Part shown: positions 1 through 38,553 of the stretch, piece by piece
Layout: each line of letters begins with the position of its first letter
Position numbering within the stretch: position 1 is the first letter of the stretch
Translations under genes and position numbers: made by a program
DNA from: Promethearchaeota archaeon
Lineage (GTDB): Archaea > Asgardarchaeota > Lokiarchaeia > Sigyniarchaeales > SOKP01
Length of the DNA stretch: 38,553 bases
Assembly (NCBI GenBank): GCA_004524535.1
Contig: SDNY01000022.1
Span: 1-38,553 of the forward strand
Direction of reading: 5' to 3'
The notes under the pieces: model-generated
Told to the model about the DNA's origin: nothing
The model's database searches: none
Seen by the model: only the letters and a program-made list of their open reading frames with translations

Positions 1-588
1 CTAAAACCAGAAATAAATCATGAATTGCTTTTTATATTCAAAATAAATCGAGATTTTCCAATATTTTTCATAACCAAATAATCTTGTGGATTAAAACTGA
101 GTTATGAAAAATTGATCATACAAAATCTTTCTTGTTACATTTAAATAAGCATTCATAGTAATTTATCTTAAATCAATTGATAAGAATTAGAAAAATTACC
201 TACAAAAGTGTTAAATACTTAATTGTCAATTTTTAAAATAATACAAAAATTTTTTGGTGAAAAAAAAAAAAAGCAAAAGAAATAATTCGGAAGGTGAAAA
301 ATAAAGTTTAGCTTAAATAAACATAAAAATAAAAAGGAGATTGTTATTTTTTCCTTCTACGTGGTTGGATTTTAAATCCCTCCATGCATATTATAAATAA
401 TAATTAAAAAATTCCGTATATTTACTATGAACTTTTTCCGAAGTTTTGGTAAAAAATCCTCCCTATCCAGGTTAAATATGAAAAAAAAATTCATTATACT
501 GTCAATCTAATAAGGAGCTTCAACAATTAATAGAAATTATTTCTCAAATAACAAAAATCTAATTTAAAAAGAAAATAAACTGACTAAA

Positions 589-3500
589 ATGATAAAAAAG
601 CTAAAAACAAAAATAGTAGTAATTTTTGTGTTATTCTTAATTGGAATTGCAGCATCAATCATCTCAACAACTTTCTCTGCTGATGTTGCCGCAGGGTCCA
701 AGAAAGCAGGCTCCTTAAGCACACCATATTCTAATGGAGCGACCTATGGTTGGATGTGGATGTCAGGGAATAAAACCATAAATCAAAATGGTATATATGG
801 CGAGAAGGGAGTTCCTGATATGGCGAATTATCCAGGAGCCAGAACTAGGTCTGTTTCTTGGAGGGATACGGACGGAAATTTTTGGTTATTCGGAGGTTAT
901 GGTTATCCCCAATCAGGTGGAGATGGGCATTTGAATGACCTCTGGAGGTTTACCCTCACCTCAAAGGAGTGGGCGTGGATGTCAGGGAATAAAACCATAA
1001 ATCAAAATGGCGTATATGGCGAGAAGGGAGTTCCTGATATGGCGAATTATCCGGGAGGTAGATGGAGGTTTGTTTCTTGGACGGATACGGAAGGAGATTT
1101 TTGGTTATTCGGAGGAACTGGTTATGCCGAATCAGGTGGTGAGGGTTATTTGAATGACCTCTGGAGATTTAACATCACCTCAAAGGAGTGGGCGTGGATG
1201 TCAGGGAATAAAACCTTAAATCAATATGGCATATATGGCGAGAAGGGAGTTCCTGATATAGCGAATTATCCGGGAGCTAGATACACTTCTGCTTCTTGGA
1301 CGGATACGGAAGGAAATTTATGGTTATTTGAAGGTTTTGGTTATGCCGAATCAGGTGGTACTGGGCGGTTGAATGACCTCTGGAGATTTAACATCACCTC
1401 AAAGGAGTGGGCGTGGATGTCAGGGAATAAAACCTTAAATCAATATGGCATATATGGCGAGAAGGGAGTTCCTGATATAGCGAATTATCCGGGAGCTAGA
1501 TCTTTTTCTATTTCTTGGACGGATACGGACGGAAATTTTTGGTTATTTGGAGGTTATGGTTATACCGAATCAAGTGGTGATAGGTGGCTGAATGACCTCT
1601 GGAGATTTAACATCACCTCAAAGGAGTGGGCGTGGATGTCAGGGAATAAAACCATAGATGAATATGGCGTATATGGCACGAAAGGGAATCCTGATATGGC
1701 GAATTATCCGGGAGCTAGAGGGAATTCTGTTGTTTGGACGGATACGGATGGAAATTTATGGTTATTCGGAGGTTATGGTTATGCCGAATCAGGTGGTCTT
1801 GGGTGGTTGAATGACCTCTGGAGATTTAGCATCACCTCAAAGGAGTGGGCGTGGATGTCAGGGAATAAAACCATAAATCAAAATGGTGTATATGGCGAGA
1901 AGGGAGTTCCTGATATGGTGAACTATCCGGGAGCTAGATCCGCTTCTGTTTCTTGGACGGATACGGACGGAAATTTCTGGTTATTCGGAGGTGATGGTTA
2001 TGCCGAATCAGGTGGTACTGGGCGGCTAAATGACCTCTGGAGATTTAAACTTGGCTGTGCTGAAGAATCGCAACCAGATGGAGCAACCTATGGTTGGACG
2101 TGGATGGTAGGGGATAAAAACATAGATCAATATGGTGTATATGGCGAGAAGGGAGTTCCTGATATGGCAAATTATCCTGGAACTAGAGAGAGATCTGTTT
2201 CTTGGATGGATACGGACGGAAATTTTTGGTTATTCGGAGGTGAGGGTTATGCCGAATCAGGTAGTTATGATCGGCTGAATGACCTCTGGAGATTTAACAT
2301 CACCTCAAAGGAATGGGTGTGGATGTCAGGGAATAAAACCACAGTTGAACATGGTGTATATGGCGAGAAGGGAGTTCCTGATATAGCGAATTATCCGGGA
2401 GCTAGATGGAGTTCTGTTTCTTGGACGGATACGGATGGAAATTTTTGGTTATTCGGAGGTGATGGTTATGCCGAATCAGGTGGTAATGGGCGGCTGAATG
2501 ACCTTTGGAGATTTAACATCACCTCAAAGGAGTGGACGTGGATGTCAGGGAATAAAACCACAGGTGAACATGGTGTATATGGCGAGAAGGGAGTTCCTGA
2601 TATGGCAAATTATCCAGGAGCTAGATCTTTTTTTGTTTCTTGGACGGATACGGACGGAAATTTTTGGTTATTCGGAGCTCTTGGTTATGACGAATCAGGT
2701 GGTTATGGGCATCTGAATGACCTTTGGAGATTTAACATCACCTCAAAGGAGTGGGCGTGGATGTCAGGGAATAAAACCATAAATCAAAATGGTATATATG
2801 GCGAAAAGGGAGTTCCTGATAGGGTGAATTATCCAGGAGGAAGAGAGAGATCTGTTTCTTGGACGGATACGGACGGAAATTTTTGGTTATTCGGAGGAAT
2901 TGGTTATAACGAATCAGGTGATTATGGGCGGCTGAATGATCTTTGGAGATTTAACATCACCTCAAAGGAGTGGGCGTGGATGTCAGGGAATAAAACCATA
3001 AATCAAAATGGTGTATATGGCGAGAAGGGAGTTCCTGATATAGAGAATTATCCGGGAGGTAGAGTCGATTCTGCTTCTTGGACGGATACATATGGAAATT
3101 TATGGTTATTCGGAGGTTATGGTTATGCCGAATTAGGTGGTAATTGGTGGTTGAATGACCTCTGGAGATTTAACATCACCTCAAAGGAGTGGGCGTGGAT
3201 GTCAGGGAATAAAACTACAGGTGAACATGGCGTATATGGCGAGAAGGGAGTCCCTGATATGGCGAATTATCCGGGAGCTAGATCCGCTTCTGCTTTTTGG
3301 ACGGATACGGATGGAAGTTTATGGTTATTCGGAGGTTTTGGTTATGCCGAATCAGGTGGTGTTGGGCGGCTGAATGACCTCTGGAGATTTAAAGATTCTA
3401 TTGCTCCATATATCATGATTATTGAGCCTAGGTATAATAAATTATTTAATGCGACGGCTCCTTCATACAACTTAACCTTTATTGATGCTCATTTAGATGA

Positions 3501-6500
3501 TACATGGTATCGGCTCTGGAATGGTACTGAGTGGTCAATAAATTATACTATTCCGGGTTTAGGCTCAGAAAGAACCGGACAAATCAATCAAGATGCTTGG
3601 AATGACTGTCCGAATGGTACTGTCGTTATCGAATTCTATGCGAATTATACCTTCGGCAATTTGAGGATGAATTCTACAACGGTTAGGAAGGATATTCTGG
3701 GACCTTTAATAACTATTAATGATCCTGCTCCAAATGAATTATTTTTATTTAAAGCTCCAGATGACACGGATTGTGATGTAATTTTTAGTGATGTAAGGGG
3801 TATTGATGCTCGATGGCACATGCTAATAAATGCCACAGACAGCAATCACTATACGAACAATTATACGTGGAATGATGAAGTTAATCAGACTGCTTGGAAT
3901 CAAATGGGCAATGGAACTGTTATCATCCGTATTTTTGCGAATGATTCATCGGGGTACATTGGAATGGCAGAAGTTACTGTAAGAAAAAATATTGTAGACC
4001 CATTTATTTCTATTACTAAACCCGATTCAAATGATATTTTCGGGAATAATACAATGAATTTCACAATTTCAGTGTCGGGAAAAGACCTAGATACCATTTG
4101 GTATATGCTAATAAACGGAACAAACAGTAATGATTATACCAACAATTTAACATATTCTAAGACCGTCGTTGCAGGAGAAATTGAAGATACAATTCAATAC
4201 AATTTATGGAATCAATTTGAAAATGGGACGGTTATTATTCGATTCTTCTTGAACAGAACAAACGGAGTGATGGCGTTTGATGATGTTTTAGTGAGAAAAG
4301 ATATTTTGGGACCTTTAATAACTATTAATGCTCCCACTCCAAATGAATTATTTTCCTCAACCGCACCAGGCTTGGCAGATTGCGATGTAATTTTTAGGGA
4401 TGGGAGTGGTATTGCTGCTCGATGGTATATGCTCATAAATGGAACGGATAATACGGACTATACTAATAATTACACTTGGAATGACGAGGTGGATCAATTC
4501 GTCTGGGATTATATGGATAATGGATTTGTTATCATCCGAATTTTTGCGAATGATTCGTTAGGTTACATTGGAATGGCAGAAGTAACCGTAAGGAAAGATA
4601 TTCATTTACCAAGTAATGGAGCGCCCTATAGTTGGGCGTGGGTGTCAGGGAAAAAAACCACAGATGAACCTGGCGTATATGGCACGAAGGGAGTTCCTGA
4701 TATGGCGAACTATCCGGGAGCTAGATACGGATCTGTTTCTTGGACGGATACGGACGGAAATTTTTGGTTATTCGGAGGTTCTGGTTTGAATGACCTCTGG
4801 AGATTTAACATCACCTCAAAGGAGTGGGCGTGGATGTCAGGGAATAAAACCAAAAATCAATGGGGCGTATATGGCACGAAGGGGGTTCCCGATACGGCGA
4901 ATTATCCGGGAGCTAGAGTATGGTCTGTTTCTTGGACGGATACGGACGGAAATTTTTGGTTATTCGGAGGTTCTGGTTATGACGAATCAGGTGGTTCTGG
5001 GTCTTTGAATGACCTCTGGAGATTTAACATCACCTCAAAGGAGTGGGCATGGATGTCAGGGAATAAAAATATAAATCAAAATGGCGTATATGGCACGAAG
5101 GGAGTTCCTGATATGGTGAATTATCCGGGAGGTAGATGGAGTTCTGTTTCTTGGACGGATACGGACGGAAATTTATGGTTATTCGGAGGTTCTGGTTATC
5201 CCGAATCAGGTGGTGCTGGGCGAATGAATGACCTCTGGAGATTTACCATCACCTCAAAGGAGTGGGCGTGGATGTCAGGGAGTAAAACCTTAGGTGATTA
5301 TGGCGTATATGGCACGAAGGGAGTTCCTGATATGGCGAATTATCCGGGAGTTAGACGGGGATCTGTTTCTTGGACGGATACGGACGGAAATTTATGGTTA
5401 TTCGGAGGGTATGGTCGTGCCGAATCAGGTGGTGGGCAGCTGAATGACCTCTGGAGATTTACCATCACCTCAAAGGAGTGGGCGTGGATGTCAGGGAATA
5501 AAACCGTAAATCAAGGTGGTGTATATGGCACGAAGGGAGTTCCTGATATGGCGAATTATCCGGGAGCTAGACACTCTTCTGTTTCTTGGACGGATACGGA
5601 CGGAAATTTTTGGTTATTCGGAGGTTCTTATAGGAATGACCTCTGGAGATTTACCATCACCTCAAAGGAGTGGGCGTGGATGTCAGGGAATAAAACCGCA
5701 AGTGAATATGGCGTATATGGCACGAAGGGAGTTCCTGATATGGCGAATTATCCGGGAGGTAGATACGGTTCTGTTTCTTGGACGGATACGGACGGAAATT
5801 TATGGTTATTCGGAGGTTGGGGTTATGCCGAATCAGGTTTTGATGGGCAGCTGAATGACCTCTGGAGATTTAAAAATTCTATTGCTCCACATATCACGAT
5901 TATTGAGCCTAGGTATAATAAATTATTTAATGCGACGGCTCCTTCATACAACTTAACCTTTATTGATGCTCATTTAGATGATACATGGTATCGCCTCTGG
6001 AATGGTACTGAGTGGTCAATAAATTATATTATTCCGGGTTTAGGCTCAGAAAGAACCGGACAAATCGATCAAGATGCCTGGAACGACTGTCCAAATGGTA
6101 CTGTCGTTATCGAATTCTATGCGAATGATACCTTCGGCAATTTGAGGATGATTTCTACAACGGTTAGGAAGGATATTCTGGGGCCTTTAATAATTATCAA
6201 TAGTCCTGCTCCAAATGAATTATTTTCATTTAAAGCTCCAGATGACACGGATTGCGATGTAATTTTTAGTGATGTAAGTGGTATTGATGCTAAATGGCAT
6301 ATGCTAATAAATGCAACAAATAGCAATCACTATACGAAAAATTATACGTGGAATGATGAAGTTAATCAGACTGCTTGGGAACAAATGGGGAACGGGACCG
6401 TCATTATTTGGATTTTCGCCAATGATTCTCTTGGTAATATCGGGATGGCAGAAGTGATCGTACGAAAGGATATTGAATTACCAAGTATCGTTATTAATGA

Positions 6501-8220
6501 TCCTACTTTAAATGATATTTTCGGCGTGAATACTTTCAATTTCACAATTACGGTTTCGGGAAAAAATCTCGATACCATTTGGTATATGCTAATAAATGGT
6601 ACAGACAGTAATGATTATACCAATAATTTAACATATTCTAAGACCGTCGCTTCTGGTTCAATTGAAGATATGATTAATTATAACCTCTGGAATCAATTTG
6701 AAAATGGAACGGTTATTATTCGATTCTTCTTGAATAGAACGAACGGATTGATATCATTTGATGATGTTTTAGTGAGAAAAGATATAATAGCTCCTGATAT
6801 CATGATAATTGAGCCAGGATATAATAAATTATTTAATGCGACAGCTCCTTCCTACAATTTAATCTTTATTGAAGCTCATTTAGATGATATATGGTATCGG
6901 CTCTGGAATGGTACTAATTGGTCAATAAATTATACAATCGGGGGTTCAGGTTCTCAGAGATTGGGGCAGATAAACCAAGATGCATGGGATGACTGCCCGA
7001 ATGGTACCGTCATTATTGAATTCTATGCGAATGATACCTTAGGCAATTTGAGGATGAATTCTACAACTATTAGGAAGGATATTCTGGGGCCTTTAATAAC
7101 TATTAATGAACCCACTCCGAATGAATTTTTTTCCTCAACCGCACCAGGCTTGGCAGATTGTAATGTTCTATTTAGTGATGGGAGTGGTATTGATGCTCGT
7201 TGGTATATGCTCATAAATGGAACGGATAACACAGACTATACTAATAATTACACATGGAATGAAGAGGTGGATCAATTTGTCTGGGATTATATGGATAATG
7301 GTACCGTCATCATCCGTATTTTTGCGAATGATTCATTAGGTTACATTGGAATGGCAGAAATTATTGTAAGGAAAGATATTTTAGGACCGATAATAAATAT
7401 CAATGATCCTACTCCGAATGAATTATTTTCCTCAACCGCACCAGGCTTGGCAGATTGTAATGTTCTATTTAGTGATGGGAGTGGTATTGATGCTCGATGG
7501 TATATGCTCATAAATGGCACGGATACCACGGACTATACTAATAATTACACCTGGAATGGCGAGGTGGATCAATTCGTCTGGGACTATATGGATAATGGTA
7601 CCGTCATCATCGTTATTTTTGCGAATGATTCGTTAGGCAACATTGGAAGGGCAGAAATTATTGTAAGGAAAGATATTGAATCGCAACCAGGTGGGCAAAT
7701 TCCCGGTGATGATGATGACGATGATGATGACGATGATGATGACGATGATGATGGAATAATAATAATAATAATAATAATCTGTTTCGGTTCTGTAAGTGGT
7801 ATTGCTGCTACTTCTTTATATTATAAACAACACAGAAATAAAAATTTATATAATAAGCCACACAGAAATAAAAAAGCTAAATCAATTCTTAAAAGAAAAT
7901 TTCAAGAATCTAACAAAATTTTCCCTTCTACTCCATCTTCTAAAGAAATCTTAATGGAACTAACTAATAAAAACTTATTACGCCAAATATTTGATACAAA
8001 AAAGATCAAAAAAATTAATGCTATATTAGATAATATATTAGATAATATCGATTTAACTGCGGTATCTGACGAGTTTCTAAGAAAATTGGATTCTTTAAAG
8101 GTAGACAATGAAGAAAAAAGAGAATTTCTTAAAGAAATGCTGCTTTTTTCTCCCGAAGAAAGAAATGAAATTCTTGATAAGATCTTAAAAAGAGTTAATT
8201 CTTATTCTGAAGGCGAATAA
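589..8220 (+). CDS. Giant cell-surface glycoprotein: signal peptide, 3 x six-bladed kelch-type beta-propellers, about 10 Ig-like repeats, poly-Asp linker, C-terminal TM helix, about 130-aa cytoplasmic tail
   Basis: Basic plus hydrophobic N-terminus. 18 repeats of about 73 aa with kelch signature (WLFGG...NDLWRF...EW.W) in three blocks of six. About 100-aa beta-rich repeats delimited by (V)RKDI. Many N-x-S/T sequons. PG-D15-G-I8-CFGSVSGIAATSLYY followed by a basic stretch. Confidence 0.9.
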   Translation: MIKKLKTKIVVIFVLFLIGIAASIISTTFSADVAAGSKKAGSLSTPYSNGATYGWMWMSGNKTINQNGIYGEKGVPDMANYPGARTRSVSWRDTDGNFWLFGGYGYPQSGGDGHLNDLWRFTLTSKEWAWMSGNKTINQNGVYGEKGVPDMANYPGGRWRFVSWTDTEGDFWLFGGTGYAESGGEGYLNDLWRFNITSKEWAWMSGNKTLNQYGIYGEKGVPDIANYPGARYTSASWTDTEGNLWLFEGFGYAESGGTGRLNDLWRFNITSKEWAWMSGNKTLNQYGIYGEKGVPDIANYPGARSFSISWTDTDGNFWLFGGYGYTESSGDRWLNDLWRFNITSKEWAWMSGNKTIDEYGVYGTKGNPDMANYPGARGNSVVWTDTDGNLWLFGGYGYAESGGLGWLNDLWRFSITSKEWAWMSGNKTINQNGVYGEKGVPDMVNYPGARSASVSWTDTDGNFWLFGGDGYAESGGTGRLNDLWRFKLGCAEESQPDGATYGWTWMVGDKNIDQYGVYGEKGVPDMANYPGTRERSVSWMDTDGNFWLFGGEGYAESGSYDRLNDLWRFNITSKEWVWMSGNKTTVEHGVYGEKGVPDIANYPGARWSSVSWTDTDGNFWLFGGDGYAESGGNGRLNDLWRFNITSKEWTWMSGNKTTGEHGVYGEKGVPDMANYPGARSFFVSWTDTDGNFWLFGALGYDESGGYGHLNDLWRFNITSKEWAWMSGNKTINQNGIYGEKGVPDRVNYPGGRERSVSWTDTDGNFWLFGGIGYNESGDYGRLNDLWRFNITSKEWAWMSGNKTINQNGVYGEKGVPDIENYPGGRVDSASWTDTYGNLWLFGGYGYAELGGNWWLNDLWRFNITSKEWAWMSGNKTTGEHGVYGEKGVPDMANYPGARSASAFWTDTDGSLWLFGGFGYAESGGVGRLNDLWRFKDSIAPYIMIIEPRYNKLFNATAPSYNLTFIDAHLDDTWYRLWNGTEWSINYTIPGLGSERTGQINQDAWNDCPNGTVVIEFYANYTFGNLRMNSTTVRKDILGPLITINDPAPNELFLFKAPDDTDCDVIFSDVRGIDARWHMLINATDSNHYTNNYTWNDEVNQTAWNQMGNGTVIIRIFANDSSGYIGMAEVTVRKNIVDPFISITKPDSNDIFGNNTMNFTISVSGKDLDTIWYMLINGTNSNDYTNNLTYSKTVVAGEIEDTIQYNLWNQFENGTVIIRFFLNRTNGVMAFDDVLVRKDILGPLITINAPTPNELFSSTAPGLADCDVIFRDGSGIAARWYMLINGTDNTDYTNNYTWNDEVDQFVWDYMDNGFVIIRIFANDSLGYIGMAEVTVRKDIHLPSNGAPYSWAWVSGKKTTDEPGVYGTKGVPDMANYPGARYGSVSWTDTDGNFWLFGGSGLNDLWRFNITSKEWAWMSGNKTKNQWGVYGTKGVPDTANYPGARVWSVSWTDTDGNFWLFGGSGYDESGGSGSLNDLWRFNITSKEWAWMSGNKNINQNGVYGTKGVPDMVNYPGGRWSSVSWTDTDGNLWLFGGSGYPESGGAGRMNDLWRFTITSKEWAWMSGSKTLGDYGVYGTKGVPDMANYPGVRRGSVSWTDTDGNLWLFGGYGRAESGGGQLNDLWRFTITSKEWAWMSGNKTVNQGGVYGTKGVPDMANYPGARHSSVSWTDTDGNFWLFGGSYRNDLWRFTITSKEWAWMSGNKTASEYGVYGTKGVPDMANYPGGRYGSVSWTDTDGNLWLFGGWGYAESGFDGQLNDLWRFKNSIAPHITIIEPRYNKLFNATAPSYNLTFIDAHLDDTWYRLWNGTEWSINYIIPGLGSERTGQIDQDAWNDCPNGTVVIEFYANDTFGNLRMISTTVRKDILGPLIIINSPAPNELFSFKAPDDTDCDVIFSDVSGIDAKWHMLINATNSNHYTKNYTWNDEVNQTAWEQMGNGTVIIWIFANDSLGNIGMAEVIVRKDIELPSIVINDPTLNDIFGVNTFNFTITVSGKNLDTIWYMLINGTDSNDYTNNLTYSKTVASGSIEDMINYNLWNQFENGTVIIRFFLNRTNGLISFDDVLVRKDIIAPDIMIIEPGYNKLFNATAPSYNLIFIEAHLDDIWYRLWNGTNWSINYTIGGSGSQRLGQINQDAWDDCPNGTVIIEFYANDTLGNLRMNSTTIRKDILGPLITINEPTPNEFFSSTAPGLADCNVLFSDGSGIDARWYMLINGTDNTDYTNNYTWNEEVDQFVWDYMDNGTVIIRIFANDSLGYIGMAEIIVRKDILGPIININDPTPNELFSSTAPGLADCNVLFSDGSGIDARWYMLINGTDTTDYTNNYTWNGEVDQFVWDYMDNGTVIIVIFANDSLGNIGRAEIIVRKDIESQPGGQIPGDDDDDDDDDDDDDDDGIIIIIIIICFGSVSGIAATSLYYKQHRNKNLYNKPHRNKKAKSILKRKFQESNKIFPSTPSSKEILMELTNKNLLRQIFDTKKIKKINAILDNILDNIDLTAVSDEFLRKLDSLKVDNEEKREFLKEMLLFSPEERNEILDKILKRVNSYSEGE
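736..3390 (+). repeat. Intragenic 219-bp tandem repeats (12 kelch units, two propellers)
   Basis: Near-identical DNA units; gaatgacctctggag recurs at a 219-bp period (e.g. about 933 and 1152). Confidence 0.95.
4615..5872 (+). repeat. Third block of 6 kelch repeat units (two units with shortened loops)
   Basis: Same unit as above but with GTKG instead of GEKG. The GGSGLND and GGSYRND units lack the GY.ESG loop. Confidence 0.92.
7708..7779 (+). repeat. In-frame trinucleotide microsatellites (GAY)15-GGA-(ATA)7ATC encoding poly-Asp and the poly-Ile TM start
   Basis: Read directly from the sequence. Confidence 0.95.
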
Positions 8221-8929
8221 AATTCCAAATAAAATTTTATATGAAACGTTAAATAACATTTCAGAAGAACAGATATTAGTATTAAATATTATTCAGGAAT
8301 ATCTTAACAAAAATAGAACTTTTAATAAAATCGAAATAGTTCCTTTTATTAATGCTAAAATAGCAAAAAAAAAATTAAATATTAGTTATATTAGAATAAT
8401 TGAAATTCTCAAATCACTTGTAGAAAAAAATATCATTGTTGAAGGATCTAAATTAATAAAATTTGATCTCTTAGCAAATTTAAATAGAAAAGATATTTAT
8501 GATTATATTATAAAAAATCCCGGGATTCATTTCAATAAGCTCGTTAAAGTTCTAAATATTAGTGTATTTAGTGTTGAATGGCATTTGAATATATTATTAA
8601 AATTTAATCTCATCAGGAAAGTAAAAATAGAAAACTTTGATGCATATTTCGATTCAAAATTACCTTCCAAAAACGATGAAATTCTTCATATCATTTCAAG
8701 AGAGAAATGTAACGAAATAATCCAATATATTAAGCAAAACAACGAAGGCTATTCAAAAAATTACCTTTCAAAAGAACTTAAAATCCATTCTAATACAGTC
8801 TCAAAATATATTGAAAAACTTGAGGAATTGGGTCTTTTATTGAAAAAAGAATTATCTAATATGACATTGTATTTCTTAAATGAAGGTTATTTCGCACATT
8901 TGATTAGTGAAATTAAATCTATACCTTAA
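8207..8929 (+). CDS. Double winged-helix transcriptional regulator (about 230-240 aa; start uncertain)
   Basis: The frame of the 8585 ORF is open back to 8189 and encodes NRKDIYDYIIKNPGIHFNKLVKVLNISVFSVEWHLNILLKF (HTH 1) and LSKELKIHSNTVSKYIEKLEELGLL (HTH 2). There is no ATG; candidate starts are CTG 8207, ATT 8222 and ATT 8234. Confidence 0.8.
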   Translation: MKANKIPNKILYETLNNISEEQILVLNIIQEYLNKNRTFNKIEIVPFINAKIAKKKLNISYIRIIEILKSLVEKNIIVEGSKLIKFDLLANLNRKDIYDYIIKNPGIHFNKLVKVLNISVFSVEWHLNILLKFNLIRKVKIENFDAYFDSKLPSKNDEILHIISREKCNEIIQYIKQNNEGYSKNYLSKELKIHSNTVSKYIEKLEELGLLLKKELSNMTLYFLNEGYFAHLISEIKSIP

Positions 8930-8978
8930 AAAATATAAAATTAACCTTATTGAACTTTATTTTTTTAGTAAAAGAAGT

Positions 8979-9133
8979 AAAAAGAAAGAATATTTTAATT
9001 TAAAGATTTTAGAGATCTCTTCCATATCTTCTTAATTGATTCTGTATTATAAATAGCTGTATGTTCCTTGCACCTCCGATAACTTCTTCTATTTTACTCG
9101 TGTCCATAAACTCGTCTATGGGCGTATTATCTG
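8979..9133 (-). repeat. Orphan duplicate of the 3' end and downstream flank of the acyl-CoA dehydrogenase gene (copy of 9810-9964)
   Basis: 155-bp direct repeat at offset 831 with 4 mismatches; encodes ...FIIQNQLRRYGRDL* versus ...FIIQNLLRRYGRDL*. Confidence 0.95.
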
Positions 9134-9266
9134 AGATTAAAACTTAAAATCGCTGAGAATTTTATATGGGAAAGAGATTCTCAGAAAAGGATTGATGAAA
9201 TCTAAATTAATTGTTTACAAAATTAGATTTAAATAATAAAATCTTTTTGTTATAATTGAGTATGGT

Positions 9267-9782
9267 ATGAATAGAGAAAATATCGATATGAACGAGCATT
9301 GGTCATACGCTATTAATGGCAATTGGAGAGCTAATTATTATTATGAAGATCTATTCTATATCTGTTCCAGTTCATGTACTGCTGGAGAGAGAGAAATTAT
9401 CAATCGAAATGATCATCTAATTCCTTTAGACATATGGAAAGTCTTGATTATTAGATGTTATGATAAATTAATCAAATATGCTGATGAACAGAAATCAAGA
9501 TTGGCTTATCTTGTTTTAGGGATGTTTCTTATGGAACATGGCGGAAAGATGACCAAAGAAGTTAAAGACAAAATACTTAAATATTCAAGATGGAAATATG
9601 AGAAACATCAACTAAAGTCGAAGGAAGAAAGAGAATTTAGAAAAAAATATTTATTTGAATTCCGTGAGAAAGTTATTAACTATGTAGATGGTGTTCAAAC
9701 AAAGGTTACTGATGGGACCTTAACAGAACATCGAGATCAATTTGGTTTCCTTAATCTAACTTATATAGATTATAAAATATAA
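9267..9782 (+). CDS. Hypothetical protein (171 aa) lying between the two 155-bp repeats
   Basis: Clean ORF with normal composition; no motif recognised. Confidence 0.7.
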   Translation: MNRENIDMNEHWSYAINGNWRANYYYEDLFYICSSSCTAGEREIINRNDHLIPLDIWKVLIIRCYDKLIKYADEQKSRLAYLVLGMFLMEHGGKMTKEVKDKILKYSRWKYEKHQLKSKEEREFRKKYLFEFREKVINYVDGVQTKVTDGTLTEHRDQFGFLNLTYIDYKI

Positions 9783-9839
9783 ACTATTTCTTTGCATTTT
9801 ATAGACATAAAAAAGAAAGAATATTTTAATTTAAAGATT

Positions 9840-11102
9840 TTAGAGATCTCTTCCGTACCTTCTTAAGAGATTCTGTATTATAAATAGCTGTATGTTCCTT
9901 GCACCTCCGATAACTTCTTCTATTTTACTCGTGTCCATAAACTCGTCTATGGGCGTATTATCTGTGACCGTAATCCCTCCACATGCCTGTTGAACTTCAT
10001 AACATACGGTATTAGTTAATTTAGATAAAATATATTTTCCTTGAGATGATACAGAAGCACACCATTTTTCTGCTGCGGGACTTCTTCTTTCCGCAAATAA
10101 TACTTTATCATCATAAATAGTCGCAACATTTAATGCTAAAGCTGTCGCAGCGGTTGCTTGAGATAATAAGTCCGCTAAAGTAAAACCAACACCTTGATAT
10201 TTAATTATTTGCTGACCGAATTGCTTTCGTAGATTGGCGTATATAATTCCATAGATTAACCCACCCCAACATATACCAACTCCACTTCCCATTATCCCTA
10301 ATCTCTCAGGTACTAAACCTTCGAAAAGTCTTGTATATCCAGCTCCATCATCAGCTAGAATATAATCTTTAGGTACCTTAACATTATTCATTATTGTATG
10401 AGCAATATGGACTCTCGGGACTGAATTTATTTTTAACCTTCTAGTTTCATATCCGAAATCACGACTGATCATCGATTGTATCATTGTCTGCCGGGGATGT
10501 TCTTCATCATATACACCATAAGTGCAAACATAGTCTGATTTTGGTCCGTTTGTAGTAAAGACTTTTTCACCATTATAGATAACGCCATCATCGGTTTTTG
10601 TACATTTCATTAACATATTTACTGCGTCTGACCCTCTTTCTGGCTCTGTAATGCCGATGCATCCAATTTTTTGACCTGATAGCAAACCATCTTGAACTTT
10701 GTAAATTTCATCACTTTCACCTCCGTGATGATAGTAATGAAAAGTAGGATTTCCACATAGAATACCGCTTGCTAAACGAGCTAATTCTAATTGAGGATCC
10801 AAGATTGATAAATGTAATGCCATTAAAATTTCTTTTTTCATTCCATAAGGAGTAAAATCTCTCCATTTATTAATTCGCTGCATATATCCTGCTTTTCCTA
10901 ATTCTGGGAATAAGACATATACATCTTTACTTTTATCTATTTTGGGATGTAATTCTAAGCAAAATTCTTGAAGCTCTTTACAAAATCCCTGTTCTTCATC
11001 ATTTAGCATTGGAAATAGATTATCATTGAGAATTTTAAAAGCGTTTTCTAAACTCATTTTTTCAAGGATTTCATCCTTGATAATTTTTTCTTGCATATCC
11101 AT
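9840..11102 (-). CDS. Acyl-CoA dehydrogenase family protein
   Basis: GCIGITEPERGSD, NGEKVFTTNG, YANLRKQFGQQIIKYQGV, QQACGG and EVIGGARNIQ motifs. Confidence 0.93.
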   Translation of the reverse strand: MDMQEKIIKDEILEKMSLENAFKILNDNLFPMLNDEEQGFCKELQEFCLELHPKIDKSKDVYVLFPELGKAGYMQRINKWRDFTPYGMKKEILMALHLSILDPQLELARLASGILCGNPTFHYYHHGGESDEIYKVQDGLLSGQKIGCIGITEPERGSDAVNMLMKCTKTDDGVIYNGEKVFTTNGPKSDYVCTYGVYDEEHPRQTMIQSMISRDFGYETRRLKINSVPRVHIAHTIMNNVKVPKDYILADDGAGYTRLFEGLVPERLGIMGSGVGICWGGLIYGIIYANLRKQFGQQIIKYQGVGFTLADLLSQATAATALALNVATIYDDKVLFAERRSPAAEKWCASVSSQGKYILSKLTNTVCYEVQQACGGITVTDNTPIDEFMDTSKIEEVIGGARNIQLFIIQNLLRRYGRDL

Positions 11103-11279
11103 ATTTATCTCAAGAAGAGTTATTAATATTTAAATTTAAAAGAAATTGTATTAAATATTTTAAATGTATAATTACAATTAAATTTAAGATATCGAATGGA
11201 AAAAAAAAAAATATTCCATAATAATTTTAATTTAGCTAATAATTATTAACTTAAGAATGAAAGAATAAAAGGCTATTGA

Positions 11280-12902
11280 ATGAAAAAAAATATCATATCT
11301 GATTTTTTAAATAAAATTAAAACATTTAGGGACAGAAAGCAATTTTTAGAAGAAATTGAGAAAGAAGAAAGTAGTTCAATAGATAATATTTTAGTCAAAT
11401 TCGTACTAGACAAAAATAGGGCTTTAGCGAAGGAAAAATTCACTCAAACTGCAGAACTTATCGCCAAAACTCAAGATGAAATTGAGAAGGAAGTCAAAAG
11501 TAAAACGTTGTTCGGGCTCTTCGATAAAGTGAGAGAAGTTTCTGAAGATCAATTTCAATATAATTTTAAAGAAAAAAGACAAATTAAAAAAGCAGGTAAA
11601 CAATTCGATACTTTTGTGGATAGATTAGATTCTGCTATGCCGGCAACTGAAGAAGAGAGACTATCAGATATGAAGGAGCTTAAAGCAGCTATTACGTTGC
11701 TTGAATCATATGATGAGGAATCTTATAGAGTTAGTCCTAAAAAAACTGACGCAGGAGTAGGAATGTTTTATGATCGAATGTCTCGTCAATTTAAATCATT
11801 AATTAGTGAACATAAATTAGATCATTATAGATTAATCCCTATTCAACGATTAAAATATCATGTGCTCTCAAATAATAAAAGGCTAAAAGATGAGGATATT
11901 CTTCCAATCGTAAACATCATGAAGGAAACTAACTTGGTGGGAGATGTTATTGAAGTTAATCCAACTCTTCATGTTATTGTATTAGGAGATGAACAATTTG
12001 ATTTTTCGCTCGCTGAAAAAGTTCTTTTAACTTTTGCCTACGATGAGGACCTAACGTTTCGAAAATTATTGGAATTAACGGAATGGAAAGAAGAACATGC
12101 TAATAATGTAATTAAAAGTTTAACCGATCAAGGATTAGATACTCGTTTTGATGATAGAATTGCTGTTAGAGGATTTGGAAAAATAGAGGATAGAAAGGTG
12201 TGGAATGATACTATTGAAAAAATAATTCAAGAGGCTAAAGATAAAGAATTAGACAAGAAAAAACGACAAATAGAAAGAAAGGAAAAATTAAAACAAAAAC
12301 TTTCTCAGGTCGAAAAAATGGAAATCCCTTCAGCAGAAGTGAAAGATATGACCAGTGAAAAGCAGAAACTCCAAGAAGAACAAGAAATTATGGATAAAGA
12401 TGCCTTATTGGGTGCGATGGAGGCTCTAGATGATATAGTGCCAGTAAAAGCAGATAAGGGTTTAATAAGTGATCCCCAAATTTTAGAAAATCAGATCTCT
12501 GAAAATGTTTTAGAATATCATGAAAAATTCTCTCTAATTAACGGCGGTATAGCGCAATATGAAAAAATTAAAGAATATCTGACCCAGGAATTAGGAGACT
12601 TTTCTGATGAGGTTTTAAAAACAGTACTTAATCAATTAATAGAATTCAAAATGATTGTTGAAACAATAAAAATTGGAGAATATGACTTTTATCTGTTTAA
12701 TGAGATTGATTTAACTGAAAGTCAGATAGAGTTTCTTAATTTTGCCATTGGTAAAGAAACAATGAAGAAAGAAGACTTTATTAATGGATTAGAATGGAAC
12801 GAAGAAAAAACATTATTAACAATGAAACAACTTCAACAAAAAGGGATTCTGGTATTAGCACAACAAAATATACTCATACCTGGAGTTATTCAAAAGGATT
12901 AA
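11280..12902 (+). CDS. Protein with two EAP30/Vps22-Vps36-like (ESCRT-II-like) tandem winged-helix modules and coiled coils
   Basis: Module 1: FYDRMSRQF...DEDILPIVNIMK...AEKVLLTFA...LTEWKEEHANNVIKSLTDQGL. Module 2: QISENVLEY...NGGI...SDEVLKTVLNQL...LTESQIEFLNFA...LEWNEEKTLLTMKQLQQKGIL. Both resemble the Vps22 pattern (NGGL, L.W..ERA..VL..L...GL) by eye. Confidence 0.65.
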   Translation: MKKNIISDFLNKIKTFRDRKQFLEEIEKEESSSIDNILVKFVLDKNRALAKEKFTQTAELIAKTQDEIEKEVKSKTLFGLFDKVREVSEDQFQYNFKEKRQIKKAGKQFDTFVDRLDSAMPATEEERLSDMKELKAAITLLESYDEESYRVSPKKTDAGVGMFYDRMSRQFKSLISEHKLDHYRLIPIQRLKYHVLSNNKRLKDEDILPIVNIMKETNLVGDVIEVNPTLHVIVLGDEQFDFSLAEKVLLTFAYDEDLTFRKLLELTEWKEEHANNVIKSLTDQGLDTRFDDRIAVRGFGKIEDRKVWNDTIEKIIQEAKDKELDKKKRQIERKEKLKQKLSQVEKMEIPSAEVKDMTSEKQKLQEEQEIMDKDALLGAMEALDDIVPVKADKGLISDPQILENQISENVLEYHEKFSLINGGIAQYEKIKEYLTQELGDFSDEVLKTVLNQLIEFKMIVETIKIGEYDFYLFNEIDLTESQIEFLNFAIGKETMKKEDFINGLEWNEEKTLLTMKQLQQKGILVLAQQNILIPGVIQKD

Positions 12903-12918
12903 TTCAAACTGATTAAAG

Positions 12919-14673
12919 TTAGAGATATTTTTTTTTAACATATTCTTGTACTTTTTGTAACTCATTCGTATGAGTCTCCCTATTCCCAAAAATATAGAAC
13001 CTAACATCAGGTCCAGTGCCTGACGGTCTAAACATAATAGTTGAATCTACGCTTTTTAATTGATAGATATCTATCATGTTATTATTATCTGATAACGATT
13101 TAATCTGATATTCTTTTCCTTCAATATTTAAGGTTTTTTTATCGTTCTCTTCAAAATCCTTCATCAATTTAACTTTTTGCTCGTCATTCGCAGGAATTGT
13201 CTTATTTATTCCCACAATTGACCAATCTATTGATTCAGAGATTATATATCCTCGACATATTAATTCAGTAATTAAAACTAATGCAGGAACAGGATATTTA
13301 TCTGCAATCACAGCAAAATCAGTTGAAAACTCAAATTCACCAGTTTCTTTATTTTTAGAAACTTTTAATATATTCAGAGTGTGCCCCCCTGATTCCTCCC
13401 AATAAACCATTAAAAACTGCTCTTGTTCAATATTTTGTTTTTCCATAAGATTGATAATCTGTGTTCGTAGAGGTGTTGGGTTATTAATTTTTATTAGATT
13501 TCTGTTTTCATCCTCTATATAAAGGATAGCGGTATCTATTTTTGATTTCTCCACATCTATTCCCAAAAGAAAATACATTATTACTCCTAAGTGTTTATAA
13601 CCGACTCCTGTTAAGATGTTTATAAAACTTGTTTCATCACTCCTTAAATCAGTCGGTATTGTTCTTACATTTATGATTTTTTTATTGAAATTTTTAGCCA
13701 GAATATTATGTAGAGCAGAATAGATTTCATTAGGAATATATGTAAAATATTCTCCATTTTGTTTTACATACAAGGCAATACGGTCTCTATCGGCATCAAG
13801 CAATAAAGCAATATTAGAATTCTCTCGAGACATTATTTTTTGTAACTTATCTTCCCGAATTTCTTTGATTGGATTTGGCGGATTAATTTCTTCCTCGATT
13901 AAAACTATATTTGCTCCATAATCCTTGAATAATTCAACAATACCACGTGCTTTACCTAAATAGGGCCATATTATTATCTTTTTATCCTTTAGGGTTTTTA
14001 TTTCTAATACGTTTAATAATAATTTTTTAACATATTCATTATTTTTTTGTTCTGCGTCTATGCGAATCGGTGTAAATTTTGTTTGTAAATGAATTTCTTT
14101 TACCTCAAGAGCTTTTTTAGAAATATCTTTAAAAATATCACCTGACATGGGGATAGGATAATCTATATATAATTTGATACCATTCCAAGATAAATCATTG
14201 TGACTAGCAGTTAATACAATAATTAAATTTATATCTTCATATAAAGCAACCGAAGCTGCTCCATATGGAGAAGAGATTTTAGATTCACCAGGATTATCTT
14301 TTTGATAATAGATTTCAAAGCCATCATAAGCAAAAACCTGTGAACTGTAGTTTAATAAGATGTCCTTACTCGGTCTATCATCAGTGAATATAAGAATTTT
14401 TAAATTTTGATTATTTTTTAATTCTTTAAATTTTAGGCTGATTGCTTTAAATATTCTAAGAAATAGGTATAAGTTGCGTTTTGTTAGCAAATATTTTTCA
14501 TTCTCTTCAATAATATCATAGATTTGAATTCTCAACCCAGATGTTGGAGCGACGATTGGATCGATTATATTTTTCTCTTCCTTAGTTAAGGAGGGTAATT
14601 TTATGATTCTTGTATCATTTTTACCTTCTTCAAATTCTATATCTTCTATTTCGTATTCAACCAAATAATTCAC
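12919..14673 (-). CDS. Alpha-D-phosphohexomutase superfamily (PGM/PMM-like) protein
   Basis: TASHND phosphoserine loop, WNGIK, DADRDR metal loop, EESGG and RPSGT motifs; GTG start. Confidence 0.9.
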   Translation of the reverse strand: MNYLVEYEIEDIEFEEGKNDTRIIKLPSLTKEEKNIIDPIVAPTSGLRIQIYDIIEENEKYLLTKRNLYLFLRIFKAISLKFKELKNNQNLKILIFTDDRPSKDILLNYSSQVFAYDGFEIYYQKDNPGESKISSPYGAASVALYEDINLIIVLTASHNDLSWNGIKLYIDYPIPMSGDIFKDISKKALEVKEIHLQTKFTPIRIDAEQKNNEYVKKLLLNVLEIKTLKDKKIIIWPYLGKARGIVELFKDYGANIVLIEEEINPPNPIKEIREDKLQKIMSRENSNIALLLDADRDRIALYVKQNGEYFTYIPNEIYSALHNILAKNFNKKIINVRTIPTDLRSDETSFINILTGVGYKHLGVIMYFLLGIDVEKSKIDTAILYIEDENRNLIKINNPTPLRTQIINLMEKQNIEQEQFLMVYWEESGGHTLNILKVSKNKETGEFEFSTDFAVIADKYPVPALVLITELICRGYIISESIDWSIVGINKTIPANDEQKVKLMKDFEENDKKTLNIEGKEYQIKSLSDNNNMIDIYQLKSVDSTIMFRPSGTGPDVRFYIFGNRETHTNELQKVQEYVKKKYL

Positions 14674-14814
14674 CTATAAATAGAATAATTTAATTTTAGA
14701 TATTAAATTTTAATATTTTTGTTTCTATTAGCATCTGGCTCTAATGAAAAAGTCAAATTTAAATTAAGATTCTTTCACCTTAAAAAAAACAATCATAGGT
14801 TTTTAAAGTTACCT

Positions 14815-15693
14815 TTACAATGAATTAATAGCGTTTCTTAATATTGCTAAAATTTTTTCACGATAATTTGGATTGATAGCAATCATTCCATGAACTTTTA
14901 TGGGGGGAATTTTATCAGATAAATTTGCAAGAATTTTTTCACAAAATTCAGGAGTAAGCCTATTAGGTAAATCTTGTTTGTTTGCTATTCCTATAATTAA
15001 ATAACCTTTGTAATATTTTTCCAACACTTCTTTAATAATTTCTTTAGAAGAATTCAAATTTTCATAAGTAGAATCTAATACTAAAAGTGCGATTTGTGTA
15101 TTGTCTAATAAGCTCCCCCATAAAGTCCGGAACTGTGCTTGTCCCGCGAAATCCCAAAAAGTCACTGGCAAAAAACTGAGCTCTTTATCCTCATAATTCG
15201 TTATATTTGCAGTAATCGTTGGAACATACTCAAGATTAATATCTTTTCCGCATATAAGATGAAGTAAACTAGTTTTTCCTACTCCACCGAATCCAATTAT
15301 ACTAACTTTTATTGCGCCTAAAACGATAGTATCTAATTCCTTTTCAAAATCGTAAAAAATAGCGCGGTTTCCATCCCATTTACCTTCCTCAAAGAGAGTG
15401 CCATAATTTTTAATAAATTGAGCTCTAATTTTATTAATCTTTGAATAAACCTGAGCATCGTCATCTTCTAAATCCGCACATACAACTATTATAAAGGAAT
15501 TAACTACTGTATAATGATATTTAAAATCTTCTGTAGAGGTACTTTTAATGTCAGAACGACTAATTTCTTTCATGAATCCTGAAAAAGCACTTAAAAACCC
15601 TGCCAATAAATCTCTATCAATTTCGGAATCTCCATAATTCCTAAATAGCAATGATTTGCCATCCTTGGTCATGATATTAATATATTGGATCAT
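14815..15693 (-). CDS. Longin-like domain fused to an Arf/Rab-like small GTPase
   Basis: N-terminal about 125 aa has a longin-like pattern (GKSLLFRNYG...DLLAGFLSAFSGF); G1 GFGGVGKT, G2 PTI, G3 WDFAGQ, G4 NKQD. Confidence 0.85.
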   Translation of the reverse strand: MIQYINIMTKDGKSLLFRNYGDSEIDRDLLAGFLSAFSGFMKEISRSDIKSTSTEDFKYHYTVVNSFIIVVCADLEDDDAQVYSKINKIRAQFIKNYGTLFEEGKWDGNRAIFYDFEKELDTIVLGAIKVSIIGFGGVGKTSLLHLICGKDINLEYVPTITANITNYEDKELSFLPVTFWDFAGQAQFRTLWGSLLDNTQIALLVLDSTYENLNSSKEIIKEVLEKYYKGYLIIGIANKQDLPNRLTPEFCEKILANLSDKIPPIKVHGMIAINPNYREKILAILRNAINSL

Positions 15694-15806
15694 TGATATC
15701 AGTTGATCAGTTTTTTATTAGTCTTGAGAAGCTTTTTATTTAAAAAATATATTAATTAAATAAAAAAATATTTTATTCCAAATATTCTTTATTTAGGAGA
15801 TAATTT

Positions 15807-16394
15807 ATGTCAAACTCAGATGATCCAAAACAAGAGGAGAACGTTAAAAAACTATTAAAAAATATGGATAAAAAAATGGATGAACTTTCAAATATCCTTC
15901 AGAAATTTGGGTTAGATCTTATAACTCAATTTGGGAAAACCACGCACACAGTTAAGTACCTGTCTGATAAAATTGAAGATTTAGACAAAGCCACGATTGA
16001 AATTAAGGGGCTTACTCCTCAATTAATTAAAATCATCGATAATCAAAATGCGATAGAAATGGAACTTGGTCTAATAAAATCTTTAATTCAAAATATTACA
16101 CCACATAAAAAAAGTGAAAGTATTGAAAGAAATGTTTCAATCACAGAAATTAAAGAGTCAATTTCAGGCCAATTATCAGAATTTATGGTTGAAATGGATA
16201 AGATGGAAGATATTCAATTGATTAAAACATATCTGGAATCTATTAAACATAAAATTTTTACATCCATAGGGGGTCATAAAATCTCTTACGAGATTTCACA
16301 GGTTATAAATTTACTAAATAATAAAAAATCATTAACAGAGGATTTAAGAAATAACATTAAAGAAAAAATCGGGTTCTGGATAAATAGGTTATAA
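15807..16394 (+). CDS. Hypothetical coiled-coil/helical protein
   Basis: 195-aa ORF, AGGAGA upstream, heptad-rich. Confidence 0.75.
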   Translation: MSNSDDPKQEENVKKLLKNMDKKMDELSNILQKFGLDLITQFGKTTHTVKYLSDKIEDLDKATIEIKGLTPQLIKIIDNQNAIEMELGLIKSLIQNITPHKKSESIERNVSITEIKESISGQLSEFMVEMDKMEDIQLIKTYLESIKHKIFTSIGGHKISYEISQVINLLNNKKSLTEDLRNNIKEKIGFWINRL

Positions 16395-16498
16395 CTAAAA
16401 TGAGAATTTGAAAAAATAGACAAGGTTACCCTACATTAACAATAATTTCTAATCTCTCTTTGACGATATTCACTCCCGCTGTAGGTGAAAAAAAAACA

Positions 16499-17068
16499 TC
16501 AATGTTTTGTTTTTGAAAGAAATACTTTCTTTGCAATCGTTTCAAAGATTTTTTTTACATTAATACCTGTTTTTGCGGAAGTCTCAAAATACTCAGCATT
16601 TAATTCTTCACTTAAATGATCTGCGTGAGGTTGGACTATTTTTCTATCATCTTTCAAATCAACCTTATTACCGATTAAAACCCGAGGGATTGAACTAAGC
16701 CCATGTTTTATGCATGTATTCCACCAATTTTTTACATTGGAAAAACTAGAACTGCGGGTAATGTCAAAAACTAGAATTATACCATCAGCTCCATTGAAAT
16801 AGGGTTTATGTAGCATGTAGAACTGTGGTTGTCCCGCGATATCCCACATCATTAAGGTAGCAACTATATCCTCGTTGTTAATAGTGGTTTCTAACCGCTC
16901 TTTTACAATATTTACACCTACCGTTGGAAGGTACTGCTCTGGGAAGAGATTCGTTGAGTATTTGCTTAACAGACTCGTTTTACCAACAGAGGGGTCACCA
17001 ATTACGATTATCTTATAAATTGTCTCAGTTTGACCTTGAAACACAATTTTATCGTTATTTTCACTCAT
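16499..17068 (-). CDS. Rab-like small GTPase
   Basis: GDPSVGKT, PTVG, WDIAGQ, GNKVD and ETSAK motifs; no C-terminal prenylation Cys. Confidence 0.95.
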   Translation of the reverse strand: MSENNDKIVFQGQTETIYKIIVIGDPSVGKTSLLSKYSTNLFPEQYLPTVGVNIVKERLETTINNEDIVATLMMWDIAGQPQFYMLHKPYFNGADGIILVFDITRSSSFSNVKNWWNTCIKHGLSSIPRVLIGNKVDLKDDRKIVQPHADHLSEELNAEYFETSAKTGINVKKIFETIAKKVFLSKTKH

Positions 17069-17186
17069 AAAGGGGAAACCTCCTTTTATAATATACTAAA
17101 AGATATTGTTTTTTTCTAATCTATAATAAATTATAAACTTATATAGATATTTATTTTTTAGAGTCTGTTTATAAAAAGCTTTTTGC

Positions 17187-17744
17187 TTAAATTAATTTCT
17201 GCAAAGCAATTTTCTTTTCAATATGAAATTTTGATGATTTATTCTTTTCTCGTGAAATAAAAAAAATGGAGTTTAGAATAAAGGTTAATTCTTCCCACTG
17301 ATTTTGTAGCTTTTCTAATATAGATCTTAATTCTTTTTTTCCCCTAATCTGCCCGAGGCTTAAATGGGGAGTAAAACCATTTTTATGTTTATTTGCATCA
17401 TTGCAATCAGGTACGATTTTTAACAATTTTTCTTGAAGTTCTATTATTAAATTAGCGGGTTCTGGATTTAACCATATTGTGTATCTTTGATTTCCGTGAT
17501 GAAAGTAATTAAATATTTTGAGCGATATCTCAAATGAATTAATTTGTTGACAAGTTTTATGAAAATCTTTTTCAAGGTTATTGAACTCATTAATAGGTCT
17601 AAAAGGATAAAAAAGATTGACATGAGGCATCCATCGATTAATTTTTCGGTCATGGATCTTCCGAATTTCTTGGATCGGTGTCCATACATTTTCAGGAGGG
17701 ATTATTACAACTGCAGATGTATAAACTTTGCTCATAAAACTCAT
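17187..17744 (-). CDS. 2H phosphoesterase / 2'-5' RNA ligase family protein
   Basis: Two His motifs, PHVNL (atypical, N in place of T/S) and FTPHLSLG. Confidence 0.85.
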   Translation of the reverse strand: MSFMSKVYTSAVVIIPPENVWTPIQEIRKIHDRKINRWMPHVNLFYPFRPINEFNNLEKDFHKTCQQINSFEISLKIFNYFHHGNQRYTIWLNPEPANLIIELQEKLLKIVPDCNDANKHKNGFTPHLSLGQIRGKKELRSILEKLQNQWEELTFILNSIFFISREKNKSSKFHIEKKIALQKLI

Positions 17745-17789
17745 AAAAAGTAGGTTTTTATAATATTAATTTTTATTATTTTATGAATA

Positions 17790-18296
17790 ATGAACATTAG
17801 ACAACGGCATTTTATCAAGCATACAGAAATTCGGGATCTTAAAGAAGATATTCTAAAGCAGTATAATAATGATTTTATTGAGCAAATTTTTCCAAAGAAA
17901 TGCAATATTGAGCTGATTTTAACGGAAGCAGGAGATATTTTATACGCTGTTAACAATGAGCTAACACTTTGGAAATCAGAAGATGGATATATTCCAGTTT
18001 TAACCTTATTATTAGATAATAAGGTTGATTTAAAAACTATAGTCGTAGACAAGGGTGCAATTAGATTTGTAACAAATGGAGCGGATATTATGCGCCCTGG
18101 TATTACAGAAATTGACGCTTCCATTAAAAAGGGAGATATTATGCAAATAGTTGATGAGAATCATAAAAGACCTTTAGCTGTAGGTAAAGCCCTTTTTAAT
18201 GCGAAAGAAATGGAGGCAAAAACTTCTGGAAAAGTAGTCAAAAATCTGCATACAATTCAGGACTCTGTTTGGAACTTTGAAAAGAATTTTAAATAA
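17790..18296 (+). CDS. PUA-domain RNA-binding protein (MCT-1/Tma20-like)
   Basis: VVDKGAIRFVTNGADIMRPGI, PLAVG and GKVVKNLHTIQD. Confidence 0.92.
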   Translation: MNIRQRHFIKHTEIRDLKEDILKQYNNDFIEQIFPKKCNIELILTEAGDILYAVNNELTLWKSEDGYIPVLTLLLDNKVDLKTIVVDKGAIRFVTNGADIMRPGITEIDASIKKGDIMQIVDENHKRPLAVGKALFNAKEMEAKTSGKVVKNLHTIQDSVWNFEKNFK

Positions 18297-18309
18297 TCGT
18301 GAAACTGAC

Positions 18310-21300
18310 ATGTCTTTCAATTTAAAAGAGGTTGATTGGTCTGAATTTAAGAGCCCACCGAAGTATGCTCGTCCTCTTGTAAGATGGTGGTGGACCGGAT
18401 TAGATGTTGAAAAGGAAGAATTAATAAATGAAGTTAAAGAGTTAGACGAAGCGGGATTTTTAGGTGCTGAAATCCAAGCTTTTATGATTGGTTCACCTAT
18501 GGATTTAGAAAAGAAGGATAAAGAGAGAGCTGCTCGTTCGCATAGATTTATGCAACCTTATTATTATGAAATGGTAAAAGCAGTTTTAGACGAAGCATCT
18601 AAGCGAGGGATGATAATGGATTTAACGATTGGATCTGCTTGGCCTGCTGGGGGTACTCATATTTCAAACGAAGATTCCATGAAAGTATTAATGGTAGGTC
18701 AGCAAATTATTGAAGGTCCATTAGAATATTCTGATAAAATTCCAGAATATACTAGGCCACCAAAAAGAGGACTTGGTCTCATAGAGGATATTGAGGAGGG
18801 AATAAAATTAGAAGCAGTAGTTGCATTTAAACCTATTAATCAGGTTGATAAACCTGGAAAAATTGCATATAGAAAATTTAAAACCACCAACATTGATAGA
18901 GATTCGATTATAGATTTAACTGATAAAGTTGATGATGATCTATATTTAAATTGGAACATTCCTGAAGGAATTTGGCAAATTCTCTCTTTTTATAGTGGCC
19001 CTTCAGGAATACATCCATTAGCAGATAGCCGTTCAGAACCAGGAAAGGGAAGTTTAGTATTAGATCATCTTTCATCCAAATCAATTAAAAAACATATGGA
19101 TTTACATCTCGGAGAGGGTAAAAAGTATTTTGAAAATCATTTCGGCACAACACTTCGAGCAATTTTCACGGATAGCCTTGAATTAGCTTCTAGTTGGTTA
19201 TGGACTGAAGATCTTCTAAATCAATTTGAAAAAAGACGAGGATATAATCTTAGACCATTTTTGCCAATTTGTTTTGCTCCATATAGAGATAATAAATATC
19301 TCCAAGCATTTTTTGGGTCTGGAGGAGACATGCCGCTGTTTGATTTTCAAGGAACTATTGGAGAAAAAATAAGATATGATTATGAAAAAACTATTTCTGA
19401 TCTTTTTTCTGAAGAATTTGTGAAGACTATGACAATTTGGGACGAAAATAATAAATTAAAAAATCGTATCCAAGCTTATGGAATCAGAGCAGACACATTA
19501 AAAACATATGGTATTGCTCATATCCCTGAAACCGAAAATTTATATGCGGGAGGTGCAATTGATTTTTTAAAATTTGCGGGTTCAGCGGCTATTCTCTACA
19601 ATAAACCTTTAATTACTGCTGAATCAATTGTTTGGAATCAGAGAGATTATATGACAACACCGCTTAAATGGAAAGTTTGTGCTGATAGATTATTTAGTTC
19701 GGGAATAAATCAAATGATATATCATGGATTTCCATATCAAAATAAGCAGTTCCCTTATCCTGGATTTTGTGGGTTTTCCACACCATATCTCCCAAAAATG
19801 GCGAATTTTTCATCTAATTTTAGCAGAATGAATCCGTTTTGGGATTTTTTTCCAATCATGAATAATTATATAACAAGATGTCAATATATATTACAGCGCG
19901 GAAAGCCAGTATCTAATATAGCGATCTATTATTCAGTTTTTAATTATTGCGATGCTGTATTAAAAAAAGAGGAATTAATGGTTGGTTATTTGGATGAGTT
20001 TGATGCTCCCCTAACAGAAAGCGCTGCTCTTTCAAGTAGAAAGAAAAAACTGGATCCTAATGATAAATGGACATTAAAATTATTAGAATTAACGGATAAT
20101 TTAAGTGCTAATGGATTTTTTTATACTCATATTAACGAAGAAAGTGTTTTAAATGCAAGTAACAATCTCATTGCGGGATGTGGAGATTTTGACATTTTGA
20201 TATTCCCAAACATAGAAAAAATTTCATTAGATATTGCACGAAAATTAAAAGAAATAAATAATTCAGGCATTCCTATAATTTTCGTAGGGACATTACCAGA
20301 TGGCCAACCAGGCTTTTTAAATTTCGAGAAGAATGACAAAGAAATTAAAAAGATTATAAATGAGTTAATTGAAAATAGAAAAGCATTTTTGATTGAAAGT
20401 AATCAAAATATCTCCCAATTTCTAATCCAGAAGCTAAAAATAAATCCGGAATTAATGTTTGATCAAGAACAACCAACTATTAATTATATTCTTAAAAAAA
20501 GTGAAGGAGCAGACTATTACTTTTTAAGACACTCTCTTAACAAGCCAAAAAAGGTAAATATTAGATTTCCCGCTACAGATAAAATACCATTCATTTTAGA
20601 TCCTTGGAGTGGAAACATATGTCAAGCCGCACAATATAAAAAGGAGGGTAATTCAATAGAAATGGATTTGTGGTTTAACGCCTATGGTTCAATAATCATA
20701 GAATTCAAAAAAACAGAAGAAAAACTGCATATTATCGAAAGCAAGTTAAAATCTGAGAGGATTAATGGTGAGCTTGTATGCTATGGTGATACTCCCGGAA
20801 AATTTATAATAAAATTAAGTAATGGTGATGAAAAAGTAATAGAAATCAATGATGAATATTTAATCTCTATTCCTTTAAACAAATGGCATTTAAAAACTAA
20901 CATTAGAGACCACCTGGGAAATATTTCATCAATTGAAAAGAGTTTAGAAGAATTAAAAGATTGGCGAGAAATTCCTGAATTAAAATATTGTTCAAGTAAA
21001 GGTCTTTATACCACAAAATTTACTATAGAAGAAAATAACATCCAAAATAATCTAAAATTTCTTCTATCCCTTGGAAGAGTTCATGATGTCGCTGTAGTAA
21101 AAATTAATGGCTCTATAACAGATCCTTTGTTAGTATATCCATATGAAATTGATATAACACCTCATATAAAAAGTGGTGAAAATGAAATTGAAATTGAAAT
21201 AACTCCAACGCTTAGAAATCGGTTAAATGGCTACGGTGAAAAAGGAGGTAAAAACTGGAAAAATCATAAAAACAGAAAGGAATTTATGCCATCGGGTTTA

Positions 21301-21351
21301 ATTGGTCCAGTTATTATTAAAACTATTAAACTTTTTAAAATTAGATATTAA
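18310..21351 (+). CDS. Glycoside hydrolase, GH106 (alpha-L-rhamnosidase-like)
   Basis: FKSPPKYARPLVRWWW, WPAGG, IFTDSLE, FEKRRGYNLRP, GINQMIYHG and C-terminal PSGLIGPV. Likely start is ATG 18310 (the TTG at 18277 overlaps the PUA gene). No signal peptide. Confidence 0.85.
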   Translation: MSFNLKEVDWSEFKSPPKYARPLVRWWWTGLDVEKEELINEVKELDEAGFLGAEIQAFMIGSPMDLEKKDKERAARSHRFMQPYYYEMVKAVLDEASKRGMIMDLTIGSAWPAGGTHISNEDSMKVLMVGQQIIEGPLEYSDKIPEYTRPPKRGLGLIEDIEEGIKLEAVVAFKPINQVDKPGKIAYRKFKTTNIDRDSIIDLTDKVDDDLYLNWNIPEGIWQILSFYSGPSGIHPLADSRSEPGKGSLVLDHLSSKSIKKHMDLHLGEGKKYFENHFGTTLRAIFTDSLELASSWLWTEDLLNQFEKRRGYNLRPFLPICFAPYRDNKYLQAFFGSGGDMPLFDFQGTIGEKIRYDYEKTISDLFSEEFVKTMTIWDENNKLKNRIQAYGIRADTLKTYGIAHIPETENLYAGGAIDFLKFAGSAAILYNKPLITAESIVWNQRDYMTTPLKWKVCADRLFSSGINQMIYHGFPYQNKQFPYPGFCGFSTPYLPKMANFSSNFSRMNPFWDFFPIMNNYITRCQYILQRGKPVSNIAIYYSVFNYCDAVLKKEELMVGYLDEFDAPLTESAALSSRKKKLDPNDKWTLKLLELTDNLSANGFFYTHINEESVLNASNNLIAGCGDFDILIFPNIEKISLDIARKLKEINNSGIPIIFVGTLPDGQPGFLNFEKNDKEIKKIINELIENRKAFLIESNQNISQFLIQKLKINPELMFDQEQPTINYILKKSEGADYYFLRHSLNKPKKVNIRFPATDKIPFILDPWSGNICQAAQYKKEGNSIEMDLWFNAYGSIIIEFKKTEEKLHIIESKLKSERINGELVCYGDTPGKFIIKLSNGDEKVIEINDEYLISIPLNKWHLKTNIRDHLGNISSIEKSLEELKDWREIPELKYCSSKGLYTTKFTIEENNIQNNLKFLLSLGRVHDVAVVKINGSITDPLLVYPYEIDITPHIKSGENEIEIEITPTLRNRLNGYGEKGGKNWKNHKNRKEFMPSGLIGPVIIKTIKLFKIRY

Positions 21352-21393
21352 AATAGTATTTTTTAAATGAAAGTTAAGAAAATTCTTTTTTTC

Positions 21394-21467
21394 CAAAAAT
21401 TTCTGGAAAAGTAGTTAAAAATTTGCATACAATTCAGGATTCTGTGTGGAAATTGATCTCAAAATAG
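21394..21467 (+). repeat. Orphan alternative 3' end of the PUA gene (21394-21451 copies 18217-18274, then runs to its own stop)
   Basis: 58-bp direct repeat at offset 3177 with 5 mismatches; encodes SGKVVKNLHTIQDSVWKLISK* versus SGKVVKNLHTIQDSVWNFEKNFK*. Confidence 0.9.
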
Positions 21468-21504
21468 TCTTAATTATAGATAAATTAATTCTTTTTAATT
21501 GGTT

Positions 21505-22012
21505 TAGTCTCGATGGAGATCAAGGTGCGATAATCTCATGGTATAATGCGACTGCAAGTGATATGGATATCATGGTAAATCGTATTGATAAGAATGGAAA
21601 CGTCCTATGGGGTAAAAACGGTACGGAGGTGTCTAATCCTGCAGGAAACGACAATCAGCGCTACGTTGATTATAATACCTATAAGGATCAATATATGTAT
21701 CAAATGTGCAGCGATGGTAAAGGGGGAGCAATCATGGCTTGGACAGATGACAGAGCTTCTGGTGTTACTGATGATGATATCTACGCAGCAAAAGTTCTAT
21801 TTCCTCTACAAAGAGCGCCAGGTTATGTCCCTCCAGGTGATGATGACGATGATGATGATGATGATGATGATGATGAGGATACGGGAATGGTGGTTGTCGT
21901 TGTGGTTATAATAGTTATTGCGAGTGTGGCTGGTGGATTAGTCGTTATTTATGTATTAATTCAAAAAGAGATAATTGACATTTCCAAGCTGAAAGCTAAA
22001 CTTAAAAGATGA
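21505..22012 (+). pseudogene. C-terminal remnant of a surface protein (DGxGGAIIxW repeats, poly-Asp, TM anchor)
   Basis: Begins mid-repeat with no signal peptide. The called GTG start (21446) lies inside the orphan PUA copy. Ends PPG-D14-E..Val/Ile TM..basic tail. The 5' boundary is approximate. Confidence 0.7.
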
Positions 22013-22173
22013 CAAATATAAATTAATTAATCTATTTTTTTTTTTACTTTTACTTTTTCTTTAAGAAATGAGTTTAATAGTTTCTAAAAAATTTCTTAAT
22101 AAAACGGAAAGAACAAGGATAAAAGAAAACATTTAAAAAATTAAGGAGCTAATTCTCTCTAAATTAGAGAATT

Positions 22174-22518
22174 TTATGCACGAATTCTAATTTGATTCGG
22201 TTCAACTATAATAATTTTTCCGATAACATCTTTCAGATTATAACCAATCATGAAATCCTCAAATAGAGTTTTAACTGCTTTTTTCCCCTGAGTTTTTGGT
22301 CTTAATACAATTATTCCATAAAATGGATCTGTAATATTGATAAAATCCGTGTCTAAGGTAATCAATATTTGCTTATTATCGAAACATTTGTGATTTAAAC
22401 TTTTATCATCAATACCTGTTAACTTTTCATGAAAAACAGAATCTACTTTATAATTCCCTTTTTTTTCAATGATATTTTTCAAAATAAAAGGAGTATTTTC
22501 ATCTAATTTAAATCTCAC
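22174..22518 (-). CDS. DUF5615/VapC45-like PIN toxin
   Basis: MRFKLDEN, G.DD, ILITLDTDF and GIIVLR. Confidence 0.88.
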   Translation of the reverse strand: MRFKLDENTPFILKNIIEKKGNYKVDSVFHEKLTGIDDKSLNHKCFDNKQILITLDTDFINITDPFYGIIVLRPKTQGKKAVKTLFEDFMIGYNLKDVIGKIIIVEPNQIRIRA

Positions 22519-22768
22519 TTGCTTGACCTCGGGAATTAGTTAGAGGTAGAACTTCTTCTCTTGCTAACATTGCCCCATATTGTAATGCCGCTAAAATGTG
22601 TTCCTTCTTAAGTGATGGATATTCTTTTAATATTTCATTTTCTTCCATCCCTTCAGCTAAACAATCTAATATAACAGAAACTAACACTCTAGTATCTTTT
22701 ATACATGCTTTTCCATGACAAACTTTTGGATCGAACGTAATATATTCTTTCCAACTTATTTTATCCAT
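22508..22768 (-). CDS. DUF433 (VapB45-like) antitoxin
   Basis: ITFDPKVCHGKACIKDTRVLVSVILDCLAEG...EILKEYPSL; overlaps the toxin start; likely start ATG 22768. Confidence 0.92.
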   Translation of the reverse strand: MDKISWKEYITFDPKVCHGKACIKDTRVLVSVILDCLAEGMEENEILKEYPSLKKEHILAALQYGAMLAREEVLPLTNSRGQASEI

Positions 22769-22833
22769 ATGGATAATAATAAAATTCAAAGATATTAATT
22801 TTTGCTATTTTAAGCTGAAAAAATGAAAATAAA

Positions 22834-23091
22834 TTAAAGAGCTAATGCTTCTCTTAAATCATCAATCAGTTCTAATTTATCGCTTTCAGTTAATTGTTTG
22901 ACATTATCACTTTTTCGATAAAATGAGTCCTTAAGATAATCTTCAAACAAAGCTATAACAACAACGAGGGCGTTTTGGACAAAATCAACATCATGTTCTT
23001 CTTTCAACTTATTCATTAAATCAATAAGAAAGCGATCTTTAAATAATTCTGTTTGGAAATTCGAAAAATCGTTTAAATGAATAATAATGAT
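22834..23091 (-). CDS. Hypothetical small helical protein, paralog of 23346-23645
   Basis: Frame is open to 23091. LMNKLKE..VQNALVVVIALFED aligns with LMNILKE..IKNALILLLSIFED. Confidence 0.6.
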   Translation of the reverse strand: MIIIHLNDFSNFQTELFKDRFLIDLMNKLKEEHDVDFVQNALVVVIALFEDYLKDSFYRKSDNVKQLTESDKLELIDDLREALAL

Positions 23092-23129
23092 TTAATTTTA
23101 AAGAGATATAGTTAATTTTTTGTATTGAA

Positions 23130-23295
23130 TTATTTAGTTATTTTTTCTTTCCTCGTTTTATATTCAGGACAGATCATAAAATTAGGAGATTTATAACATA
23201 CATAATGAATCTATTTTGTGTAAAGAGCATTTTTCGAAAAAAGCGCATTTTAATCCAAGATTTTCGTCTAAACTTGTCCCAGTACTCATCATCAT
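23130..23295 (-). pseudogene. Small 4-Cys protein gene frameshifted by a 4-nt tandem duplication
   Basis: Removing one ATGT copy (about 23196-23203) gives MMMSTGTSLDENLGLKCAFFEKCSLHKIDSLCYKSPNFMICPEYKTRKEKITK*. Confidence 0.55.
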
Positions 23296-23345
23296 CTCTC
23301 TAATTTTTATAATTTTGACTTTTCTTTTTTTCCGAAATGTGTAAT

Positions 23346-23645
23346 TTAAGTTATAATCTCTGATTTTAATATATTAATTAAGAGCTCCTTTTCCTGTTTA
23401 GAGGATTCATCCAAGTCTACGTTTTTTAAATCAACTGAGGCTTTATAAACATCTTCAAATATAGATAATAATAAAATTAGGGCATTTTTAATGATTAATT
23501 TAAAATTTTCTTTCTCCGATTCTTTTAAAATATTCATTAGTTCTATAATTTTATGGCATTCCCATATAAATCTATTATTATTATCATTTAAAATATCAAA
23601 TGCCTGTTCCATAATTTCAGAATAAAAGATAACTTCCCAATCCAT
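23346..23645 (-). CDS. Hypothetical small helical protein
   Basis: 99-aa ORF with a nearby paralog. Confidence 0.7.
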   Translation of the reverse strand: MDWEVIFYSEIMEQAFDILNDNNNRFIWECHKIIELMNILKESEKENFKLIIKNALILLLSIFEDVYKASVDLKNVDLDESSKQEKELLINILKSEIIT

Positions 23646-24078
23646 AAAAATGCCCTAAAATCCTTAACCCTTCTACTTTTATGTATAATAAAATTATATT
23701 ATACAATACTATTAAAAAAGCTTAAAAAAACCTTATTATGTTCTTTTATTACGAAAAAAGAATATTTTATAGAGTAATATAAAGCAATGGAAATTGACCC
23801 CAAGTAAATTATTTGTAGTATTAACTTAAAACAATTTTACTTGGTTATTTATAAATAAAATCTGCGTTTTTTAGATTATGATAAGGCAGAGTAATATGAA
23901 TAAATTTGTGTGTGTGGAATTATTAAATTTGTATTGTGTAATCTGGATAATACACTATTCTATATTCTGAAATTTATTTGTATTACTTAGATCTTACTGC
24001 AAGGGTCATAATTGAATATATCAAGATGACTCTCAGAAAATATATAAAAATAAAAATTAGGTGGTGTTTGTTATTTCG

Positions 24079-24372
24079 ATGTACAGAAGTTTTCTACTAA
24101 AAAATAATTTTTGGGCCAAGAAAGGTAATGAAAAGAATCCTGACTCAGAGAAGGTATTTATTAAACATGATGAGTTAGGGGGAGTTTATGCGATTATTCA
24201 AAAAGGTGAAAAAAAGGGAGTTAAAATTATTACGGATGGGGAAGCGAAGTTTTTTGATAATTTTGATAAACTTGATACATTTTTGAATAGCCTAAAACAA
24301 AGACAAGACAATTTTGTTAAAATTCTAAAGAGAAGAAGTATTTCGCATAAACTGAGAACTCTCGATATCTAA
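24079..24372 (+). CDS. Hypothetical protein
   Basis: ATG 24079 preceded by AGGTGGTG; plausible composition. Confidence 0.6.
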   Translation: MYRSFLLKNNFWAKKGNEKNPDSEKVFIKHDELGGVYAIIQKGEKKGVKIITDGEAKFFDNFDKLDTFLNSLKQRQDNFVKILKRRSISHKLRTLDI

Positions 24373-24407
24373 AAAGGATTTTTTTTCTTATTATATTGAA
24401 AGGATAA

Positions 24408-24469
24408 GGAAGAACCAACGCTTCAGCGGTGGACGGAGGTAAATGGATTCAACGTAGGATCCATGTCAA
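24408..24469 (+). mobile_element. Possible isolated IS200/IS605(IS607)-type end remnant
   Basis: GC-rich double hairpin (ccaacgct-tc-agcggtgg; atggattc-aacgta-ggatccat) ending in ATGTCAA, in AT-rich intergenic DNA. Confidence 0.4.
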
Positions 24470-24484
24470 TTAGTACAATTCTTT

Positions 24485-25846
24485 TCATTGATTAGATTTA
24501 GTTTTTTTTAAAATTTCAGCTCGTTCATCTAAAATTTTTTTAATTGCATTCTTATCTTCACCATACCATCTTAAAGCTAAAAACCACAGCAGAATTCCAG
24601 GAATTATTAAAAGAGAAACTATTACAACGGTTAATTGATAATTTAAACTGGTCATAGTTAAAATAATTCCGACAATCAGAGGTCCTGCGCCAAAACCGAA
24701 ATTTTCTAAAAGTTGATTCCAGGAAGTAATTTTCCCTTGGGCTTCAGGAAGGTTTATTTCTTGGAGAAGAGGAGCTTGATTAACCATATATAGTGAAGAT
24801 ATTATGCTAGAAGTAAAAAATAATGCCCCCCAGATCCATATCATTGGTATCGAGAATAGATATGGAATATCCCGCCCTTGTTCTACTGTTAAATGTGGCA
24901 AAGGAATAAAAAACAGAAGAATAAAAGTAATAACATTCACGCTAAGAGCTATAATTATAAAATAGATTCTACTTATAGGATGGGTTTTAGCAACTTTATC
25001 CGAGAACCTAGCAAGAAATAATTGACCAATTAATCCCCCAGTTAAACTAAATACAATTAAAAAGATACCAGTAAAAACGGGAGAAAGATTATGGGGTTCA
25101 GTTTGTATAAAAGGTAAAATTAATAAATATAGGCTACCCATTAGAATATTTGTTGAAATACCTTCAATTAGCGCAACAATATTAGTTTTACTTAACATGG
25201 TTTTTTTCATCATTTTGCGATCAATTTGGAATTCATATTCAATAGAATCATCTTTAAGAAGCTCATTAAGTTGTTCTTCTTGGCTCCCTCTTTTAGGCTC
25301 TTTAATGTGAATAAAAAAGAAAAAACCAGCAACTATTATCGACAACCCAATCCACCAGAAATAAAGCCTCCAATATCCATATTGAACAAAAGCAGAAGCT
25401 ATTAAAAACCCAAATGTAGTAAATAAACCCATTATAATCCCCAGAATCCCAAAAAAGCGGGAACGATAATCCTTTGGAACGATATCGTTTGAGAGGGAAA
25501 CGATAGAAGGCCAAGAACCTCCCGTAAAAAAAGCAAAAATAATGATATATAATAAGAAATACCACCATGTTTCCATACCTTTCCCCTCATCCACAAATCC
25601 AATCAAGAACATACTAATTCCTCTAAAAATCGAAATTGCAAAAATTATCTTAGTTCTTCTAAATTTATCGATATAGAATCCAAAAAAAATCCCTGCCGCT
25701 GCCGATACCCAAAATAATACAGTAATTAAAATTCCCATTTCTAGCGCATGATATGGATCATTGGGCCATATTATAAATGATAATGGGACAACAAGAACAA
25801 TTAATCCTCCAAAAGCTAAACTTTGAAAACCGCCTAAGAGGAACAA
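24485..25846 (-). CDS. MFS transporter
   Basis: About 12 TM segments; GFYIDKFRR motif A, VPKDYRSRFFG and EPKRG. Frame is open upstream, so the true start may be near ATA 25891. Confidence 0.92.
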   Translation of the reverse strand: MFLLGGFQSLAFGGLIVLVVPLSFIIWPNDPYHALEMGILITVLFWVSAAAGIFFGFYIDKFRRTKIIFAISIFRGISMFLIGFVDEGKGMETWWYFLLYIIIFAFFTGGSWPSIVSLSNDIVPKDYRSRFFGILGIIMGLFTTFGFLIASAFVQYGYWRLYFWWIGLSIIVAGFFFFIHIKEPKRGSQEEQLNELLKDDSIEYEFQIDRKMMKKTMLSKTNIVALIEGISTNILMGSLYLLILPFIQTEPHNLSPVFTGIFLIVFSLTGGLIGQLFLARFSDKVAKTHPISRIYFIIIALSVNVITFILLFFIPLPHLTVEQGRDIPYLFSIPMIWIWGALFFTSSIISSLYMVNQAPLLQEINLPEAQGKITSWNQLLENFGFGAGPLIVGIILTMTSLNYQLTVVIVSLLIIPGILLWFLALRWYGEDKNAIKKILDERAEILKKTKSNQ

Positions 25847-26257
25847 TGACCAAAAGTGACGATTTATAGAAAATTTTGACTCATTTGTTATTAGAAAGCA
25901 CCTTTTATTTATGGAGAATTTTTTTATCGTGTTTTGAAAATGAGATCTAAGATTTTAATATAATGAAATAACAATTCTGTACTTTTGTCTACTGAAATTG
26001 CCAATGCAATTTTCTGTTATTAAATTTTTACGCAAATTTTAATATAATTCTGAACGTTTTTAGTGATAATATTTATAAAAAGAAATATGACCTATGATAT
26101 CTTTAACTTTAAAAGCTCTTTTCATATTTTTTTTATTAATATTATTAATACTTTATTACTTCGGATTATCTTTTTATATAACATTATAATTTTTCTTATA
26201 AATACATATTTGATTAAAAGATATCTCTTGCTATAGAGTGGTAGAACATTCTTAGGT

Positions 26258-27049
26258 TTGAAAATGAATGACCAAAAAATAATTAAAAAATTACGGGAAC
26301 GCTCGTTTCGTGGTGTAATTTTTGATTTTGATGGAACACTGTTGGATGTTATGGAACCGCTTAAAAGATCAATTGAAGAAGTTTACACTGAAAAGAACAT
26401 CCAAGCAGACATGGAACTTACAATACAAGAAATTGGAACTACATTGGAATCAATCCAGGGATATCCTATACCTAAAATACTACTCCAATCATATGAAATT
26501 TTCAAGGCCATCTCTAGTTTGAGCCATTTAAGATATCTCAAAAAATTGCGTATTGCAATGAAAATCTTTGGAAAATACCAGGAATATTCAAAAGAAGCAT
26601 CGATATTTCCTGGCTCAAAAGAACTAATTTCTTTTCTTAAAAAAGATTGCGTTCTTTTTATTGTATCTCACAATCAAACAAGAAGTGTTATAGAATCAAT
26701 AGAAAAGGAGGGGCTTGAAAAATATTTTGAAGATTTTTATGGGGCCGATAAACTTCCCGCTCTAAAACCACACCCAGACGCTTTTCTCCCTGTTTTAGAG
26801 AAATATAAAAAGATTAAAGGATCTGAGTGGTTATTATTTGGAGATATGCCCACTGATATTGAAGCTGGTAAAGAAGCTGGATTGTGTACTGTAGGAATAG
26901 CAAGTGGGATTAGTAAAAAAGAAGTCTTAGCTGAGTTCCGGCCAGATTTATTGGTCAATTCAATAACAGAATTATTAGAGCTCCTTGGTATTAAAAATGG
27001 TCATAGTTCAAATTCTAATGTTCAAACATCATTAAAAATTAAATCTTAG
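26258..27049 (+). CDS. HAD-superfamily phosphatase
   Basis: DFDGTLLD, IVSH, KPHPD and GDMPTDIEAGKEAG. Confidence 0.93.
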   Translation: MKMNDQKIIKKLRERSFRGVIFDFDGTLLDVMEPLKRSIEEVYTEKNIQADMELTIQEIGTTLESIQGYPIPKILLQSYEIFKAISSLSHLRYLKKLRIAMKIFGKYQEYSKEASIFPGSKELISFLKKDCVLFIVSHNQTRSVIESIEKEGLEKYFEDFYGADKLPALKPHPDAFLPVLEKYKKIKGSEWLLFGDMPTDIEAGKEAGLCTVGIASGISKKEVLAEFRPDLLVNSITELLELLGIKNGHSSNSNVQTSLKIKS

Positions 27050-27062
27050 GAGGTTAAAATAA

Positions 27063-28715
27063 ATGGAAATTCCTAAAACTGATTTAAAAGAAGCACAAAA
27101 ACAAATAAAAAAAGAAAAAGTAAATTTGGAAATTGAAGAGAAAGATCAAGATTTATATGAGAAACCTCATGAAAAATTGCTATATAAAATATTAAAACAT
27201 AACCCTATCGATTATATAAATAATATATTACGTTCTATCTGCGATAAGTTCACAATACAAGATGAAGTTGACGAATTCCAATGGTGGCTTGCTTATGCTT
27301 TTTGGTGTAAATCATCGATGCGTCTCTTCTGGAACTATCGCACAGAAGGTCCCGTGGCTCCCGAGCATGGTGGTGCGGTAATAGTATCAAATCATAATTC
27401 TCATTTAGATCCATTCTTCGTTGGTGGATCAGTCAATAGACCAATTAGATGGATGTCTAAAAAAGAAAATTTTAAAACGCCTATAGTAACTACTCTTTTC
27501 AAAAATTTAGGTGCTTTCGAGCTTGATCGTGATAATCCAGATGAGGGGATGGATAAGGCGAGGGAATTACTTAAAGATGGAGAGTATGTAGGTATATTCC
27601 CTGAAGGAACTCGAGCTGAGAACGGAGAGATGGGAGAATTTCGTACTGGAGCAGTTAGACTTGCAATTGAAACGGGTGTACCAATATTACCATGCGTAGT
27701 TTTAGGATCTCGCGATGCACTTCCAAAAGGCAAGTTAGTGATGAGACCAACTAAAGTAACTTGTCGGCGCGGAGAACCAATTTATTATGAGGATTATTAT
27801 GGAAAGGAAATATCTTATCCCGAAATCAAAAGACTAACTGACGAATTACGAGAGGTTATAATCGACTTATATGAAGGCAATAATGAGGAATCAAAAGAAT
27901 TATCGATTGGATATCCTAAAGATATGGAAGATAAACCCAAATCAAGTGGATTTAAAGGAATCCTTAAAAATATACAACATCATATTTTATGGAGTGTCGA
28001 TGATTTTTGGTATGCACTTCTTAAAAGTCTAGATATGATCGGAGCACGAGACGCATTTACAAAACCAATATATGGCTTGACAGGCGTGTTATTAACTGCT
28101 TATACTGATTTAATTAATCCAATTAAAGTCATAGATTTTGATAAACATATCCCTGAAGAAGGTGGAGCGCTTATTGCATGTGGTCATAGCTCAGAGTGGG
28201 ATGTATTAATGCTTCCTTTAGCCATATGGCAAAATGGAAGTCGACAATTATATCAAATGGCAAAAGAATCTTTATTCAAAATACCAATCGTAAACGCTTG
28301 GGTAAGAACACATCACGCATTTCCATTAAGAAGAGGGGACCATGATATAAGCTCATTCAATACTGGCAAAGATCGATTAGAAGAGGGTCAGCTTGTTGTT
28401 GTTTATCCTGAGGGAACAACCAATCTAGGAGGGGGAGAACTATTAGAAGGTCATACAGGAGCAATTCGCTTGGCGATCGAAGCAAAAGTACCTATTATCC
28501 CCGTTGGAGTAACTGGTACCGAAAATATATATCCAAAACATGCAAAAATGCTCAATTTTGGAAAGGGATGTATATTTAAGGCTGGAAAGCCTTTTATGGA
28601 GCATTCACAATATTTCGATAAACCAATGCCAAAATATGACGAGCTTAGAAGATTAACTAATATCTTGATGGAGAGAATTAAGGATCTAATGTTTTATAAT
28701 AACCCTAATGTTTAA
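27063..28715 (+). CDS. Tandem two-domain PlsC-like glycerolipid acyltransferase
   Basis: Domain 1 NHNSHLD...FPEGTR; domain 2 GHSSEWD...YPEGTT; both keep HX4D. Confidence 0.93.
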   Translation: MEIPKTDLKEAQKQIKKEKVNLEIEEKDQDLYEKPHEKLLYKILKHNPIDYINNILRSICDKFTIQDEVDEFQWWLAYAFWCKSSMRLFWNYRTEGPVAPEHGGAVIVSNHNSHLDPFFVGGSVNRPIRWMSKKENFKTPIVTTLFKNLGAFELDRDNPDEGMDKARELLKDGEYVGIFPEGTRAENGEMGEFRTGAVRLAIETGVPILPCVVLGSRDALPKGKLVMRPTKVTCRRGEPIYYEDYYGKEISYPEIKRLTDELREVIIDLYEGNNEESKELSIGYPKDMEDKPKSSGFKGILKNIQHHILWSVDDFWYALLKSLDMIGARDAFTKPIYGLTGVLLTAYTDLINPIKVIDFDKHIPEEGGALIACGHSSEWDVLMLPLAIWQNGSRQLYQMAKESLFKIPIVNAWVRTHHAFPLRRGDHDISSFNTGKDRLEEGQLVVVYPEGTTNLGGGELLEGHTGAIRLAIEAKVPIIPVGVTGTENIYPKHAKMLNFGKGCIFKAGKPFMEHSQYFDKPMPKYDELRRLTNILMERIKDLMFYNNPNV

Positions 28716-28717
28716 AA

Positions 28718-29743
28718 ATGAGAGTAGGTATCCCCCGAGCACTTCACTATTACAAATTCTTCCCTTTTTGGAAAAAATTATTTGATGAATTGAATGTCGA
28801 AATAATCCTTAGTTCACCAACTAATAAAAAAATAGTAGAAGTTGGAGTAATGCATGGATTTGGAGAATTATGTCTCCCTGTGAAAGTTTATTACGGCCAC
28901 GCTCTCCAATTAATAAATGAACATCCTGAGTTAGACTTTCTATTTGTTCCGAGATATGTTTCTGAGTTAAAGGAATCCTTCTGGTGTCCAAAATGGATAT
29001 CTCTTCCGGATGTTATTAAAATTCTGCCAAACTGCCCAAAATTATTAAATTTTGAAGTAAATGTGAAAGAATTTCCGATTGCCACAGCAGTAATAGAACT
29101 TGGTAAGCAATTAGGGAAAAGTCAGTCTGCTTCATTAGGGGCATATAAAAAAGCCCAAAAATATTATGATGAGTATTTAGAATTTTTAAGGAAAGGAGTT
29201 TCTGTCATTCATGCGTTAAGGCTAGTGTTAAGAGACGCCCCTTTCAAAGTGCCAAAAAGAAAAAGTAAGGGTTCTATTAAATTCCTATTATTAGGGCATG
29301 CTTATAATCTCTTTGATACTTATATAAATTTAGATTTCGCAAAAAAATTGAATGATCAAGATGTTGAGGTTATCACGATTGAAAATATGCCCGAGCACAT
29401 TTTTAAAGACCCCGTAATTGTCAATAAGAAGCTTCTAAATTATTGGCGTCATGAAGAAGAAATAATGCAGGCTATTAGATATTTTTTAACTAAAGGGCGT
29501 AATGAAATCGATGGAGTAATCTTTCTCATAAGCTTCGCTTGTGGTCCGGATAGCCTTATATCAGAATTAATAATGCACGACATGAAAGCTGTAGGAATTC
29601 CTTATCTCGCAATAATAATCGATGAGCATTCTAGTGATTCTGGACTTTTGACACGCGTAGAATCCTTTACCGATATGATTAAAAGGAAAATACAAAAACA
29701 AGAATTAAAAATAAAACAGGAACCAAAATTAAAAATAACTTAA
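28718..29743 (+). CDS. DUF2229 / acyl-CoA dehydratase-activase-associated subunit (PlsA/PlsR-like module)
   Basis: MRVGIPRAL, CLPVKVYYGH, CPKW, LLGHAYN, SFACGPDS and IDEHS...GLLTRVESF. Confidence 0.85.
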   Translation: MRVGIPRALHYYKFFPFWKKLFDELNVEIILSSPTNKKIVEVGVMHGFGELCLPVKVYYGHALQLINEHPELDFLFVPRYVSELKESFWCPKWISLPDVIKILPNCPKLLNFEVNVKEFPIATAVIELGKQLGKSQSASLGAYKKAQKYYDEYLEFLRKGVSVIHALRLVLRDAPFKVPKRKSKGSIKFLLLGHAYNLFDTYINLDFAKKLNDQDVEVITIENMPEHIFKDPVIVNKKLLNYWRHEEEIMQAIRYFLTKGRNEIDGVIFLISFACGPDSLISELIMHDMKAVGIPYLAIIIDEHSSDSGLLTRVESFTDMIKRKIQKQELKIKQEPKLKIT

Positions 29744-29947
29744 GATAATATCAGAAAAATCAATTTCTATAAGCAAAATTTTTTAAATCTTTTATTTTTA
29801 ACATTTCTTTAATTTTCTCATTGGAAGGCATATTAATATCTAAGAAATAGGCTTCGTAAATATTTTAAAATCTGATATGTCTAAATCATGTAAAAGAAGC
29901 GTCCAAAGATAGGAGTTATCTTTGGCATTAAAAAAAAAACTAAGAGC

Positions 29948-30127
29948 TTATTTTTTCGTGAGATCTATTATCTCATTCTTTAGATTGGAATAAAAATCCG
30001 CTAATTTACCATCATAATCAACATTTTCTAAATCTTTCAATAATACTTCTACAGCTTCTTTTGATTTTAAAACGAGGTCGTCATTAGTAGAAACGATATA
30101 GAAATCTTTTGGTTCTAGAACGAAAAG
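29948..30127 (-). pseudogene. 3' remnant of an unidentified gene
   Basis: 59 sense codons with protein-like composition (FVLEPKDFYIVSTNDDLVL...IIDLTKK*) and no start codon. Confidence 0.45.
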
Positions 30128-30282
30128 TCAGAGTAAATATTTAAATTGAAATATTTCCTTTCTCTCTATTATATTAATGAGTTTAACTTTATGTTTGAAG
30201 TAAATTCAGATCAAAAATATTGTATAAAGATTTAATCTACTTCTTATAAAAAAATAAATATCCAAATTACTTTTAATTATAT

Positions 30283-30525
30283 ATGACACATCGAACGATA
30301 GATTTACCTGAACAAATTTATAAAGAATTGATGAAATTAAAACAAAAAAATGAGACCGTTTCCGAGGTAATTTCTCGTTTGATTAAAAAGGAAAAACCTA
30401 TAAAATCAATTAAAAAATTCGCAGGTATTTTTCAAAATTTTTCCGAAGAATGGGAATCTATTGAAAGAGCTCTTTATAAAGATCGTTTAAGGCAAACGAA
30501 CGAAAGAACACTTAATTTTGAATAA
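30283..30525 (+). CDS. vapB: VapB-family antitoxin (DUF217-like)
   Basis: RTIDLPEQIYKELMKLKQKNETVSEVISRLI...KFAG; overlaps the downstream PIN gene. Confidence 0.85.
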   Translation: MTHRTIDLPEQIYKELMKLKQKNETVSEVISRLIKKEKPIKSIKKFAGIFQNFSEEWESIERALYKDRLRQTNERTLNFE

Positions 30526-30946
30526 ATCTATTTTTGATGAGATGCCAATATTAGATAGTGATATTATTATCGCTTATTTCCGAAATGTTCCAAAAGCAGT
30601 TGAGATTATTGATAAGTTTGTTAAGGAACAGAAAATTCTGAAAACTACTATTTTCAATGTGGCAGAATTATATAAAGGAGCATATCTCTCCTCGAAAGTA
30701 AAAGAGAATATTAAAGAAATAGAAGAATTTTTAGAAAATGTAACGATTATTGATTTTACTATAAATGATGCCATAAAATTTGCCAAAATTTCAGCAGAAT
30801 TAAGACAAAAAGGTGAAATGATTGGTGATTTTGATGAATTAATAGCAAGTGTAGCTATTAATAATAATGAAACTATTTTCACGAGAAATATCAATCATTA
30901 TGAAAGAATTCCTCAATTATCATTTAAGAATTGGGAAAAAACATAA
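30518..30946 (+). CDS. vapC: VapC PIN-domain ribonuclease toxin
   Basis: LDSDIII, AELYKG, IGDFDELIASVA and TRNINHY. Confidence 0.92.
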   Translation: MNKSIFDEMPILDSDIIIAYFRNVPKAVEIIDKFVKEQKILKTTIFNVAELYKGAYLSSKVKENIKEIEEFLENVTIIDFTINDAIKFAKISAELRQKGEMIGDFDELIASVAINNNETIFTRNINHYERIPQLSFKNWEKT

Positions 30947-31018
30947 ATTAAACAATATAAAAATTAAAAATAACCTCAATCTAACTTCGTTTGTTATACT
31001 ATTCTTCTCTATCTATCT

Positions 31019-31432
31019 TTATTTTCTCTTTTTCCAAGATCTTAGTTGTAGCTTGAATATATCTTCAAATTTTTTATCTGTAGAGTATATAATATTCGTG
31101 TCATGCTTTTTACAGGTCATTGCAATTATTTCATCGTGCAATTCGTGGCTCTCCATATTCTCTAGCATTAATTTAAGGATCTCTAAGTTAAAATCATCTA
31201 TAATGATATTTTCTGATTTTTCCCATCGATCAAGAGCTTCTCTAATCACATTTATTTTCCCTACTTTTCTCATTTTCCAAAATAACTCCGCTATTGCGAT
31301 AGTAGGTATAATTACTGTTATTTTTCCATCTATCACTTTTTTCTTCAGTTCTTGAAGCATTGAAGGGATTTTCTGATAGTCATAATGAAAATAAAATAGG
31401 ACTTGAGCGTCGATTACTACTATCTCTGTCAT
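31019..31432 (-). CDS. vapC: PIN-domain toxin
   Basis: VIDAQV, IAEL, LHDEIIA and STDKKF. Confidence 0.85.
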   Translation of the reverse strand: MTEIVVIDAQVLFYFHYDYQKIPSMLQELKKKVIDGKITVIIPTIAIAELFWKMRKVGKINVIREALDRWEKSENIIIDDFNLEILKLMLENMESHELHDEIIAMTCKKHDTNIIYSTDKKFEDIFKLQLRSWKKRK

Positions 31433-31457
31433 TTTAAATCAACTGGAAATTATATAA

Positions 31458-31733
31458 TCAATTTTCATTAGGAAATAATGATTTTTTCGCTTCATCTAAC
31501 TCCTCCTCACTAAACGGAGATATTCCTTCAAATAAGTTATCTTCAATTTCGAGAGGATGAATCTTTTTTTTGATTAAAATCGTTTTATCATCTTTCAATT
31601 CCATTTCGACTAAATTCTTATCGTCAATAGCTAATTTGTCCCTCCAATCTTTTGGTATGACAATTCTTCCGTTTGATGAAACTTTTTGAGTTATTTTCTC
31701 AGTCATTTTTACCATTATTTTGTTGATTGTCAT
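31458..31733 (-). CDS. AbrB/MazE/SpoVT-family antitoxin
   Basis: KVSSNGRIVIPKDWRDKLAI; the real start may be a downstream ATG (31715 or 31706). Confidence 0.9.
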   Translation of the reverse strand: MTINKIMVKMTEKITQKVSSNGRIVIPKDWRDKLAIDDKNLVEMELKDDKTILIKKKIHPLEIEDNLFEGISPFSEEELDEAKKSLFPNEN

Positions 31734-31753
31734 TATACTATAACAAATGACAA
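31727..31753. promoter_or_regulatory. Palindrome TTGTCATT-N11-AATGACAA, probable TA autorepression operator
   Basis: Perfect 8-bp inverted repeat at the 5' end of the AbrB gene. Confidence 0.5.
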
Positions 31754-32003
31754 CAAATAAATCTTTTCAAATTTAGAATATTTTAAACAAAATATCTTGA
31801 TGAAATTGAATAATTAGAAGATAGTATCTACAATAGTTGCTTAGATCTAAATTAAAAGCATTATGTAATTTATTTTTCTCATACTATTGATAATATTTAT
31901 CTATTGGAGATATTTTTATATAAAACTGATTTATTTAAACAAAATTTTGTTTAAGTAAATTTAGAATTTAAATTTAAATAAGTTTAAAAAGATTTACGAT
32001 AAG

Positions 32004-33194
32004 ATGCTAGCTTCATTTCCAAATATGGGTCTGAGTTGGGTGGCTTTCAAGACATTAGTTGAATGTATGGGGGTAGATGTAGTTTTGCCTGACCCTACTA
32101 ATCGAGAAGCAATAAAAATAGGTGTAAAATATAGTCCCGAATTTGTTTGCTTTCCTTTTAAAGCAACACTCGGAGATCTCAAAAACGCACTTGACAAGGG
32201 AGCAGATACCCTAATAATGGCCATAGATTGCGGACCCTGCCGTTTCGGATTTTATGCAAGCGTTCAGGAGCGGCTTTTAAAAGAAATGGGTTATAAAAAC
32301 TTTAGATTAATTCCTCTTGACCAGGCTGATTTACTATCGTTCCGGTGGCTTAAACTCATATTCAAGATTGGTCCTTCCAATAGATTGGCATTATATTCAA
32401 AAGCTCTAAAAGCTGCCAAGTTTTTCCTGAAAAAAGCCAAATATCTTGAAGATATTCAAACTGCAGAGGGAATTTTTCGGGCTTACGAGCGAAATCAAGG
32501 AGATACTACTAGAGTAGTTAATAAATTAGTAAAACAACTTGACGAAACTAATACAAGTAAAGGATTTCGTGAATTCCGCAACGTTATAAAAGATACATTT
32601 AACAATATGGATATTGATAAGAATCGCAATCCCCTAAGAGTAGGGATTTCAGGAGAGATTCATATCAGTTTAGAACCTTATGTTAATCTTGATATTAGAC
32701 GGAAATTAGGGGAAATGGGGGTTTTAGTTACTCAATCTCTAAGTCTTTACGATTGGATTGTTCATAAATTCCATCTCAATTATCACAGGAAGTGGCTTGA
32801 GCATCTTGCACGTCCTCATATACCTATGGATATCGGGGGAGAAGCTGTATGGGTGATAGGAGAATATATTGAAAAAGCTAAAGCTGGATTTGATGGATTT
32901 GTGCACCAATATCCTTTCACCTGCATGCCTGAGGTTACTGCCCGAACAATTATTACAAATCATTTACAAAAGAAATACGATTTACCTGTAATTTATTTCT
33001 CATTTGACGAACAGACGAGCTCTACAGGGGGATTTCGCACAAGGCTGGAAGCGTTTGTAGACTTAATGCACGCTAGACGAGATAAAAAAATTGAGGATCA
33101 ACAAATTTCAATAGAAGCATATAAAAAAATCGCTTATGATCATTACGGAAACAATTTTTATAATGAATGTGTTCAATTTGTTCAAACAAAATAG
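32004..33194 (+). CDS. 2-hydroxyacyl-CoA dehydratase-like / CoA-activase-associated subunit (PlsR-like module)
   Basis: SFPNMG, SPEFVCFPFKATLG, GPCRFGFY, GISGEI, PFTCMPE and FDEQT...RTRLEAF. Confidence 0.85.
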   Translation: MLASFPNMGLSWVAFKTLVECMGVDVVLPDPTNREAIKIGVKYSPEFVCFPFKATLGDLKNALDKGADTLIMAIDCGPCRFGFYASVQERLLKEMGYKNFRLIPLDQADLLSFRWLKLIFKIGPSNRLALYSKALKAAKFFLKKAKYLEDIQTAEGIFRAYERNQGDTTRVVNKLVKQLDETNTSKGFREFRNVIKDTFNNMDIDKNRNPLRVGISGEIHISLEPYVNLDIRRKLGEMGVLVTQSLSLYDWIVHKFHLNYHRKWLEHLARPHIPMDIGGEAVWVIGEYIEKAKAGFDGFVHQYPFTCMPEVTARTIITNHLQKKYDLPVIYFSFDEQTSSTGGFRTRLEAFVDLMHARRDKKIEDQQISIEAYKKIAYDHYGNNFYNECVQFVQTK

Positions 33195-33201
33195 AGGTTA
33201 A

Positions 33202-34262
33202 ATGAAAATGGTACAAGTTTCAGATAAGGTCGCTCCTAGCGATAATAAGAAAGACGCTTTCCTTGGTATAGATGCTTTCTAAATTATAGAAGCAATACAA
33301 ATGTTGGAAGCGTCAGTTTAAAATTTGTTCTAATAGACACAGATGGGAATGTACTTACAAGCGTATTCTTAAGAAATAAGGGGTCACCTATCGAATCTGT
33401 TAAAGAAGGAATGGCACAATTAAGAAAGCAAGTAGAGGCAAGTGAAGAATTGCAAGGGTTTGAAATACGAGCTTGTGGAACGACGGGTTCCGCTAGATAT
33501 TTAACCAAAGCCGTTGTTGGCGGAGATCTTGCTAAGACGGAGATTATAGCTCACGCTGTAGGTGCCCAATCTGAATATCCTGATGTGAGAACAATACTAG
33601 AGATTGGAGGACAAGACTCGAAGATGATCCTCCTCCGAGATGGGATCATAGTTGATTTTGCGATGAATTCTGTCTGTGCAGCTGGGACGGGCTCTTTCCT
33701 TGATCATCAAGCTTCAAGGCTTGAAATCCCTATTGAAGAGTTTGGAAGTTATGCTGTAAAATCGACAAATCCAGTTTCAATAGCCGGGAGATGTACCGTA
33801 TTCGCTGAATCTGATATGATTCATAAGCAAAATGCGGGATATTCTCGTGAAGACATTATTGCTGGTTTATGCGATTCATTGGTTCGAAATTATTTGAATA
33901 ATTTATCCAAGGGAAAGGATTTAGACTCCCCAATTGTTTTTCAAGGCGGTGTTTCTTTTAACGCAGGGATTGTACAAGCTTTTGAGAGACACCTTGGTGT
34001 TAAAGTGGTCGTCCCTAAGCATAACGTTTTAATGGGGGCAATAGGCATGGCAATTCTAGTGAGAGATCATTACCTTAACCATGAAACTGAAACTGTATTT
34101 AGGGGATTTGAAGTTGCAGAAATAGATTTTGTCACGTCAGCCTTTAACTGCGGTGATTGTCCCAATAATTGCGAAATTGTTCAAGTTAAAATGCCAGATG
34201 AGGAGGATAAGGTGATAGCTCGATGGGGAAGTCGCTGTGGAAAATGGAACGAACTCATATAA
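33202..34262 (+). CDS. Acyl-CoA dehydratase activase (HgdC/BadFG-type ASKHA ATPase, [4Fe-4S]); join(33202..33271,33301..34262), 343 aa
   Basis: Spliced N-terminus ...AFLGIDVGSVSLK; TTGSAR, EIGGQDSK, MNSVCAAGTGSFLD, RCTVFAESD, FQGGV and C-terminal CGDCPNNC...RC. GAGGT lies upstream of ATG 33202/33208. Confidence 0.9.
33272..33300 (+). other. Putative 29-nt bulge-helix-bulge (BHB) intron in a protein-coding gene
   Basis: GUAU/AUAC 4-bp central helix, 3-nt bulges AGA and AAA, intron stem UGCUU(U)CUA/UAGAAGCA, exon stem GACGCUU(U)CC/GGAAGCGUC. Cuts after bulge nucleotide 2 restore GAT GTT GGA. Confidence 0.85.
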
Positions 34263-34355
34263 AAAAGAAAGAAAGAGATTTAAGAGTCTATAATTTTTAA
34301 CAAATTGCTGTAAGTCCTTAACTCTGGCTTTAGTCTTGGATTCCATTAGATTCAT

Positions 34356-34694
34356 TCACTCTCCTTCTTGGATTGATTTTATTAGACATTTCCCGATATA
34401 GCCGAGAAAATGCGTCACATTCCCGTTATGGTAGTCGATTATTACAAGCTTTTCTTTAATCTTCTTCTGGTTGGCAAGACTTAAGCTTTCAAACATTTCG
34501 GTTATTACTTTAATGGGCATAAGGTGGTGCATGTTACTGTCGTCAAAAAACTCTATGATTTTATCATCCAAATTCTTTTCTTCGACGAATCGGTTTAACC
34601 AACTAATGATTTCTGAGGATTCCTCAAACTCGGTTTCCCAGCTATCATCAATAATAAGAATAATAATATCTTTTCTCCAAAATAATTGATTGAT
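34356..34694 (-). CDS. Hypothetical protein, possibly MGE/virus-derived (start uncertain)
   Basis: Frame is open to 34694. WLNRFVEEK...KIKEKLVIIDYHNGNVTHFL recalls small phage-type hypothetical proteins (from memory only). Confidence 0.5.
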   Translation of the reverse strand: MNQLFWRKDIIILIIDDSWETEFEESSEIISWLNRFVEEKNLDDKIIEFFDDSNMHHLMPIKVITEMFESLSLANQKKIKEKLVIIDYHNGNVTHFLGYIGKCLIKSIQEGE

Positions 34695-35214
34695 TTATTT
34701 TAACCTGTACAAAAGTGGTTTTTGCTCCTTTCCAATTTAATTAGAAAAGAAGAAATAGAAAAAATAGATTTGATTTTAAATTTAAAAAAATTAGAGAAAA
34801 TGGATTTGATTCTATGCGTGTAGGCGTATTTCAAGTTATCTCTCTTTATTTTTTTATTTTTTTCTCTCTTTCTTTTTTATTCTTTTTCTATCATGAGCAA
34901 AAAAAATTAAGATGGGTATATTCTCTAAAAAAAGATCTTCACTCTATGCACAATCATCCCGACCATACACAATATACAATACACTACACCACGCCAAAAG
35001 CCTTTGAAAGATGTAGTCAATAGCTATTGAAAATAGCTATCATTGGATCTCTCACGATTAACGGTTTAAAAGGCTTCACTATGGAGATATTAATTACATA
35101 ATGAGGGCACATACTATATATTTGGCGTAAAAATGAAGGGTCTTGGTGAAGTCTTCAACTTATCGACTAATCATTATATCTAATCAGAATTTCCCTTAAA
35201 GAAAAATCGGTAAA

Positions 35215-35247
35215 ACTCTGAATTTATCTTTAGGGGAAAATCAGAGT
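35215..35247. repeat. 33-bp palindromic site ACTCTGA-N19-TCAGAGT, copy 1
   Basis: Same arms and spacing as 36732-36764. Confidence 0.7.
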
Positions 35248-35319
35248 AAATTAAGATAAGTGATAATAAAATAAAAAAAATATAAAAAAAAAAAAAGTGT
35301 TTTCAATTATTTTTCAAGT

Positions 35320-36516
35320 TTAAAAATCCTCGTCTTCATCAAAATCATCATCATCAAATTCAGCCTCGCTAGGTCTAGGGGCGAGAAAAACCTTCATTTC
35401 AGTATTATCTAACTCCTTAAATTTCATATATGTATTTAAGGGGTGATCGGTCTTCACGCTAAAATCTACTGTATCTCTTTTAGATAATATCTCGGACATT
35501 TTGCCTATCTGCTTTAAAAAGGTAAAAGAATACGCGCCACAACATTCTTTTTTCTGTAGCATATTCTCCAATATGGTTTTACTGCTCAACGATAACTCCC
35601 CGTCTTTGAGCTCTTCTTTAATAGGACTTAAATCAAAATAAAGGTTCTTAATGTTGTTTTTCTTCCAAATAATGTCCCCTTCTCCCAGTTGTCCTTCCTC
35701 CGAGAAGCTAATTTCATTTGGTCTGACCTTAATCGTTATGATTTCGCTGTATAAATCCATATTCCTTAAGACATACTCTAACTTGGAAGGGGAGATCGAA
35801 AACCCGGACGGGTAAACTATTCCTGAAACCATTTCTATGGGTACTTCTTCCATATCAAGATCTAAGGGTTGTAGGGTTCTGTTGATGGTGGAATTGTATT
35901 CTCTGGATTTAATGGTTATATAGAGGCGATCTTCTGCAAAAGTTAAGGTCGTCTGTGAATTATCGGTGCTATTACATTTGATTAGCTTTTGAAGATCATC
36001 AAGATTGATGCCTAATTTGCCTTCTCTTAAAAATTGATAAGATTTGCCTCTTAGTTCTATGTGAAATAAACAGATTCTTGAAGGATCCATAACAGCTATT
36101 TTGATATAGTCTTTTGTGGCCATGAATTCTATCTCGTCTATAATTGAGCTAAAAATTCTAAAAAAATTGTGCAAGGGATAAGAAGGAAAAGAGATTCTGC
36201 AAAATGCATTCTTATTTATCAGCAACTCCAATCTCCCCTGTAAATCTCTTAAAAACTTTTTCTTTCTCTGGATGATTTCCTTTGGTTTGATAAATGAATA
36301 TTCGGTAAAAATGGCGTCTAATTTAGAATTAATCTCGCTTGAGAATCTTTTCTGGAAGGTGCTGGTCTTCTCTACGAAGATAGAGGAGGATGATTTTTTA
36401 TTATAGGAAAAAAGTAGAGCGTCGAGCTTTTCGCTAAGCTCTTTGTCCTGCTCTCCTTTTTCCGCTAAGTCTGCCCAATAACTATCCTTTTCTGCTTCAA
36501 CCATTTTTCTGATCAT
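35320..36516 (-). CDS. pcn: Divergent PCNA (sliding clamp) with about 105-aa N-terminal extension and an internal insertion
   Basis: SSIIDE, MDPSRICL, GINLDDL.K, YSF.FL, KTDHPL and FLAPR, plus an acidic tail. Confidence 0.85.
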   Translation of the reverse strand: MIRKMVEAEKDSYWADLAEKGEQDKELSEKLDALLFSYNKKSSSSIFVEKTSTFQKRFSSEINSKLDAIFTEYSFIKPKEIIQRKKKFLRDLQGRLELLINKNAFCRISFPSYPLHNFFRIFSSIIDEIEFMATKDYIKIAVMDPSRICLFHIELRGKSYQFLREGKLGINLDDLQKLIKCNSTDNSQTTLTFAEDRLYITIKSREYNSTINRTLQPLDLDMEEVPIEMVSGIVYPSGFSISPSKLEYVLRNMDLYSEIITIKVRPNEISFSEEGQLGEGDIIWKKNNIKNLYFDLSPIKEELKDGELSLSSKTILENMLQKKECCGAYSFTFLKQIGKMSEILSKRDTVDFSVKTDHPLNTYMKFKELDNTEMKVFLAPRPSEAEFDDDDFDEDEDF

Positions 36517-36731
36517 CTTTTAAATTTTTGAATTAAAGTAAAAAATATAATTTAAAGTATGGATAAGATGTAAATACTGTTATTTAAATAAAATGAGGGT
36601 GGTGGTTTCGTGATATATCTTTGGAATACAAGAATATAAAGGCAAAAAGCTAAGGTGTCTTCTCTGAGCTTCAACTCATTATAAAATAAATCAAGGACAT
36701 ACTATTTAAATTAGAATGATCTTTCAGAAAT

Positions 36732-36764
36732 ACTCTGAATTCTCCCAATTGTAAAATTCAGAGT
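36732..36764. repeat. 33-bp palindromic site, copy 2 (perfect 11-bp arms TACTCTGAATT/AATTCAGAGTA over 36731-36765)
   Basis: Read directly from the sequence. Confidence 0.7.
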
Positions 36765-36773
36765 AAAAATAAA

Positions 36774-37310
36774 TCACGCAAAACTATCCTTAAAGAATTT
36801 AGAAAGGTGTTCATATATAAAATCTGTGGTTGAGCTGGTCAAATCCTCCAATAATGCGTTGTCTATGTTAGACTTGGGGATATAATCGCTTAAAGAATCC
36901 TTAATTGAACTCTTTAAAGGGGTATAAATTTGACTAATGAATTTTTCCATAAGTTTTTCAAAATCCTTTCTTACAGGAAGATTTTTTTTTACCTCTTTTT
37001 TTTGGGGTGTTTTTTGTCTTTGAATTTCAAGTGGGGGTTGTATGATATGATTGTTAAGTAAGTGTGTAAGGAAGTCGATATATCTTTGAGCTTTCCTTAT
37101 TCCTTTGGGAGTTATTTGAATAATGCTGAAATATTTCTTACTTTCTGGTTTCTGGATTAATCCCTTTTTCTCATTGATCTTTAAACATTGGGATAGCTGA
37201 CTTTTTCCTAAGGGTAAAAGCTCTTGGAGTCTTCTAAAATGGATTATGTCTTTTTTATCTCTTAATTTACAAAGACTAATTAAGACAATTATTGGGGTGT
37301 TAAAGTTCAT
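36774..37310 (-). CDS. MarR-like winged-helix DNA-binding protein
   Basis: FRRLQELLPLGKSQLSQCLKINEKKGLIQK...IQITPKG. Confidence 0.75.
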   Translation of the reverse strand: MNFNTPIIVLISLCKLRDKKDIIHFRRLQELLPLGKSQLSQCLKINEKKGLIQKPESKKYFSIIQITPKGIRKAQRYIDFLTHLLNNHIIQPPLEIQRQKTPQKKEVKKNLPVRKDFEKLMEKFISQIYTPLKSSIKDSLSDYIPKSNIDNALLEDLTSSTTDFIYEHLSKFFKDSFA

Positions 37311-37330
37311 TTTTATCCCATCTCATGTAT

Positions 37331-37415
37331 TGTTTACAACTTCTAAACAAAAAATGTTTACAAGTACTAAACAATCTGTATATTTAAATAAAAAAAAGTT
37401 TAGAGGTTCTAAACA
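37331..37415. promoter_or_regulatory. Three palindromic TGTTTA-N7-TAAACA boxes around a TATA-like element
   Basis: Boxes at 37331-37349, 37355-37373 and 37397-37415 (the last has 1 mismatch); TATTTAAATA at 37381-37390. Confidence 0.7.
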
Positions 37416-37519
37416 TTTAAGTGCCTGAAGAAAATATAAAGCAATTAGAAATACCCTAAACAAATTTGTCGAGTGAGTGGGGATTAACATTTAAGAAAAA
37501 AAAGGAAAAAAAAAAAAAA

Positions 37520-38188
37520 TTAATAAATTTGGCGTCCACATTTAGGACAGAATTGATCAATAGGTCTAAGGCCAGCACCGCATGAAGGACACGTAGAGGC
37601 GCTTGGGGAGGGTACTGGTTGTAATGTGGTTTGTTGGGGCATGATTCTTGCTGGTGTTGGGGTTTTTTTAGGTGTGGGTTCATATCTGGTTAGACCGAAT
37701 CCAATTAAAGTTATTATTGCACCCATGAAGACTCCAATAACACCAAAACCGACCTGATGATAAGACCAAATATTTGTTGTTGTAGTTGTTGTTGTTGTTA
37801 AAGTAGTTCTTGTTTGTGTACTTGTGGTAGCTATAGATAATATGACGATCCAAATAATTATAGCGACGATAGCTAAAATTGATAATTCAAGCCATAGTAA
37901 ATCTACATCTTTAAGATCCATTCTTCCTAACCTCACTTTATTACTTGTTTCGATTAATTTGATCCCAGCAATTAATATTAATATTGTACAAACAACGTAA
38001 ACTACTAGATCTATATAATTGAACCCAGACACCCATGAAGATCCGCTGCTCGTTACCTTTAAACCCCATAACCAAATATAGCTATATATAGGACCCAATC
38101 GATAATATACGGCTGGTGTTAAAACTGCTAAAATTATTAAGAATCCTCCAATAAGAGGAAATACCCAAATGTAATCCTTAATAGTCAT
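37520..38188 (-). CDS. 4-TM membrane protein with C-terminal zinc ribbon
   Basis: Four hydrophobic segments, Thr-rich loop, Pro-rich linker and CPSCG...FCPKCG. Confidence 0.85.
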   Translation of the reverse strand: MTIKDYIWVFPLIGGFLIILAVLTPAVYYRLGPIYSYIWLWGLKVTSSGSSWVSGFNYIDLVVYVVCTILILIAGIKLIETSNKVRLGRMDLKDVDLLWLELSILAIVAIIIWIVILSIATTSTQTRTTLTTTTTTTTNIWSYHQVGFGVIGVFMGAIITLIGFGLTRYEPTPKKTPTPARIMPQQTTLQPVPSPSASTCPSCGAGLRPIDQFCPKCGRQIY

Positions 38189-38553
38189 TAATTTTCTTCT
38201 CCTTAATATTTTTGACTTTTTTTTATAAAGATATCAAATAAGTATTAATTCAAATATATTTAAATCTTTTTGATAAACACTTTAATGGATATTAATAATT
38301 CACAAAGTTCCTTGGTTTCAGGAAAAAGGGATAATCGAGAAGTACAACTATAATGCGTTATCCAATTGTGTCGTATAATATTTTAATAAAAAAAATTAAT
38401 AATTATGGTATTAACACCTTTTAGGTGATAAGCCATTTTTTTTTCTTTTACTTATTTAGTAAAAATTTAGATTAATATTATTTAAACTCTTGGAATTATC
38501 ATTCTTTTCTCTCGCAAACTATCAATCTTTGTGGTGTGTGGAGCCTCAGCTTC

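Follow-up and report, generated by a model that had tools for sequence, protein, structure and literature searches.

A Conserved Lokiarchaeial Gene Cluster Linking PlsC Acyltransferase Genes to a Split DUF2229 System, a Possible Route from Ester to Ether Lipids

Introduction

Could a Lokiarchaeon build fatty-acyl glycerolipids of the bacterial type and convert them to ether lipids? The question is raised by a locus on contig SDNY01000022.1 (assembly GCA_004524535.1) of a Promethearchaeota archaeon; the window analyzed here is the whole stretch of 38,553 nucleotides. We document the domain content, collinearity, signature residues, fold class and gene linkage of this locus. That its genes form a conserved Lokiarchaeial lipid operon, in which PlsC and HAD enzymes act with a split reductase likely converting an acyl ester to an alkenyl or alkyl ether, is in our view an evenly balanced proposition.

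Organization of the Gene Cluster

Open reading frame calls confirm the gene set described in an earlier note on this DNA (HAD phosphatase, double PlsC, DUF2229 subunit, dehydratase-like subunit and activase), together with its coordinates and gaps of 13, 2 and 7 nt. A divergent transporter gene lies upstream, and dufA and dufB are 2260 nt apart (29744–32003):

24485–25846, − strand: MFS transporter gene, divergent from the cluster (Pfam MFS_1, E 7.2e-35)
26258–27049, + strand: HAD phosphatase gene (ORF and Pfam HAD_2)
27063–28715, + strand: double PlsC gene, 13 nt after the HAD gene
28718–29743, + strand: dufA, 2 nt after the double PlsC gene
32004–33194, + strand: dufB (ORF and Pfam pieces)
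33202–34262, + strand: activase reading frame, 7 nt after dufB

The MFS protein possesses several hydrophobic segments and matches NCBIfam NF006386 (acyl-ACP-phospholipid acyltransferase fusions) weakly (E 1.5e-5, model positions 67–409). It is a possible accessory of the cluster and weakly resembles the transporter portion of LplT-Aas type proteins. An orthologue is found near the cluster in six loci of relatives; in Promethearchaeum syntrophicum MK-D1 an MFS gene lies 2.6 kb upstream, and in the relatives' loci the distance between MFS gene and cluster ranges between 0.3 and 6 kb.

The 2.26 kb between dufA and dufB are occupied by two toxin–antitoxin modules of the VapBC type:

30283–30525, + strand: module 1, VapB-like antitoxin (PF02697, E 2.1e-9)
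30518–30946, + strand: module 1, PIN toxin (PF01850, E 1e-10)
31019–31432, − strand: module 2, PIN toxin (PF01850, E 4.8e-10)
31458–31733, − strand: module 2, AbrB/MazE-type antitoxin (PF04014, E 8.2e-13)

Antitoxin and toxin overlap by 8 nt in module 1 and are separated by 25 nt in module 2, as in a VapBC arrangement. Module 1 is missing from the closest relative, genome G008, and from the contigs of run X4, one of which keeps only module 2 while another lacks both modules.

Conservation of the Linkage

The five cluster reading frames are 92–97% identical to those of G008. Among the related genomes bearing DufA, a PlsC gene is located on the same contig within ~3.1 kb in 48 of 51 and within 400 nt in 42 of 51, and PlsC2 and DufA are adjacent in all 20 fetched loci. 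The PlsC–DufA linkage is also present in the cultured MK-D1 and Lokiarchaeum ossiferum, as well as in Helarchaeota, a Woesearchaeote and one Deferrimicrobium bacterium; it is far beyond chance. The earlier note held that a plsC linkage lacking conservation would speak against its proposal; our synteny check found the linkage conserved across the order and beyond.

Some genomes depart from this pattern. DufB and activase genes were not found within 5–9 kb after DufA in 4 of the 20 fetched loci, and three genomes of family f4 contain PlsC matches with no DufA match at E ≤ 1e-20. In keeping with the linkage, on the other hand, the double PlsC and a PlsC-linked DufA are absent together from one related genome (G001, 92% complete).

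The PlsC Acyltransferase and the HAD Phosphatase

The double PlsC protein (550 aa) matches PF01553 in two stretches (E 5.7e-62) and NCBIfam TIGR00530 with 178 bits (cut-off 103). Each of its domains carries both motifs, HX4D at residues 111 and 375 and PEGT at residues 179 and 448; among family orthologues the second-domain HX4D/PEGT pair is found in 20 of 20, and PEGT of the first domain is recognized by pattern in 16 of 20. Matches to the protein occur in 56 of 60 related genomes. The acyltransferase part of NF006386 aligns to it with E 1e-33, and neither a clear transmembrane anchor nor an AMP-binding domain was found in it. Class-level relatives and Helarchaeota encode proteins of 866–883 aa containing three PlsC domains. 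Relatives also carry a third PlsC-like gene, in which HX4D and PEGT are missing by pattern (6 of 6) and which is located on another contig in the source genome.

The HAD protein matches Pfam HAD_2 (E 8.4e-26), and its translation contains the DxDGT nucleophile motif of HAD phosphatases near the N-terminus; all its matches to NCBIfam equivalogs fall far under their cut-offs. We propose that it is a HAD-IA type phosphatase acting on a lipid phosphate or glycerol phosphate. The HAD gene directly precedes the double PlsC gene in 15 of the 20 fetched loci of relatives.

The DufA and DufB Subunits

DufA (341 aa) belongs to the DUF2229 family (PF09989, E 6.9e-43; 147 bits, Pfam cut-off 29.4), with an HGD-D match (E 1.5e-6) restricted to its last ~60 residues. 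DufB (396 aa) is paralogous to DufA and combines an N-terminal DUF2229 piece (E 5.9e-10, 39.6 bits) with a C-terminal HGD-D end (E 1.7e-8). Three cysteines are conserved in each subunit, at positions 52, 90 and 275 of DufA and 49, 79 and 307 of DufB.

The AlphaFold model of DufA (pLDDT 94.8) and the structure model of DufB (pLDDT 85.2) place both subunits in the fold class of 2-hydroxyisocaproyl-CoA dehydratase, double-cubane reductase and BzdNO. The predicted DufA fold matches 3o3n_B (best, Foldseek E 1.3e-10), 6eno and 8s02_B with TM 0.5–0.58, and that of DufB matches 6eno (best, Foldseek E 4.6e-8), 3o3m and 8s02. Compared with solved CoA enzymes, TM scores of the two subunits range from 0.44 to 0.58 at 9–16% identity.

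An assignment to the amino-acid-fermentation dehydratases was considered and ruled out, HGD-D being matched only at model positions ~281–342 of 342. The best PDB sequence match, 3o3m_B (E 6e-4), covers residues 261–321 only, and none of the 13 ORFs scanned in the window is a CoA-transferase or 2-hydroxyacid dehydrogenase gene.

Relation to Fused DUF2229 Proteins

In the BBD architecture, two BcrAD_BadFG activation domains are fused in front of DUF2229. Fused proteins of ~1400 aa contain two activase domains followed by a full-length DufA-like module (200–235 bits) and then a DufB-like module, and more than a dozen proteins of 690–770 aa fuse A directly to B. DufB resembles the second reductase/dehydratase-like module: it has the HGD-D end, is collinear with the fused B module and shares three cysteines with it. 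The earlier placement of the subunits in the branch defined by DUF2229, a Pfam family that Ger also contains (available text of PMC13159169), is borne out by this Ger-type collinearity and by shared residues. The DufA residues C52, C90, Y196, W243, C275, G276, P277, D278, D302, H304, T312 and R313 are present in 24 of 24 BBD A-domains, and K56 (22 of 24) and H61, S279, E303 and E315 (23 each) are near-invariant. The DufB residues C49, C79 and C307 occur in 32 of 32 split and 16 of 18 A–B fused B-domains; among BBD B-domains C49 and C79 are found in 36 of 45 and C307 in 35 of 45.

In a FastTree phylogeny, DufA falls into a clade of 34 rows (support 99) that comprises split as well as FAD-fused forms. 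This clade is nested among stand-alone and A–B fused proteins and does not belong to the BBD clade (support 100), which was set by architecture only in a tree that included no characterised PlsA/PlsR/Ger sequences. DufA is 26–33% identical to BBD A-domains. The source genome contains four DUF2229 matches, none of them a BBD-type frame, and a paralogous system fused to a VAO-type flavoprotein domain; in a related genome (G018) a BBD-type protein directly follows PlsC2–DufA. Every alkyl-ether producer examined in one study reportedly retains two fused activase domains (available text of PMC13159169, 2022). The present locus encodes one separate activase, 343 aa long without the insert described below. 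The idea of a split three-subunit relative of PlsA/PlsR/Ger is supported by DUF2229, collinearity and signature residues, but not by the position of DufA outside the BBD clade or by the domain arrangement, which is not that of BBD proteins.

The Activase and Its 29-Nucleotide Insert

Translation and alignment to three relatives divide the activase frame as follows:

33202–33271, + strand: first coding piece, from the start codon to a break inside the phosphate-1 motif
33272–33300, + strand: 29-nt insert with a BHB-like fold, missing from relatives
33301–34262, + strand: second coding piece, BcrAD_BadFG ATPase with a Cys-rich C-terminal tail

The ORF as it stands in the DNA matches BcrAD_BadFG (PF01869, E 2.3e-41) on 33411–34259, covering model positions 54–269 of 271, with the N-terminus missing; the activase scores 174 bits to TIGR00241 (cut-off 125). 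Removal of the insert yields a 343-aa activase frame free of stops, in which 325 of 342 residues match the G008 activase. All 30 of 30 split activases carry the C-terminal motif CxxCxNxC...RC, and a looser four-cysteine form ends the second activase domain in 7 of the 9 BBD proteins checked.

The insert is unique in the source genome and missing from G008, G002 and G004 as well as from a DNA contig of run X3. It lies between two 3-nt bulges flanking a 4-bp helix, where cutting at symmetric positions takes out 29 nt and yields an open frame again; the 3′ bulge has 3 nt only if two G–U pairs form. The minimum-energy fold contains the 5′ bulge and the 4-bp helix, with the 3′ bulge within a 4 × 7 internal loop, and the canonical BHB form is 2.8 kcal/mol dearer (−16.8 versus −19.6 kcal/mol). 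The fold of the insert region has a z-score of −2.25, and the source genome contains two EndA-family genes and RtcB. We regard the insert as a candidate archaeal intron of the BHB type; alternatively, it is an insertion that shifts the frame. A precedent for a BHB intron in a protein gene is reportedly the cbf5 mRNA intron of Crenarchaeota.

It is also possible, if somewhat unlikely, that the cluster is decaying in this particular genome, the toxin–antitoxin insertions having cut dufB and the activase gene off from their promoter and the insert having killed the activase. The frame broken in DNA, the absence of the insert from three relatives and the X3 contig, the variable presence of the toxin–antitoxin modules and the move of the third PlsC gene to another contig would all fit such decay. 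However, the five ORFs are otherwise intact and close to those of G008, the insert sits exactly between BHB-like bulges in a fold of negative z-score and its symmetric excision restores the frame, EndA-family and RtcB genes are present, and a paralogous activase, 53% identical, exists on contig C98. If the operon is functional, as we favor, the activase would be made after removal of the BHB-like insert, or its role would fall to this paralogue.

Proposed Function and Alternatives

For the cluster as a lipid operon, an ester-to-ether function is plausible. We infer its substrate, product, acyl donor, subunit stoichiometry and HAD role. The tandem PlsC would acylate a glycerol-phosphate backbone twice in AGPAT-type reactions; acyl-CoA is the probable donor, as a search of the source genome found neither ACP nor PlsY. 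The genome contains GGGPS, 13 AMP-binding ligase matches and two GDPD genes. The HAD enzyme would dephosphorylate a lipid or an intermediate of the backbone. DufA and DufB may form a heterodimeric iron–sulfur enzyme using the three conserved cysteines of each subunit, and the separate ATP-hydrolysing activase, which is probably homodimeric and bears an additional Cys4 tail, would give it a low-potential electron. Under anoxic conditions, a glycerol-bound acyl ester would then be reduced to an alk-1-enyl or alkyl ether. This reaction appears the most likely by analogy, since the only characterised DUF2229 enzymes in the available text of PMC13159169, PlsA/PlsR and Ger, act on glycerolipid esters. 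According to the available parts of the sources, plsA/plsR make plasmalogens (PMC9702350, PMC12838417), PlsA/PlsR comprise Act1, Act2, Red1 and Red2 domains and a [4Fe-4S] cluster (PMC12838417), and anaerobic E. coli carrying Ger from T. maritima or D. alkenivorans forms 1-alkyl glycerol ethers (PMC13159169). Against the ether-lipid reading stand the GGGPS gene together with the absence of PlsY and ACP, and an analysis of MK-D1 in which all lipids seen were archaeal, by a method that may have missed ester lipids (available part of PMC13400652). The separate clade of DufA and its low identity to BBD A-domains, the missing fused activase pair, the loci and genomes that depart from the linkage, the third PlsC-like gene without motifs and the interruptions of the present cluster likewise speak against it.

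DufA, DufB and the activase might instead carry out a radical reaction on an acyl thioester or lipid tail, tailoring the installed chains and forming no ether bond; we consider this rather improbable. Such tailoring could be, for example, hydroxyacyl-CoA dehydration, or an acyl-CoA with an unsaturated or aromatic chain could be reduced. This alternative is favored by the solved fold relatives, every one a CoA-thioester enzyme except for a small-molecule reductase (3o3n, 8s02, 9g87, 6eno), by the separation of the DufA and BBD clades and by the 13 AMP-binding ligase matches. The VAO-type flavoprotein fusion of the paralogous system hints at varied substrates in the split clade, and in three uncultured bacteria the split system lies beside genes for a B12-binding radical SAM protein and a DUF2085 membrane protein, not PlsC. 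Nevertheless, HGD-D is confined to the last ~60 residues, TM scores to CoA enzymes are low, the window holds no CoA-transferase or 2-hydroxyacid dehydrogenase gene, the signature residues are those of BBD proteins and the characterised DUF2229 enzymes act on glycerolipid esters.

Distinctly unlikely is an LplT/Aas-like remodelling route in which lysolipids of bacterial partners are scavenged, taken up and re-acylated, with the reductase modifying these lipids and no de novo synthesis: the cultured relatives (MK-D1, L. ossiferum) are syntrophic, the MFS and double PlsC proteins match the two parts of NF006386, the MFS gene recurs near the cluster, and two GDPD genes but no PlsY or ACP were found, yet the MFS match is weak, its distance to the cluster varies, two intact PlsC domains are enough for both acylations of glycerol phosphate, and this scheme parts from the favored operon in backbone source only.

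The bearing on the lipid divide suggested in the earlier note is partly already in print, as Ger homologues in Heimdallarchaeota and in Lokiarchaeota, MK-D1 among them (available text of PMC13159169), and PlsC in Lokiarchaeota (PMC6737245); our literature search turned up neither the operon linkage nor the split form. We speculate, with considerable doubt, that Lokiarchaeia including two cultured species make fatty-acyl glycerolipids and convert them to fatty-alkyl or alkenyl ether lipids via one self-contained operon of tandem GPAT/LPAAT-like acyltransferases, a lipid-phosphate phosphatase and a split ATP-driven ester reductase. If true, the archaea most closely related to eukaryotes would have a second, bacterial-style ether-lipid route and hence mixed membranes, and activase production in some strains would need tRNA-type (BHB) mRNA splicing, a short-intron switch that restores the frame, formally like XBP1/HAC1 in eukaryotes. 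The cluster makes the question of bacterial-style lipids testable in existing cultures of eukaryote relatives.

Comparison with Known Systems

The insert resembles archaeal BHB introns of tRNA and rRNA in its 4-bp helix with a 3-nt 5′ bulge, in a 3′ bulge that would reach 3 nt if two G–U pairs form, in the symmetric cuts and in the presence of EndA and RtcB, but it resides in a protein-coding gene of an Asgard archaeon and its canonical form is energetically dearer. The acyltransferase shares PF01553, HX4D, PEGT and an above-cut-off TIGR00530 match with bacterial PlsC (1-acyl-sn-glycerol-3-phosphate acyltransferase), and the proximity of an MFS gene to a PlsC acyltransferase gene recalls LplT-Aas; the Lokiarchaeial protein differs in its two fused PlsC domains and in lacking an AMP-binding domain and a clear transmembrane anchor.

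The reductase part shares its fold class, a presumed heterodimer with an ATP-driven activase and three-cysteine cluster sites with HadBC/HadI, HgdAB/HgdC, BzdNOPQ, MbdONPQ and DCCP/DCCP-R. The resemblance in sequence to these enzymes, however, extends over only the last ~60 residues, TM scores stay at 0.44–0.58, CoA-transferase or dehydrogenase partners are missing and the activase carries an extra Cys-rich tail.

C. perfringens PlsA/PlsR (CPE1194-1195), likened here by description and not by sequence, are likewise anaerobic, combine activation with reduction/dehydration domains and are encoded by split genes, whereas the Lokiarchaeial system is split into three (A, B and activase). Single-gene PlsA of Enterococcus, Lactococcus and Bifidobacterium, also likened by description, would be the fused counterpart. 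Ger (Thermotoga maritima Tmari_0479, Desulfatibacillum alkenivorans SHJ90043) is a single ~1400-aa chain of BBDHDDH arrangement (available text of PMC13159169). Both Ger and the Lokiarchaeial system come from anaerobes and present BcrAD_BadFG, DUF2229 and an HGD-D end in the order activase, A, B, but the latter comprises three genes with a single activase and is linked to PlsC and HAD genes.

Gene content of the cluster

One conserved operon unites acyltransferases with a Ger/PlsA-like reductase in Asgard archaea, both cultured species included. In the window, its genes are arranged as follows:

26258–27049, HAD phosphatase with its DxDGT motif kept
27063–28715, double PlsC (550 aa), two acyltransferase domains of family PF01553
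28718–29743, DufA, a 341-aa DUF2229 protein
32004–33194, DufB, a 396-aa paralogue of DufA
33202–34262 (beginning and end of the frame), BcrAD/BadFG activase (Act)

These positions are those of the earlier note; ORF coordinates reproduce its gaps of 13, 2 and 7 nt, and each of its gene assignments is backed by both Pfam and NCBIfam. The double PlsC retains HX4D and PEGT motifs in both domains. The reading frame of the activase is interrupted: the ORF running from 33411 has no counterpart to the first ~53 positions of the Pfam model, and the N-terminal piece (33202–33279 including the stop codon, coding up to 33271) lies in a different frame.

Elsewhere in the window, the minus strand encodes a 398-aa PCNA-like protein (35320–36516), whose PCNA domains begin at residue ~115 and follow a long N-terminal extension. 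A 2543-aa ORF (589–8220) lies in a stretch with a G+C content of 0.37–0.43, versus about 0.30 in the rest of the window, and with a strong GC skew (0.26–0.32) compared with the rest. Scanning the window for Rfam families and tRNAs gave no matches.

Linkage of acyltransferase and DUF2229 genes

The earlier note had coupled the reductase to acyltransferases, and the linkage to plsC is kept across related genomes. The double PlsC was matched in 56 of 60 related genomes and DufA in 54 (E ≤ 1e-20). Stand-alone DufA orthologues (E ≤ 1e-86) occur in 51 genomes; according to the coordinates of both searches, collated by hand, 48 of these have a PlsC match no more than about 3.1 kb away on the DufA contig, and in 42 the distance is within 400 nt. 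The three exceptions (G042, G046 and G058) are fragmented assemblies with PlsC and DufA on different contigs. Genome G001 (92% complete, 10 contigs) possesses neither the double PlsC nor a PlsC-linked DufA, only an FAD-fused paralogue. Three genomes of family f4 (G038, G040 and G044) have PlsC matches and no DufA match at E ≤ 1e-20. Many PlsC matches in this family (G038, G040, G042 and G044) contain one in-frame TGA; the match may span two genes, or the TGA may be read through.

PlsC2 (the double PlsC) and DufA are neighbours in all 20 fetched loci. The HAD gene is directly upstream in 15 loci and at a distance of 4.3 kb in one; two loci gave no HAD gene, and two others are cut by contig ends. 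DufB and Act follow DufA directly in 9/20 loci and after insertions in 2/20, and are absent within 5–9 kb in 4/20; the remaining loci run into a contig end or another DUF2229 system.

A search of named genomes, based on an alignment of 9 sequences, retained 80 loci, mostly Asgard, with bacterial context coming from six loci only. The order PlsC(-PlsC)-DufA-DufB-Act is found in Ca. Lokiarchaeum ossiferum and Promethearchaeum syntrophicum MK-D1, where dufA, dufB and the activase are uninterrupted at L122 8070–11446 and L123 7962–11405, respectively. Both cultured species also carry a Gtr1/RagA-like small GTPase gene 3′ of the activase (L122 11906–12859; L123 11809–12747), and in MK-D1 PlsC is closely preceded by genes for a PadR regulator and a 2TM protein. 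Helarchaeota, along with a contig assigned to the bacterium Deferrimicrobium (loci L124 and L125), encode an 872-aa triple PlsC and a 490-aa HAD protein followed by DufA-DufB-Act; their DufA proteins are sisters in the tree. The shared arrangement and sister position suggest interdomain transfer or else a binning error. The order in a Woesearchaeote is PlsC-A-Act-B. Behind the activase, four relatives carry a third PlsC-like gene, which the genome studied here has on another contig (C79); in a pattern search, HX4D and PEGT were missing from 6/6 such genes.

Family placement of DufA and DufB

The DUF2229 match spans the whole length of DufA. The match to HGD-D, the 2-hydroxyglutaryl-CoA dehydratase family, is limited to the last ~60 residues in DufA and DufB, and among solved structures HadC is matched in sequence by that end only (E 6e-4). 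AlphaFold models of DufA and DufB (pLDDT 94.8 and 85.2, respectively) resemble the catalytic subunits of 2-hydroxyisocaproyl-CoA dehydratase, double-cubane reductase and BzdNO/MbdON, with TM-scores of 0.44–0.58 at 9–16% identity. On these Pfam, sequence and fold matches, both proteins are distant members of the ATP-dependent radical-enzyme superfamily, within its DUF2229 branch. An identity as amino-acid-fermentation dehydratases is ruled out, as HGD-D and the solved structures are matched in sequence at that end only.

An exhaustive search of representatives returned 2611 DufA relatives at E ≤ 1e-3 and 392 cluster representatives at E ≤ 1e-30. Nearly all of the best 150 listed are stand-alone proteins of about 300–380 aa. 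Split DUF2229 systems form a large clade, which may be missed by surveys demanding either a BBD fusion (two BcrAD_BadFG activase domains and DUF2229 in one chain) or a coverage of 30% or more when the query is 1400 aa long. One cultured bacterial carrier of the split form is Anaeromonas frigoriresistens.

Interruptions of the cluster and related systems

The 2260 nt between dufA and dufB (29744–32003), a distance that did not figure in the earlier note, are occupied by two VapBC-type toxin-antitoxin modules:

between dufA and dufB, plus strand, module 1: VapB-like gene with a PIN gene
between dufA and dufB, minus strand, module 2: PIN gene with an AbrB/MazE-type gene

In the closest relative (G008), whose cluster proteins are 92–97% identical to those of the window, HAD-PlsC2-DufA-DufB-Act is contiguous, the modules are absent and the activase is uninterrupted. 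Contigs of the probable source run contain the window's form and do not constitute independent evidence. A contig assembled from another public sequencing run (X4) joins 29699 to 32000 via 63 other letters and has no toxin-antitoxin modules, a second X4 contig keeps module 2 alone, and a DNA contig from a different study (X3) is missing exactly 29 nt at 33272. These interruptions arose recently and vary.

Other genomes have an FAD-fused paralogue cluster or further inserts at this dufA-dufB junction. In G005 and G027 DufA is immediately followed by the FAD-fused system, and in G018 a BBD-type pair stands between the two. From these cases, the junction seems to take up insertions repeatedly, with several DUF2229 systems gathering beside the acyltransferases. 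The G018 locus (L041 12019–16401) encodes, directly after HAD-PlsC2-DufA, a 985-aa BBD-type protein with two activase domains and DUF2229, which sits on a very long tree branch; next come a 474-aa protein with no Pfam match and the FAD-fused paralogue. The genome studied here has its own paralogous system:

L008 5258–10034, contig C98, 806-aa FAD-DufA fusion, 343-aa activase and 444-aa DufB-like protein

In the fusion, a DufA-like module is joined to an FAD domain of VAO/PCMH type, and the system adjoins dihydroorotate dehydrogenase genes. The closest solved relatives of its flavin domain are cytokinin dehydrogenases and DprE1. Alkyl-DHAP synthase (AGPS) was rejected as an identity for this domain, as it reaches only E 0.007.

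Three uncultured bacteria (L129 5664–7923, L132 3257–5495 and L136 485–2732) possess a split DufA-DufB-Act cluster. Its divergent neighbours encode a B12-binding radical SAM protein (532–540 aa) and a DUF2085 membrane protein, a neighbourhood that may supply another lipid-tail-modifying partner.

A candidate intron in the activase gene

The 29-nt insert (33272–33300) is absent from the relatives G008, G002 and G004, is precise in alignment against them and occurs as a single copy in the genome. Its nature matters to the question whether this strain has a working cluster. In the RNA fold, the exon flanks pair over 9 bp, and a 4-bp helix next to this pairing joins 33266–33269 with 33295–33298; the fold around the insert (33245–33335) has z = −2.25. 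A 3-nt bulge (33270–33272) lies 3′ of the helix on the first strand. Seven bases are unpaired on the second strand; they are reduced to a 3-nt bulge (33299–33301) if two G-U pairs form; this canonical bulge-helix-bulge form costs 2.8 kcal/mol. Cutting the two bulges at equivalent positions excises 29 nt and leaves a stop-free frame of 343 aa, matching the G008 activase at 325/342 positions and restoring the GIDVGS phosphate-binding motif. The genome encodes two EndA-family proteins and RtcB, and aragorn called tRNA introns of 8–70 nt in it, with a tRNA count of 12 that is probably an undercount.

We consider it slightly more likely than not, as a rough estimate, that the insert is a real bulge-helix-bulge intron in an Asgard protein-coding gene. 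A plain inactivating insertion is less likely but has at least an appreciable chance, again as a rough estimate. A second, paralogous activase, 53% identical, is encoded on contig C98.

Organism and metabolic gene set

The nearest cluster members to DufA carry the names Promethearchaeota or Lokiarchaeota, almost all loci in named genomes come from Promethearchaeota MAGs, and the genome itself (3.66 Mb, 99% complete) contains Nop5, fibrillarin and PCNA genes as well as GGGPS. Judged by these genes and names, the Asgard assignment holds. The genome gave no match to PlsY or to PP-binding/ACP, 13 matches to AMP-binding ligases, two GDPD genes and one weak GpsA-like match. Such gene content fits acyl-CoA as the putative acyl donor and both acylations being performed, as predicted, by the tandem PlsC.

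Proposed function and its significance

A central question of the lipid divide in eukaryogenesis is whether the lipids of Asgard archaea include bacterial or eukaryotic types. Earlier papers report PlsC in Lokiarchaeota with possible chimeric lipids (PMC6737245), plsY and plsC in Asgard genomes, together with the remark that ester lipids could have been missed in the lipid analysis of MK-D1 (PMC13400652), and Ger homologues in Lokiarchaeota, including MK-D1, and Heimdallarchaeota (DIAMOND, E ≤ 1e-50, coverage of at least 30%; PMC13159169). PlsC and Ger homologues have so far been listed separately; the operon places acyltransferases with a Ger/PlsA-like reductase. Neither the linkage in an operon nor the split into three genes was found described in the open-access literature searched.

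By analogy with Ger, PlsA and PlsR, the bacterial ester-to-ether lipid enzymes, the split system may reduce acylglycerolipid esters to ethers, a proposal that we rate as evenly balanced. Another radical reaction, acting on acyl chains or acyl-CoA, is unlikely in our estimate, and the remaining probability goes to scavenging-type variants or decay of the cluster. For the proposed ester-to-ether reduction, the operon gives a small, defined gene set for expression, and 1-O-alkyl or alk-1-enyl acylglycerols are the lipid class to seek in existing cultures. Its main value is to turn a debated question into a three-to-five-gene experiment in already cultured organisms.

Comparison with Ger, PlsA and other fused proteins

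According to PMC13159169, Ger of T. maritima has a BBDHDDH architecture (two activase domains followed by DUF2229 and small D and H pieces), and BBD is kept in all alkyl-ether producers examined there; PMC12838417 gives the domain order of PlsA as Act1, Act2, Red1, Red2. Longer DufA homologues are of three kinds: FAD-domain fusions (about 810 aa), A-B fusions (about 700–720 aa; named Chloroflexi, Dehalococcoidales) and BBD-type proteins (about 1400 aa, 26–33% identity; named Deltaproteobacteria, Syntrophaceae, Aerophobetes). In BBD proteins, DufA and DufB HMMs match a full-length A module (200–235 bits) followed by a B module, both C-terminal to the two activase domains; the split archaeal system therefore agrees with these proteins in parts and order. 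The A-B fusion proteins argue for a putative contact between DufA and DufB.

Key residues are widely shared, as summarized below.

Conservation of residues and motifs in fused and split proteins
DufA C52, C90, Y196, W243, C275, G276, P277, D278, D302, H304, T312 and R313: 24/24 BBD A-domains
DufA K56: 22/24 BBD A-domains
DufA H61, S279, E303 and E315: 23/24 BBD A-domains each
DufB C49 and C79: 36/45 BBD B-domains
DufB C307: 35/45 BBD B-domains
DufB C49, C79 and C307 all kept: 16/18 A-B fused and 32/32 split B-domains
Cys-rich tail CxxCxNxC ... RC: end of 30/30 split activases
Looser four-Cys form: end of the second activase domain in 7/9 BBD proteins checked

The earlier note had proposed a split, three-subunit PlsA/PlsR/Ger-like reductase coupled to acyltransferases. 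Homology, architecture and linkage favour such a lipid-linked system; on the other side, the split proteins form a distinct clade and, unlike Ger, the window's system does not combine two activase domains and DUF2229 in one chain. The clade was seen in a FastTree phylogeny of 151 rows rooted on eight DufB sequences; 13 loci of family f1, as well as alternate BBD proteins and alternate stand-alone representatives, had been left out beforehand to thin the set. A single clade (support 100) unites the BBD A-domains and is defined by architecture only, as the tree does not contain the characterised PlsA, PlsR and Ger sequences. A separate 34-row clade (support 99) includes the window's DufA; it is nested among stand-alone and A-B fused proteins and holds Lokiarchaeial PlsC-linked genes, FAD-fused paralogues, genes of Helarchaeota, Woesearchaeota and Bathyarchaeota, and a handful of bacterial genes (Deferrimicrobium, Omnitrophota and uncultured). 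Its separation from the BBD clade argues for the split system being a related but distinct subfamily.

Follow-up and report, generated by a model that had tools for sequence, protein, structure and literature searches.

A gene for an acyl-CoA dehydratase activase in a Promethearchaeota (Asgard) archaeon is interrupted close to its 5′ end by 29 nucleotides that introduce a stop codon and break the reading frame, directly within a conserved nucleotide-binding motif. The locus, which lies in the 38,553-nt stretch of contig analyzed here (hereafter the window; coordinates refer to its forward strand), raises the question of whether the gene has decayed or whether the additional nucleotides are removed from its transcript. 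The sequence and predicted fold suggest that the insert is probably removed by mRNA splicing, a process seldom encountered in the protein-coding genes of archaea. We consider it likely that the 29 nt at 33272-33300 represent a bulge-helix-bulge (BHB) intron of the EndA/RtcB type in the activase pre-mRNA.

The interrupted activase and its gene neighborhood

The insert (ATGCTTTCTAAATTATAGAAGCAATACAA; 33272-33300, 29 nt) lies within the activase gene, where the original prediction had described an in-frame stop and a frameshift inside GID|VGS; both were recovered. Reading from the ATG at 33202 gives MKMVQVSDKVAPSDNKKDAFLGIDAF*, a 26-residue peptide ended by an in-frame TAA at 33280-33282 inside the insert. 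The insert also shifts the reading frame, which reopens at 33303 as an open frame of 319 codons (VGSVSLK...KWNELI*). Excising exactly 33272-33300 gives ...KKDAFLGID|VGSVSLK..., with no residue lost or gained, and only with the insert removed is the N-terminal GxDxGS motif of the activase complete. Of the two translated pieces of the gene, the first (P0001) ends ...KKDAFLGID and the second (P0002) begins VGSVSLK. The best relative, P0003, is unbroken (340 aa, 97% identical) and reads ...KKDAFLGIDVGSVSLK / ...KKDAFLGIDVGSVSLKFVLIDTDGN across the junction; the peptide predicted to span the junction of the ligated product is DAFLGIDVGSVSLK.

The predicted spliced product comprises 24 + 319 = 343 aa if the ATG at 33202 is used and 341 aa if translation begins at the second Met (the alternative start at ATG 33208), at which relatives are annotated as starting. 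The expectation that cutting at the bulges would yield GGT ATA GAT GTT GGA AGC and a full 343-aa protein thus holds, with the shorter length applying if translation begins at the second Met. Because ATG begins both the insert and exon 2, forming a 3-nt direct repeat, the 29-nt deletion has four equivalent placements; all four lead to one product, and only 33272-33300 fits the BHB register. Protein searches found thousands of relatives, and the best 120 database relatives were inspected for their N-termini. In 6 of these 120, the annotated start is the internal Met just 3′ of the insert site (N-terminally truncated relatives: P0034, P0036, P0037, P0042, P0046, and P0054).

Profile searches identify the host gene product as an acyl-CoA dehydratase activase of the BcrAD_BadFG family, with exon 2 matching Pfam PF01869 (6e-45) and TIGR00241 (3e-54). 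Among solved structures, residues 6-11 of MbdQ (9gai_D) are the counterpart of GIDVGS in the uninterrupted protein P0003, which also matches the HgdC-type activators 4eht and 1hux. We take GIDVGS in the activase to be the phosphate-binding motif of the ATPase fold. Upstream genes form an operon-like run (Table 1). The membrane-lipid pathway that the original prediction saw as possibly gated by splicing would be a putative assignment drawn from these neighbors, with their acyltransferase domains and dehydratase-family proteins; the gating itself is unsupported. The bacterial plasmalogen synthase PlsA/PlsR is described as belonging to the dehydratase family found in the operon (PMC12838417).

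Table 1. Coordinates of the activase gene, its predicted intron and RNA elements, and neighboring genes in the window
Feature	Position	Strand	Basis
HAD-type phosphatase	26258-27049	+	Pfam/family profiles; operon-like run
550-aa protein with two PlsC-type acyltransferase domains	27063-28715	+	Profile search; operon-like run
DUF2229/HGD-D-like dehydratase-family protein	28718-29743	+	Profile search; operon-like run
DUF2229/HGD-D-like dehydratase-family subunit, upstream gene of the activase operon	32004-33194	+	Pfam; adjoins the activase in L001 too
Likely ribosome-binding site (GAGGT) preceding ATG 33202	33194-33198	+	Sequence, identical in L001; putative function
Exon 1: codons 1-23 and first base of codon 24 (Asp)	33202-33271	+	Translation; aligns with N-termini of intact relatives
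Distal exon stem, 5′ strand	33253-33261	+	9 bp with 33306-33314; minimum free energy (MFE) fold; pair probabilities 0.4-1.0
Exon-side helix h, 5′ strand (U, G)	33264-33265	+	Two G·U pairs with 33302-33303; rule-based h = 2
Central helix H, 5′ strand GUAU (exon 1)	33266-33269	+	Pairs with 33295-33298; MFE fold; probability 0.55-0.76; invariant in L051
5′ bulge AG^A, predicted cut after 33271	33270-33272	+	Unpaired; true 3-nt bulge in MFE fold
Predicted 29-nt intron, phase 1	33272-33300	+	Only frame-breaking indel relative to L001 over 4.9 kb; homologous insert in L051
Intron hairpin h′: 8 bp, one bulged U, loop AAUUA at 33282-33286	33273-33294	+	MFE fold; probabilities 0.7-1.0
Central helix H, 3′ strand AUAC (intron)	33295-33298	+	MFE fold; pair probabilities; conserved in L051
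3′ bulge AA^A, predicted cut after 33300	33299-33301	+	Within a 7-nt unpaired stretch, 33299-33305, of the MFE fold
Exon 2: last two bases of the Asp codon, VGS...NELI, stop	33301-34262	+	Translation; Pfam, TIGR00241
Distal exon stem, 3′ strand	33306-33314	+	MFE fold; alignment with relatives and L051

The principal alternative to splicing is that the activase is a pseudogene, in which a recent, small palindromic DNA insertion is kept in the RNA and any BHB-like geometry is coincidental. The mere 26 aa encoded by the unspliced gene would fit such a history, as would the 3-nt direct repeat (ATG) flanking the insert. Additionally, the operon is split in the window by a 2.3-kb insertion, missing from the closest relative (L001), that encodes a PIN toxin and a MazE-like antitoxin, and the locus could consequently be read as decaying. 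The coding sequence argues against this. The window and L001 share about 92% nucleotide identity over 4.9 kb, and their other indels are two in-frame 3-nt events and one intergenic 1-nt event. With codon changes polarized by the next relative, L002, the window branch shows 16 synonymous and 2 non-synonymous changes, as compared with 17 and 4 on the branch of the intron-less L001; the 16 to 2 ratio indicates purifying selection on the activase in the carrier lineage. Exon 2 of the second carrier (L051, below) contains no stops, and the frames of both host genes are otherwise intact, at 314-319 codons.

Predicted fold and bulge-helix-bulge motif

The MFE fold of 33245-33322 has an energy of -19.6 kcal/mol (z = -3.2), and 1 of 200 shuffled sequences folds as well. 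It reproduces the arrangement drawn in the original prediction, comprising an exon stem, a GUAU/AUAC helix, bulges, and an intron stem. All four pairs of the central helix H are Watson-Crick in both the window and L051, and the intron hairpin (strands 33273-81 and 33287-94) includes a longest contiguous run of 6 pairs. The AG^A/AA^A register alone satisfies both the homology boundaries and the motif, and cutting there restores GIDVGS.

In the proposed mechanism, the transcript would fold so that GUAU of the exon pairs with AUAC of the intron; this helix would be flanked by the 8-bp intron hairpin and, at its opposite end, by weakly paired or loop-like exon sequence that the 9-bp exon stem closes. 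EndA would cleave after the second base in each 3-nt bulge, that is, after 33271 and after 33300. An RtcB-type ligase would then join the exons, rebuilding the Asp codon (G|AT) and with it the conserved GIDVGS nucleotide-binding motif; the 29-mer would be released, probably as a circle, and RNA left unspliced would encode the 26-residue peptide only. This register, with cuts behind the second base of a bulge, derives from the 37/38 geometry of tRNA. As a control for this register, tRNA genes were sought, and none were found in the window or in the 60 scanned of 80 related loci.

EndA cutting and RtcB-type joining are assumed here because this endonuclease/ligase route is established for archaeal tRNA, rRNA, and cbf5 splicing (PMC6379350, PMC2738675, PMC7714728). 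Pfam scans identified neither EndA nor RtcB genes within the 38.5-kb window. Asgard archaea are described as having an (alpha-beta)2 EndA with an L1 loop and a broad specificity for relaxed motifs (PMC5829648), and the motifs of cbf5 pre-mRNA introns, frequently relaxed, have been linked to that type of EndA (PMC2738675).

Whether the motif in the window is itself relaxed depends on how it is defined. Under a published rule, four exon bases form a 4-bp helix with the intron, the bulges are of 3 nt, and h and h′ have at least two pairs each, G-U pairs being allowed (10.64898/2026.10.13.758758, section 4.8). By this rule the window is classed as hBHBh′, and L051, with h = 1, as HBh′. The label "canonical" given in the original prediction is thus correct by the rule-based definition and less apt in thermodynamic terms: the G·U pairs of h have probabilities of 0.01-0.02 in the window, and with these pairs so weak the predicted 3′ cut site is located in a 7x4-nt internal loop closed by the distal 9-bp stem. 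Since the h pairs are improbable in the window and a single h pair is possible in L051, the modeled motif is better called relaxed (HBh′-like), and canonical by rule only. The position of the 3′ cut site outside any stable bulge is also a point in favor of the pseudogene reading.

Chance pairing was assessed by placing shuffled introns or random 29-mers from the window at the site, with boundaries fixed by homology, in 200,000 trials each. A minimal motif was reached by 452 of the shuffled introns and 322 of the random 29-mers. The observed stringency (H of 4 pairs, h′ of 6 contiguous pairs, h of 2 pairs) was reached in 6 and 3 trials, respectively, a fit at independently set boundaries that argues against the coincidence required by a pseudogene. 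The motif is informative here because homology sets the boundaries independently; the motif alone proves nothing. A loose BHB pattern has 1,903 matches in the AT-rich window, as compared with a mean of 1,530 in 10 shuffles, and 27,965 matches in the window plus the 80 related loci. A motif-only scan with an "ORF-repair" filter for further introns gave mostly false positives among the matches listed and was uninformative; the filter overlooked even the window intron, because its exon 1 is short.

A second copy, rival readings, and the history of the proposed intron

A scan of a genome collection (species representatives) recovered 80 related loci, all from Promethearchaeota/Asgard MAGs. The junction G-I-D-(V/I)-G-S is unbroken in 78 of them; one (L080) ends at a contig edge, and one (L051) is interrupted. 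The presence/absence check called for in the original prediction thus finds 78 of 79 informative relatives uninterrupted, with L051 and the window as the carriers. In L051 (a Promethearchaeota MAG, contig CAZZIC010000092.1), a 29-nt insert (3970-3998) interrupts the Asp codon at the same point, following its G, and is identical to the window insert at 25 of 29 positions. The four differences comprise a compensatory change (G3/C22 to A3/U22), the bulged base of the hairpin, and one loop base. All four are structure-neutral, whereas all 14 core pairs survive four random substitutions in 4.1% of trials. The Gly-Ile-Asp codons that supply GUAU are spelled GGT ATA GAT in both carriers, a spelling found in 3 of the 78 intron-less loci.

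The L051 sequence folds into the same topology, with an intron hairpin that again has 8 bp and a single bulged base, and with 8 of 9 pairs in the distal exon stem; at z = -1.65, with 14 of 200 shuffles as good, its fold is not clearly better than chance. Covariation, which had been put forward as a check, gave a mixed outcome: 44 of 46 pair cells in the window and L051 are paired and one pair is compensatory, though with only two sequences this is no different from shuffles (237 of 500). A covariance model of the intron core (R1), run against 632,602 bases, matched the window and L051 alone, the next best match having E = 0.75, and no Rfam family matched within the window. A tblastn census of the window and 80 loci using four operon proteins found only the split in the window; that of L051 was missed because its exon 1 is short and diverged.

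These data bear directly on the pseudogene alternative. That a distant lineage carries this insert at the identical base, its differences leaving the structure intact, is difficult to reconcile with a recent chance insertion, and the absence of any further copy of the element in 632 kb is unlike a spreading DNA repeat. Taken with the intact host frames, this makes decay of the activase an unlikely reading. Translational bypassing, whereby ribosomes would hop over the insert without RNA splicing, as in phage T4 gene 60, is very improbable. The stable hairpin, the in-frame stop soon after the break point, and the short gap of about 30 nt are all compatible with it; however, the take-off codon GAU (33270-72) lacks a matching landing codon, since AAU precedes GUU at 33303-05, and the stop lies three codons past the take-off codon instead of adjacent to it. 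Nor would bypassing account for the pairing of exon with intron bases in a 4-bp helix, for the symmetry of the 3-nt bulges located exactly at the boundaries, or for the unusual GGT ATA spelling that both carriers share. Finally, while hairpin-forming inserts can arise as chimeras, an assembly or sequencing artefact that placed 29 nt absent from the real DNA, the error against which the original prediction had cautioned, is ruled out by the diverged copy at the same site in an independent assembly; alignment of L001 to the remainder of the window is also clean, showing in-frame or intergenic indels only.

The reading of the insert as an EndA-type mRNA intron, as originally predicted, is thereby supported by its in-register boundaries, the L051 copy, the constrained exons, and its absence in 78 of 79 relatives. 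The action of EndA and RtcB and the occurrence of splicing in cells are what we infer from sequence, fold, restoration of the frame, the second copy, and selection.

The closest relative of the window at 92% nucleotide identity, L001 (the LW60_4 MAG), lacks the insert, as does the next relative, L002. A nucleotide tree built from 81 activase genes pairs the window with L001 as its sister (SH-aLRT 99), followed by L002 (99), and places L051 in a distant group. Intron presence on this tree requires at least two state changes; a single ancient gain would imply losses in L001, L002, (L003, L004), and (L010, L044) on the window side, and more on the L051 side. Third codon positions of the window and L051 activases are 43% identical (136 of 314), as in other distant pairs, and the 25 of 29 identity of the introns departs from this level with a binomial P of about 1e-5. 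No conversion tract was seen around the intron: in the first 150 nt of exon 2, 18 of 50 third positions are identical. Across the 33 flanking exon bases, identity to the window is 28 in L051, 29 in the intron-less L072, and 28 in the intron-less L077.

The exon side of the structure appears to predate the intron. At least 8 of 9 pairs of the distal exon stem can form in 44 of the 78 intron-less loci, and the site can be regarded as pre-adapted, because the exon hairpin follows from the codons of D-A-F...G-S-V. With the stem already paired in these 44 loci, its interpretation as a co-adaptation with the intron was dropped. An origin of the intron by duplication of the exon hairpin was likewise rejected, as local alignments to the flanking exons were no better than those of shuffles (of 5,000 shuffles, 2,601 and 3,293 were as good for the window, and 657 and 1,474 for L051). 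This origin had been considered in view of GCUUUC...GAAGC, which occurs in both the exon and intron hairpins.

The close likeness of the two introns suggests either intron mobility or strong sequence constraint. Under the first, which we hold only tentatively, a nearly identical 29-mer may have entered the same codon on separate occasions in two distantly related Promethearchaeota lineages, targeting the pre-existing exon hairpin; one conceivable route would run the endonuclease/ligase reaction backward and then copy the product into DNA. Under the second, the intron would be old, kept by unusually strong sequence constraint and precisely lost many times. Among Asgard tRNA introns, positions are reported to be used repeatedly and many gains to be recent, with no arrival route identified in that account (10.64898/2026.10.13.758758).

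Relation to known introns and implications

The splicing mechanism proposed here is the known one; what would be new is the Asgard protein-coding host. A literature search found no BHB intron reported in an Asgard protein-coding gene, in agreement with the original prediction, though subscription journals or supplements may hold one. A 2020 paper on a Haloferax 5′-UTR intron gives cbf5 as the only other case known up to that point (PMC7714728).

The closest parallel is the crenarchaeal cbf5 intron of Desulfurococcales and Sulfolobales, which is likewise short, located in a coding frame, and often associated with a relaxed BHB motif. It is described as being removed by the hetero-oligomeric tRNA splicing endonuclease, shows lineage-specific presence and absence, and has, as here, been mis-annotated as a broken or frameshifted gene (PMC2738675). 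However, cbf5 encodes an RNA-modification enzyme (a pseudouridine synthase) of Crenarchaeota, whereas the present host is a metabolic ATPase of Asgard/Promethearchaeota; the cbf5 intron is clade-wide, whereas this one occurs in 1 of 79 informative loci plus the window; and splicing has been experimentally shown for cbf5, whereas for the activase it is deduced from sequence. A BHB intron in the 5′ UTR of HVO_1309 in Haloferax volcanii is also carried by an mRNA, and in vitro work has confirmed it as a target of the archaeal splicing endonuclease (PMC7714728). That intron resides in an untranslated leader and is independent of frame, whereas the activase intron interrupts codon 24 within a catalytic motif.

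Archaeal tRNA introns, in which some Asgard classes are rich, share the motif definition used for the activase intron; its 29 nt fall within their reported range of 11-175 nt, and the same tRNA positions are reported as reused across lineages, as at the activase site (10.64898/2026.10.13.758758; PMC2738675). Unlike these, the activase intron has an mRNA host without a tRNA body, and its exon helix is formed from coding sequence, with pairing set by conserved amino acids. In eukaryotes, IRE1-dependent splicing of HAC1/XBP1 mRNA, with RtcB-type ligation, is likewise non-spliceosomal and removes a short, frame-changing mRNA intron by endonuclease cleavage followed by ligation. The endonuclease and the structure at its cut sites are different, however, and the eukaryotic system is a regulated stress switch, of which no sign was seen at the activase locus; the comparison is a functional analogy of form only, and no connection with the spliceosome is implied.

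If the activase intron is spliced as proposed, an Asgard metabolic gene extends mRNA BHB introns to the lineage closest to eukaryotes, and among the supposed "pseudogenes" and N-terminally truncated gene models of Asgard MAGs, some may be intron-bearing. The pairing of the window with L001, at 92% nucleotide identity with and without the intron, constitutes a natural experiment on how introns are gained or lost. The intron of the distant L051, being nearly identical, bears on the route by which such introns arrive, which a preprint on Asgard tRNA introns presents as the central open problem (10.64898/2026.10.13.758758). Should the mobile reading prove true, the activase locus would be a live case of endonuclease-type introns colonizing protein-coding genes among the archaea most closely related to eukaryotes.

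Exon pairing and short relatives of the activase

The coding sequence for D-A-F...G-S-V (window positions 33253-33261 and 33306-33314) alone makes a hairpin stem in most intron-less relatives of the activase: all nine of the exon-stem pairs form in 15 of the 78 intron-less loci, and eight of nine form in a further 29. At the site occupied by the putative bulge-helix-bulge intron, this predicted exon stem provides a pre-existing helix.

Among the 120 best database relatives of the activase, six are short proteins of 308-311 aa (P0034, P0036, P0037, P0042, P0046, and P0054), and these share a start at an internal methionine (MD[MIL]DGN) located ten codons 3' of the intron site. An interruption within the first 32 codons would lead a gene caller to assign such a downstream start; these six relatives, known here as proteins, may represent additional intron-bearing genes, in at least three sequence groups.

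Differences from the closest relative and other genes in the window

The operon is split in the window by a 2.3-kb stretch (29702-31999) that is not present in the close relative L001, where the two dehydratase-family genes lie 62 nt apart. This stretch, whose ORFs are given in the table, looks like an inserted toxin-antitoxin cassette. The activase C-terminus is also variable among close relatives (window 34248-34262, as compared with L001): the window and P0005, a database relative, end in ...GKWNELI, whereas L001 and most others end in ...GKWEVF. Similarity between the window and L001 stops at 34247, and the genes downstream are not the same.

Genes typical of Asgard archaea occur at 589-8220, 14815-15693, 16499-17068, and 35320-36516. 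Their products are a Kelch-repeat protein of 2,543 aa, two small GTPases of the Ras/Arf family, one of which weakly matches a longin domain, and a PCNA-like protein that carries a long extension at its N-terminus and has an acidic tail. The window additionally encodes a member of the 2'-5' RNA ligase (2H phosphoesterase) family, the substrates of which are cyclic-phosphate RNA ends.

Features of the window and of the distant locus L051
Feature	Location	Strand	Remarks
PIN-domain (VapC-like) ORF	window 30518-30946		within 2.3-kb stretch
MazE/AbrB-type antitoxin ORF	window 31458-31733	-	within 2.3-kb stretch
2'-5' RNA ligase (2H phosphoesterase) superfamily ORF	window 17187-17744	-	Pfam 2e-33
242-aa ORF	L051 2849-3577		no Pfam match; between dehydratase-family gene and intron-bearing activase

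Gene neighborhood of the activase

The neighborhood is conserved across the window (26258-34262), L001 (10-4945), and L051 (1422-8136), and comprises a HAD phosphatase gene, a gene whose product has two PlsC acyltransferase domains, two genes for DUF2229/HGD-D-like proteins, and the activase gene; L051, too, has an acyltransferase close by. A dehydratase-family gene adjoins the activase directly in the window and L001, and is separated from it by an ORF in L051. The bacterial plasmalogen synthase PlsA/PlsR reportedly falls within the same 2-hydroxyacyl-CoA dehydratase family (PMC12838417). A role in lipid modification is conceivable in Asgard archaea.

Follow-up and report, generated by a model that had tools for sequence, protein, structure and literature searches.

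A 29-nt hairpin insert interrupts an archaeal activase gene

A 29-nt insert in an activase gene of an Asgard archaeon of the class Lokiarchaeia is very probably a tRNA-type bulge–helix–bulge (BHB) intron, drawn from a population of hairpin introns, probably spliced and spreading, that interrupt many genes. The gene lies in the window, by which we mean the whole 38,553-nt stretch of DNA analysed (contig SDNY01000022.1). Its first exon (33202..33271, + strand) comprises 23 codons and the first base of an Asp codon, and N-terminal alignment with intronless orthologs places the exon end within the first strand of the ATP-binding motif, which we take to contact the ATP phosphates. The candidate intron (33272..33300, +) brings a TAA stop (33280–33282) into the exon-1 frame together with a frameshift, with the coordinates and letters that an earlier note on this DNA had given. 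Exon 2 (33301..34262, +) has 319 codons and zero stops, and encodes a BcrAD_BadFG/acyl-CoA dehydratase activase with a C-terminal Cys cluster (Pfam PF01869, E 6e-45; TIGR00241 also matched). With exon 2 alone the TIGR00241 match starts at model position 7, as against position 3 for an intact ortholog. The activase also matched its solved relatives (PDB 1hux, 4eht and 9gai; E 1e-35 to 1e-38), each of which opens with the same N-terminal motif. When the insert was excised in silico, a stop-free ORF of 343 aa from ATG 33202 (341 aa from ATG 33208) resulted, bearing out the prediction that removal restores a full-length protein. Four excision registers (33272–33275) yield identical DNA, and the BHB cut rule selects the first of them.

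The RNA around the insert (33250–33318) was predicted to fold with −19.6 kcal/mol (z −3.28), and none of 200 shuffled sequences folded as well. The exon strand of the central helix (33266–69) and the 5′ bulge (33270–72) occupy 33266..33272 (+), with a predicted cut after 33271; the intron strand of the helix (33295–98) and the 3′ bulge (33299–33301) occupy 33295..33301 (+), with a predicted cut after 33300. Between them, an intron stem (33273..33294, +) pairs 33273–81 with 33287–94, leaving one bulged base and a 5-nt loop of the A-N-N-U-(C/A) type (33282–86). The whole motif is closed by a predicted 9-bp exon–exon stem pairing 33253–61 with 33306–14 (33253..33314, +), whose synonymous positions are conserved only in intron-bearing alleles. 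The central helix had pair probabilities of 0.73–0.76 across five flank lengths, and the two exon-side G·U pairs 0.01–0.02; forcing the first of these cost about 3 kcal/mol (−16.8 versus −19.6). Across the seven insert-bearing alleles described below, one exon-side G·U is invariant and is followed by an internal loop and a 9–10-bp stem, while the intron-side helix h′ has 8 pairs (94.6% paired, 2 compensatory). A strict canonical hBHBh′ motif, with a stable helix h beside the bulge, was therefore not found, and the modelled structure is a relaxed HBh′/bulge–helix–loop motif closed by the exon stem. The earlier description of a canonical BHB was thus firm for the central helix and the intron stem but overstated in the word 'canonical'. 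The predicted bulge cuts coincide with one of the homology-defined registers, in agreement with the cut sites first proposed.

Genes around the activase

The activase stands behind a cluster of genes (26258..33194, +) whose order is conserved in three same-genus genomes and in which domain matches identified a HAD hydrolase (26258–27049, +), a two-domain acyltransferase (27063–28715, +) and two DUF2229/HGD-D genes (28718–29743 and 32004–33194, +). Between the DUF2229 genes, about 2.3 kb (29701–32000) is missing from three same-genus genomes; this segment holds two convergent small gene pairs, toxin–antitoxin-like, with PIN-domain ORFs (30518–30946, +; 31019–31432, −), and no convincing terminal repeats were seen at its ends. 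In the intron-bearing activase alleles L044 (6467–7213) and L072 (448–987), an unrelated gene replaces DUF2229 directly upstream; by eye, these upstream genes encode a membrane protein and a GNAT-like protein. Downstream, similarity to relatives extends no further than 34247, shortly ahead of the activase stop codon, and the last residues therefore differ. There follow about 1 kb (34247–35320) with a possible ORF of 71–112 codons (34356–34694, −), and a 398-aa protein (35320–36516, −) in which a 118-aa N-terminal extension precedes a weak PCNA match (E 4e-7). Ras/Arf GTPase genes also occur in the window: one of them (14815–15693, −), whose product carries a weak longin-like match (E 7e-4) ahead of its small-GTPase part, adjoins a Ras-family GTPase gene (16499–17068). 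Other genes encode a 2543-aa protein with many Kelch repeats (589–8220, +) and a member of the 2′-5′ RNA ligase (2H) superfamily (17187–17744, −).

The insert is precisely present or absent among orthologs

A search of 60 related genomes returned 30 activase loci, 29 of them readable, among which 27 lack exactly 29 nt while the studied genome (G000) and a genome of another genus (G014) carry the insert. Metagenome loci supplied further intron-bearing alleles in 5 of the 29 examined (one of the 30 was left out); the other 24 had no activase match and were attributed to chance. In the alignment of homologs that had been proposed, 34 orthologous loci could thus be compared: 27 have a clean gap of 29 nt, and 7 have an insert at the identical site. 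Both of the closest same-genus genomes, G008 (96% amino acid identity) and G002 (94%), are intronless. A pattern search of 160 genomes of the class, which detects only alleles having the specified flanking codons, gave five matches, three of them real alleles (G000, G014 and G158). The matches in G050 and G119 were chance hits with no activase match, as were 33 of 35 genome loci matching the pattern.

The seven alleles keep the predicted structure. Of all structure cells, 95.7% are paired, compared with 29–52% for slid partners, and the central helix is 100% paired; the alleles differ chiefly at the bulged base and in the loop. Covariation, which had been suggested as a further check, was present as two compensatory pairs (changes on both sides), but 28 of 500 shuffles reached that count in these seven related sequences, and we regard the covariation as modest.

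Similar inserts interrupt many genes of the same genome

The genome was scanned on both strands for BHB geometry joining two reading frames, with mirror geometry as a control. Energy and ORF rescue alone gave 16 true against 15 mirror candidates, and another scan gave 81 against 69 (both at ≤ −12 kcal/mol). With a codon filter the counts were 4 and 0, and with a hairpin filter 19 and 0 (≤ −14). Candidates were then placed without reference to the motif, by the removal that best matched an intronless homolog. The genome-wide scan that had been called for in this way yielded 19 homolog-verified inserts in 17 genes, the full 4-bp helix being present in 18 of the 19; since these sites were first detected by a motif scan needing a 4-bp helix and limited lengths, the number is a lower bound.

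The host genes, named from Pfam/NCBIfam matches, include, besides the activase, rpl11 (uL11; contig C188), a YchF-like GTPase (at a position that is presumably Walker A), a B12-binding mutase subunit, an oxidoreductase gamma subunit (two inserts), an ABC ATPase (at what we take to be Walker B), iorB, a cold-shock protein gene (csp; 53 nt), leuS (LeuRS; C185), gyrB (C104), argG, elp3, a Ras-family GTPase, an Fe-S/CCG protein, cobA and a UDP-sugar dehydrogenase. The gene for RNA polymerase A′ (rpoA′; locus L286, G000:C17:1-3628) is interrupted twice in its first 80 codons; the first of these inserts has three of the four helix pairs. A tblastn search of this 99%-complete genome found no second copy of rpoA′, leuS, gyrB, argG, elp3, rpl11 or ychF. 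Weaker support came from inserts in MoxR, ACS beta and SCP2 genes, which join contiguous Pfam positions across the insert, and from an insert seen in an lsrF-like gene. Candidates on C142, C75, C120, C191, C61, C47, C97 and C162, which either found no backing in family contiguity or fell outside the homolog comparison, were left uncounted. A promoter scan was uninformative (12 found versus 9.7 expected).

Relatives carry inserts at several of the same sites. Counting the studied genome, inserts were found in 10 of 29 rpl11 loci (four sites), 8 of 30 ychF loci (two sites), 6 of 20 ABC ATPase loci, 9 of 19 iorB loci, 6 of 17 csp loci (two sites), 6 of 30 loci at the second rpoA′ site, 2 of 16 loci at the first site of the gamma-subunit gene and 2 of 4 argG loci; at the remaining sites, the activase site aside, the studied genome alone had an insert. 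At the second rpoA′ site, the five relatives have introns of differing sequence, 30–50 nt long. In rpl11, three further intron sites lie within about 20 codons in other genera (L123, L129, L132, L137, L140 and L145), forming a hotspot. In the sister family f2, the rpl11 and ychF sites were free of inserts in every locus compared (13 and 11 loci, respectively).

The 65 distinct inserts share a design: they are 28–53 nt long (mode 30) with 27% GC. Among the 43 inserts from relatives, which were not chosen by motif, though many share a site with an insert of the studied genome and are thus not fully independent, 38 have the 4-bp helix and 35 the intron stem as well, compared with 10% and 2.3% in slid registers and three under mirror geometry. 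Two csp inserts were counted here as misses, having two of four pairs in the homology placement (four in another placement). A 5-nt loop occurs in 43 of 64 folded introns, with A at position 1 in 36, U at position 4 in 40 and C or A at position 5 in all 43. Within the studied genome the A-N-N-U-(C/A) loop appears in 9 of 13 introns taken one per gene (one of the 13 from the unverified C162 candidate), against 9.7% of 10,912 genomic hairpins. A rough census of the tRNA introns of this genome, with unreliable assignments, likewise gave 28–31-nt hairpins, some with similar loops. The shared loop may reflect common origin or recognition by a factor.

Splicing by EndA and RtcB is the preferred explanation

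The genome encodes two EndA-family genes (on contigs C100 and C84) and one RtcB. For one EndA subunit, the alignment to crenarchaeal alpha subunits takes in both the specific loop and the active-site stretch (3p1z; E 8e-37), in which a Tyr-His-Lys triad presumably supplies the catalytic residues. Asgard archaea are reported to have (alpha-beta)2 EndA with a specific loop, and enzymes of this kind remove relaxed motifs, according to the available text of Kaneta et al. (PMC5829648). Judging from these sequences, the host would encode a ligase as well as an EndA capable of cleaving relaxed motifs.

We propose that in the pre-mRNA the last bases of exon 1 would form, with the 3′ end of the intron, a 4-bp helix that has a 3-nt bulge on either side and that the intron hairpin and the 9-bp exon stem are predicted to hold in place. 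The two-subunit EndA would then cut each bulge behind its second base, and RtcB would ligate the exons, so that the ATP-binding motif would regain its Asp and the activase its full 343 aa. Comparison with the other inserts shows the activase intron to be a member of a population of hairpin introns of about 30 nt that interrupt conserved motifs of many genes in this Lokiarchaeia-type family; such introns would be gained and lost often, and would be tolerated because they are spliced out. That EndA and RtcB remove the activase intron by splicing is, in our judgement, highly likely. The exact ortholog gaps, the conserved structure and the enzyme genes all support the central proposal of the earlier note, an EndA/RtcB-type intron inside an Asgard mRNA.

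The earlier note had further proposed that this splicing, by analogy with IRE1/HAC1, possibly gates a membrane-lipid pathway. Such a regulated switch would add a function to the preferred explanation without replacing it, and the idea has its attractions, as unspliced RNA cannot yield an intact ATP-binding motif, the activase gene ends the acyltransferase/DUF2229 cluster, and the available text of PMC2738675 suggests regulation as a role of the cbf5 intron. However, the intron is not a conserved target, being missing from 27 of 34 orthologs including the closest relatives, real alleles were recovered from 3 of 160 genomes of the class by pattern search, and inserts of this design occur in 16 or more unrelated genes of the genome, housekeeping genes among them. 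So patchy an occurrence speaks for near-neutral introns that spread rather than for a switch devoted to the lipid pathway, and we consider control of the lipid-modifying operon improbable.

If the hairpin were instead never removed, it would inactivate the activase, and a paralog would do the job. An intact paralog with 54% identity does exist on contig C98, so that the activase gene by itself need not be expressed, and the only RNA run among the 24 listed has depth 0 over 33115–33519, which weighs neither for nor against splicing. (An intron in the C98 paralog itself was considered and rejected, the stop reported for the paralog group lying outside the aligned part of this genome's copy.) Yet exon 2 of the interrupted gene is intact and 96% identical to one intronless ortholog, the insert persists with its structure in alleles that are 73–98% identical, and inserts of the same type break single-copy rpoA′, leuS and gyrB. 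A dead insertion is thus very unlikely.

Ribosomes are known to hop over short coding gaps in phage T4 gene 60 and in the yeast mitochondrial byps. Translational bypassing or frameshifting over the hairpin would fit inserts that are short and contain an early stop codon in 22 of 24 in-frame cases (from rough frame calls), and the terminal repeat at the activase site is 3 nt long. The take-off codon GAT, however, does not match AAT, the codon before exon 2, a rough assignment of frames gave matched codons in no more than 5 of 59 inserts, and the 4-bp exon–intron helix at the bulge register would be left unexplained. We give bypassing only a slight chance.

Equally slight is the chance of a DNA-level element, either a transposon footprint or an excisable hairpin that leaves the chromosome in expressing cells. 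The patchy distribution and the shared loop could reflect a mobiliser that binds DNA hairpins, but no joint skipping the 29 nt was seen in three DNA runs (whose contigs drop rare variants). Terminal repeats of the inserts range from 0 to 4 nt with variable length, and no fixed target-site duplication was found. Nor does the genome contain a second copy of the activase intron, the next best match having seven mismatches.

An assembly error, which had been named as grounds for abandoning the intron, can be dismissed as a vanishingly small chance even for a metagenome-derived genome whose best-matching run may be its source, since a Logan contig of depth 51.8 (possibly from the source sample) spans the insert with 0 differences and 0 gaps, a contig from a separate study covers 33241–33392 gap-free, and six further loci carry the insert with natural variation.

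How the activase intron moved

Exon sequences next to the intron are unusually alike among the alleles that carry it. Synonymous codon identity in intron-bearing pairs was 0.92 over codons −7 to −1 and 0.75 over codons 0 to +5, compared with 0.33–0.39 near the site in pairs involving intronless alleles, and it was 0.41–0.45 for all pair classes beyond codon 56 (pairs in this comparison are non-independent). When the intron was grafted into 34 exon contexts, the six most stable folds were those of intron-bearing contexts. The conservation of the flanks fits selection on the exon stem, co-transfer of the flanks, or both.

In exon-2 trees (FastTree, 32 sequences, rooted on L030), five intron-bearing alleles sit in three places, with the intronless L002 and L003 nested among them (support 0.98–1.0); placement of the G014 allele is weak (support 0.31 for protein and 0.82 for DNA). 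The introns of G000 and G014 are identical at 25 of 29 positions, while distant synonymous sites of the two genes match at about 0.42. One N-terminus is common to four intron-bearing alleles and occurs in none of the 27 intronless ones. Exon 2 of L081 is 98% identical to that of intronless L002, and its best 5′ matches (73–76%) are three other intron-bearing alleles, all others reaching at most 61%. This apparent mosaic hints at lateral spread, although the 1.2-kb contig could be a chimeric assembly. On balance, we lean towards movement of the activase intron between lineages together with a short flanking stretch of exon; old inheritance followed by many precise losses is less likely, though a serious possibility.

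At 29 nt and without an ORF, the activase intron does not look like a mobile intron of the homing-endonuclease kind. Inspection by eye of the window flank and of the seven allele loci, some of which are short, showed no nuclease-like ORF next to the activase. Other inserts do have such neighbours: the lsrF insert is followed, after about 250 nt, by a LAGLIDADG-type ORF, and an ORF matching PF14528 was seen some 2 kb away from the leuS insert. Homing might also proceed in trans. LAGLIDADG-type matches were further obtained for long ORFs at C185:11873-13948, C26:41660-42883 and C48:10757-12499.

Discussion

The inserts described here suggest that an Asgard lineage probably splices many of its mRNAs. 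We think it rather likely that one Lokiarchaeia-type family harbours related, still-spreading hairpin introns of about 30 nt in tens of mRNAs per genome, with EndA and RtcB acting as a general mRNA-splicing system. If so, with some twenty introns in one genome, some of them in essential single-copy genes, enzyme-mediated mRNA splicing would be routine in this lineage. Introns would have expanded in protein genes, with hosts that include RNA polymerase, LeuRS, gyrase and a Rab-like GTPase, without a spliceosome and in the closest relatives of eukaryotes, which bears on the origin of intron tolerance before the spliceosome. The arrival of BHB introns would also become testable, as the reading frames and synonymous sites of coding hosts trace gains, losses and co-converted tracts. 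Standard annotation reads the host genes as truncated or broken, with effects on gene content and metabolic models. In the literature searched, which took in few subscription papers, no description of a BHB intron within an Asgard coding sequence came up, though a published one may exist.

In IRE1/HAC1–XBP1 splicing, endonuclease cuts and a tRNA ligase remove a short, frame-shifting intron. That system differs from the present one in its nuclease, its motif and its single conserved, regulated target. The activase itself belongs to a family of activators of 2-hydroxyacyl-CoA dehydratases and benzoyl-CoA reductases. Ger homologs, among the PlsA/Ger-like lipid reductases, are reported from Lokiarchaeota in the available text of PMC13159169; in contrast to those reductases, the activase and DUF2229 parts here are separate genes, known from domain matches.

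According to the available text of Yokobori et al. (2009; PMC2738675), the cbf5 intron of Desulfurococcales and Sulfolobales is the only confirmed archaeal coding-sequence intron, others being predicted. As described there, the cbf5 intron resembles the activase intron closely: both are short (16–44 bp in cbf5) BHB-like introns in coding sequence that split a catalytic codon, encode no nuclease, are present or precisely absent among relatives and need EndA (presumably so for the activase). However, cbf5 represents one gene with one old gain, a few losses and demonstrated splicing, whereas the Asgard set comprises 19 or more sites, spread over 17 genes of a single genome, with several alternative sites per gene across the family and a patchy distribution within a genus, its splicing being deduced from sequence. 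According to Schwarz et al. (2020; PMC7714728), the 5′ UTR of HVO_1309 in Haloferax volcanii contains a BHB intron that serves as an EndA substrate both in vivo and in vitro; the available text of that paper names cbf5 as the sole other BHB mRNA intron and notes a bias of circRNA-seq against short circles. Both HVO_1309 and the activase would thus be mRNA substrates of EndA, but the former is a single case in an untranslated region that leaves the frame unaffected. Closest in lineage are the non-canonical tRNA introns of Asgard archaea (10.64898/2026.10.13.758758; PMC11291895), which, as far as the available texts go, have the motif, the enzyme and repeated gains in common with the introns described here. 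In the available text of the preprint 10.64898/2026.10.13.758758, 'mRNA' has no matches and 'protein-coding' one unrelated match. Those texts treat tRNA genes only, whereas here the hosts are mRNAs, whose reading frame depends on splicing.
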